From: Balanoglossus misakiensis
Taxonomy: Eukaryota; Animalia; Hemichordata
Assembly: GCA_040954595.2 (NCBI GenBank)
Contig: CM082597.2
Coordinates: forward strand, 1,408,886-1,472,885
Direction: 5' to 3'
Length of the DNA: 64,000 nucleotides
The position numbers and the translations under genes are program-made. The notes beneath the pieces were generated by a model, which saw only the letters and a program-made list of their open reading frames with translations, was not told where the DNA came from and did no database searches. This document shows, piece by piece, positions 1-64,000 of the stretch (position 1 is the first letter of the stretch; each line of letters begins with the position of its first letter).

Positions 1-792
1 TCGTTCACAAGCTGGACCTGTGAATGATTCTTAGATATAGTTAGTTAAATTATACAAAAAACAATATGCTCACAATTTACTCGCTGTTGAAAACCCTAGC
101 ACAGTTTTGTTAATACAATCATGTAGTTACATGACTGTTGGCAAATTGATATGGTGAAATTAGCGGAGTCTAATGTGTATAAAGGTGATCTCGAAGATTA
201 CTTTTTCGGGTTTCTTCTGAGTCGTTCAAATCAAACTTCAATTTACATAGAAGGCAAGACGACATCCTGTCCAGATGGAGAAACAACAACAACAGAAAAT
301 GGTGATCAAACTCATGATGATTACATAACTTTTACTCATTACGCCTGTATGGACTAAGAACATGAATTCTTTTGGGTATACATGTATAATATTAACTGAG
401 TGAGTGATATGCATTACTAATATATAACGAAAATGAATTCAGCCATTAGCAGCATCCGATACTACCAAACGAATCTCGTGCTATGAATAATTCAACAGAC
501 TTTTCTTTATAGTTGTATTAAGTTTACCTCGGTTTCCGTCTGTTCATAGCTTTTTCTGCACTGTTGCTATATAAGGATATTAGGAACTCCTGTGGCTCTT
601 TCCAAAACAATTCCGGTCTAAAATACTACAATGTTATTAAATATTTATGACTTTCCTTCCATTAAAATAGTGAATGAAGGTCAAATACAAACGTGGTAGT
701 ATCATTTTCTAATCGAGGTGGCCAAAATGCCTTCCACTACTTTTTACATATACTTGACGCAATCGTTTTTTGTTTGTCATTAAACTTTAGCA

Positions 793-3382
793 TGTCTACA
801 GACAGTGAATTCCTAACAGATGGCTTGGCTGGCGTTCAGTTGGAAGATGCAAAGGGCAGTGTCGATGGTGAGGGAACTGTCGAAAACAGAGGTATGTTTT
901 ATGTTAATAGTGACATACATTCGCAGTTAGAAATTACAGAATCCACTGGATTTTGCAGTGTGCAACCATTTTATGGGAAGATTGAGACGTTACGTCGGTA
1001 GTCAAAACGTAAACATATACTTTCCACGTGATAATTACGACTAAAGTCATTATTTTATTTGTTTCTCCATAACGGCAACAAAGAGATTAGCAATTTCGAG
1101 CTAAGATATCGTTTAATTGGGTAAAAAATAATCTAAAAAGGAAGCAAGCCTTTCTTCTTTTGCTGGACAATGCCTTAAAAGTGATGAAAGTTGTGTCTAT
1201 TTTGAGGAAGTTTTCCAGATAATTATTTCCTGTCCAAGTAGTGTGCCGTCAAGGACTTCATACATTGTCACTGCCATCTTAGGTGGTCTTTTTAATTACC
1301 AGCAGTCGTTTAACACAACAAGCTGACATGTTTCGTGCACAGGCTTTCTTCACAAGAGAACTTGGCAACATTTTGTCTCCAAAGTCTCCAAACTGTTGTC
1401 TATGACACGGTTAATAAAAACAAAAGTGATATACATATTTAAGTACGTGTATTGTTTGCGGAAATCAGTTTTTCAGTCTGACAGTCATCAGACAAAACGG
1501 TCAACGCAAAATGATCATATACATACATTTGTAAATTGTTGTCTTACCTGTAGATTCGGACAACGCATGCGTTTTCTGTGCCGTGATTGATGACAACTTT
1601 TTGAAACCAGGAATCCGAGATCAACACTATTGGACGGAGTGTCCAATGTTAACTGTCTGCGAAGGGTGCAATCAGGTAAACACTAGAACAAACAGTGAAC
1701 TTCATATGAAGTATTTGGTTTAACAAGGATTGTGTGAATAAATTGTTAGATGGGTGAATGGACATGGGGCCTTGGATAGATAGACAGACAGACAGACATC
1801 AATTCAAGCTAAACGTAAGAAGTCAATAACCCTGGGGTTCACTATGTTCCTCAGGTGGTAGAAATTGCAGAGCTCATGGACCATCGGCTGTCGACATGTG
1901 AGCAAGCGCAGTACGTACAGTGTCCACGGTGCCACGAGGCGATTGAGAGAATCAAACATGCAGGCCACGTGAACGAAAACTCGTGCCCAGGTAGGCAATG
2001 TACTGTGGCAAATTTGAAAGTTTATTTCTGATAGATTTTCTTTGTCACGGAAGAATACATATGTATACCTGCTTGTTACGAAATATTGTTATTTACGAGA
2101 AGAAAATATACATTGCATGTATAAATCAGTGTCAATCAATTTTTGTCAATCAAGGATCAACCAATCAATCAATCAGTCTGTCAGTCATCAATCAATCATC
2201 AATTAAACAGTAATAAACATTCACTTTATCACAGTTGCAATATCGGAGGACGTCGGCAACCGTTGTCCGTTATGTCACGATGACATAGGTTTGGGAGCAG
2301 CAAGCTGGAAGACCCATCTGATGGGCGAGCACGGTTGTCGAAGAAATCCCAGACGGAAACATGGCGAAAGCACCGAGGGTGAAAAGGGTATGGCTGACCT
2401 AGTGACGTCACTTCAAAAATGACCTTTGACCTATCATCATATTGCGTTCTCAAAACATGAAATGCACTTTCGATTTCTATTCTTGAAGCAATCTACCAGC
2501 GAGATGAGTAGGTGGTAGCTTTCAACTTGTGTGGTCTCAATTTCCTTAGATTTCCCCCAAAGATCCTTGCACAATCATTTCCGTGCGCCCAAAGTCTTGC
2601 AAATGGTTTCATTTTCCCGTTCTCCCCATCAGAGACAGCACATGCAGGGGTGCCAGCGACTGCAACCGGGTCTGCAAATGAAAAACCACAGAAACAAGGC
2701 CGAAAGCGGGCATCCATTTCCACCCATCACACCAAAGTGATAAAAGGTAATAATTATTGAAATATGGATGATGAACAATACTGGCTACCGTACAACTTGA
2801 ATTTGTGTAAAGATAACATATGAAAAGCTATTCTGTACAATCGCAGAAACTATGATAACGTAAAATTTTGTCAATTACAGTATATCATGACATTTCCTTA
2901 AAAATCTTTGTCTTATCAAGGCCAACACAAAGAGGAGAACAAAATGGCCGACCGGAAATCAAAGGAAACATCTCACCACTATGCGAGCCAAGAAAAGAAA
3001 GGCGACTCAAAGACAAAGAAGACTGGAATCAACAAAACAAGTATGTTAATATGTTAGTAATAACATTGTTAATTGGATCTATCTTAAAACACGCTCATTT
3101 TCTCCATAAATAATCTTCAAGCGGACTTTTTTTCTATGGGACGGATCACCCATGGCGCAAGGTTACTCAAGGTTTTGTGATTCGGCGGAAGTACCGTGTC
3201 AGAATACAGCATGGTCGTTGCACGGTGTTTGAATGTTCTATTCTTACCCCCCCCCCCTAGCGACAGCCTCCACAAAGGTTAATGGGAAGACTGCCGAGAA
3301 GAAAGGGAAGTCTGTAACCGGGGCAACCACTGCCAGCAAAGCAACATTTCACAAACGACGAAATTCATCCGGTGGAAAATAA
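793..3382 (+). CDS. Spliced gene (possibly 5'-incomplete) encoding a CEP104-like C-terminal zinc-finger array plus Lys-rich tail
   Basis: Exons ~791-891, 1554-1675, 1855-1990, 2235-2387, 2633-2746, ~2921-3040, 3261-3382 splice in frame: DNACVFCAVIDDNF..DQHYWTECPMLTVCEGCNQ|VVEIAELMDHRLSTC..CPRCHEAI..|NRCPLCHDDIGLGAASWKTHLMGEHGC. This matches the remembered CEP104 ZnF pattern (CIFC..HYWKHC..C..CKQVVEI..CPLCH..WKAHLMG..GC). An AG acceptor precedes the ATG at 793, so the gene may start upstream. Confidence 0.75.
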
Positions 3383-6300
3383 CTGAGGTAGGTCACTGAA
3401 CTACCTCCAATAGTTTTGGCTCATCAGTGGTCTCGAGGAGAAAAGAAAGAGTGTGGATTAATCTGCTGCATTTTGATGTTGTTATTTATTTGTACATTTT
3501 CTCCAACAGACATAACTGACGACATCGTCGCCACGAAACCGATGTAGCGCCCTCTATCGGAAGGACTACTTTCCTTTGACGTTCAATGACTCGCTCATGG
3601 ACCACGGATGAAATGGGTATTATTATTCAGTTTAGTGTTTCTTCTGTCATATTTCCAAACATGATTAATGTAATACAGCTAAGGTGAATAAGTATATGTT
3701 TGATAATTTATCGTAAATTTGTTTGGACCATCAGCCATCAGTTTAGTTCATTGGACTCCCTAAGTAGTCAAATTCTCACTAATTTTGCCACTTCGGTGGG
3801 TGATCAAAATCTCCTGTTGTCGACAGAATTTCAAGATGGCGGATATATGCTGTGTGATGAGAGTTTAGACGCTAAATTAGAGTTCGGTCACGATGGAATA
3901 TTGTAGGTAGGTTGGAAACGGCCGAAAAAAAATAAAAATTAGGTTTTCGACACTAGGAAAATAGATAAAACTACTCAAGTTCACGCGTGAATTTTTGTAA
4001 AAATCTTTTTCGGGGTATGTGGGTGTGAAGTGGAATTGTACTTCTAAATTATTTTTCACGTATTTTGGCCCAATTGAGTTTCTTAGAATGTCCCCGTTTA
4101 TCTATAAGTACTTTCTGGGGTCTGGTTTCAAAAAGAGAGGTGCATGTCTTTAAGTTATGTTGTGGAATTCTATTAAAACTAAAAATGCATGGAATGCTCC
4201 GTTGTGTTCTTTACCGTGCAAATAAAACCTCAGGGATAGTGGCTTTCCATCAATACACACAGCAAACAATCCACCAAAGCAAACTTTATTAGTGTATCCG
4301 CCTTGGGTTTGATATTCTGACACTTCTAGCCCTCAGCATAGCTCCATGCTGATGAAACTGCAAGATGAAACTGGAGGAAAGGTTTCCGATCAAAAACTGT
4401 TCTAAAACCTTGATTTCGAAGTTGTGCAAGTTGAAACTCGAACATATTCTGCTTTTTGCTGGATATGTTTATTTTGTGCACCAACTATAACCATTGACAG
4501 TCTACTGTCTATGCTAAAACAGCCACTGAAAACTTCCTCTTTCGAAACACAAGAACCAGTTAATTTTCACAGACGATGATCAGGCGATCGTCCATTCGTG
4601 ACAAATTTAGACGCCAGCAGTTATCCAATCATGGTTATGCGAAGAGGCGCGAACCTGTTTCGTGGTACAGTAGATTTTGAATAGACTAGAACTAAAGAAA
4701 AGCGCACAGCTTGGGGCGAAATTCCTCATTTTAGTGTTAACATAACATAACATGATCAACCAATTTGCATTTACAGACAATGCAAGCGCACTGTTTTTAT
4801 GCCCACTTCAGAGCCAAGACAAACGACCCATTGAATTCCGTGAATCGAATGAACAAGGCATTCTTGAAGGGGAAATCTCACTTGCGTGTTGTTTTTGAAT
4901 CTAATTAGTGTCGGCGTGGCGTTACTTTTATATTGAAAGTATCGACCAAGGTCACTCCAACGTGGAGTGAGCGTATATGGACGTGACGAGAGAGAGAGAG
5001 TTTGGCTGTGATGCAGAGTGCTGAACGAACTGAACTGCAAGCTAGCTATCTCTGTCAATAATCACAGCTGTAATTGCATGGTTTGGGGGAATGGGTCATG
5101 TCAGCTGCAATGATTGTAACAGCTGTTCACTAGTACTGCAGACACCAGTCAACGTAGCAGCATCAGCTACAATCATTGCAGCTAGGGTCGTGTCTGATCA
5201 TATCCCGTGCAAAAGTCATAAAGGCTAATGAAAGCAAACACATCAGGGAAAAACAGTTTTTCTTTCTTTACTGAAAGATTGAATCTCCGGCTTATTGTTG
5301 TACGGACGGGGCATGGAATAGAGAGAGAGGGGGGGGGGAGATATCACTAGAACCATATCCATTGTTCGTTATTTTCGTAAAATTCTCTAAATTCTCTAAA
5401 TGTAACACAAACAATAAGGCTAATTGCTGACTTATTGTATTTCGAGACAACAATAATGTTTATGATTTATGAATTATTTATTATGGCTTTAAAAATATAA
5501 AACACAATGGTCGTTGTTGAAACATCCGCTGTTTTGATAATTAATTATTGAACAACAATGACTGGAATGGATGAACTATCAAAACACAGATTCTTGCACT
5601 GATTGATGGATGACTCTACACCTATCTACTGTATTCTGCATCGTTGATCATTTCACCAACTTTCTTTTTATGTTTCATTCTGTAAAAATATCCTTAAATT
5701 GTTTGTGTTTTTGTCAACCCAAGTGGTAGTCTGGGTGGTCCAACATTTACAGAAATGACAGAATCTTGTCGTCTGAACCATTTTGGTGGCTCTATCATTT
5801 TCTTAATCGGGCATAAATCCCATCATAGGTTGTTGAATAATTACATGGCTCATATCGTTTGATGACCGTCCATTCGACTACTTAGTGTAGGCTCATCAAA
5901 CTAGCTTATGGAGAACACAAACGATTTTGTAGTTTTATTTGTTCAATGACCCGCCATAAAATGTTTTTTTTTTCTGGTTGTTCACAATGATTATGAAAAG
6001 TCTCAAATGCCCTTATAGACGTTACGTGATAATCATATTAGAATACATGTATACTGTTATCAGTCGTGTTAATGACTGAGGATTTATTTCTATAATTTCA
6101 AAAATTCTGCAAATCACTGCTGATCCGTTTGAATGTAAGCATTCAAGGCCTTATTCTTTTCGACGGGTCTGTCATTGTTCGTTAATTAGATTAACTTATA
6201 TAAACTTGTAATTCTCGTGGGTTTTGTGTTTTCAAATGAAATGGTGACAATAGTACATTTGTGGAGAAATCGTGATAAATGTTCATTGACCATGCAATGT

Positions 6301-9256
6301 TGTGGCATGATTCTGTCCACCGGGAGCCAGTCAAAGTGGAATATGAACAGCTATATAGAAACAATGGATGTAGACTCTATCAATTGAAATCTGCATGGCA
6401 TATTGGGGAACAAAGTTCACTTGACCTGTCATGAGTCAGGTGACCACGCCCTCTTGTCCACTGACTGCATGCTCCATCTAATAATGAATAAACACGGTCT
6501 GTCCATCTGGCAAGACAATAGCGTATGGCCAACCTGTGGTCTTACAATACCGTTCCGTTGGTGTTTTTCTTGGGTGACGTCGATATTTGTCGCAGAGGTA
6601 CAAAAATACCCCTGAAATATCACACGAGAAGATACAGAGAGGAGGGAGAGAGAGATCCCCTAAATAATACGCTCTTCCATCGTTTGTACCGAACTTACTT
6701 TATTTCTTATCGGACGTCATGGTTAAGTATCCCCGAAGTTAGGGGGTGATCCCCCGGGGTGATATGACCAGGGGTGATATGTATAAACATGGCAACAACT
6801 GGCAGCTATTTACAGTAAAAGTGAATAACACTTTTATACACATCGACCTTGCGCTACAAGACATTTTGTGACGTTGGCATGTGACCCATTTATATACCTT
6901 CCTACTCAGTGTACGTGTTACGTAACGCTTCAGCGAAACGGTCTCACACAAAGGGGGACAATTGCCTTTAGTTAATTCACACGACAACGAGTGGTGCTTT
7001 CCCTTTCAGACTGATAGAGGATTCCTTTCTTACGCATCTTATGAATAAACATGAGTACGACCAGCCTCGTTTTCATAAAGGTTTCTTAGCTGTCCCCCGT
7101 GCATTCAGTTCTTCTCCAACGTGCAACGCAACAGGCCGTACTCCCACGCGAGAACACCCACCGGCGAATTTTGGAGAACGTTTCCTCCGAAAAAGACAGC
7201 CAGAAGACTTGAACTGAACTTGAAGTCTAGTATTAACAGGGTCGGGAGTTTATCGGGACACCCAAGGAAAGTCAGTTTATCCTGTAAGTTGGACAAGTTT
7301 TATTTTTTTCATTATGTCGGTTTCGCCAGCCTCCTCGATGTGTGCGGGTTGCCATCTTTTCACCTGTTGTTCGAAGCTCGTTGCTGTACCGGTATCGACC
7401 ACACAACTTTGACTGGTATCTTCTCGTTTCCAGATATTGTTCGGACCGACAACCACACCCACTGAATGGTTCACTAGAGGGTCTACAGCGAAATATTTTA
7501 TTTTGGTGTGAATTAGTTTAGGTAAGTCTCAAGTTTTGCGAACATTTCGACACACGTATCGAAGTTTCAGTTTCCCACTCCACGTATGCACGGACTTCCC
7601 GTTCTCCTACGAGTAACGCGCAGACAGTAGATCGTGCAATCTGAGAAACTCGAGCTTTTAAAAATACTCCTTTCGACATGTAATGCCAAATTTTATGTTC
7701 ATTCGTCTCTATGGCAACAGATCCGTAAAAAGAAATATTTAGTGGAGATTAAGACAGTAAAATATTATAACCCAGGATAAGTCTCCCTGATCACACTTTA
7801 TCATCATCGGATGTTTATGGTTGTAAAATTTACGATGTTCCCTCGTGACGTAATTGAAATGTCTTTTAGTTTCTAATTGGGGAACAAATTATTCGCGTTT
7901 GAAATTCGCCGTGGGGGCAGTGAAAGTGGTCTTTACGTAACGACAAAATCTGCCGTCTTTGGACCCGCCCTTTTTTGTAGATGAAATTGAAGTGTGAATC
8001 ATCGGACCTGACATTGAATCGCACAGGTGGCCCGCCCCGCCCCAGTCAGTGACCCCGCCTGTTGCTGTGTATCACTTTCAGCTTCAGCCTACCCCCCCCC
8101 CCCCTTCCCTCGCCTAGGATCAAGCTCCGACACAGCGACCATGGTGTTTTTGTTTCGGATTGTAATCCGTGATTATTACTCGATTGTTTCGTGGTTTCTG
8201 AACCTTTGCCAAAGTGTCCATTTTCTATTGCCGCAATGCTTGTGTTGGCTCTGGCTTTGAATGTTCTCGGTAAATCCTATGCTGAAAGTACAATGGGGCC
8301 TCTTCATTAGAAGGCAGTAGTTTTGTTAATGAAAGTAAGATGCTCTCTTCAGAGAATAAGCGAGCAAAAAGTGATCTATATCTGCAGATTCAATCCTCTG
8401 CATTTGTCAATTAATATTACGATATGCCATTTGCCAAAAATCTGCCAATCATCGCTTCAAACTAGTAGTATAATTACACATCGGGCCAGGTGGTGGTAGA
8501 CTGACGTCATACACTTCAGGTTAATTCACCTGTTCATAAATTTACAGGCCCTTCTAAACCACGCATTCGACCAGGAGCTGTTATAATTTCTACAATATGC
8601 ACATCACTAATCAGCGTTTACCCACCCCACCCGGTGGTTCTCAAAATTCACAAGTGTTAATGTGCACCCGCATAACATCCAACAATATTCCACCATCTCC
8701 GCCACCTTTACAAAGCAAGAGCTTAACTAGCTGTTAAAAGAATATTAATGTCTGTCGCTCTCGAAAGAGCCACGACGCAAGTTTCAAGATTTTCTTTTCC
8801 ATGTTGACAACCACCGTGACGACTTTTTCGATAAACCCTCTATTCAAGTTCTGTGAACTGTGAATTTCACGGGTAATTATCGCGGTATTTCAACAGAAAA
8901 TCGATGACAAAACACCAAGACAAAATTATGTCGAAAATGCGCTCAATGTTTGCCGTTTGGCGACTTCTTTCATGGTTGTTTCAACCCCATTGTATCATTA
9001 TGCCAATTTTCGATGAATGTGCTTTGAACTGGACTCTGTACGAAACCTTGTGTTAAAGTGCTTCTGTCCCAAGATGGAAGCAGGGAGCTCCACAATCAAC
9101 TCTTGAACAGGCAATTAAACATACTGTCCATAAGGGCCCTGATCGGATTCCAGTTACTAATTTTGCAATTCGATTTCTTTTATCTTTCAGGGTTTACGTT
9201 TATAATTTGGACCATTTGTTTTCTGTTTGAACGAATATTCGGTACCTCTTCACGAT

Positions 9257-12200
9257 ATGGTCTCTGTTAATATGCGCACAGTGCGAAAAATGCTGAAATC
9301 TCGCGTGATCCTGTTGTTGATGTTACTGTCCGTTATATCTTTCCTCCACCTGATGTTGAACGGAAACTTCCACATTGAAGTGTCGTCGACCAAACCAACA
9401 GAACCGCCGAAACCAAAGGTATGTTATTGCAATTCTTAATTCCTTAAAGGGGTTATATTTTAAACTAGAGTATACAACAAATAACACATTTCTTCGGGGA
9501 GTCAATTCAACACTGTCCAGTTCTCCCATCGGCCCACAATGCACTGCGAACTATCAAGCGCTGTTTACTTCCGGGTCAGAAAGTTGCAGAGTTTTCAATC
9601 GCGTTAGTATAGAGGCACTAGTCTTTCAGTTTCTCGTAGGACTTAAGCTAATCTCACAACAATTGAGATGACAACCTGTTTTATCGGGGATTACATGGTT
9701 TTCCTTATAAACTACTTCAGAGTAACGGCGAGAATCTTTGTATACTCTGATGTTTCAATCATCAGTTCTGTGTTACATGCATGTTTTATATAACCTTTGC
9801 AACGATTTGACATGTTGAATTTCACGTCCCTACGACATATTTCGTTTGTTCATCTCACCTGGTCTATCAATTTCAAATTATGGCCTTCTTGTATAACTTC
9901 GTTCAAGTCGACGTTCTTGAGTGACAGGTCGTCGACCTTTTACGTGATGTTCCAAATAATTGTTGGGCAGCAGGTCCCTGAGAATGTCGAATGGTATCTG
10001 CATTCATAGACACCTGTGGATGCCAGAATGATGGTACCCTATCGAAATCAATATATGCATGCACTGCAACGTACATATGTCACATTCCTTAGGGGCTTTA
10101 ACCACATGTTTTGCATTCTCACACTTCAAAGCGAAAGCAACAGTTGGTGTTTTCTCATCATGGTAATTTAAAAAGGGCTAAAAGCCTTTGGAATTCCCTT
10201 TCGAATCTAAATTAGCGGTGGCTGTGCTGAAAAGCAGTAGAATTAAATGGTCGTAAAGTTTTGAATGGCGTAATTGATCCGACAAATCGATCAAGATAAT
10301 TAACTTTTCTCTTTGATTTGATTTCCGAAACTCGATACAACGGTGGTATGGTAATCACTCTTTCATGTAACTTCCGAAAGTTGACTACTCTTAAGTTTTA
10401 TGATTTGCGTGTTTTTCTTCATCAGATTTGCTATTTATATTTCCAAAGCCCTCTGTAAAACTGAACTATCTATAAACTGCATCAAAAAGTCACTATGGCG
10501 TGGACACATATTGCTGAAACTTTTATAGTAGAGGTCGTGGCAGAAAATAGAAAATCTTGCGATAGGACTGCACTGCTTTAGCGTAACTAAACGGGTCAAC
10601 TCTCGAGATGGGGGGGGGGGAGAGGGCAACCAACGCCCACCTCTGTCCTTCACGAACAAACTCGTCATCAAGATACAATCGATAACCGATGAACGCAAGT
10701 CGCATTCCGCGCGGATTAAGACAACCAGATCGTGCTGTGCTGTAAATTAGTCTCTCTAAATGTTGCCTTTCATTTAGGATTGCCGTCGTATTCAATAATT
10801 CCACATCGATTTTTGAATACAATGTCCTTTAAATTCGAGATGGTGGGAGATCCAGTGTAGTGTTCAATAACACAGGCGGGTGGTTTGGACGCCAGTATAT
10901 CAATGCAAATTAAACAACTCTATAGGTGTGCAATAGTTATACTAAACATAATGGAGATGTGTCTATACAAAGTACATGTAGTAAGACGCCTTGTCTAGCC
11001 CTTCGTCGTCGTCCGCTCTCACAGGTCGTTGGCACGACCACAGTCCCCTTGACAGGCGAAGATGGGCCTTCGTATACCATTTGGGTTGAATGACATGAAA
11101 TCTTTGTTATTTTGACAATTGCTGTATTGAAAGCAAGGTCTACCTTATGTGTAAAGGCGATTTGAAGGAAAAACCAACTACATTTTTATAAGTTATGCTT
11201 GAGTCCCAAGTTGAAAAACCTTTGGGTCATTGTTATGTTAGACAATGGTATACTGTGACGATTAACATTGATACTGAGAGTGCCTGGAAACGGGCCAGAT
11301 GCAATCAGGCTAAAAAGAATAAAATGACATCTGCGTTTATCTGTTCCGTTGTCTATTGTCAACCGTAATGACTTGCTTATCTTACGAGGTTTCAGGTAAA
11401 TTAGGGCAGTTAATTGCCACGTAACCACAGACATCTTTATTCAGTATGGCTGAATCGTTTCTGAAGCGTCTAAACAACGCACGGTGGCGCTCTTTTTGGC
11501 TGATTCTAATACAAAACTTTCTGTCTTTATTTTTTTTCAGGCTTTAAGGCCAATATCACAATTTTTCGAGAAAGACCAACCGCATTTCGGAAACAGCAAA
11601 AACCGCTACCTATTTCCACTGTACGACATCTTCGATGGTGGACCCAACTGGGCCTTTTCGATGTTTAGAGTCGGCGCCCATCTTGCCCTATACCAGAACA
11701 GGAGTGTAGTCACCGTGCCGTTCCGCGTTCACGACAGACTTCAAGAAAACGTGATTTTCCAACTGAAGACGGTGGAGGAAACTCTCGACGTGGATGATCT
11801 GAAGAAAGTTGTACCGGTGGCCACGGTTGAAGAGTTCTACAATGCTTGCAACGATTCCCTGAACGATCTGGAGAGAAAGATTATGGAGCATATATTGAAC
11901 GAGGATATGGAAAACAGCAAACGATTCTGGGGAATGTTTTACGCCCTCGACGAGCTCCGTAAGTCCTACCCGCCTAAGGTGGTTGTCAACTGGGAGGACC
12001 CCAAGGAGAAACACGAACTCTTCCTGAAGGAGACAGCCGATGTGCGATGTCTACTCATCTCCAAAAGTGAAGACATTGTCCCCCTGATAACGCCCTATCA
12101 TGAAGAAATTGACAACTACATAGACAAGCATTTTATCTGGTCGTCTTACATCCGTAAAATGGTCGACCCGATCTTTGACAAAATTTGCGACGGTCAAGAT

Positions 12201-14303
12201 TTTGCGGTCGTGCACTGGAGAAACAGGACAGGTGAAAAGTAAGTAAAGTCACGTGATAGTTCTGTTTTCTTGAACAATGCATGATGGGTACCACAAGGTG
12301 AAAAGGGTTGAGATGTATGTATATGTTATATTTGGCACAGGCTCGCGATTTTCTAACTAACCACATGACTTCTCATTCTTTACTTGCCGAGGTATTTGTA
12401 AAGAAACTTGATTTCTTGTCTCTTGCTGTCTTATTTTTTCAACACATCTTACGTGTCACAAACTGTGAGCTTGACGCCTGGGGTGCACCGCTTCATCGTT
12501 GAGGCCGGTGTCTTTGTAGGGGTACAGTTGGTTCCATTAACTGGTGAATGTTTATGAAATGAGTGTTTTGAAGTCATCAGTAGCTCTTGTTTATCAGCCA
12601 TCGCAAAGTCAACTTGAAAAGTCGCTTGGTAAACTTGAGATGCAAATTCTCTTTTCAGCCCAATAGGGGAATGTAGCAAAATCGCTCGGTAAACGTGTGA
12701 TGTAACAGTCTTTTTCTTTATAATGGGTTGTGCGTGGCGGGTCTGTGTACAAAGAAGCGTTAAGTGCGAGCGAGGCCAGTTCACACAAAAGTGTGTTATG
12801 AGATCACCTTGGGCTAACATCCATCAACAACTATCCAAAAGGAACAACAACTTGAAGCAAGAGACAAATATATCCCCCCTCCCGTGTGTGTACCATAATT
12901 TTGTGCGATCTCACGAGATGACGTTTATGTGATCTACGACATCACACGCGCACCCCATGTGAACATTTTAGCGAACAAACTTTACCAAAATGAGGGTCGG
13001 CAATAAATTGTCGTCTGCTGTAAATAAGGATGGTGACAGCAGACGACAAAATGTGTCCAACTAGCTTGCGAAATCTTGTCCTAGTTTCCAGCGGTCTGCG
13101 TCTTTGACACCACGGCCAGTGACCCCGTTTCATTTCCCTTGAGAAATAATCCCTGTTGTATAATTTCACTTCATGCTTTCACTCTTCAATACAAAGGGCA
13201 TTGTGCATCGCCTGTCGCCTTGAAATGTTTCATGCTGGGTGGCTTTGGCAGATTAAGTTCAACAATAAACGTCTGTTGCATTGGGAAACGAAAGTGCCTA
13301 CGCATTTTCACACTAATTCAAAATTCTACTTTCAAACCGTTATGTTATTCTATTCGCTGCTGAGATGTTCACATTTGCTTGTTACTTCTACACTTGTATA
13401 AGAAAAATATGAGAACATCTTGAATCTAAATATTTGTGGGTGCACACCAAAATGAGTGTGCGCAATTTGTCGATTGATTGCAGTGTACTTAATTATGGAC
13501 GCCATTTTGTCTTTTTCAGCTGCATAGCTGGTAGCAACTGGGCGCCAAATATCTGCAAAGAAAAAGAACAAGCCGAAGTGAAAGCACTGATTGGACTCTC
13601 AGAGCAGATAGCTCGTTCCATAGCAGACTACGTCAAAGCTCTGAATTACAAATGTATTTACATCTCATATCCGCCGTTTGAACAGGTAACCTAGTCAGTT
13701 TTAGATTTATTTGATGACATTTTTTATCAAATCTGTCGAAATGATACATTTGGTCGTGTACGCCGTACAGGTTTTTAATGTGGAACAACCCTAACTGTAC
13801 TTCCTGACTTTTAACTTTCATCACTTTTCAGGACCTAATACACAGACTTGATAATCTTGTACCGAAGATTTTTTCACTGAGGGACGTTTATAAAATGTCA
13901 CCCGAGATCACCAGTCACAAAGATGATCTTTACATTATATCCATGGTGGAACAAGAAATCTCTCTCAGTGAGTATTACGTATTGACCTTTGAACTAAATA
14001 TGGCTGCTGCATGGAAAATGAACCAAACATCGCCCTCACCCGTCAAGACAGACCCAATGTGACAAAATCAAGTGTATTTTGTCTAACTAAAATTTTGGAG
14101 GTATGGTATGAAAATATAATTAAGCAGAGGTCTCTTATAAAGTCTTTTTTTCATTACTACTTTCAGGAGCGGACTTTTTCATCGGTTGGCGGGTGTCAAG
14201 TTGGTCTGGTATTGTCGCCAGAATGAGGGACGCCAAAAACAGACCACGTGATGTATTGTCGGTACTTCCTGGTATGCCGAAAGAGCTTGAGCAGTTTGAG
14301 TAA
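9257..14303 (+). CDS. O-fucosyltransferase family (POFUT-like, GT-B fold) type II membrane protein
   Basis: Exons 9257-9418 (signal anchor VILLLMLLSVISFLHLML), 11541-12239, ~13520-13685, ~13831-13968, 14167-14303. Motifs YQNRSVVTVPF, FAVVHWRNR, IYISYP and MVEQEISLRADFFIGWRVSSWS resemble the O-FucT motifs LNRTLVLPP, AVHLRR, VFIAT and IDQWIC..ARFFIGT..STFS. Confidence 0.75.
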
Positions 14304-17300
14304 AAATACAGGATAGAACGAAAGAACTCAGAAGGTTTATAACCAACAACATGCAATATTTTAAAAGAAAAAAAATACATGATCTACTCCAGCCAGAATT
14401 CATCCGTAGATACTCGAACGTGTCAGGCCGAACATAGGAATCCGATATGCGCAGATGTGCATTGAAACCATCCAGCTTCGCGCGTGTTAGAGGAGTCGGG
14501 TCAAGGGTCATGTTGGAGGGGAACATCTCGCCGTAAAAGCATGAAAAGAGTACAGTCAAGTGATTTCCGGAGAGGGAGATAAGTAATGCTTGTCAAAAAA
14601 TACCATCTGATAAATTCTGAAGTATAGTAAATTTTATCGTGAAGGCACCGATTCAAAACTGTACACAGTATTTACTGTTTTTATAAAATTCGACGTTTTT
14701 ATGTTTGATGTGTTGTCGTGGCAACGATTGGACTATTTTCAGCGTTTGATTGTTCGGTATCTACGGAGTCGCGATATATTTCCACCAGTAAATTCTTAGT
14801 TCGTGGTAACCATATTCTGTAAGAGACTTAAAACACTAAAATCAAGAAAAAATGATATAATAGAAAATTATCAATAAAAATGAGCGAAATGGTGTAAAAA
14901 AAACCTCGCGAGATTTCTGCGAGACTTGCGCATTGGCAGCGACGAACGTCTGTAGTTTCCATGATCCAACTTTACCACATCCGCGATAGATTTCTTTATT
15001 TGAATTAGGCCTCATTTTGCAAGTCATCTTTGATTTAAAGGTAGATATAATTGAAAATGTTTATTTGCGAGTTTTCAGTTCGGCTGTGAAATGCCACTGT
15101 TATGGAATATATGTTAGATTATTTGAGCCTTATATTTCAGTAAATCTATTAATTTAAAAAAAAATTAAAACTTTAATTTGACAAAAAAAATCATAACATT
15201 TCTAATTTTGTAAATTATAGTTTCTATTGAACCAGTTAATTTTTCTAATTTGTATTTCTTCGCGAAGGACTCGGTCTGTAAGCACTTCAATAGTTAAGTT
15301 AGTTTAGTTAGGATAATTTGATTATGAAATATGTTAAATTGGTACTTAGTTAGGATTATTGTTATTTATTAGGTAGGTTTAGTTTAGGCTTAAATTTCTG
15401 AAGTTTTTTGTAGTTGTGTTACTATGAATAGAATGTCAATTTCTTTTGGTCGGAATGTATATTTTCTGTTCTCTATCGCCGGCTGGTGGCGCTCGTTTCT
15501 AGGAGTTCCTGCACCAACACAGCACTCCAGAATATTCAGCTTACTGAAGAATAGAATATTCCATGTTAATATTGGGTTTACCATGGCAACGATCACGATA
15601 ACAATTTACGCGACATACCTATTAAAATTACGTAGATATCTGAATTTTCATGCATCTGCTGTTAATAGATACAATTTTATGCAAATTGTGTCGCTCAACT
15701 TTTGAATTTTAATAAACATATTTGAATCAACTCTCGATGTACATGTAATTTATTTGTCGAGTTGGTATGACCATAACAGAATACAAAGAATCAAAAGGCA
15801 GCGTAATGAAAGCAATCCGAATTCAAATCGATTGTCGTGTGTTTACAGAGGAAGCAATATATTCAGAGAAAACGACCCGCCTGTTGTACATTCCATTTCC
15901 CTTTTCAGCTAATATTGTAACGGTACAGGTGGTTCACCCTTTTAAATAACCCTGTGGGAGTTCCAGAGAAGAACAATCGATGACCAGAATGTCGCGGTCT
16001 GGACACAAAATAACGTGGTTGTAAATTCAGTGTTGGTATCGTCATGAACACATCGAATCCCGCTACTTTATCCCCCGCGACCACAGAATCTCCAAAACAA
16101 ACATCGGCTTTCAAAACGCGGCGAGAAAAGGTACTCTATTTGACACGACCGTGAACATCGCCATGGCAACAACAGCGCCATCTTGGATTGGTGACACTTG
16201 AACACTGCCTGCAGTTCGGGAGTGGCGGTAAGATCTCGTTTAATGGACGGCTTTATAATTGGAACAGCGGACTTGAGGCCGAGGTGATCATTGAGCGAAA
16301 TAGGAATAACACCACAAAGAAGATTTATCACGCGATACAATATCATTAACACACCTGGAGAAAATTGGCACTGGTATCATAGAAGGTAGGCCAATAGTAT
16401 ATCTTGTACAATGTACTGCTATAGTATTTAAAAATTGAGTATTCACTTGAAATAGCCACTGTTTAATTCAATTCATTTATCCAGCTTTCTACGCCATTAT
16501 ATCTCCGAGGAATTTCATTCTTCACAAACATAAGTTGGTTTGTAGTTAAACCTTGGGTGTTGTAGTGTAGTTGTGTGTGTACTGTTTGACGCTGATGTTG
16601 TCCGTTCGTTCAGTGCTTCCTATTCAAACTAGAAGGCCTCCAGGTCATTTGTAGCCGACAAATCTGTGTCATGTCTTTTCAGTGTACACTCAGCCATTTA
16701 AAAGCCAAATACAAAAGGGATATATGGAAATCAGTTAGCTCACATTCAAAATCATAGGCTACTAGGATTTTGTGTTAATATCTATAAATATAAGTGTTGC
16801 TAATAACAAGCTTTCTAACTAGTTGATTTCATAATACCGAATTGTACTTCAATCCAGAGAGAGGGGGAGATAGAAAAAAAGAAAGCCCGTGGTGGCTTCG
16901 AATGTTAACAGTATTGTAACTGTGTTGGTACATAATAATATTTGTTATCCATCCAAAAACCTGACAACCTGTCAAACGAAAGACGATACGACGACCGTTG
17001 CAAGTACGTCTACCGCGAGTGTTACATTTCAGGTGGTTCTGTTGTTATGTAAATAAAGGTTGACATGTCTGTACAGGTCACTCTGTTGTGCCTTTTGAAA
17101 AGAAACGAAAGTAAATCAGTTTGTCAAATATACTATGTCAAAGGTTATATGTGAATGAATGGATTGGTGGATGAATGAATGAATGGGGGTAGGTTGATGG
17201 ACGGACGGACGGTCTAACTACAATGTAGTTGTCTAAGGCACGAGAGAGGGGTCATTCATGTTCAAATACTTTCATATAATTCACGTAGGTCTTATCGTTT

Positions 17301-17365
17301 AATTATGCAGAATTCATAAAACAGTGACACAGCTGATTGGTCTCCTCTACCGGTGACGTAACAAT

Positions 17366-18985
17366 ATGGCGGACGTCAGCTCCATGCACGTGATGATTTC
17401 GTATAACTGGGACCATCAGAGTCAAGTTGTTCTCATTAAAGAGAAACTTGAGAGGAAAGGCTATAAAGTATGGATAGATTTGGATAATATGCGTGGTAGG
17501 TGACTCGTACATTTAGTTACTATATTATAATAATTTGGTTTTGATGCACAATTTATTCTGACAACATTGAATGTTTAATGATATTTTTGTCCATTTTTTC
17601 CTCATACCATACCAGGCAACATAAACAGAGCGATGGCGGAAGGTGTTGAAGGCGCATGCGTAATTCTCATGTGTGTGACCGAGGCCTACAAAAGTTCTTT
17701 CAATTGTGAGAAGGAGGCTGGTTATGCGGACTCCCTCAGAAAACCCATAATTCCACTCAAACTAGAACGAGACGTGAGGTTCGGTAAGACAACTAAAATA
17801 AACTTAACGAAAAAAATACACCTTAAAGCCAAACTTTTTTCCTTCCATGTTGTGCTGAAGGCAACTTCCGAATCTTTCAGGGGGGGGGGGGGGGCTAATT
17901 GTTATTCAAAATGGCTGCCATCACACCACGTTCAAATGCAGTAACTGTAAATTGGCCATGCTTTATTACAGATGGTTGGGTGGGACCGATCGTCGGGAGT
18001 AAACTTTGGTTTGACTTCTCTGAAATGCACCAACTGGACCAAAAGATTGAGAGCCTTGATGCGGAAATGACGTCAACAGGGATGAAGGACTTGGCCTTCA
18101 ACCCGGATGCAAAACCTCGTAAGTTTTACGACATAATTTTGCAATCAAAATACCACAGCGATAAAGGAATTCGAAGTGGCCGGGTTTCCAAACTTCCCAC
18201 ATTTTTAAATATATTGTCTGTCAATATAGTAAGGACGCATTTCATTTGAAAGAATTCGCTTTTTGTAACAGATTTTGAAAATTCATTTACAGATTTTATG
18301 TCTCTCGATATGGATGGCATTTATAATTGGCTCAAGGATTTGTCCATCGATGACGTCACAGCAAAGATCTTCAGAGAAAATTGTGTCACTGGGAAAGACT
18401 TGGCTGTCCTTTCAAAGGAGGAGCTTGTTGGTAAAGACTTCAAAATCCGCCCGTTTGTTGCCACCAAGATTCTACGTAACAGGGATGAAGCGATGGGGGT
18501 GCTTCCGCCAGACATAACAGCCAGGTGTAGCACGCCCTCTGAGATGGGGATCACTTCCGGTGCGGCCGAGGAAGAAAGCAAGAAGAAGGCGACGACAAGG
18601 AAAGAGAAACTCTCAGCTACAACAACTTCAGTGAGAACGCAACGTAGGTGTTACATTTTCTCGGTTACTGAAGAAGCAGTCACGCAGAAGATTTCGCATT
18701 TGTGATCACGTTTTTCAGTCATAATTTAGAAGAAAAGATTTGGAGTCAGGCAGGAGTAAGTGATAGAGTAACATAGGCCTATTCTGAACTGGCACTATCT
18801 AGAAGTCATAGTATAATATGTACTATCATGATGTTCATGTTTGTCTCTGTTTAATAGCAACATCGAAAATACAATACAAGAAAGGTGACCGAGTAGAAGT
18901 ATATTGGTCAAGCTCGTGGTTCAAAGCGGAAGTCATAGATGAAGGACCACGACATCTACTGAAGGTCTGAGTTTTGAGAACACAC

Positions 18986-19079
<94 letters not shown>

Positions 19080-20474
19080 GAGAGGGGAGAGAGAGAGAGG
19101 TACTGGTTTTGCATTGATATATCGAGGAGGAAGGGGGGATTTCCACAATGATGTAATCTTCTACATTCCCAACATTTACATTTCTTTAGATCCATTACGA
19201 AGGATGGGCAAGCTCCTACGATGAAAAAGTCGACATTGCCGATTGTTCGACAAAGGATGGATCCATGCTTAAAGATATTAAAAAGGTAATGGTTTCTTCT
19301 GTACTTCCAAGCAGAAATTACCTAAATGTTGTTATCGATGCTGCATGCTGTGCTAAGTTTTGATATAATGTGCATGTTGTAGAGTTCATTAGAGGGAAGC
19401 GAAAGAAAACGGAAGTTGTTGGCAGCCATGTTTGATAGCGCCCCCATAAGAGCAATATTTCTTTTTTTCCAGGTTAAGATCGGCGACAAACTGACTTATA
19501 ACTCCTATGACGTAAGCGTGGTTGAAATCATCACATGCTGTTGCAAGATCCGTTACGATGGTTACGGGTCGTCATGGGATACGTGGGTTTTACCCGATGA
19601 AGTGAAGCTGGTTTCCAGGGGAACCGCGAGTAGTGAGAGTAAGACGAGCGCTTCAGAATCGTTGATGCAGAATGTCAAGTACAAGGTCGGCGACCCTGTT
19701 TCTATATGGTGGTCGAAGACGTGGTACTCAGGCAAGGTGATAGAAAATGGACCACGCATTTCATTTAAGGTGACTGATCTCAACGTCAGAATAGTTGTGT
19801 GCGGTTCTCCTCGACTAGATTCAAACGAGCGCCCGCACATGGCTGAATTTTCAGTTTCGGATCCAGTCTCATCCTGAATGATAGGTTACATATGCATGTT
19901 TTCGAGACGTGATTTCGAAGATGAATATAAAGCAAAGATTGTCTACTTACCATATTTTGAAAAAGAAATATTTCTAGCAATTACATTTTGGTCTCATCTC
20001 AGGATATTGATCTTTTCCCAGATACATTACGATGGTTGGGACTCTTCTTATGACGAAAGCGTTGACGTCACAAAATGTAAATGGAGCGATGGAACGAAAA
20101 TAAACGATCCTATCAAGGTGAGGTTAGAAAAAAATTGCCATTTTTTAAACCGAAATTTTGTATGTAATATAAAGCTGAAACATATGATGTTCGCTCTAAA
20201 ATGCGGCCTGAAATTTTGCTCGATTCCCACATGTACATGTATATCGGCAGCTGCAGTTTATAAAGCTTCAGTTAAATAATATTTCGATTTACTGTCCTAT
20301 TTTCTATTATATGTCAAGGTGAAAAAGGGCGACAAGTTGAAAACAGAATGGGGGACCTCTTGGTACGACTCGACGGTGTTAGAAGTCACATTTGCGGTGT
20401 GTAAGGTGCGATACGACAACTATGGGACAAATTGGGACACGTGGTGTACACCTGATGAAGTGAAGCCCAAGTGA
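17366..20474 (+). CDS. TIR_2 - SAM - four Tudor-knot/chromo-barrel-like domain protein
   Basis: Nine GT-AG exons in frame: 17366-17495, 17616-17783, 17972-18118, 18272-18643, 18858-18964, 19190-19285, 19473-19769, 20022-20117, 20319-20474. TIR: HVMISYNWDHQ..GYKVWID..MAEGVEGA..YKSSFNCEKEAGYA..KPIIPL. SAM: IYNWLKDL..IFRENCVTGKDLAVLSKEEL..KI. Tudor-like: KGDRVEVYW..W..AEV..KIHYEGW..YDE and KIRYDGYGSSWDTWV, each present twice. Confidence 0.85.
18989..19077 (+). repeat. (GA)n microsatellite in intron of TIR-SAM-Tudor gene
   Basis: Long uninterrupted GA run visible in the sequence. Confidence 0.97.
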
Positions 20475-21863
20475 ACATATCTCCCGGTATTAGCCGTGAA
20501 TGACAATTGAAAATTTAATAAAATTATCATTTTAATCGTTCCGCCATTTTAATGACTAGTGTAATACTCTGGTAGTTCTTGTATCGTTAGTACATTTGTA
20601 CAAGTGTTAATAATCGCTGACGAATTTTCGTTGTAGCCTATGTCAACATATGGTGAAATTTCATGTGAGAAACCCACCAATGTTGGTGACATTGATTGTT
20701 ATATAATCAACTACGTACTTCGAAAGTAAGTAATATACACATTGGGTTGTGTCATGCTTGTGTCAGGGAAATACAAATGTATTTAGAAAGTAAGTAAACA
20801 CTTAAGAAATGTATTAATTTTGTGAAAAAAGCTTGGTACATTGATTTGGTTCATTTTGTTGTCACCCCCTCCTTGCAAATATGCACGCGCGCCCTATAAC
20901 GCACTGATTGGATGACTGGTCCGTCTCTTGTGTTACACCTTTGACATCAAGGTGGCATTGGGCTGATGGTGAAAATATTTCACTGGCTTTGCTGTCTCCT
21001 TGATCAACCAAGAGCCACGCTTCTACACAAAGTTTGATTTCAAACACGATGACGTCACCCCCACCAAAGACCGAGTGGCTGGACTCTCACCTGTGTGTCG
21101 ATTGTGAATATTTAATCAGCAAGGGGTCAAGACGGGTCACGGTACTAGAGTTACCGAGGTACAAAGGCCACTAGATTTTGCGTTTCCTCAATGCTTACAG
21201 CCGGGTCTTCAAACACGACGGCCGTGTTCTAGGACAACGCTGTGAAGGAAGTAGACCTGTGCAGTACCAGCAAACGTCATACATTTTCGGTAAGCCTGTA
21301 ATTCGTCCAATGATCACAAGAAGTGTCGCGGTGTTTGCGCTAGATGTTTCCTTTCAATCAATGCGCAGGTTATTTATTGGGTTAAGGTGCAGTCTTTTAT
21401 TGGTAGTATGTTATGTAGTATGTTATGTACAAGTAAGACACCAGACGTAACTTAGACTGAAATATAGTCACAGTATTTACTGAGCTGTGCAAAATAGCTC
21501 AGAATTCGAAACGGCGTGGTCCAATTTGTACGAAGCATTGATTCACCCTGATGTGAATAATTACAGGGTTCACCCAATCATATTGTTCAGTAATAACTCG
21601 CGCGCAATGATTCCCGTGTTTCTATTGGCTGTTTACGCGTCACATAACCAGATTTAAATAATGTTGACTAGCAGTGCACATCTGTTGTGCCAGTGTACCG
21701 TGGCAATATGGCGGATGAAGGACATCTCGATTTCTCGATCTCAGACGACGAATTACTCGAAGCTAAATACACGACTGAAGAAATGTTACTTGGATTCTAA
21801 TTTTAGTATATACAAGGGGCTCGGCAGACGCGGGACAGAGTTGGGAAGAAGTGACGTCACAAC

Positions 21864-23150
21864 ATGGCGAGTAAAAAGAAAGGTTCGCACGTGATGCTGT
21901 CGTATTGTTGGGGCGATAACCAAGAACTGGTGAAGAAAATCAAGACGGAGTTGAACAAGAGAGGATACCAGACGTGGATGGATTTGGATCAAATGGCAGG
22001 TCAGGAAGTTATCCCTTGTGACCTTGATACACCTTGTCTGTCTGTCTGTTCGTCTCGCTCTGTCTGTCTGTCTGTCTCTCTCTCTCACTGTCATTATTGA
22101 GCCGTATACCACTCTCACACACGAGGAAAATAACAGGCCTCCACGTTTCATTTGTGAACAGGTAACATCAACCGAGCAATGGCAGAGGGCGTAGAGGGCG
22201 CCTATGCTGTACTCATGTGCGTTGGTCAAATGTACATGAAATCGAGAAATTGCGAGAAAGAGGCTGGCTACGCAGATTCAAAACAGAAACCGATTTTGAC
22301 GGTCATTGTGGACAATGGCCTCGTCCTTGGTAAGTAAAGGTTCAATATGCCATGAACACATAGTATGATATTCAAATTATTGCTGTCTTCCTCCCTGCAT
22401 ATTGTACTCAGATGACCTATGTGTAAATCACGTGACCGGTGACCCGGAAGGTCAAAGTTTTACATAGCACATCACTTGCAGTTGTCTCCCCTCATCCTCA
22501 TGAGCAAAACTATTATTCTATTTTCAGAGGGCTGGGCAGGGCTGATTAACGGCAGTCGCCTCTATTATGATTTCTCGGACCCAGCAAATTTCGAGAGTAA
22601 ATTGGAAGAGTTGGACAAGGCGTTGAAACCCATTAAAGGAGTTGCAGAATCCGAAGGAAAGGGTACGTCATAAATTTCATAAAATGAAAACAAAATGGCC
22701 GACTTCCGTCACACTACTGAGAGACAACTTACAACGTTACTGCATATCATAAACAGACAATCACCTATGTTTCTTTATTGTAGAATTGAAATAACGTAAT
22801 TTTAGTCCACATGATCGTAAAAATACGTGTTGAATTTCTTTTGCATTAGCTTCTTATTAATTATCGAATGCAATCTCTGTATTACCTACAGTTTCTAATA
22901 ACAATTTTTACTTCACAGGGACAGAGAGTAAACCCAAGAAACAACGTGAGTACAGAATAATTTCATACACCTATGTCTTCTGTTCTGTTTATTGGTTTAC
23001 TGGTCCATTTATAGGCGTAGGGGTGGGGCTCAACAGAACAGGAATTTGACAAGCGTGGGTGTTCTTGTTTCTTCAGCACGGCGAACGGAAAAAGAGAGAC
23101 TTTCGCAGCTGTCGGCAGCACACCTCGGTGAATTTGATCTTCAGGGGTGA
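21864..23150 (+). CDS. TIR_2-only protein, tandem paralog of the upstream TIR gene
   Basis: Exons 21864-21999, 22162-22329, 22528-22662, 22919-22945, 23077-23150: HVMLSYCWGDNQ..GYQTWMDLDQMAG|NINRAMAEGVEGA..SRNCEKEAGYA..KPIL|EGWAGLINGSRLYYDFS. The first three intron positions and phases match the upstream gene. The last two exons are less certain. Confidence 0.85.
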
Positions 23151-23436
23151 CGTCATGTCGTCTGCGTCCACTGAACGATCTATTTCTTCTGATCTATTCC
23201 ATCCACTTCCTGTCTCTGGGACGTATATAGAGTTCTATGTATAAAACTGGTGTTGGAACTTATATTCTATGCACTGTATCTCAAGTAGACGTTTCTTAGT
23301 ACAAAAATGAGTAGTTCTACGAATTAATTTTTAGATGGCATTTTTAAAGAATTGTGTTAACTGTTTATTGTAGTTGGCAAGTTCATAACGATAACTATTC
23401 CGTCCATATCCGCATGTCCGTTTAAGTTTGTAGATC

Positions 23437-24595
23437 CTAACAACTTAGCTTTAAGATCACACACCCGATTAAAGTGTACAGATAAAACTGTGAGCATATG
23501 AAAATTGGTGCCTCGCTTGGCGTTGGTGATGACATCACGGTCTCGTCCGCCATTGTTGTTGGGTCTGGCGCACGCGCGTTCACCGTGAGATTGGTAGTTC
23601 CGGTTTCTTGGACGACTTGCATTCCGATAATATATCTGGCGGTGCATTCGTATTGGCCCTCGTCGTATTCTGTAATTGTAGAAATTTTAAGGGAACCATT
23701 GTTGACGATAGCGTACCTGCAAAAGAATCAGTTATAATCAAGGCATTATGGAATTATATTATGGAATTTAATTGTGCAATGTGCACATTTTCATCACGTG
23801 ACTCTCGTGCTTCCATATTTACCTGTCATCAACTGAGGTTGTCGTGAGGTCAGACATCACCATCCTGACAAGAAAAGTCGTTGTACTGTCTTCTAGCACT
23901 CTTTTCCACTCCACCACGCTACTTGCGATGCTGTCAGGCACACCAGAGTAAGCACAAAACAAAATGGCGTCGGCGTCGCCTACCGTTGCATTTTGCTGTT
24001 CATTGACAACCACTTCCAGTGACGTCACCAGAAAGATGACTGAAAATATAGGTTTAAGACATATTGAGCATATTCTACATATCCTCCAGATTGATTTTTA
24101 ACGTCAATATTGTCTTATTATGAGGCCAGGAGGTCAAAAGGTAAAAAACCAACAGCAGGTTACTCGATACTCGATACTACGCGAATTATTAACACCGCTT
24201 GGTTCCATAACTTTGTTCTCAGTTTACAGAATCGAAACATTACAGCTATCACAAGTATTTTCGATTTTCTTATAAACAATGTGCGGCTAAGCAAAATTTT
24301 TGTGTGACTATTAAAGGGTGGGGCTTTTATTTACATCGAAGCAGAATACTGAAAATTGAATCTTTTCTAAATTTAAAGAAAACTTTTTGATTCGGTGTAG
24401 CTGTCAGTGTTTATTGGGCCAACACGTTACTGGACAGATATGAGCTTTCTTATATACACGTATCGACATACTTGTACATAGAGTTATAGTTTACATGTCC
24501 ATGTTTTACTGAGAATCATCAAATCTAAATTTCTATAAAAATGGGTGATCCGACTTACCCTCAAAGACCAATAAGAACCGCAGTATCGTCGCCAT
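23437..24595 (-). CDS. Single V-set Ig domain protein A (signal peptide, split V exon, GPI-like tail)
   Basis: Leader exon 24559-24595 (MATILRFLLVFE); half-V exon 23823-24039 (LFCAYSG..VEWKR); exon 23437-23716 (SLKISTITEYDEGQYEC, Thr/Pro stalk, hydrophobic C-terminus). Confidence 0.85.
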
Positions 24596-25064
24596 GGATA
24601 CACCGTGAGTGATAATCGTACTCTTCGGAACGCAACAGAATTCGTTGTTGGAGCAACCTGACTGCAGTACTTGCAATTATAAGTCTTCCTTCTTGAGGTC
24701 AATAAAGTTCAGACGTTTTAAGGAATGGTTCATTTCGCACGTCAGGGTGGGGCACCACAAAAGCAACTGTGAAGCTTTTGTATTAAGTATTGTAATTTAT
24801 TGTAAATAAATCCTCGAAAAACATAATTGAATCATTAGTTCAAAAATTAGAAGAATTCACCAAATGAACGCGAAAACAAAAATGTGCACAGTGGGATCTT
24901 CATGTTATCCGCGTTGGGGGCGCTTGCGTTACCAGAGTGTGCTCAGTCATTTTTCTACTTTAGCGGCTTTCTAACATTAGAATTTTTTAAAACATTCCCA
25001 TTACATGCTACAGAGTTAAATCGTTGCTGGCGACTCCTTGTCACACACTTTTTGAGATTTGAAC

Positions 25065-26752
25065 TTAATTGAAATCCCATAAACCTAGACTGAACAGAGC
25101 GACTAAGAGCAACGCGTACATGTAAAACGGACCACTGCTGATAGTGTGAGCACTGTCTGGGTCTGATATTTTGTGCGGAGCCGGTTTTGTGGTGTCGTCT
25201 GCGGGACTTTTTGACTTCGGAATTGGCTTCGTGGCGGCCATCTTGGTCGGCTTCACAGTCTCCCCTGGGAGTGATCGCTTGGTGGCGCTTTGAGTAGATG
25301 CTGCCCTTGGCTTTCCTGCTGGTGACCCCGTGGTTGGTTCTGTGGCCATGTGCGCGTGCGTGAACTCATGCGCGATCACCACCAGCAGGACTGTTGAGGA
25401 ATCTGTGGTCACTCTTCCTTCATAGAGATACCTAACGCTGCAGATGTGTTCCGCATTGTCATCCAAGCCTACATTGCTTATTTGCAACGATGCACTGTCG
25501 ACGATGACGTACCTGCAGGTTGAAATTGTGAAAAGGGACTTGAACTTGGTAAACAAAAAGGTGATTTTTACTATGAAAACAAGACGGTGAATTTTCGCGG
25601 TTTACCTTCTATCTGTGTACGTCGGCATTCCACCATCAACAGCCTTCATCGCGAGAGTTACCGGCGAACCGGTGGGAGCGACTCTTTTCCATTCCAGGGT
25701 CACACTTGTAGCGCCCTCAGGCACGCCCGAGTAGGAGCAATGCAGAATGGTGGTGCTGTGTTGAGTGGCATTTTGCTCAGCGTTCGTTGTCACTTCTAGT
25801 GACGTCACAAGACAAATACCTGCAACAGATGGATGAAAAGAAAGATGGCCGCTTAGTAATTCGGATCGTTGGTGGCGTGCGATTAAATCTTGCAGAATCA
25901 TAATTCTTTACACAAATGACTTGAATGGAACGTCGATGCAATGTAAATTCGTCTCGATGTCAGAAATAGAGCTACTGCAGAAGCTGTGAAAATACCTCCT
26001 GATGTATAGAAAAGAACTCGAACGAGTGTCCACATTCTTATCTGATGATAAAGATGGCGACAGGTGGACTCTGTGACGTCAGACGTGGACCATCAATCAC
26101 CAGAAGCTATTTGTGACACGTGACACAGAAAAGCTCGCGCACAAATCGATTTCGCAGATGTGTGTTCCAACTTCTGTCTACACGTCACATGAGATAAATC
26201 AGCAGGGAGTTATCTTCGGAATCTGTTCAAACTTTCTGGCTGAATTATGCTTTTTGCGTTTTGGTGCCGGCAACTTCATATATTTGTAGTCATACCAGCT
26301 TCATTACTAACAGTTTTTTTGTTAGAAGGGAAGCCTTCATCTCAGTAATTTTGCCAGTTCTATCTAATAGTAATATTGCCGAATAATTGGTACTTAAATT
26401 ATTTTCTGATCACCAGAGACAGATGGCCACTGTAAGATACTATGCAAAAATCGCCATACCAACTTTAGGAGTGTAAAACCCAGCAATACACAGTTTATGC
26501 CATGCACTTCACCGTTCGTAGTTTTTTGCGTTGATAATTTTAAGTGATTTGATAGTTATTCATTCATAAAGTTTTTAAGAACAGGTGAACTGTAAAAGAA
26601 AACTGGTCTTTTTATGGATTGTCAAACCAGCTACATACCCTGTATTCACACACAAAGTGACGATGAAAAGTATATAACTATTTTTCGTCTCGTTTTGACA
26701 TACAACGGTGACCTATCGACTTACCTGTGAAAAGAAACAGCAATCGAAGCAT
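25065..26752 (-). CDS. Single V-set Ig domain protein B with long mucin-like stalk and GPI-like tail
   Basis: Leader 26725-26752 (MLRLLFLFT); half-V 25606-25819 (LHCSYSG..LEWKR); exon 25065-25512 (ASLQISNVGLDDNAEHIC, S/T/P/K stalk, SSG followed by YMYALLLVALFSLGLW). Confidence 0.85.
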
Positions 26753-27398
26753 GTTGACGGGTGTAATGAAGCCACGCGCCGCACTTTCCTTGGTGTTGCT
26801 TCAAAACCTCGTCTTGACGGATCTCACTGCAGGCTTTGCAAGAATGTTTTGCCGTGCTATCACGTCGCTTCAAGGGATGGGTGAAAATACAACCCGGGGG
26901 AGGGGTTACATGATCATAAATACTGTCTTGTGAATCTGCAACTGGCTTAGCAACCTCGCTCACGGCCACTCTTGCTCACACGTCTCAGGCGATTTATAAC
27001 TCGCTAAAACAACCACTCAAAAAGTTTAAGTTGCGACATGGATGACGAATATGAAAACCTCGGTTCCTATCAATAATTTATGAGGGGATAGTTATATTTA
27101 TTACTCACAGATGCTTCACAATCATTTAGTGGGCGGTGCGAAAATACAAATGCCTCTCTAGACTGAAAGAGCGCCCGCAAACGACTGAGTCTTTTAGTCT
27201 AATGTCTCTCACTCAGAACGGAATTCTATACCGTGCGTACAGTGGAGTGGTTGAACTAGAATAAGTCACAAATATTGTTTTAAAACATTACCGCAAAAGC
27301 GGAAAGCAAAAATACTGTTTTTGATAAGTTCTTTCTTTGTCACAAACTCAAAATGAAGTACATTTTGTCCCTCAAAGGCAGCATAGGAAACTATTCTG

Positions 27399-27790
27399 TC
27401 ACGTGGGTGAATCTAAACGATGACGTAACACTCGCGCTTGATGACGCCGGTGCACCTGTGTGGTTTGCATGATGGCGTCGGGCATGCTTACTGTAAGGTT
27501 CGTCCGCGCTGAAATTCTGACCAGACGCGTGCCGGTAATATATTTGGCTTCGCAGACGTATGTGCCTTCATCGTCTTCGGTTATTGTGGAAATCCTACCT
27601 CGCATCGCTGTGTGTGGGTCTGCCACGAGGCAGAACTTTCCTTACGAGAAACTCTGTGGAATTGTTTGTGTGAACCCTCTCCCAGTCCACGGTCACACTG
27701 CTGACGTTGGTCGCTACGCTGGAATAGGAGCAATTCAAGATGGCGGTGTCGTCGCCGACCTGGGCATTCTGATTACATGTATCGGGCACA
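27399..27790 (-). pseudogene. V-set Ig pseudogene C (internal deletion fusing the two half-V exons out of frame)
   Basis: NQNAQVGDDTAILNCSYS..VDWERV..SDAR is followed at the old donor (AG|GTAG) directly by ISTITEDDEGTYVC..TNLTV in another frame. The intron and the start of the second half-exon are missing, and no leader exon was found. Confidence 0.75.
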
Positions 27791-28221
27791 AATAAGGTGG
27801 GTGACCTCACGTTGTAAATACCAGTCTAAATAATTATTTTAGACACACAGATAAAGACCAGCGTGAATTATTTATCAAGTTTTAATAAGCAGTAGAAACT
27901 GCAGCTTTGTTTTGACCAAAAATTTCAGGGAATAAACTGTTCCATGCATCAAATCAAATGTAGCTTCTATTCAATAGCCAAATCATGATATTCGATTTAC
28001 AAATGCAACTTGTGTATTTTAACTTGAAGCAGATCATTGTAGCTTTCTTTAAGTCCGAGCATGAGTTCATTTTTCATTATAGCAATATTTGTAAGTTCTA
28101 ACTGGTTCTGTTGAGGTTTACTAAAGTTTCGGCTATTTTCATGTGCCCATCATTCTATGAAAATGTGAGTCTCTTGGTGAATAAAATTTCACCGCGTAAA
28201 TGTTAAGTTAGAATACCAAAA

Positions 28222-30803
28222 TTACAAGCCAAATTTGTACACAACAAACGCAATCCAAGATGACATGCATAAGTGAAACATCCCGGATGTCAGTGTTGGC
28301 GCACCGCTTGGCGTTGTGACGGGGCCTGGTTCCTCGGTCGGCAGATCTGTTACCATGACGACCACAGTGGCCGATTCTGCCACTTCGCCGCCATTGCTCG
28401 GTGTGTATCTCACTGTACATGTATAGTTCCCGGCGTCGTCAGCGACAATGTCGGTTAGTTTCAGAGAAGCTTTGTTGATGATATGACACCTTCAAAATAA
28501 TAAAAGTAGGAAAAAATGTTTAAGCTATAGGCCTAAGACTGTATCACCCTAAACAACAAAGCAAAACAAAGCAAAACACAACAAAACAAAACAAAACAAA
28601 ATCTCGTTGCTGTGTTAACCGGTGTCTGCGCGAGACTTGCAACGTATAGTTACCTGCCACAATTGGAAGTGGATCTTCCCTCCTTGACATTCTTGCTGAC
28701 AAGCAATCGTCTGCTGTCCGGCAGTAACTCCTTTCTCCACTCCACTACTTCACTCAAGGCGTCATCGGGAACACCCGAGTAGCTGCAGTACATGATGGTG
28801 CTGGCGTCGCCGACCTTGGCGCTGTGCATTGGCGTCACAGTTACTTCCAGTGACGTCACGACACAGACAGCTATAACAGGAAAGATTCATGTGGATTAAA
28901 TTTGGCCTTTATTTGCAATCTTTGTTCGAAAAATCGGGTCGACTCGTACCGGTATGAGCCATAGGCGCTACGTGTTATCCGAAAGCACTATGATGCAGCT
29001 TGAATTATGTACGTATCTATACGTAGGGACTCGTATCAATGACTCCAATGTCAGTGGTATACAGGCATATCATCATAGCTGTGGGAAAACCCAACACGTT
29101 CATTGACCTCGTCGGGACGCCAGTCTAAACAAACTAGAAACATGATGTACTGTCTATAGGGTACTTGCTCAGCCAGGGTTCACGCAAACAGAGTAAAATA
29201 ACAGTAATTTAAAGAGCAGTTGTACTCATGAAATTCAACCAAAATGGCGACTGCCTGCATGGACAACAATGGCCGATTTCATTGTCATACGTGTTGGGAT
29301 CAGTTAACAAATATTTTTAAACCGACATACAATATTTTCGCTAACATTAGGCTGCATTCACAAACACCTCTGGAGGGGGGGGCGGGAGAATTGAGGGGGG
29401 GGATTTGAAAAAATTGAGGGTATGTAAGGGGGGGGATTTGAAATAATTTAGGGACTGAAAGGGGGGGACTTGAAAAATTTTAACGACTAAATATTTATTT
29501 TGAGTCCACAAAAATGCAGTTTCGCGCCCTTTATTTTACAAAATTTTCTAATGTGGGAGGGGGACACCCCCTCCCACACCCACCCCCTCCATTCATCAAC
29601 ACCTTTCAATCATTGACTGGTTTATCTAGTGTCCCAGGTCAGGGGACTTGCCCCACCCCATGATAACTTTGAGCGGCGACGGTTAAATTTGTCCTCCCCA
29701 ACATACCGGTAGTTGAGTTAATTTGCTTTTGCCGGGTTCATTAAAATGCAGCTTTGAGCTCTGTATTTTAGAAAATTTTCTTACGTGGGAGGGGGACACC
29801 CCCTCCCAAACCCACCCCCTTCAATTCTCGGTTTACAATGTCTCCCAACACAGAATACAAATATATGTACTTAAAAAATAAAAACAATGTTCAGTTTTAA
29901 TACCCACTGATGAGGGGAAACATCAGTTTCAAATTCTTTTCATGGGAGCGCTGTTTTTCTTTTTACAAGATAGATAGGTGATGTGTTTTGCTCTGTGAAA
30001 GAAAATGGGGGGGGGATTTCAAAATTTTGGCAGTTCGGAAGGGGGGGATTTGAAAATATTGGCAGTTCGGAAGGGGGGCATGTGAAAATTAGCGGTAAAA
30101 AAAATTGAATTCTCCCGCCCCCCCCTCCAGAGGTGTTTGTGAATGCAGCCTTAGTAACATAGCTCATGGCCGAAATCGTCTGTTAGTGTTTTCAAGCAAG
30201 GACACACAGACTGAGCAACGGGAAGTCTCAGATGTAGACTAATAAATACCATGACAAGCCATTAAAGTAACGTGTATATGATTCGATATCACTGATCATC
30301 TTACAAATGCATTTGACAGTTATTGGTGTTTATTTTTGGTGTATGACGTATAGCTGAATGTGTTGCAGAAGTTATCACCCGATAGCATAGACGCTCGTCT
30401 ATGATATACAACCATCGTGTTTATCATGGTGGCGTTGGGAGTTTCAATTGGCAAATGATGTTGAGTTAGGAGTTCTCTGTGACCATAAACATTAAAATGT
30501 TAGGATTCAGATCTTCTGTTTACACAGAATGATGAAATCGTCAAAATCGTGAAGTTTTAGGCCAATATTCGTCTTTAACGCCTTGATATATATATTTGTC
30601 ATAACAGGGTGTGGACATAGCTACATCCTGACACAAGTGTTTGGCATACATAGATTAATAGTCATGTACAAGTTGTTAAGATAATTTGAAGAGTTCGTGT
30701 GCACTTGTCTCAGTAATTTCGACGAGACTTGATGAAAAACTTTAAACATCAAAATAAATAACTACGACTTACCCGCCAAAAGTAGGAAGATTTTCAACAT
30801 CAT
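28222..30803 (-). CDS. Single V-set Ig domain protein D (signal peptide, split V exon, GPI-like tail)
   Basis: Leader 30773-30803 (MMLKIFLLLA); half-V 28654-28870 (MYCSYSG..VEWRK..SNCGR); exon 28222-28489 (CHIINKASLKLTDIVADDAGNYTC, stalk, hydrophobic tail). Confidence 0.85.
29350..30150. mobile_element. Non-autonomous PIF/Harbinger-type MITE (~800 bp) in intron 1 of Ig gene D
   Basis: TIR GGCTGCATTCACAAACACCTCTGGAGGGGGGGGCGGGAGAATT at the left end and its reverse complement at the right end; TTA on both flanks (29347-29349, 30151-30153); subterminal G-tract/GATTTGAAA repeats; no transposase ORF. Confidence 0.88.
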
Positions 30804-32105
30804 GTTGTTCGTTAGCTCTAAGGTCACACCGAGTCCCTGGACGAAATGCAGGCGTTTAATGATGACATATATGTAATGCAGTAAGTATTTACGCTATGTG
30901 AGGTCATAGCTCCTCGTGTTGTTGGACCGACTGCATTTTCTGGCGGGAAGGGCTGGTTGTATGTCTGTGTTTAAAAGTTGTCAGAGGTATCTGTCTGTCT
31001 GTCTGTGTCTGTATGTCGTCATTGTTTGATAAGTTCCAGCACACTCCGTCTACAGACGCAAACTCCATATTGAAGATAAGAAATATATACGTGTATTTTT
31101 ATAATCTTTGCCATCACACAAAAACGCATATCCGTTTTCACCAACCCACTTTGGTACTTACATAACAATTGCAATTAGTACGAATACAATCACGTGACTT
31201 CTGGCAGCAGAAATGACCTCGAAATTCGATCTCATATATGAATTTAATGAGCAAAAAACCTCTGACATAACTAAACGCCAAACAATGTAAAATACTAAGT
31301 AAATGAATATCGCTTTTTTATCACTACAATTTATACATTTATCAAGTCAAACTGTGGCGAGTATTGCCTCTTTTGTTTAGTACAGTAACGAATAAGGAAA
31401 GTCGAAATAATTTAAAACGGCTATATAAAAATCAATTATAGATCCACGATTAGGTGTAAAACTAATCTGCCATCAAGAAAATAAAATAAAATAACGTAAA
31501 TGTGCAATTGCGGAAGAGTTTCAAATTAACTCTAGTGAAAGAATAATCTTATCCCATTTATAAACAAATCTTGTCGGTAAAGGCTTAAATGGAACATTGG
31601 TAAACTGTACCAAATATGAACCTACGGTTAATACAAGCTTTGGCAAGTCTGTTTTTCTCAAACTGTTTTCATCATTTCTATATTGAAAATCTATAACACT
31701 AATCATTCATAAAATAGAGTTCTTGTACGAAGATAGGCCTATATAACCCAACTCCCTACAAAGCCGTTATTTTGTTAAAATGTCTAATTTAATATTACAT
31801 GTAACAAATCGGACTTTGAATCTAGGTTGAAAAAAATGTAATGTTGCTAGAATATAATAGGCCAATTCAATACACAACTGATAAACAGGTATGTGATTAC
31901 ATGATTATAGCAGTCTGTGTGCACTATGTATGGAAAGCGGTGGGGAACTAGTGTTTTGTGGTGGGTTACAAGCAAGCTAGTATAAGATGTATAAATAGAA
32001 AAGTTTGACGCGAATATCTTGCATTGTTGCGCTCAAATAAACAAAACTTAAGACTTTGAAACATCAAGGTGACATCAGAAAGAAAGAAATGAAACGAAAA
32101 AAGTG

Positions 32106-34245
32106 TTATCGCCACGTTGATAAAAAGACTGGCAAAAACGAAAGTAAAAATGTCATGAAAATCGAGGGCAGCATTAAGGCACTTGTGTCGTTGACACGAT
32201 CATCACCGTCGTCCCTGTTCTGACGAATAACATTTAATTGAACTGTGCTGTTAGCACTCGTTGACATTCCGGTGGTTGTTGTTATGACGATAAGACATCT
32301 GTAAAGGCCCTCATCTGCTTGCGTGAGGTTGCGGATTTCCAGAGATTGGTCACTCATGGCTGGGTTAAGGAGATATCTGCGAAAAGGAACATGTAATGAG
32401 TGACATGCCGGCCACTATAGACAGGTTCGACTGTGTACAGTTTTTTTAAACGTCAGTAACAGTAATAAAACAAATACCGCATTACTTTTGTGGTGAACTT
32501 GAGTACTGCACAACTCCACTGCCATGACCACCTCTGCAGAGAAGTTTCCAACCGTGTTCCACAGACGGGTCTTCTTTGCCCCAATCCACAGCGACTTTAC
32601 TTATCGCCTCTGGGTCCGGCCCTTCCCGATAATCACAGTATAGTTTGGTACCGTCACCATAATAAGCCTCGTGTACGTCTTTAGTTAATATTCCTAATCC
32701 ATCCGTGTATATAAGTCCTTCGGGAGAAAAAAGCAAAGTCGTCACTTCTCGCTATTTTACTCAGTCCACGCGCAGATACCCTCCCTCTGACGTCACCCTA
32801 GTTGACAACATCCGTGTACTGGATATGTGATTCGAAATGTAGATCTCCACGTGGTGGAGGGACCGTGCTCTAACCTAATATAACGTTCTCCTATCCGCTA
32901 TGGTTGATACCACGAGGCCCTTAGTACATCTAATTTAATTTGTCCATCGCATAAGGTCCTTTCTAATATGACCATTCAGAGACCATTGCATGAAATGCAA
33001 AGGGTGACGTCGGATTAAAGTTAGGCCCTGTAAATAACATACCGTAGAGTATCCAGGGCAGTATAAAAGCACAATGTTGAAGGTACAATGTTATACTATT
33101 GAACAGTACAGTCCCCTGTATATCATTATAAGCTACCGTTCCCAATGTATGTCGACAGCCCTTCCATATTTACAGGGCGTGGCGGTTTGAATATAAACCT
33201 TATTGTCGGTGTTCACGTGATCGTAAATATAAAACAAACACGATCATAAACATTGTGTCTGCAAATGTGAATGTTCATCGGGTGTAAAATTTCGAAAAAT
33301 TCAGTGATACTAGTTCTGATATAATGTCGTTTTTCGTCAATGTCATGTTACCTATAGCTGTAGTGAGCCGACGTTTCATCGTACTCGGCGCTCGTGTTAA
33401 CGATGTAAACCTAATTATAATTTTAATGACCTTCATCAATTAATGAAGTCCCACATCATCGTTAAATGAAATTAATTAATACGGCTCCATCACACGTGAA
33501 CTACATATGTTCTGAAAAGCAGATGGCAATATTAAAACATGGGCATTCACAAGTATTTCATATTTTGGCGTGTCTTTTCCGTATGGATGTTGGTGTCGGG
33601 CAAATGATTGCAGAACCTTCATCCTAAACCTAACGGCAAGGTAAGGTATTCGACCTTTCAACACAATAAACAAGCTAAATCGCCTTTTTTGTTGAATCTG
33701 TCTGAATGCGCGATTGCCAGCGTGTACAATATATATTATTCCCGAGTTCCACTGCAAAGTTGTCGCGAAATGAGTCAACAAACGCAGAATCCTAAAAATT
33801 CGCACACTTCACAGTCTGGTGAACTAAGCTTTCATACTCCAGGCGGGAAAATAGCGTGCAAAGTGCCCTTCGCTTGGACGGAATCGGTGATGACCGATGT
33901 CTCTCCCCATTCAGCGATGCAAAGATCCCATCTCAATGCGAACAATGCAAGCACACTGAGTACGGGCGACCTTCCCTGGCGCAGCCATTCACCCAAATAG
34001 CTGGCCTCCAACAATCAGACAAATTACCATATCAATACTACTCGCCCAACACTCATGTTATTGTAGGTGTGAATTACCCGAACAGAATGTGTGGTATTAG
34101 AATTCATTTCTGAACAAAAAAAGAAATATTTTTCAACCTAATACATGGTTTTCAACAAAACTAAATTCATTTTCAAGCACGACAAAATAAACCTACCTTC
34201 GAACACCAGCGCACATAACAAAACTAGATGGAGTGGCGATCTCAT
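32106..34245 (-). CDS. Single V-set Ig domain protein E (divergent member), GPI-like tail
   Basis: Leader 34197-34245 (MRSPLHLVLLCALVFE); half-V 32486-32717 (LYCDY..VDWGK); exon 32106-32376 (SLEIRNLTQADEGLYRC..VQLNV, tail LMLPSIFMTFLLSFLPVFL). Confidence 0.82.
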
Positions 34246-37015
34246 TGTCCTGTTCTGCCACGGACGAGAAAACGATTAAAATTATTCACTTTTCACCAGA
34301 AACGATCACACTGTGAATTCTGGAAACAGAAGATCACCTCCTCTCTGCGGGTTTGTCCCCACGGAATGTCGGATCACCGATGGTGTTCTGTGGTGAGGAA
34401 GATGGCGATGTCGGTTGTTGTCATGTAATATAAGTATTGCAAAACTGCCTACACCGTCCCTACCTATACCGTGCAAATACAGTGAGATCACTGTGCTTGT
34501 GACCTCCAATGACCCCCGTATCCCATCAACCATTTCACTTTTAATCGCCTGTTACACGATTGAAGGCCTCGCCCATATCAATTCTGTGCTAAACAGCTCA
34601 TTATTATCGCATCTATTCATGGTGACGGTCGCCATCCTTTGTTAAAATCGACAAAATTCATCACATGTTTTCATCGCACTCAGTAAACCTCTCGCGGAGG
34701 CGTATGTTCGTGGGTTGAAGTTCAACTCTTCGCTTTGCTGCATTGAAAACTCATCCTGCTCACGGTCAATCGATAGCGCCACAATACAACACTATTTCCA
34801 CCGAATTCCTGACTGATGACATAAAGCGCTAATTCAGCCGCTGATATTTAAGTCAGCTGGTCGTCAGAAGTCACCTTTAGAAAACCAGGTGATGTGTACG
34901 TGAAAGTATGCGATAAATAACAAACAGTAACAGGTCTCGCCAGCTCTGACGATACCGGAATATTTAAGGCCATTTATCGTTACGTTTTAAGTATGAGATA
35001 AAATTTTGCAATTGCATGACCATTTTTATAAATTAATGTAACTCGGAAATGAACGGTCGGAAGTTGTCGATGTGTACACAATGTCGGGTAGTGTTACAGT
35101 CGCGTCTGTATGCAGTGGCCAGTCAAGGGACTGATAGATAGGTGGCATTATATATGTAATAGGCTCAGTTGTATACGTAATCACATGCGACAATGCCAGA
35201 ATGGTATAGATAGCCTAAATGTACGGAGGTATACAACGCATGAATTTTAACATCATGCTTTAACATGTTCTTCCTTGGGTGTAGTGTGAGCGCCCTCTGT
35301 AGTTTATTGGCTATATTTTTGGTTCACATTTACGCTTCGCGGCAGAAACTGTCGCCAGCAGTATCAACTCGTCGTTAGCCTTTATATAGCCTTTGGGCCT
35401 AAATCGTATTTAACAGGTCGATATTTGGGTATCATTTAACTATTTCTCCGTACTGGCAGATTCGACAGGGAAACGCCATCGCACTACAGAAACTTTGTAA
35501 GCTTAGGTAGCTAGTTGCATATATTCAGATAGATAGAAGGCCTTGCATACTACCTACTTTGCATATCGCTCGACGGAACTAAAATACTGTACAGAAAATA
35601 TACGGGAGCCCTCTAGAAGTTGAATAATATTTTCCATTCGCCTTAATTTTATGCCAAATGCGGACTATACTTCATGGGAAGGTACGTGACAAATGACATG
35701 GTGGACTTCATAATAATGCAATGAAAAAAAATATGTGGAGACGAGTGGTTGAAGTAATTTGTGATGTGGTGTTGGACGATCGCTTCGTGAACGAGGCAAA
35801 TCAGTCGCAACTTTCTCACTCCCTGATTATCTGGTGTTCGGCGGAAATTTCAAAAACAGGAAGACAGTCGATAAAGTTTTTTTCTGTGCAATGACGAGTT
35901 TATCATGCTCTAAGTTTGGTTCACATCGGCTGTGTTTGGAACTGTATCCCAATATTTCAGATTTCTGCTCGACACATTCCGGGAGTAGAATATAAGGGCG
36001 ATTCCAATGTCATAATCGGTGGGGAGGTTGTTCATCTTCTTGTATAAACTTTAGAAAAAAGAACGTGTTAGAGACGCCCGTGCAATATTTAGTTGATCGA
36101 GGTAAATCTCCTAAGAAAGAAGTTTTTAGGGAGATGTCAGTTAGATTTTATGGGTGGCAAAATCTCACGATTATGAATAAATTTTCAAAGTGGGTCAGGA
36201 AGACAACATCCCTGTAGCAAATATTGGTATAATCCACCCCTTGTGCGTTTCCAAGATGGCGGCTATCCCCGTGATCGCATTTCGACTTGTCCATTTCTTC
36301 AAACGAAAGCTTTAAAATTGTTTGTAGATTTTCTGAATTCTGAGATTTATTAAGAACCACTAGAAATGTTGTTATTTATAAGATAAACTTAGATCCTAGC
36401 CCAGTATTGCGTCAGTCCCTATAAACAAATGGCCTTGTCAGTTGTTTGGGGTGTACCAATGTGCATAAGGGGGTGGTAGCTTTTGTAATCTGAGGGACAC
36501 TTCTGCTGCAGGGTCTGCCATGACTACAGAACACCTTGCTGGTGTGCTATGGATAATATTCTCACAGAAAACATCTGAAATGGTCAAATCATCTCTGTAA
36601 AACTTTCAAGAGTTTTTGAAAATATGGTATTTCATTTTACAATAGTTTCTTCTGATAATAACTTAATTGTAAAATTATACCGCTCATTAAAATTATTTCT
36701 TTCATTTCAGCTTTGCTGTTTCTGTTAGTAATGTGAAGAGGAACTGAGAGAGGATTTCATGATTCTCGTATTCATCTGAACTGATTGAATAATGGGAATG
36801 AATTTTGCAGGTTGGTAATTTTTGTTTATCACAAAGTATACATATATTACTGCATTAACTGCAACACACTCAGTAAGATGTGTGAGTCAACTGTCAACAA
36901 GTGAAGTCATCATGAGACTCTGTTTCTTTCCAGGTTGGATAAATGTGAACTTTTCATATGGCTGGCATTTTGACATCTTGAAGACAACAATAAACACCCT
37001 TTGAAGACTTCAAGT

Positions 37016-40000
37016 ATGTCTGACAAAAATCAAGAATTGGTACAAAGTCAACGTAAAGTAGAACAAGAGTCAGTCCCTAAGCCAGTTGAGAAAAAGGAAC
37101 CAGGAAAGGCTTCCAAGGCAAGTGGAAATGAACCAGGAAAGGCTTCCAAGACCAGTGGAAATGGAAAGGAGGGAAAGCAAGGAAAAGAAAAGAAAGCCAT
37201 CAAAAGTAAGAAAAGTCTCATCAGAGTTAGTCCCAGGACGGTAAAAACAAAGAAAAGGAAAGCGTTAATCAGTCCGGGTAAGAGAATCAGGAAAGGTCGT
37301 TACGACTTCAAACCTTTTGTGTGTGCGCTGTGTAATGCTGGTTTCAAGTACGAACAAGTTCTCGTGTTTCACGTACGCAGTCATACAGGGGAGAAACCTT
37401 ATGAATGTGGTCAGTGTGACTTTGCAGCGATCCAGCCGGCCAGTTTGGAACAGCACAGGAGAGTGGCGCATAAGTTGGACGGTTACCAGTGCAGTCATTG
37501 CGGGAAAGCGTTCCGGAAAGAGGCTACTCTGAAAATGCATTGTAGATCGCATGAGTCGGACGCGAAAGGTGCCAGTAATGCTGAGAATGTTACGAAGAAA
37601 GAGCGACTTCTAGAGACGAAAAGTGACCAGGCCAAAAGTGCCAGCCCAGGATGTACACACAGCGATGATGTGAAAGAGAAAACCAAAAAGGTTAAGAAGA
37701 GCGCTCCAGTTGTGGAGACAGAGACAAGTAAAGATGGACATGAACACGTTGGAAATGTTAAAAAAGACAATAGTCATGTCTGTGATGTGTGTTCATTTAC
37801 ATGCAGCAAGAGAGGTGCTTACAAAAAACACATGAAACAAGAACATGGCGTGGATATAGGTGGCAGTAAAGAATCCTCCAAACCAGAAAAGCAGCCACAG
37901 AGTGTCAGAGAAACCCCTGCGACAGAAAATATACAGAGCGGCAAGGCGACGGCAACTTCCAAAGATGACAGAGCAGCAGTAGACCAGGCAATAAAATTTG
38001 TGAATCAGCTCAAAGCGCGGACGGATGATCAAGGGAACAATTACTGGTCGTGTTTGAAGTGTACTTTTGTTAGATTCACACAGAGGACAGCTTTTGTACA
38101 TCACCTGGTCAGTTGTCAGCATCGCGTGGTGTATAGCTGTGACAGCTGCGACTATATCGCAGTCAAGGTGACGGAATTGCAGGAACACAAGGAGAAAGAA
38201 CATCGACCGCCGCCTGAACCGTCACCGAAGCCCTCGAACTTGCAATTCGTGTACGGGTGCGAAGTTTGTGGATTTGTCACAGCGGCCATCGGAGGCTTGG
38301 CTGAACACAGGTTTCTGAAACACGGGCTGCCCAAGGCGACGTGCACAGAGTTTGGTTTCCAGGAGAAAGCTGTTTTCATTTGCGAGTTCTGCAAGTATAT
38401 CACCACTTCTTATCAAGAGTATAGCACACACAAGCAGATGGCTCATCCAGGAATGATCGCTCACTACGGTCCACCTATGTTAACCCAACAGGCACAGTTT
38501 CAAACTTTTGCCAACCCAGTAGTGGAGGTGACGAAGCTACGTATTGCTGAGGATGCATTAGTCAAGCAGAAAAAGACGAAGGATGCAAAAATTGACCGCA
38601 AATCAAACAATCAAGAGAAAATTACAAAAACTGAACAGAAAGTAGTCCAGGCGGAAGCAGTTGAAGGCGTAAACAGGCAGAATCTGGCTGTACCGCAGAT
38701 CACCGAGCCAAAGAAACCGGGAGACAAGCTGGATAAAATGAAATCTGTAATTCAGTGGAGCAAAAGATGTCAGAACTGTCAAATGCTGCTGAACTCAGCT
38801 TTTGACATGGCACACCACAAACGAGAAATCAAGGACAACTGGTATAACTGCAGATGCCATGTTTGCAAATACGCCGCGACATCGCTCTGTGACCTGGAAT
38901 GTCACAAGCAGCAATACCATCGACATGTTTGTAAGATGTGCGACGCAACATGCACATCAGAGGCTGACTTGATCAACCATACACGTCTTGTACATCCGTT
39001 GATATTTAAACACAAATACGGGCACCTGACTCCGCTACCTGAAATCCAGGACCAGACTACCAGTTCACTTAAAAAACATACAACTCCAGTGAAAACTAAC
39101 CAGCCAAAGAGAAAGGTGGAGTCCAATTGGCATGTCTGCAAAATGTGCGATCTTGTGTGCAAGTCAGAAGTTGAACTGGTCACTCACACACGGTTAGTAC
39201 ATCCTGTGATATTTGACCGCAGCTACATGTATACAACGTATGCTGGCAGTGGTCAGCCAGTTACTAAAACTCAGACGGAGAATACTACGCAAATTCCCCG
39301 ACTAGACTCGAAGATAGTGAAGAAAGGAAATCAGGGTGAAGTTGAGAAGAAGCTGGTCAGTCAAACTAGTAACTCTTCTCAATCAACGGAAAATGTTCGA
39401 GCAGACTTTATAGACCTGACAAAACCTACGAAGTTGAAGCCGGCGTACCCGAAGCAAAAACGTACTGTAGACAGACTGTTAGAGCGAGAGTCAGACACGG
39501 ACATGTCATCTGAAGATGAAACTGATGTGGAGGAGGAGGAGAAACTGATGAAGATGCTGGAAGACGAGGATAATGAATGTTCGTCAGAAAACGGCTCAAA
39601 TGATGACGATGAAAGTGACTCGACTGATGAAACAAGCAGCTTCGGCCAACAGCCAGTCAGTTCCGGCAAGCTACCAAATATACACCACACTAATGTTACC
39701 ATGGCACCACTGCCTAAAGCTCCGGTTTTAGGTCCCAATGTTCAGCATCTGAAGAGAAAACTTCCTGTTATTCCAGGAATGCGGTTGTACAGTTCACTTG
39801 ACCTACCACTCTTCCCGGAAGACATGAAATCATTTGAAGAACGGAAGAAAATGCCGTTTGCGCTGGTGCCAGTTGAAGATATCCAGAACTTAACAAAGGA
39901 TTTTATTACCCGGACGCACGCAGCTACGTTATCGTTTTTCATTGATACAGCCATGCTGGTCCACGCCAAATCCCTTTTGAGGAGACGAAAGCGATGGACA

Positions 40001-42238
40001 TACTATAGCCTGCCCAATATAAGGCTCGATACCAGCAGCTCTGAAGTGGTAAGTGTTGGCGCTTGGGACAGCAGAAAGAGGAAAAAGCTTGAACAGAGAA
40101 AACACACCGAGATGAAAGGGAATGAGGTCACTGAGGTCAAGGGTAATAATGCCACCCAGGTCACTGACATACTTGAGCTGAAGACGCAAGCTGAGAAACA
40201 ATTGGCTATTCTTCAGAAGACGGTACAGCCGTCAGCGTCACATGCTTCCAATCCGCAAAGGACCGACGTCCCCACAGACAAGAATATGCTTGACCGGTCC
40301 ATTGGCGTGACCCTCGACATGATCCGAAAGATACAGCAGTTGGTGAGAGACGGTACGCTGACCCAGCAGCTCAGTCGCGAGATTGCTCCGCACTGTCAGG
40401 TGATTTGTAACCCGTACGCGAGTTTGCACGATAAATTGCAACATGTTGAAATCATCAATTTTGTGATCACAAAACGAACTGGCATTGGTCTCAATGAACT
40501 TACTGGCAAAGTCAAAAGCCCCAAGCCATGGAAGTTTCACGATATGAGTAGTCCAGTCCGACACAATCGTTCATCCAAGCCTGATGCGAAAAAGTCACCT
40601 GCTTCAAAGCAAGACAAAAGCGTTCAAAATACAAAGGATGAAACTCATTCTAAGAAGAAAATAAATTCATCGCCTGATCAGCTTGAACAGTCATCAAAGT
40701 CTACATCTGACAAGGGAGCAAAATTATCACGGTCAGCAAACAATTCTGATGGTCGGCAGAAAACAGTCCAGGAAGGGAGTGTTTGTAACAAAAGCGACGC
40801 AAGCTGCTTCAACAAAAGTAGTGATCTGCAACAGAAGAAAGAGAAATTGCTGCCCAACAGGGGAAAGGCAAGAAGTGAAAGCAGAGAAGAAAGTAAAGGC
40901 AAAAACAATGGCTGTGACAAGAAGGAGTCCAAATCTGAAGACGCTCGAAATCTGTCTTTGTACGTTTATCAAGAAAGAAAATCCAAGAGGGCTGCTGAGG
41001 AGAAGTTGAAGGAAGGCTCAAAGAATGTGAAGACGCCTGGTAAAAAAACCGAGACGTCTTCAAGACACAGAGTCAAATCTGAGAGAGAGGGGAGCAAAAC
41101 TGTCGACTGTCGGGAAGAATCAAGTGACAGTGAAGAAGAAAAGATTGGAGGGCGAAATCGCAGGTGTGGTGGTGCTCGGGATAGTAATCAGTGCAATAAA
41201 TCTGTGAACGGATCTAGGAAGACTGGAAGCCTACGCATTGATAAAAGCTCAGGGAAATCTGACAGACAAGGTGATAAGTCGGATAGCAACAGCGACGGGC
41301 GTGGAGACTGGCCGGAAATTCGGATTACAAGGAGTGGCATGAAAGTGATTCACAAAGGAGGCGGACCCAGTCACTCACCTGTGGGAGGTAACAAGAAGAG
41401 AGAGCATAGTGGTAGTGGGGGTTCTGTCAAGAAGGAGGAAGAAGTGAGAAAAAGAGAGTCAGTATCTAAGAAGAGAAAATACAACAGGAACGTTGAGGAT
41501 CCAGATGATGATGGTAGCAGCAGTGAAGACGACCAGCCAGTGAGACGACAAACAAGGAGCGCTGCTGTGACTCCCATTGGAGGAAAGAAAGTTTTGAAGA
41601 GTACAAGCAAAGACAAACACACAGGGGATAGCAGCAGTACAGATGGAGATAAAAGAAGCAATGATAAAGGAATTGGGAGAAGTGGGGATAAAACAGGACT
41701 GAGAAATGAGAAGTCTGTATATCGCGGTGTCAAGACATCACTGAAGGAAGTACAAGTTTCAAAGACTAATGATGATGTTTCTGAGAGTGAAGAGGGCGAT
41801 GATGAACCCAAGCAGAGAACGACTCGAAGCAGTCTGAGAAATAGGACCCGGATAAAAACAGGAGCTGCAGAGAAAAACTGCAAAGACTGTAGAAAAGATG
41901 TCAGTGTTGAAATGAGCGCCCAGAGAGAACTCCGAAGTCGGCCTCAGAGTACAGATGTAGGAAGGAGACTTGCAGATAGAGACAGCAGAAGCCAAACAAA
42001 ACTCAAACTTAGTCCGCAGACAACAGACAGAGTGTCCAGGTCATCGGCCAACAGTAGAAAGGACGCACCAGCTAAAATAAAAAAGAGAGACACTCCAGAA
42101 GGTGGTCACACTCCCACTGGAAGGACGATTTCTCCAAGACAAGACAGGAAAAGGCAGTCTTCTAAAGATGACAACCATGGTGATGTGTCTCCAAAACGTG
42201 CGAGATTGACGAGAAGTAATGTTTCCTACAAAATATGA
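37016..42238 (+). CDS. Large multi-C2H2 zinc-finger protein (~1,740 aa, single coding exon) with acidic tract and long basic low-complexity C-terminus
   Basis: 5.2-kb ORF with CxxC..H..H fingers including a canonical HTGEKPYEC linker. First ATG at 37016 follows an AG acceptor at ~36933; a splice donor lies just after the stop codon. Confidence 0.92.
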   Translation: MSDKNQELVQSQRKVEQESVPKPVEKKEPGKASKASGNEPGKASKTSGNGKEGKQGKEKKAIKSKKSLIRVSPRTVKTKKRKALISPGKRIRKGRYDFKPFVCALCNAGFKYEQVLVFHVRSHTGEKPYECGQCDFAAIQPASLEQHRRVAHKLDGYQCSHCGKAFRKEATLKMHCRSHESDAKGASNAENVTKKERLLETKSDQAKSASPGCTHSDDVKEKTKKVKKSAPVVETETSKDGHEHVGNVKKDNSHVCDVCSFTCSKRGAYKKHMKQEHGVDIGGSKESSKPEKQPQSVRETPATENIQSGKATATSKDDRAAVDQAIKFVNQLKARTDDQGNNYWSCLKCTFVRFTQRTAFVHHLVSCQHRVVYSCDSCDYIAVKVTELQEHKEKEHRPPPEPSPKPSNLQFVYGCEVCGFVTAAIGGLAEHRFLKHGLPKATCTEFGFQEKAVFICEFCKYITTSYQEYSTHKQMAHPGMIAHYGPPMLTQQAQFQTFANPVVEVTKLRIAEDALVKQKKTKDAKIDRKSNNQEKITKTEQKVVQAEAVEGVNRQNLAVPQITEPKKPGDKLDKMKSVIQWSKRCQNCQMLLNSAFDMAHHKREIKDNWYNCRCHVCKYAATSLCDLECHKQQYHRHVCKMCDATCTSEADLINHTRLVHPLIFKHKYGHLTPLPEIQDQTTSSLKKHTTPVKTNQPKRKVESNWHVCKMCDLVCKSEVELVTHTRLVHPVIFDRSYMYTTYAGSGQPVTKTQTENTTQIPRLDSKIVKKGNQGEVEKKLVSQTSNSSQSTENVRADFIDLTKPTKLKPAYPKQKRTVDRLLERESDTDMSSEDETDVEEEEKLMKMLEDEDNECSSENGSNDDDESDSTDETSSFGQQPVSSGKLPNIHHTNVTMAPLPKAPVLGPNVQHLKRKLPVIPGMRLYSSLDLPLFPEDMKSFEERKKMPFALVPVEDIQNLTKDFITRTHAATLSFFIDTAMLVHAKSLLRRRKRWTYYSLPNIRLDTSSSEVVSVGAWDSRKRKKLEQRKHTEMKGNEVTEVKGNNATQVTDILELKTQAEKQLAILQKTVQPSASHASNPQRTDVPTDKNMLDRSIGVTLDMIRKIQQLVRDGTLTQQLSREIAPHCQVICNPYASLHDKLQHVEIINFVITKRTGIGLNELTGKVKSPKPWKFHDMSSPVRHNRSSKPDAKKSPASKQDKSVQNTKDETHSKKKINSSPDQLEQSSKSTSDKGAKLSRSANNSDGRQKTVQEGSVCNKSDASCFNKSSDLQQKKEKLLPNRGKARSESREESKGKNNGCDKKESKSEDARNLSLYVYQERKSKRAAEEKLKEGSKNVKTPGKKTETSSRHRVKSEREGSKTVDCREESSDSEEEKIGGRNRRCGGARDSNQCNKSVNGSRKTGSLRIDKSSGKSDRQGDKSDSNSDGRGDWPEIRITRSGMKVIHKGGGPSHSPVGGNKKREHSGSGGSVKKEEEVRKRESVSKKRKYNRNVEDPDDDGSSSEDDQPVRRQTRSAAVTPIGGKKVLKSTSKDKHTGDSSSTDGDKRSNDKGIGRSGDKTGLRNEKSVYRGVKTSLKEVQVSKTNDDVSESEEGDDEPKQRTTRSSLRNRTRIKTGAAEKNCKDCRKDVSVEMSAQRELRSRPQSTDVGRRLADRDSRSQTKLKLSPQTTDRVSRSSANSRKDAPAKIKKRDTPEGGHTPTGRTISPRQDRKRQSSKDDNHGDVSPKRARLTRSNVSYKI

Positions 42239-44338
42239 AGGTGAGTGTCTGGTTTATTGTGAATCCAAAAATAGGTGTGCCTTTTCAATTAATACAGTGT
42301 GCTTTTCATATTATTATCTGTGATGCATTACTGCATAAAACTAATATATTTCACTCTTTCTGGTTATTTTTCCCTCTCTGTTTATGCAGTGGCTGTGCCA
42401 AAGACTTGATAGTCCAGACTGTGCAGGAGACTTCATATTTCCGGGTCAGCAGAGGTCACGCTGCATCAGACGCTGCAGACTGATGTCAGGAATTGCCAAG
42501 ATTTATAGAAGTAGCCGACGTAATTATGGAATGAGGTGCTGTATCCTAGTGAGCGATCTTAGAGGCATGTGACTATGTCACAAATGTGGTGTTGACATAT
42601 TGCCATCCATTTCCGTGAACATTGCATATTTTGGAAATTTAGATATGCTTGAAATTCCGTGTGAATTTTTGTGTGAATATTACATACATGTACATCCAAA
42701 GAAAGTGTAACCACACATCTTTTCATTTACTTATATCAGTGAAAAAATATCTTTTAATTCTTATCTTGTATACATAGCATATATCCATGTTAAAAATCAT
42801 AAAAATGAAATCATGAATCATGGTTGTTGTTTGTTCATAGAAGCCATTGTATTTTTCAGGTTTTTTCCCCACTTGTTGTTTTCTAAGCAAAGGACAGCCC
42901 CATGGCAGGTCATTGACCTCATAGTGCCAAAGTGGGCGATATACAGACTGGATGAAAAATGTAGCATTTCATCAGTTTGGATGTTTAGAAACATTTGAAA
43001 TGTTTTTCTTTGTTTTTAGTGTGTATCCATTTTTTTTTTATGTTTTATGAATATTGAATCAAATGTTTTTAGAATATACATTGATTCATATATGCAACAT
43101 CCAACATTGATATGTTTGTCCTGTAACCAAAGGGGATTTCTTATTACTAGTAATTCACTGCATAAATTCAAAGAAGTTCTTGCAAAAAAAACAAAGTCCA
43201 TTGAAATTGAATTCCCATTAAAGTGAGATGGCGTCTTCTTTTATGTGTAGACTCCAAGAACAAGTTCCTGGGTTGACATAGCTGATTCTTGACTGTGCAA
43301 GAATGTCATAATGATACAGCATTTTTATGATTTTATTTTCGAAATCATTGGCACTTCTAATAGTTTGTTTTGCCATGTTATGTTTGGATAATGTTTCATA
43401 TAGTTATATTATTTTCTAAGTGTATTGATAAATTCACTATTTTCAGCAGAAGTATGAAATTATCATTACTTTCATTGATCTTCAACTGTACAAAATGTTT
43501 GTAATTTTAATTATGGGATATGTAAACTGTAACCAAGGTGAGTTTGTATGTGTAAAAGTTATTCTTTCCTCCAGTGTACAGCATGGAAATTGTATGATAT
43601 ATTGGACCTTGTGATATTTTTGTTCAGAATAAATGAACGAGTTCAAAGATGAATTATTTTGTCAGATTTTCACATGCATGAATTTTGTTTCCAGGGTAAC
43701 TCGTCAAAAGTGATGGAACGTTTGTGAAATGCGCGATGAATTGTAGTAGACAAAGACATAGGAAGTTAGGTGTACGCAAAACCCGCCGTGTGTGGCGCAC
43801 TTCGCGTTAGTGTGACGTACTTCCGCCAGCGCCTGCGTGACCGTATATTTATGTTCACAATTAACTAAAATACAGATAACTTTTGGCCAATCCACGCCTA
43901 TCTTTAAAAGTCATCGAATTTAATTACACTACTTCAACGTTTATCTTAATTACATAGATAGCATATGGTGTACTGGATAAACTCTGATCGTTTGGGGAAT
44001 TTGGGTGAGAGGGGGTGGGTGGGTGAGAGAGAGAGAGAGAGCTGCGAAAATAGTTACGAATAAATATGTTTGCTATAAACTAAAAAAAGAATCGTTGAAC
44101 ACAATCAGCCCCTATCAGTGATATACTGGCGAAAAGATATATTTTTTTCAAGTGTTCCAGAGTACGCAATCTTGTTGGTTGAAATGTGCATAATTCAAAC
44201 AGCGGTCCAAAATCGTTTGGTCCAACTTCGGAGAGGCACCAGCGCAGCGCTGGTTAAACATTAATAAGTGGTATTTTTTTATAATTCAGGTCTACTTGCA
44301 ACAAGAGTGTCGGACAGGTGACACTACCGAGGGACAAA

Positions 44339-47300
44339 ATGTCGTTATTCGCCGTTGTTTTGTCGTTGTTGGCTTTCAGCTGGAGTGTCGGAGAGATTGG
44401 ATGTCAAGATTTGAAGGACATGCCGCCATGTTTCGGGTAAGAATAACTGATTACATAAGTTTTGTGTGACTTGCTGATCTCTGATACAAGGAGTAACGAA
44501 TCCGACTTGATCATACGGAGATCCAATTTCTCGAGAATAGCAGAGTCATAATGCGAACGGATATAGCTTGGCCATTATGTGTTATTCTATGTGGTCTATA
44601 GTATTATTGCAACATCTTTATTTCAATATTGCTTACAAGAAGAATACAGAATGAGTTTTCCCGACAGATGCATAGGGTACAAATGTCCATGTCGAATTGT
44701 ATGTATATTAGCAGAGGGCTTTGGATATTACTTATCGCTGCTCGACATGTCATTCGCTATTTTGCTTAGATAAGACGTATCGGCTCTTGTCACGGTGCAC
44801 AGACCTCGACATACAACAATCACCAGCGCGACACTTCGAGCTATAGTCCCTAAGCGCCCATTCATGTTCTATGGTCTACCAGGCTCAATTTACACCGACC
44901 CTCTATTTACTGCTATTGGTTTACAATAAAGTCTAATTCGCGGATATTTATGGTTTTATGGTTTGTTTATTACACCGTATTGCTCACGAATGATATATAG
45001 CGGAAAGTCGCACATGTGCAGTTTAAACGATATACTCAGCTATCTAAATTAATCTGTTGCAGATGGCGACAAGACGAAATATATTGCTATGGAGACCTAC
45101 TGAACGACGCGCAGACGGCAAACCTATATGAAGACTCGAAATCGTATGTTGATTTGAATTTGCGTGACGATCCAGGTATAATTATATGTATATTTCACTT
45201 TATGAATTTTTTTAGCCTCTGTTCCTTATGATCCAATCAACTCCTGAGTTGATATGAAAACACTGTCACGTATTGCGCATAAAACTTTGATCGCCACCAG
45301 TATTCTGGACACTTCCGCGATTGTTTGTTTAGAAACAGACAACCTTACCATACCTTAAAATTAACACGCGATCTCATTCAATGTACGTTTTTTTAAAACA
45401 GAAACTGTATTGCAAGAATATGAAGCACTCGGTAGTGATCCTGTAGGTAACAACTTAATGCCGGACTTCGTTAACACTTACTACGAAGGACCCGGGACTG
45501 AGTTTGAAGATTGGGTCCCCCAAGATTGGACTGACAGGTAACACACAGTGTTAAATTATCATTCCCGTGCAATCTCAAAGTGCCCTGCGGTTATTGATAA
45601 AATGTCACGAAATGTCACCATAATTGTAACCCCTTGACCTTTGTCAACAGTATGCATGGTAACACCAAGGAACGATTTATTTAGTGTACGCAACGACGCT
45701 GTTATGATGGTCAATAGTTACAAAGCAAGACAATAACACCAATTTTTTTTCATATATGTAAACATAGATCGCATGTTTGAAATGCTTTTGTCTTCTCTCT
45801 TTGTTCCGCAGCCCAAATTTCCTGAATGAGATCACAGACAACAACTACCGTCAATTCGCATCGGATCTAAACGCCCTCTGGAAAGAACTCGGTCGACAGA
45901 TCCATAGCAACGTGAGCAACTCCCAGGAAAGATATTCACTCATCTATGTGAATAATTCGTTTATAGTCCCCGGTGGGCGATTTCGGGAGTTCTACTATTG
46001 GTGAGAATGACGCTTTCACTGATTTTTCGCTTCCTGTCCAATCATAACGAGTGTAACTCCCGAGTGACCCAATTTGTAACAGGGTTTTCTATTGGGTAAT
46101 CAATGTTGCAATCCATCTGTATACTTTGTGACAGGGATTCCTATTGGGTAATCAATGGTCTGCTGATATGTGAGATGACCACTACTGTCAAGGGAATGCT
46201 GGAAAACTTTGTTCAGATGGTGGAAACGTAAGTAGTGTGAATTTCAACCACCAATAGACCCCCTATTAATTTATGCAAAGACTTCGGAGGTATGTGTTCT
46301 TACCACGTGTTTTGATTGTATAATTCAGATTCGGATTCGTGCCAAATGGGGGTAGAATCTACTACACTCGGCGCAGCCAGCCTGCTCTGCTGATTCCAAT
46401 GGTCAAAAGATACCTGGACGCCACCGATGATGTCGATTTTGTTGAGAGCATCCTGCCATCATTGGAGAAAGAGTACGACTTCTGGATGAACAACCGAACA
46501 GTGAACGTCACTGGCTACACGCTGAATCAGTACAACACACGCATGGGTATGCCAAGGTATGTAATATCCACCTTTCCAGTTGCATTTCTACACGATTCTT
46601 GATGTTCAGATTGTGTGATGAAGTCAGTGTCCAATCCACTGGCCCTGCTGGTATGAAGTGCATGTGGGAAACAGCAAAAAGCTGCAGTTTGAGTCTTCAC
46701 ATGTGTCATCTATGGGGTACTCTTCCTTCCAGACCAGAATCCTACAGAGAAGATGTCAACACTGCATCTGGAATCACAAATGAAGGTAAGGATCCACTTA
46801 CATTATAGTTGGTGTGCATTTGCAATCAAAAGGCACATCTTGTTCCTCTGAGAAAGTCTGTTGTTATGTCATGTGTAATTTAACTTGAGCACTGTAAATT
46901 TCATACTTGAGTTATTCCTGCCCAGTTGTAGTGTTAACACAATATCTCATCACTTGAATTTCATATGTTGTTTCTTTCTATGATACAGATGACAAGGCTC
47001 AGTTGTATTCGGACATAGCGTCAGCAGCAGAGAGTGGCTGGGATTTCTCGTCGCGTTGGTTTAGAGGCGAAACTCTGGATACAATAACAACCACTCAATT
47101 TGTACCAATAGATTTGAACAGCATGCTTTGCATGAATGAACGCATTCTGGCTGATTTGTTCAAGCAATTTGGTAAGTTGGTCAGAAAACCTTTAATAGCA
47201 AATCAGTTACAATTCTGTTAAACTCCACACCTGTTTTAGTTTTATACAAAGCTTGACATGTATTACTTTGCTAGTGACCAAGTCTCGCGAGATCTCGCAA

Positions 47301-48710
47301 TCATCTATTGGGTCTCAATGTCTTCCACTCTTCAGGGGACACAGCCAAAGAACAGCAATACAGAGATGCATACAACAGAAGAGTACAGGCCATCAATGAC
47401 GTCATGTGGGACAGTGAGAAGGGCGCTTGGTTCGACTATGATCTGACGTCACAAACATTGAGGAAGGACAGCTTCTATCTAGCCTCGGTGGCGCCATTGT
47501 GGGCAGGATGCACTGATGACCCAAGTAAAGAGCAGTTGATATTAGATTACCTGAAGGTAAACTAAAATATCTAATGTTAAATTGCTCATGTCTAGCTGGT
47601 TGTGGCATAGAGATATGCTATTAATATACATGAGGTACTGGTTAATATTCAACAGCCATGTGTATCTGTCTGGAGGGTGTTGTTAACATCACACCATACC
47701 ATCCCAGGTGCTCGCCTCCATTTGTACTATTTATTCATGAACTATTCACTCTTATTCTTGTCTTTATGAAATATGCCACCTGACGATGTTGAACTTGGGG
47801 TTCACTGTGCAGACTATTAGTAACCCTTTGGTAATTTCACAGAGCGAAGATGTTTTAGATTACTACTGTGGTGTACCAACAACTGACAAAGAGAGCGGTG
47901 AACAGTGGGACTTCCCAAACGCCTGGCCTCCGTTGCAAGAAATGGTCATCACAGGGCTTGCCAAGTCCTCACTGCAAGAAGCACAGGATTTGGCTGAACG
48001 ACTTGCTCAAGGATGGACATACTGTAATTGGAAGACTTATGTGGACTCTGAAAATAACTATATGTATGAAAAGGTAAGTCTGGATATCTCAATTTGTTGT
48101 ATTTTATCAATTTTATTGAATGGCACCTTGCAATGTGTCTTTCATCAAAACAGACATTTTGTGAAATTTAAGTATATTCTCCTGTTTTTTACAGTATGAC
48201 GTCAACCAAGGTGCACCTGGTGGAGGAGGTGAATATGACGTACAGGTATGTCCATCTGTGTTTTTTTGCAGGTTAGACTTCCTGTGTTGAGCTTTGTTTC
48301 AAGTGGAAATTAAATTTATGGAAATCATTCAGCTTATTGAAACATGTGCAATGGTATACGGGTAGGTGTGTCACTGACTACTGATTTCCCCTTGGAAGAC
48401 TTTTACGCAAAATGTCAGTGATTATAGCAAGTGTTTCCATAAATATCATGCATGTGAGTCGCACATGTATTCATCATAAATTGTTCTTGTGGAACCAATG
48501 TTGATGAGATCACAGAAATTATGAACACGGACACTCCTTTGTCTGCAGCTTGGTTTTGGTTGGACCAATGGCGTCATCATACAGTTACTGAAGGAGTATG
48601 GAGACATACTAGTGGCTGAGCCAGTGAGCGCTGCCACCATGGTAACCGCGTCCACATTTGTACTTGTCAGTGCCTTGCCGTTGTTGATGGTTCAGCTGTT
48701 GGGTTTGTGA
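44339..48710 (+). CDS. TREH: Trehalase (GH37), signal peptide and GPI-like C-terminus
   Basis: About 13 exons with hallmark motifs VPGGRFREFYYWDSYW, PNGGRIYYTRRSQP, RPESYRED, AAESGWDFSSRW, QWDFPNAWPPLQ, GGGGEYDVQ and GFGWTNG. Confidence 0.96.
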
Positions 48711-49632
48711 CAATCTCTAAGTCCTGCCGTCAGTTAGATGAGACAAATATTACTGCAGCTCTAATGAACACTTCGTCTTCCAAAATATAGATTAAAATAG
48801 TCCTTATACCAAGTGGAATAGCTTAGTCCAGAGTTATAGTCTTTTATATTTTGCTGAATCGACAATGATGACGATCATACAAAAAATCAGTTTATTTCAC
48901 TTTATTTGCTTTCCATTATATTCTTATAAAGTGCACTTAGGTCCACTTACTGTCGTAGGCGGAAGTGGTCAAATGCTTCACCCTATAGCATGACGTGTTC
49001 CGCTTGGCGTGTCCATTAGCACCGGAAATGACGTGTTCAAAATGCCGGAACACTGAAACCTGAAATGTATTGTGGTGGTCCACGTGCATGGGCGTAAAAA
49101 CGTGATATCCAATAAGACACGTTGCAGCCTTTAGGTTAATTTTGCTTTTCGGTTTTGCTTAATAAAATGTACAAGCCTCTCTTCTGACTCTTCTATAGTA
49201 AGTTTTCCCTATATACTTGTAGAAACGTTTCAAATACTCGTTGATACAGTAGACAGCAATGCCGCGTTATTTGTCAGAAGATCGATACTGCCCAAGGTCT
49301 GTAAAATCGCACGGTCATGGGAAACACATATTGCATAACGCGATGGTGGCCATGCAACATTGTGAGGTAAAATACAGACTTCTCAGAATGAACCATTTGA
49401 TGATAGGTAGATCCAGGCATTGAATTTCACGTTATCTACAGGAACAGTTCGGTCAACTCCATAAAAATTAAGTCACCTCCCCTATATTATTAGTTTGGGT
49501 TCTTCCATCGATTATGAAATCGTATAAGTAAACTTGAGATAGGCTTGTGTCGTCTGCGCGGTTGGTAATTGTTGCACCTTGTGGGTGAATGACATTGCTG
49601 TATCTAACACAAAACGACGAAGGATTTCAACG

Positions 49633-51407
49633 ATGTACTCCCAAATGTTTCAGCTGATCAGCTTAGTCACACTTTTGCCCACACATGGTCATCCATGGAT
49701 TACCGGGAACTCTATCAAGGTAATAAGTTCACATATTACTTCACACCATCTGCGGATCGTTAGACTTGCGAAAACAGCTCTTAGGTTAATCTCGTTATCA
49801 CGATAATGCATTATGATAACGTACTATATTTGTACACATGTCGCTGATATCTATTACGTTTATTTAGATAGCTTGTCTAGTATGTTTTCTAAGTTCTCTC
49901 ACCAAAACTGCATTTTCGTCAGAACTTTACACCTAATTCAATGCTGTGTCCGAACATCACACTACAGTGCTGCTTACGGCCTTTCAGATAACTTGAGAAA
50001 ATTTTGACTATGTTCTCTTTTCTGTAGATTGCAGACAGGAACCTGGCCAATCAGAAATACGGGAGCAAGTTTGACTTCCTGAAGAAAGGTAAGATTGAAA
50101 CTTTACTGATGTTTCAAGTGTCCGTACGTGAGTAGATTTTCTTTCCGCACCCCAAACGCTGAACCAAACTTCACTTTTGTCTGTATTTCACCTTAGTGCT
50201 TCATTCGTTTTTTTGATTAGGCATAGCCAAGCGATCCGCCGGAAATGGATTACAGCGGAGTGATATATGTTCTTACCTGTATCCGAACTATCCTTACATT
50301 TGTGCCGACAATTCTTGGTGTATCGCTGAAAGTCAGATCTGCGACGATGTCGTCACGTGTTACGACAGCAGTGACGAAGAAGATTGCGCAGTAGACACAC
50401 GAGCATCAACGACAGGTAATTTATTTTAATTCGACCGACAATACAGACGGAATTCCAAAATGGCGGATTCTTGCCATACTGAAATTCTGTAGCAGGAAAA
50501 TAAAATATGGATGGGTATGATTTTACTCCTGTTTGTGTCTAACACAACTTTTTCATGTTTGTACAGTTTCTCAGCCGTTTCTTGACACCCGTGCCGGTGG
50601 CTGTGCCGTGTCGTTTCCTCGATATCCGTACAGATGCTCCAGAAAATCGAGTATGTGCATCAGCGACAAACAGCTTTGCGATGCCCTGGGGCAGTGTGAA
50701 GAGTTTAATGACGAAGTCGGATGTGGTGAGTTTCTCAAACAGTCAGTCAGTTGGTTAGTTAGTTATAGTTAGTTGGTAATTAGTCGTTGCAAAATATTTC
50801 AGGGCCTCGCAAATGAAGCATGCTTACTGACTCTTTTTCTTATTCGGCAGAATATGGTTATGGCGAAATGAGCAACTGTAGGGTACCCATAACTGACGGA
50901 ATGGTTGGCTGTAAGGGTAATGTCGACTTGTCATTCCAAATGCTTGACGCTCACAATTACATGAGATGTATGCATGGTGTAGGGCCTCTTGGATGGGACC
51001 AGCACCTGGCTGACGTTGCTCTGGAAACAGCAAGGCAGAACGCAAATATTGGTCGTATGATGCATAGCAGAAGAGGGTATGGAGAGAATCTAGCTATGAT
51101 TGAGATAGCTGATGTTTACCATGCGTCAGGTAAGCAGGATGAGAGAACATAACACAACACATTGTCACAAAAATGTTTTTGAGTGTCATTCAGAATTGTA
51201 ACATCTGATACTTTCTCACTCAGTCTCTCTCTGTCTAATCTGTTCAGGTTTTGGCATAGTGAAGATGTGGTATGACGAAATTGAATTGTATAATTTTAAC
51301 ATGCACGGATTTAGCCACAGGACAGGCAAGTAATCTTTCTGCCATGCACAAAATTGTGCATTGTGTATCAATCAATCAATTTCAGTCTGGCTGTCTGCCT
51401 TTGAGTT

Positions 51408-51478
<71 letters not shown>

Positions 51479-51691
51479 TTTTCATTCATTTTATTTATTT
51501 ATTTTCATTTATTTATTTATTTATTTTTAGGACACTTGACACAGCTTCTTTGGGCAGATACAACCAGGATTGGTTGTGCTGTTGATTATAATTACGGGGC
51601 TCTCTTCGTTGCTTGTGAATATAACCCACCGGGTAATGTGTTCGGTCAGTACGAGGACAATGTGTTTCCACCACTATACAACAGGACTTAA
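49633..51691 (+). CDS. Secreted LDLa-LDLa-CAP (SCP/PR-1/CRISP) domain protein
   Basis: Exons ~49633-49719, 50028-50088, 50221-50415, 50567-50726, 50851-51129, 51248-51325, 51531-51691. LDLa: CIAESQICDDVVTCYDSSDEEDC and CISDKQLCDALGQCEEFNDEVGC. CAP: AHNYMR, GENLA, WYDE, GHLTQLLW, CEYNPPGN. Confidence 0.87.
51407..51528 (+). repeat. (TTTA)n microsatellite
   Basis: Tetranucleotide run directly before the last CAP exon acceptor. Confidence 0.93.
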
Positions 51692-52598
51692 AGGAAGAGT
51701 GTCGTTTGAACTGCACATGTGCGAGTTGTCTGTATATAAACACAATTTACTGTTTAAGGAGACCCTGCCAACCGACAAATGTCATATTACAGTAAATCAG
51801 AGATCTGATAAAACGTAACGACGCATTGTTTACCATGATGTACTAAAAATGACTTTAAAGCTAGAACCTTGAGTAGTTTTGACTTTAGAGGCTGTAAAAC
51901 GTAAGAACCCCGATTTTTGTTAAGAACCTCAGCCAGGTGTGCAAATAGGCAAGTTCCATTAACAATCGTCATTTCGATCTCGCACGCGTGCACACCACGT
52001 GTTTGTACCCTCTGCCCTCGAGCACGATATGAAATTCTCACCCAGGAGCGAAAACTGTCAGCCTCGGAATAGTAACTACTACATTAGTAACTGATGAAGG
52101 GCATGTAGCAATTCTTGTCAAGAAGTTTAATGTAAACTACCCTGGACAGTTGCTTTTAGAGCCGGTAAAATATAGAATGTCACTTCCTGAACTGTTCCAT
52201 CTGCGGAGATCTGTGCTCCATCCGGGGACTGCCACAGGTTTCCGATAACACGTGACCCCAAATTGCTGTCCTAGTTTTAATGAACGCACGATAAAGCCGT
52301 TAGAGTTAAACGTTTTCAAATTGTCTTGATATGGCAATCATTTTTTCATAAATCTACGAAATTAAACGCATAATTTCCAGCCTCCAGTGCGCCGGTTGAA
52401 GCGATCTGAAAAGCGGACCGCCTAGGGGTGCCTTGTGTGACGTAGCCACCTGTTGAGCCAATCAGGACGCAGTAGGTGTTTTGATTGTACGTGATTGTCA
52501 TCAGAGGTTGTGGATACCGAGCGAGGAAACGTCCCGTCCAACGAAGCGAGTTCTCAATTCATTGTAGTGAACATTTCTGTACCTATATCACACGCAAA

Positions 52599-55546
52599 AT
52601 GCTGCTCAGGACTATTGTGCTGACACTCATTGTGGCCGCAGTTTTCAGCCTGCAACCATCATGTGCATACCGTGACCATCAGTTCGTAAGTATTTGCATA
52701 AAATACCACGTTTCATAATCATGTTTCATACCGGTTTGCGTAAAATGCAATTACCTGGATATTAGCCACCCGAAATATTATGAGAATGTACACGTTCGCG
52801 TATCTTACTATAGCAAAAGCTTCTTTTAGATGGTGTAACAATGATTAACGCCCTGATATATACAGTTGATGTACTTCAAGCCATGCTTGCATCAAAAATT
52901 CACAATTCATTCTCGATTTACTTGTAAATAGCTCTTCCGATTGTCGGTGTTTTATGGTAGATGATTGCTGTTTATTTTTATTCGAGCATTTTCTACGTGC
53001 CACGTGCAGGTTTGGAGGACTATGATTTCTCTGAAAATTTGTCTCCGAGGCGCGTACTACCTTAAAATCAAGACCCACCCTTTCTGAAAATAGAGAGAAA
53101 CCGTGATTACAAATCGTATTTGTTATCGAGTCGGCATATTTGTGTTAATGACATGTTTTATCAGTACTAATCAATGTCGAAGGTTTGTTCACTTTGAAAA
53201 CGTTATTAAATAAACGGACGCCCATTTCACAGTCCCTGTATACCCTAGGGAACAATAGTCCGAGCTTTAAGACTATCTATGAATAATAATGACCCCAGTG
53301 AAAACACTGTACAGTAAGAGGTATTTTCAGACTGAAGAAGATATCAAATTCGCCATTAAAATCAATTTCGCTTGTCATCAAAATGTTTAACTAAATCGAG
53401 ATTTATGGTGGCGCTCTAAGGCGATTGTTAGTCATGATAAGCACATTAGGCCATTGGCAGATACAATCATTGTTATACGGCAATGACGAAGTGTTCAATT
53501 GTAAAGATCATTGTCAGGAACTTCCAAACAGAAATGAGTGGCTGTAAATTACAAAGATTTCTTCCATACTGATGACTGCAGCTGGTTGAGATTAATTTAC
53601 ATGGAAAAATCGTTATGTGAGTGTGAATTGGTGATTTTGGATGGAATTTCTGGGATGCTCACAGCCCCTATTTCCAACGTCAAATTGATGTCATTCACCT
53701 CGACTTGAATGTATATACATGTAGATACCGTGGTACAAGCCAATTGATATTTAGCATCTAACAAAGTTAGTGAGTCACGAGGCGAATAGAAATAAGACTT
53801 GCTTTAAAGATGAATTAAACGCAAGTTGGTCGCCTATTCTTACGGCTATGCCTTTCAGAGAAAAAGTACCCTAAATTGATATCAATCCTTCGAAGTTCTG
53901 ATAATGACTTTACTTTCTCGCAGCACGTCACTTCATTTGGCATCCCGGCAATGGATTCTTTTCTCCCGCAGATATGATCCTTCCGCATTTCGCTAAGTTA
54001 ATTTGCTGACAATTTCCCTTCTTTTATACGTGTGCGCGACGTTGATTTTGTTCGAAACAGTCTTCGTAAACACTGCACCTACTGTCGGATGTTATTTGTT
54101 AAGGCTGGTTGACGTAGTCCTGGTCAGGCGATCTATTTTCTTTAGACACCCAGTGCATGTCAACTCAATTTTATAACAAATCAGTGAAGTCCAAACTTGT
54201 AATAGAAGGACTGTGCTTGTGCCTACGTTAATGTCATTAAACAGAATGGGATGATTAGAATTACCGTCGTCATGGAGACATGGCCGCGAATTATCAACAC
54301 TGTTCAAAACATCCAGTAGGTTGTGCCTTTTCGGATTACATCACATACTCAACTAATGTTCAGATGGTGTCTAATTGTGTTCGAAACATCAATCGCTAAA
54401 TTCTGCATCGTTTGGACTTGAAGAGAAAAAAGCGGCCATTCTTTCTCATTTTGTCTGCTCCGACATCCAATCCACATTTCCGTTCTGTATCAAACCTTTC
54501 GCGGCCGCATTTCCCGCGGAAAGACACTTTCCACTGGCTCATGAAATTCGTCGCTACGAGCGGTAATTGTCTAACTTGATTAGAGGCCAACACAAACGGG
54601 GACTGCCACCTCTTTTGTTCTACATCCGGGTCTCGTCAATCTTGTCCTATGCATGTGTCAATACTGTGGGTGCGCACATGCATATGTAAATAAGAAAAGT
54701 GTGAAATTCTTCAAAGACAAAATGAATCGCGAAGTGGCCAATACTTATCCCCACGCAAAGTGTCCGTTTACGCGTGCGCACACACCCCTTTGTATGTATC
54801 GCTACACTGTGTGCTCTTTGTCTCAGCCCATACTCTACCGGAGGGTCAAGGGTCAATCATCCGCAAATTTGCATTTCCGATAGATGGCTATGACGTGATT
54901 TCTTTGTGTCATTTACAGTGCGACGTTGACGATTCATGCTTGGGACGAATAAGAGGTTTTGGCGCACGCCCCGTACAGATCTGTGCCTGTCCACCATGGG
55001 CCAGCAAATGTACATTCGAGTACACCAGGAAAAGATTCTTATGCAGAGACCCAATAACTGGTAAGTACATTCTCACTTTGGCGTTTCGTCAGGTAACCAG
55101 ACTGGCCATGTCGCTGTCGATTTTGTAGCTTCAATAATATAGGGGACACACTGCTTTTCTGGCCAGACCTGAGCCCGTGTAAGGATAAACACCTCTCCGC
55201 AACCCATTGTCTATGGGGCCGAGCCTCTGTGTGTGGACGCAAGCGACTCAAAGAATTAATGCTCTGTGTTTACAGTAGGCAAATAGTGTCTCAAATTTTT
55301 CCCTGTCTGAACCATTTATATCTCCACACCAGAAAAATAATAGGCGAGTGTCGTACCGTCTGCGGCTGCGTGTATGGTTCCCGTACGACACAGTTGTTAG
55401 CAAGTCAGAATAGGTGCAAAGTGAATCTGATACAGTGTACACCATTGCAAACAGGTTTTGACGCTCCAATTTAATATTGTTTCCTGGTTCTCTTCTCAGA
55501 AGATGGTCTTACAGAGGCTGGATTGTACGCACGAGGTAGAAAATAG
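52599..55546 (+). CDS. Small secreted 6-Cys peptide precursor, CART-like, with C-terminal GRK amidation signal
   Basis: Exons 52599-52685 (MLLRTIVLTLIVAAVFSLQPSCAYRDHQF), 54919-55060 (CDVDDSCLGRIRGFGARPVQICACPPWASKCTFEYTRKRFLCRDPIT) and 55500-55546 (EDGLTEAGLYARGRK*); splice phases are compatible. Confidence 0.7.
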
Positions 55547-56313
55547 GAGAGGACAACTTACCTACCTACTTAAAAAGAAGTGAGAACCTTTTTCCAGAAA
55601 CATATCACAACTTTAGAGAATTGAGGAACATTTTGCATAAATGTGACATATACAGAACACGCTGGATTTCCTGTACGTATTGACCTTTGATAGCCGTTTG
55701 AAATCGCGGGGTTGGGTACTATTATGTTCAATGTCATATCAGGTCTGATCCAAATATTGTAATGAGAAAATCCTCTGAATTTCTTGGATGGGTTACAAGT
55801 GGCTGTTGTTGCTCTTACAATTTTCTGCTATCATTTAGATTTCTCACAATATGAACACACTGTTGACCTTTGACAGTTTATATTCCTGAATGTCGTTTAA
55901 AACTTGAGCTAAATTTTTTTGCAATGGATAATATCCCGAATTACATAAGATTTATGAGATGCACAAAAATTCTCTAAGTCAAGAATTTGTCATTTTTTGT
56001 AGTCTGTATGAGTTTGAATCCATGTTTATGACATTAAATGCCATAATGGCCAAAATACACAATGTCAAAAATTTGTCATTTTTGAAAAAAAATAACTCTT
56101 CTAAGAAAGGAAGCTTCAGCCTCTACATTGTTTATCATTCCTTTATTTCATACAAATATCACACATAATCAGTTATTACAGTTCCATTTATTTCGTTTAA
56201 ATGTAACAAGTTCATCCCAAACAACCAGAAAATGAGTATTTTAGAGTTGTAAGACAATTCTATAGATTGTTATGAACATAAGTACTACGTTACAATGTTG
56301 TAAAGCCATGTAT

Positions 56314-58035
<1,722 letters not shown>

Positions 58036-58377
58036 AGCGAACTTGGAATCTGGTTACCTTCCGAGTGTATATCAAACACTGACAAGAGTGAATCAACGCG
58101 GCAAATATGTTATGTACATACAGTTCACATCTGTTACCGCTTACGGTTGAGTGAATATGCAAAGAATTACACCGGCAGATTGTATGCAATATAACACACT
58201 ATTATATATCTGGCACCGAGAACAATAGAATTTAGCGTGCACTAAAAAAAGCCGAACGGAACGGTACGCCTTCAGTTTCAAGGGGCCCCAACTCACCTGG
58301 TCATTTAAAAAAAAGATCATGATGTATAACTTTCTGAATTTTGATATTTTGGGCCTTTTTGAACATTTTTAATGTAT

Positions 58378-61300
58378 AACCCATGAAAAATGTTCAAAAA
58401 GGCCGAAAATCTCGAAATCCGGCAAGTCGAAAATTCGCGGTTTTTCGACAAAAACCATGATGGTTAACCCATGAAAAATGTTCAAAAAGGCCGAAAATCT
58501 CGAAATCCGGCAAGTCGAAAATTCGCGGTTTTTCGACAAAAACCATGATGGTTAACCCATGAAAAATGTTCAAATCGGCCGAAAATCTCGAAATTCGGCA
58601 ACTCGAAAATTCGCGGTTTTTCGACAAAAACCATGATGGTTAACCCATGAAAAATGTTCAAATCGGCCGAAAATCTCGAAATTCGGCAACTCGAAAATTC
58701 GCGGTTTTTCGACAAAAACCATGATGGTTAACCCATGAAAAATGTTCAAATCGGCCGAAAATCTCGAAATTCGGCAACTCGAAAATTCGCGGTTTTTCGA
58801 CAAAAACCATGATGGTTAACCCATGAAAAATGTTCAAATCGGCCGAAAATCTCGAAATTCGGCAACTCGAAAATTCGCGGTTTTTCGACAAAAACCATGA
58901 TGGTTAACCCATGAAAAATGTTCAAATCGGCCGAAAATCTCGAAATTCGGCAACTCGAAAATTCGCGGTTTTTCGACAAAAACCATGATGGTTAACCCAT
59001 GAAAAATGTTCAAATCGGCCGAAAATCTCGAAATTCGGCAACTCGAAAATTCGCGGTTTTTCGACAAAAACCATGATGGTTAACCCATGAAAAATGTTCA
59101 AATCGGCCGAAAATCTCGAAATTCGGCAACTCGAAAATTCGCGGTTTTTCGACAAAAACCATGATGGTTAACCCATGAAAAATGTTCAAATCGGCCGAAA
59201 ATCTCGAAATTCGGCAACTCGAAAATTCGCGGTTTTTCGACAAAAACCATGATGGTTAACCCATGAAAAATGTTCAAATCGGCCGAAAATCTCGAAATTC
59301 GGCAACTAGAAAATTCGCGGTTTTTCGACAAAAACAATGATGGTTAACCCATGAAAAATGTTCAAATCGGCCGAAAATCTCGAAATTCGGCAACTCGAAA
59401 ATTCGCGGTTTTTCGACAGAAACCATGATGGTTAACCCATGAAAAATGTTCAAATCGGCCGAAAATCTCGAAATTCGGCAACTCGAAAATTCGCGGTTTT
59501 TCGACAAAAACCATGATGGTTAACCCATGAAAAATGTTCAAATCGGCCGAAAATCTCGAAATTCGGCAACTCGAAAATTCGCGGTTTTTCGACAAAAACC
59601 ATGATGGTTAACCCATGAAAAATGTTCAAATCGGCCGAAAATCTCGAAATTCGGCAACTCGAAAATTCGCGGTTTTTCGACAAAAACCATGATGGTTAAC
59701 CCATGAAAAATGTTCAAATCGGCCGAAAATCTCGAAATTCGGCAACTCGAAAATTCGCGGTTTTTCGACAAAAACCATGATGGTTAACCCATGAAAAATG
59801 TTCAAATCGGCCGAAAATCTCGAAATTCGGCAACTCGAAAATTCGCGGTTTTTCGACAAAAACAATGATGGTTAACCCATGAAAAATGTTCAAATCGGCC
59901 GAAAATCTCGAAATTCGGCAACTCGAAAATTCGCGGTTTTTCGACAGAAACCATGATGGTTAACCCATGAAAAATGTTCAAATCGGCCGAAAATCTCGAA
60001 ATTCGGCAACTCGAAAATTCGCGGTTTTTCGACAAAAACCATGATGGTTAACCCATGAAAAATGTTCAAATCGGCCGAAAATCTCGAAATTCGGCAACTC
60101 GAAAATTCGCGGTTTTTCGACAAAAACCATGATGGTTAACCCATGAAAAATGTTCAAATCGGCCGAAAATCTCGAAATTCGGCAACTCGAAAATTCGCGG
60201 TTTTTCGACAAAAACCATGATGGTTAACCCATGAAAAATGTTCAAATCGGCCGAAAATCTCGAAATTCGGCAACTCGAAAATTCGCGGTTTTTCGACAAA
60301 AACCATGATGGTTAACCCATGAAAAATGTTCAAATCGGCCGAAAATCTCGAAATTCGGCAACTCGAAAATTCGCGGTTTTTCGACAAAAACCATGATGGT
60401 TAACCCATGAAAAATGTTCAAATCGGCCGAAAATCTCGAAATTCGGCAACTCGAAAATTCGCGGTTTTTCGACAAAAACCATGATGGTTAACCCATGAAA
60501 AATGTTCAAATCGGCCGAAAATCTCGAAATTCGGCAACTCGAAAATTCGCGGTTTTTCGACAAAAACCATGATGGTTAACCCATGAAAAATGTTCAAATC
60601 GGCCGAAAATCTCGAAATTCGGCAACTCGAAAATTCGCGGTTTTTCGACAAAAACCATGATGGTTAACCCATGAAAAATGTTCAAATCGGCCGAAAATCT
60701 CGAAATTCGGCAACTCGAAAATTCGCGGTTTTTCGACAAAAACCATGATGGTTAACCCATGAAAAATGTTCAAATCGGCCGAAAATCTCGAAATTCGGCA
60801 ACTCGAAAATTCGCGGTTTTTCGACAAAAACCATGATGGTTAACCCATGAAAAATGTTCAAATCGGCCGAAAATCTCGAAATTCGGCAACTCGAAAATTC
60901 GCGGTTTTTCGACAAAAACCATGATGGTTAACCCATGAAAAATGTTCAAATCGGCCGAAAATCTCGAAATTCGGCAACTCGAAAAATCGCGGTTTTTCGA
61001 CAAAAACCATGATGGTTAACCCATGAAAAATGTTCAAATCGGCCGAAAATCTCGAAATTCGGCAACTCGAAAAATCGCGGTTTTTCGACAAAAACCATGA
61101 TGGTTAACCCATGAAAAATGTTCAAATCGGCCGAAAATCTCGAAATTCGGCAACTCGAAAATTCGCGGTTTTTCGACAAAAACCATGATGGTTAACCCAT
61201 GAAAAATGTTCAAATCGGCCGAAAATCTCGAAATTCGGCAACTCGAAAATTCGCGGTTTTTCGACAAAAACCATGATGGTTAACCCATGAAAAATGTTCA

Positions 61301-64000
61301 AATCGGCCGAAAATCTCGAAATTCGGCAACTCGAAAATTCGCGGTTTTTCGACAAAAACCATGATGGTTAACCCATGAAAAATGTTCAAATCGGCCGAAA
61401 ATCTCGAAATTCGGCAACTCGAAAATTCGCGGTTTTTCGACAAAAACCATGATGGTTAACCCATGAAAAATGTTCAAATCGGCCGAAAATCTCGAAATTC
61501 GGCAACTCGAAAATTCGCGGTTTTTCGACAAAAACCATGATGGTTAACCCATGAAAAATGTTCAAATCGGCCGAAAATCTCGAAATTCGGCAACTCGAAA
61601 ATTCGCGGTTTTTCGACAAAAACCATGATGGTTAACCCATGAAAAATGTTCAAATCGGCCGAAAATCTCGAAATTCGGCAACTCGAAAATTCGCGGTTTT
61701 TCGACAAAAACCATGATGGTTAACCCATGAAAAATGTTCAAATCGGCCGAAAATCTCGAAATTCGGCAACTCGAAAAATCGCGGTTTTTCGACAAAAACC
61801 ATGATGGTTAACCCATGAAAAATGTTCAAATCGGCCGAAAATCTCGAAATTCGGCAACTCGAAAAATCGCGGTTTTTCGACAAAAACCATGATGGTTAAC
61901 CCATGAAAAATGTTCAAATCGGCCGAAAATCTCGAAATTCGGCAACTCGAAAATTCGCGGTTTTTCGACAAAAACCATGATGGTTAACCCATGAAAAATG
62001 TTCAAATCGGCCGAAAATCTCGAAATTCGGCAACTCGAAAATTCGCGGTTTTTCGACAAAAACCATGATGGTTAACCCATGAAAAATGTTCAAATCGGCC
62101 GAAAATCTCGAAATTCGGCAACTCGAAAATTCGCGGTTTTTCGACAGAAACCATGATGGTTAACCCATGAAAAATGTTCAAATCGGCCGAAAATCTCGAA
62201 ATTCGGCAACTCGAAAATTCGCGGTTTTTCGACAGAAACCATGATGGTTAACCCATGAAAAATGTTCAAATCGGCCGAAAATCTCGAAATTCGGCAACTC
62301 GAAAATTCGCGGTTTTTCGACAAAAACCATGATGGTTAACCCATGAAAAATGTTCAAATCGGCCGAAAATCTCGAAATTCGGCAACTCGAAAATTCGCGG
62401 TTTTTCGACAAAAACCATGATGGTTAACCCATGAAAAATGTTCAAATCGGCCGAAAATCTCGAAATTCGGCTACTCGAAAATTCGCGGTTTTTCGACAAA
62501 AACCATGATGGTTAACCCATGAAAAATGTTCAAATCGGCCGAAAATCTCGAAATTCGGCAACTCGAAAATTCGCGGTTTTTCGACAAAAACCATGATGGT
62601 TAACCCATGAAAAATGTTCAAATCGGCCGAAAATCTCGAAATTCGGCAACTCGAAAATTCGCGGTTTTTCGACAAAAACCATGATGGTTAACCCATGAAA
62701 AATGTTCAAATCGGCCGAAAATCTCGAAATTCGGCAACTCGAAAATTCGCGGTTTTTCGACAAAAACCATGATGGTTAACCCATGAAAAATGTTCAAATC
62801 GGCCGAAAATCTCGAAATTCGGCAACTCGAAAATTCGCGGTTTTTCGACAAAAACCATGATGGTTAACCCATGAAAAATGTTCAAATCGGCCGAAAATCT
62901 CGAAATTCGGCAACTCGAAAATTTGCGGTTTTTCGACAAAAACCATGATGGTTAACCCATGAAAAATGTTCAAATCGGCCGAAAATCTCGAAATTCGGCA
63001 ACTCGAAAATTCGCGGTTTTTCGACAAAAACCATGATGGTTAACCCATGAAAAATGTTCAAATCGGCCGAAAATCTCGAAATTCGGCAACTCGAAAATTC
63101 GCGGTTTTTCGACAAAAACCATGATGGTTAACCCATGAAAAATGTTCAAATCGGCCGAAAATCTCGAAATTCGGCAACTCGAAAATTCGCGGTTTTTCGA
63201 CAAAAACCATGATGGTTAACCCATGAAAAATGTTCAAATCGGCCGAAAATCTCGAAATTCGGCAACTCGAAAATTCGCGGTTTTTCGACAAAAACCATGA
63301 TGGTTAACCCATGAAAAATGTTCAAATCGGCCGAAAATCTCGAAATTCGGCAACTCGAAAATTTGCGGTTTTTCGACAAAAACCATGATGGTTAACCCAT
63401 GAAAAATGTTCAAATCGGCCGAAAATCTCGAAATTCGGCAACTCGAAAATTCGCGGTTTTTCGACAAAAACCATGATGGTTAACCCATGAAAAATGTTCA
63501 AATCGGCCGAAAATCTCGAAATTCGGCAACTCGAAAATTCGCGGTTTTTCGACAAAAACCATGATGGTTAACCCATGAAAAATGTTCAAATCGGCCGAAA
63601 ATCTCGAAATTCGGCAACTCGAAAATTTGCGGTTTTTCGACAAAAACCATGATGGTTAACCCATGAAAAATGTTCAAATCGGCCGAAAATCTCGAAATTC
63701 GGCAACTCGAAAATTCGCGGTTTTTCGACAAAAACCATGATGGTTAACCCATGAAAAATGTTCAAATCGGCCGAAAATCTCGAAATTCGGCAACTCGAAA
63801 ATTCGCGGTTTTTCGACAAAAACCATGATGGTTAACCCATGAAAAATGTTCAAATCGGCCGAAAATCTCGAAATTCGGCAACTCGAAAATTCGCGGTTTT
63901 TCGACAAAAACCATGATGGTTAACCCATGAAAAATGTTCAAATCGGCCGAAAATCTCGAAATTCGGCAACTCGAAAATTCGCGGTTTTTCGACAAAAACC
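58378..64000. repeat. 88-bp tandem satellite array (~64 near-identical units, continues beyond window)
   Basis: Unit CATGAAAAATGTTCAAATCGGCCGAAAATCTCGAAATTCGGCAACTCGAAAATTCGCGGTTTTTCGACAAAAACCATGATGGTTAACC; ORF-track entries recur every 88 bp. Confidence 0.99.

What the first reader, a model, noticed from the sequence alone, without database searches (positions are those of the whole stretch)
17366..20474. TIR-SAM-(Tudor-knot)x4: a candidate SARM-like TIR enzyme with reader-domain sensor
Seen: an intact nine-exon gene with an N-terminal TIR_2-type domain, one SAM domain and four Trp/Tyr-rich Tudor-knot/chromo-barrel-like repeats; no signal peptide, TM or LRR. The TIR alphaC motif NCEKEAGYA keeps a Glu at the position equivalent to the catalytic Glu of SARM1 (WVHKEIVTA) and of bacterial/plant NADase TIRs. 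Known: SARM1 uses SAM oligomerisation to activate TIR NAD+ hydrolysis, and Tudor/chromo barrels bind methyl-Lys/Arg or nucleic acids. Inference: an intracellular sensor-oligomeriser-effector in which Tudor repeats replace the ARM sensor, possibly detecting methylated proteins or nucleic acid and triggering NAD+ depletion or cyclic-ADPR signalling. I do not recognise this architecture from described animal TIR proteins.
Basis: partly seen in the sequence, partly recalled or inferred. Interest (0 to 1): 0.88.

Follow-up and report, generated by a model that had tools for sequence, protein, structure and literature searches.

The report
Acorn-worm TIR enzyme with Tudor readers
This acorn-worm gene, conserved in three worm families, joins a TIR domain that keeps its catalytic glutamate to a SAM domain and two predicted interlocked double-Tudor modules, and likely acts as an intracellular sensor that cuts NAD+ after binding methylated proteins; the architecture appears undescribed.

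Summary
The gene is real: nine GT-AG exons, 515 aa, with full-length colinear orthologues (56-74% identity) in Ptychodera, Glandiceps (two) and Saccoglossus. Models of the Ptychodera orthologue give TIR and SAM folds, and Glu77 aligns with catalytic E788 of C. elegans TIR-1.

Two corrections. The four 'Tudor-knots' are predicted to be two interdigitated double-Tudor modules (KDM4/ARID4/YdhK topology); they are acidic to near-neutral and aromatic-rich, favouring a methyl-lysine/arginine ligand over nucleic acid. And it is not a SARM1: no ARM, single SAM, reversed order, different TIR lineage.

It belongs to an acorn-worm radiation of TIR(-SAM) cassettes ending in Tudor, PCMT, NHL, Death or an AIG1-like GTPase; a TIR-only paralogue lies 1.4 kb downstream. 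TIR-plus-reader fusions are not unique: a published table lists them in choanoflagellates and non-bilaterian animals, including, by eye, this same double-Tudor on jellyfish TIR proteins.

Best reading (about 0.35): ligand binding clusters SAM and TIR and switches on NAD+ cleavage, likely to cADPR. Activity, ligand, oligomerisation and expression are untested. New variant of a known kind; interest 0.55.

The parts
17366..20474 (+). Gene A: nine-exon CDS, 515 aa, TIR-SAM-linker-(double Tudor)x2
   Evidence: GT-AG model with open frame; colinear with P0001-P0004
17387..18078 (+). TIR domain (about aa 8-135) over exons 1-3; introns 1-3 all phase 1
   Evidence: Pfam TIR_2; orthologue model matches TIR folds at Z 16-18; end coordinate approximate
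17714..17716 (+). Glu77 codon, predicted catalytic residue in helix alphaC
   Evidence: Aligned to C. elegans TIR-1 E788; invariant in 159 of 159 TIRs
18295..18489 (+). Single SAM domain (aa 150-214), in exon 4, which is flanked by phase-1 introns
   Evidence: Five helices at pLDDT above 90 in the orthologue model; PHC3 SAM Z 11.9, rmsd 1.6, 70 aligned; profile hits liprin-beta1 and SARM1 SAMs
18490..18552 (+). Conserved 21-residue motif after the SAM (aa 215-235, contains a Ser-Thr-Pro-Ser), mostly in the predicted disordered linker; specific to the Tudor-bearing subfamily
   Evidence: 16 of 21 positions invariant in 5 orthologues versus 0 of 21 in the spacer between Tudor modules; linker profile hits only these 5 proteins; pLDDT under 50 from orthologue residue 218
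18872..19613 (+). Double-Tudor module 1 (aa 271-380; exons 5, 6, 5' part of 7), predicted interdigitated; second repeat carries a short deletion
   Evidence: Continuous strands 279-298 and 339-355 in both models; single-Tudor structures align across both repeats; alignment
19677..20471 (+). Double-Tudor module 2 (aa 402-515; 3' part of exon 7, exons 8, 9), predicted interdigitated; same two intron positions as module 1
   Evidence: YdhK Z 9.2, rmsd 3.2, 111 aligned; ARID4B Z 7.7; KDM4B hybrid Tudor by Foldseek; intron positions
21864..23150 (+). Gene B: TIR-only paralogue, 179 aa, five exons (21864-21999, 22162-22329, 22528-22662, 22919-22945, 23077-23150), keeps the Glu
   Evidence: 4 of 4 introns GT-AG, open frame; 60% identical over 174 aa to Saccoglossus LOC100374327 and 54% over 123 aa to the gene A TIR; sister to P0026 at 100/100

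Best explanation
A conserved acorn-worm protein that joins a glutamate-bearing TIR, a SAM and two predicted interdigitated double-Tudor modules, and that likely works as a ligand-clustered NAD+-cleaving sensor. Shown: the gene, domain order, conservation across three enteropneust families, and the Glu at the catalytic position. Predicted: the folds, the strand-swapped Tudor topology, and a flexible linker with no confident packing of Tudor on TIR. Inferred step 1: the aromatic and acidic pockets of the hybrid Tudor barrels (three of four look complete) bind methyl-lysine or methyl-arginine peptides multivalently. Inferred step 2: that binding concentrates the protein and the SAM domains self-associate. 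Inferred step 3: the clustered TIRs assemble and cut NAD+, more likely to a cADPR-type signal than to outright depletion. Slow evolution suggests a conserved, probably host-made ligand (for example exposed or misplaced methylated protein) rather than a fast-changing pathogen molecule.
For: Glu invariant in 159 of 159 related TIRs while neighbouring conserved columns vary, e.g. Trp15 147 of 159 (hits were selected with a profile containing that column). Aligned to TIR-1 E788, whose mutation removes NADase activity. Top fold matches include assembly-activated NADases: SPARTA TIR-APAZ Z 18.2 and SARM1 Z 16.4. SAM matches PHC3 (Z 11.9) and DGK-delta (Z 11.4); that these polymerise is recalled. In TIR-1, SAM oligomerisation and multimerisation are tied to activity. 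Tudor aromatic positions Y304/Y435, W307/W438, Y345/Y480, Y361/Y496 and W371/W506 are aromatic in 12 of 12 modules, with invariant D312-E313 equivalents. KDM4 hybrid Tudors bind H3K4me3 through an aromatic box, and ARID4A lacks it and binds DNA (PMC8038949). The same TIR(-SAM) cassette carries several other C-terminal domains in acorn worms, as expected of an effector with exchangeable sensors. Most active non-TLR animal TIRs made cADPR, mostly without depleting NAD+.
Against: No step after the architecture was tested. Only 12 of 61 Glu-bearing animal TIRs were active in the E. coli screen, and some TIRs keep the Glu but are inactive. Non-enzymatic TIRs score almost as well by fold: IL-1RAcPb Z 15.9, MyD88 Z 15.3. 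There is one SAM, not SARM1's tandem pair, and its helix-5 start lacks the usual Gly (the canonical motif is recalled). Cage membership is read from alignments, not coordinates. Tudor Z-scores (7-9) are near the tool's background, and the best match, YdhK, has no ligand that I know of. The Tudor alignment had only 4 sequences. pTM 0.44 shows no contact that would explain how binding is relayed. Models are of the 74%-identical Ptychodera orthologue, not the window's own protein.
Confidence: 0.35

Rival explanations
1. The TIR is an enzyme, but the Tudor modules only place it (on chromatin, germ granules or another methylated scaffold) and activation comes from another input, possibly the conserved Ser/Thr-Pro motif after the SAM or the TIR-only neighbour, gene B.
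For: Long disordered linker and no Tudor-TIR packing in the model. The post-SAM motif is 16 of 21 invariant. Gene B is adjacent and has a Saccoglossus orthologue. TIR identity of 73-87% across families fits a stable cellular role.
Against: Sister cassettes end in NHL, Death and AIG1-like domains, which are typical of immune proteins (association recalled). Localisation and clustering are not exclusive. Conservation of the A-B adjacency could not be checked.
Confidence: 0.25
2. A non-catalytic or barely catalytic adaptor: TIR and SAM scaffold other TIR proteins, such as gene B or the sister cassettes, onto methylated targets, and the Glu is kept for structural or ancestral reasons.
For: 49 of 61 Glu-bearing animal TIRs showed no activity in the screen, and IL-1R9, IL-1R10 and TLR2 keep the Glu without NADase activity. 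MyD88 and IL-1RAcPb fold scores lie within about 3 Z of the best.
Against: Glu invariant in 159 of 159. The screen tested isolated TIRs and only three products, so negatives are weak. There is no TM or Death domain in gene A linking it to TLR signalling.
Confidence: 0.2
3. An integrated-decoy or guard receptor: the Tudor modules (and the PCMT or AIG1-like domains of sister genes) mimic host proteins attacked by pathogen factors, whose binding triggers the TIR.
For: Exchangeable C-terminal domains on one cassette; a stand-alone four-repeat Tudor protein in Ptychodera as a possible template (P0060); a phase-1 intron at the cassette/Tudor junction.
Against: The Tudor-bearing group has short branches and I found only 1-2 copies per species, unlike arms-race genes. 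No STAND ATPase. No pathogen factor is known.
Confidence: 0.1
4. A nucleic-acid sensor: the interdigitated Tudors bind DNA or RNA, as in ARID4A/B, and filament formation on nucleic acid activates the TIR.
For: ARID4A/B double Tudors share the topology and bind DNA. The linker is basic in 4 of 5 orthologues (pI 9.4-10.0).
Against: Module 1 has net charge -2 to -6 and module 2 has -2 to +2 in 5 of 5 orthologues; aromatic and acidic positions are conserved, whereas ARID4A lacks the aromatic box.
Confidence: 0.08
5. An annotation artefact: the TIR-SAM exons and the Tudor exons are two genes.
For: All full-length records are computational RefSeq models (XP_), and a stand-alone Tudor gene exists in Ptychodera.
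Against: The same junction is modelled in 4 records from 3 families. Intron 4 is 214 bp, GT-AG and phase-compatible, with no A[AT]TAAA signal in it and one 43 bp after the stop. Exon 5 has no Met before the Tudor start.
Confidence: 0.02

Closest known systems
SARM1 / C. elegans TIR-1
   Same: TIR with a Glu at the E642/E788 position, plus SAM; TIR fold Z 16.4, SAM Z 10.7; assembly-activated NADase logic is the working analogy.
   Different: No ARM; one SAM, C-terminal to an N-terminal TIR; about 20% TIR identity; SARM1 is clade 8 in the PMC13142454 atlas, while two relatives of this TIR are clade 11.
Invertebrate and protist ARM-TIR(-SAM) proteins (clades 10-11 of the PMC13142454 atlas; TIR-SAM noted in amphioxus in PMC2575513)
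   Same: Same TIR subfamily and TIR-then-SAM order; three sea-urchin TIR-SAM rows of this type, two with ARM, are labelled clade 10; described there as uncharacterised.
   Different: Acorn-worm cassettes have no N-terminal ARM and carry C-terminal domains instead; only 4 of 158 database proteins examined combine this TIR with the double Tudor.
Catalytic non-TLR animal TIRs (Hurieva et al., bioRxiv 10.64898/2026.04.20.719644)
   Same: Glu in helix alphaC; intracellular multidomain context.
   Different: The main text has no mention of Tudor, hemichordate, Saccoglossus or Ptychodera; its supplementary tables could not be seen and may list or have tested relatives.
Interdigitated double Tudor of KDM4A-C and ARID4A/B; Bacillus YdhK (DUF1541)
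   Same: Predicted strand-swapped topology; weak sequence match of the stand-alone relative to KDM4B, E 0.004.
   Different: 10-17% identity; two modules in tandem; fused to TIR-SAM rather than to a demethylase or ARID; aromatic sets look present in both barrels rather than one.
TIR + Royal-family fusions in supplementary table 1 of PMC13142454
   Same: 19 rows carry a Tudor label (17 in clade 13: choanoflagellates, cnidarians, ctenophores, Trichoplax); sponge TIR-MBTx9; two jellyfish proteins begin with what looks like this same double-Tudor module before several TIRs.
   Different: Other TIR clades, other domain orders, no SAM listed in those rows, no hemichordate in the table; not discussed in the main text (0 uses of 'tudor'). 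The jellyfish match is by eye only.

Membership tests
SARM1/TIR-1 | N-terminal ARM repeats | tested here: not met
   The TIR starts at residue 8; no ARM hit in 4 of 4 orthologues; none in the model
SARM1/TIR-1 | Tandem SAMs upstream of a C-terminal TIR | tested here: not met
   One SAM, downstream of an N-terminal TIR
SARM1/TIR-1 | SARM1-type (clade 8) TIR sequence | tested here: not met
   The family profile scores the TIR-1 TIR at only 12.4 bits; 17-21% identity on structure; relatives are clade 11. SARM1 was not placed in my own tree
Catalytic TIR domains | Glu on helix alphaC at the E642/E788 position | tested here: met
   Alignment and numbering offset give E788; helix 70-81 in the model contains it; 159 of 159
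Catalytic TIR domains | NAD+ cleavage or cADPR-isomer synthesis | not testable with these tools
   Needs an assay; prior about 12 of 61 in an E. coli screen
SAM domain | Five-helix SAM fold | tested here: met
   Helices 153-162, 167-175, 180-185, 188-192, 200-213; Z 11.9, rmsd 1.6
Polymerising SAM domains | Head-to-tail self-association | not tested
Interdigitated double Tudor (KDM4/ARID4 type) | Two long bridging strands; outer barrel built from the start of repeat A and the end of repeat B | tested here: met
   Predicted only: both AlphaFold2 models; single Tudors align over 265-378 and 396-508 with about 50-60 residues; the Atlas model of P0060 gives the same pattern
Interdigitated double Tudor (KDM4/ARID4 type) | Aromatic box for methyl-lysine | tested here: inconclusive
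Tudor-knot (PF11717) repeats | Independent single barrels scoring as Tudor-knot | tested here: not met
   PF11717 passes its cut-off in 1 of 4 orthologues; models are strand-swapped
NLR with integrated decoy | STAND ATPase (NB-ARC/NACHT) core | tested here: not met
   No such domain in 4 of 4 orthologues

The most novel reading that the evidence does not exclude
An animal intracellular receptor that reads a methylation mark and converts it directly into an NAD+-derived signal. It would be one member of an acorn-worm family of NLR-free TIR-SAM receptors with swappable sensors (Tudor, isoaspartyl methyltransferase, NHL, Death, AIG1-like GTPase), and the same double-Tudor sensor may have been coupled to TIRs independently in jellyfish.
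Probability: 0.2. Interest if true: 0.85.

Novelty: new variant of a known kind. Interest (0 to 1): 0.55.

Why it matters
Catalytic TIRs were recently reported across invertebrates, but what activates them is open, because they were assayed as isolated domains. This protein offers a compact, soluble case with a candidate ligand class, so the question can be tested directly: peptide in, NAD+ product out. If the Tudor modules are sensors, methylation reading would be tied to NAD+ signalling in an animal, and the acorn-worm cassette family would give a natural series of sensors on one effector. It also appears to add a new family of interdigitated double Tudors, a topology I know otherwise from KDM4, ARID4 and YdhK. 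If the TIR is inactive or the Tudors only anchor it, it is one more lineage-specific shuffle of invertebrate TIR domains.

Tried and rejected
No whole genome is held, so copy number in this species, synteny of genes A and B, and intron phases of sister genes were not checked. No RNA holder was listed; this is no evidence on expression. The first structure (4 sequences) did not fold TIR or SAM (pLDDT under 50) and was used only for the Tudor part; the second (41 sequences) had unrelated C-terminal domains forced under the Tudor columns yet gave the same topology. Fold searches on model 2 were filled by TIR and SAM rows, so Tudor Z-scores come from model 1. The ESM Atlas gave only sub-0.9 feature hits to bacterial, archaeal and eukaryotic Tudor/Agenet clusters: leads only, no claim of bacterial origin. 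Pattern scans for the double Tudor confirmed 0 of 98 stretches in prokaryotic genomes and 0 of 80 in viral contigs; 11 of 88 metagenome stretches encode TIR relatives and none of those 11 loci holds the Tudor module; these scans are insensitive. The profile search lists only the best 150 of 6619 hits, down to 131 bits, so weaker Tudor-only relatives, including the jellyfish proteins, would not appear; 'restricted to acorn worms' holds only for the full architecture within these searches. Earlier scan findings: nothing shown. Literature searches with no description of the architecture: 0 papers; 0; 3, unrelated by listing; listings only. A first gene B model had wrong boundaries and dropped out of the tree; it was corrected. 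One search failed on a script error and was rerun. Rejected: SARM1 orthology, four independent Tudor-knots, and a two-gene artefact.
Full report
Observation. The interval holds a nine-exon gene from ATG 17366 to the stop at 20474. All 8 introns are GT-AG and the 515-aa product has no internal stop. An in-frame stop lies just upstream of the ATG and an AATAAA 43 bp after the stop. Exons 1 and 2 pass Pfam TIR_2, exon 4 has a sub-threshold SAM_2 hit, and 4 of 5 later exons give weak Royal-family hits. A search with exon 7 among longer proteins returned 3 hits from 58 candidates, all full-length TIR-to-Tudor proteins: Ptychodera flava XP_070547782 and Glandiceps talaboti XP_077985373 and XP_077985599. 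A search with the Tudor region added Saccoglossus kowalevskii XP_077862931, 4 hits from 545 candidates. Identity to the window protein is 74, 66, 66 and 56%; the Saccoglossus model diverges in its last 30 or so residues, which looks like a frame error in that model. The three species belong to three enteropneust families, so the window is almost certainly an acorn worm. All four records are uncharacterised computational models, and no transcript of the window's species was seen.

TIR and SAM. The spliced window protein could not be submitted for folding, so I modelled the 74%-identical Ptychodera orthologue. With 41 sequences the model has mean pLDDT 83.6 and pTM 0.44, with a TIR (6-132), a five-helix SAM (153-213) and a disordered linker (218-257). 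The TIR matches SPARTA TIR-APAZ (Z 18.2, rmsd 2.2, 135 aligned), Hydra TRR-2 (17.4) and SARM1 (16.4), but also IL-1RAcPb (15.9) and MyD88 (15.3), so the fold does not decide catalysis. The SAM matches PHC3 (Z 11.9, rmsd 1.6, 70 aligned), DGK-delta (11.4) and SARM1 (10.7). The family profile aligns the Glu of the CEKE motif with the Glu of C. elegans TIR-1 at chain index 654. The offset of 134 read from the structural ranges makes this E788, whose mutation abolishes NADase activity (PMC8923663, passages). Glu77 is invariant in 159 of 159 TIR domains aligned; 7 sequences were left out for a short or missing TIR match. These were selected by a profile containing that column, which inflates the figure, but other conserved columns do vary.

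Tudor region. The four repeats are an A-B pair duplicated: A1-A2 scores 190 and B1-B2 137, against 42-73 for A-B, and both modules have introns at the same two positions. Both models show 17-20-residue continuous strands where a single Tudor has a hairpin. Foldseek ranks the KDM4 hybrid Tudors at probability 1.00 (KDM4B TM 0.53). VIA-align gives YdhK Z 9.2 (rmsd 3.2, 111 aligned), ARID4B 7.7 and RBBP1 7.3, and single Tudors align about 55 residues spread over a whole pair, for example PHF19 over 265-378 at rmsd 1.9. These Z values are close to the tool's background, but the pattern is specific. A stand-alone two-module protein in Ptychodera (P0060, XP_070547205) shows the same pattern in the Atlas's own model (DUF1541 TM 0.65 over 110 residues) and a weak sequence match to KDM4B (E 0.004). 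Across 12 modules five positions are always aromatic and a Asp-Glu pair is invariant; module 1 is acidic and module 2 near neutral. KDM4 modules bind H3K4me3 through an aromatic box, while ARID4A lacks the box and binds DNA (PMC8038949, passages). That favours a cationic, methylated ligand. The short deletion in repeat 2 of the ptychoderid and spengelid proteins removes a Trp position, so by inference one of four pockets is degenerate. I could not inspect coordinates.

Family context. Searching with the TIR-SAM part (11 hits from 990 candidates) and with a profile over 1.84 billion representatives (best 150 of 6619) showed the same N-terminal TIR, mostly with the same SAM, on other C-termini: PCMT (Ptychodera), Death-NHL, NHL and Death (Glandiceps), NHL and an AIG1-like GTPase (Ptychodera), Death (Saccoglossus), or nothing. 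In a FastTree of 159 TIRs these form a group of 20 (support 0.895) whose 19 database members are all named as enteropneust. In a careful tree of 50 selected rows the 18 hemichordate rows are one side of a branch at 91/86, below the starred level; most outgroup rows are unnamed and the root is not inferred. The five Tudor-bearing proteins group at 85/83 in that tree (97 in the quick tree) with short branches. Of 158 database proteins examined, 4 have TIR plus the Tudor modules and 1 has the modules alone. Among the other hits ARM-TIR(-SAM) is the most frequent architecture, with Death-TIR-TIR, ankyrin and kinase fusions also present. Introns 1-4 are all phase 1, consistent with exon shuffling at the cassette boundary. 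A TIR-only paralogue starts 1390 bp after the stop and is orthologous to a Saccoglossus gene. A 21-residue motif after the SAM is as conserved as the folded domains despite predicted disorder; it is unexplained.

What is known. This is not SARM1 (membership table). Two of my hits appear in the TIR atlas of PMC13142454 as clade 11, and sea-urchin ARM-TIR-SAM proteins as clade 10; that paper calls clades 10-13 uncharacterised and places SARM1 in clade 8 (section 5 and supplementary table 1). Hurieva et al. (bioRxiv 10.64898/2026.04.20.719644; parts 1-4 of 6 read; supplements closed) found that most non-TLR animal TIRs keep the Glu, that 12 of 61 tested were active, mostly making cADPR, and that NAD+ was usually not depleted. 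So a Glu-bearing animal TIR is no longer surprising, and is not proof of activity. TIR-SAM was noted in amphioxus (PMC2575513, passages; no Tudor, chromo or MBT). The atlas table lists 19 proteins with a Tudor label and several with MBT (I saw 6 of 22 MBT places), none hemichordate, and the main text does not use the word Tudor. Two jellyfish entries (Rhopilema P003315, Sanderia P012900) start with what looks like this same double-Tudor module ahead of several unplaced TIRs and an EF-hand. By my own eye count, 31 of 68 columns match module 2 of P0060 with one gap; no tool tested this, and those copies lack the second set of aromatics. Bacterial chromo-like repeats are also fused to caspase-like enzymes (PMC5906684, passages). 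Other papers seen: PMC7075850 (passages), the TeTIR preprint 10.64898/2026.09.21.753143 (abstract and introduction), PMC8662601 (passages and one supplement). None describes this architecture, nor did searches; the library omits most subscription papers.

Mechanism and verdict. I commit to a ligand-clustered NAD+-cleaving sensor (0.35): multivalent binding of methylated peptide by the hybrid Tudor barrels, SAM self-association, TIR assembly, and a cADPR-type product. Only the anatomy, the conservation and the Glu are shown; the folds are predicted; binding, oligomerisation, catalysis and coupling are inferred. Rivals are Tudor as an anchor only (0.25), a non-catalytic adaptor (0.2), an integrated decoy (0.1), a nucleic-acid sensor (0.08) and two genes (0.02). 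It is a new variant of a known kind: a real, conserved, apparently undescribed architecture inside an apparently undescribed acorn-worm family, built from known parts on a known logic. Interest 0.55, or 0.85 if methyl-mark sensing is shown (probability about 0.2).

Noticed in passing
window 21864-23150 (+): TIR-only gene B, 179 aa, same TIR intron positions as gene A and Glu retained; orthologue in Saccoglossus (LOC100374327). A possible partner or amplifier of gene A.
   Followed up: partly
window 18490-18552 (+): A mostly disordered 21-residue motif after the SAM is 16 of 21 invariant across three families, and a basic Lys/Arg motif further along the linker is also kept; possible phospho-switch or self-ligand for the Tudor pockets (speculation).
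   Followed up: partly
P0005, P0006 (Ptychodera XP_070549523, XP_070551315): TIR-SAM fused to a protein-L-isoaspartate methyltransferase domain (PCMT 196.9 bits in P0006; partial in P0005), an odd partner for a TIR.
   Followed up: no
P0016 (Ptychodera XP_070551313): TIR-SAM fused to an AIG1-like GTPase (E 0.0004, below the cut-off).
   Followed up: no
P0060 (Ptychodera XP_070547205): Stand-alone protein with two of the same double-Tudor modules and no TIR; a possible donor or template.
   Followed up: partly
PMC13142454 supplementary table 1, rows 3637 and 3657 and clade 13 rows: Jellyfish proteins with this double-Tudor type before several TIRs and an EF-hand; a conserved Tudor-TIR-TIR-Tudor family in choanoflagellates, cnidarians and ctenophores; a sponge TIR with nine MBT repeats. 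Not discussed in the paper's text.
   Followed up: partly
P0054, P0057: TIR-SAM-ankyrin proteins (P0057 from Paulinella; P0054 unnamed) repeat the TIR-SAM-sensor order outside acorn worms and fall outside the acorn-worm TIR group.
   Followed up: partly
window 23440-32751 (-): A run of small Ig V-set genes, several ending in a hydrophobic C-terminal stretch, directly downstream of the TIR genes.
   Followed up: no
window 36974-42235 (+): A 1754-codon open frame with C2H2 zinc fingers.
   Followed up: no
window 46324-48196 (+), 50817-51688 (+), 56317-56772 (-): Exons of a trehalase, a CAP-domain protein and a sulfotransferase.
   Followed up: no
window 11454-13691 (+): An upstream coding gene with a 233-aa exon and no Pfam hit; by eye it resembles an O-fucosyltransferase-like protein (recalled, untested).
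   Followed up: no
window 18990-19077 (+): A long (AG)n microsatellite in intron 5 of gene A.
   Followed up: no
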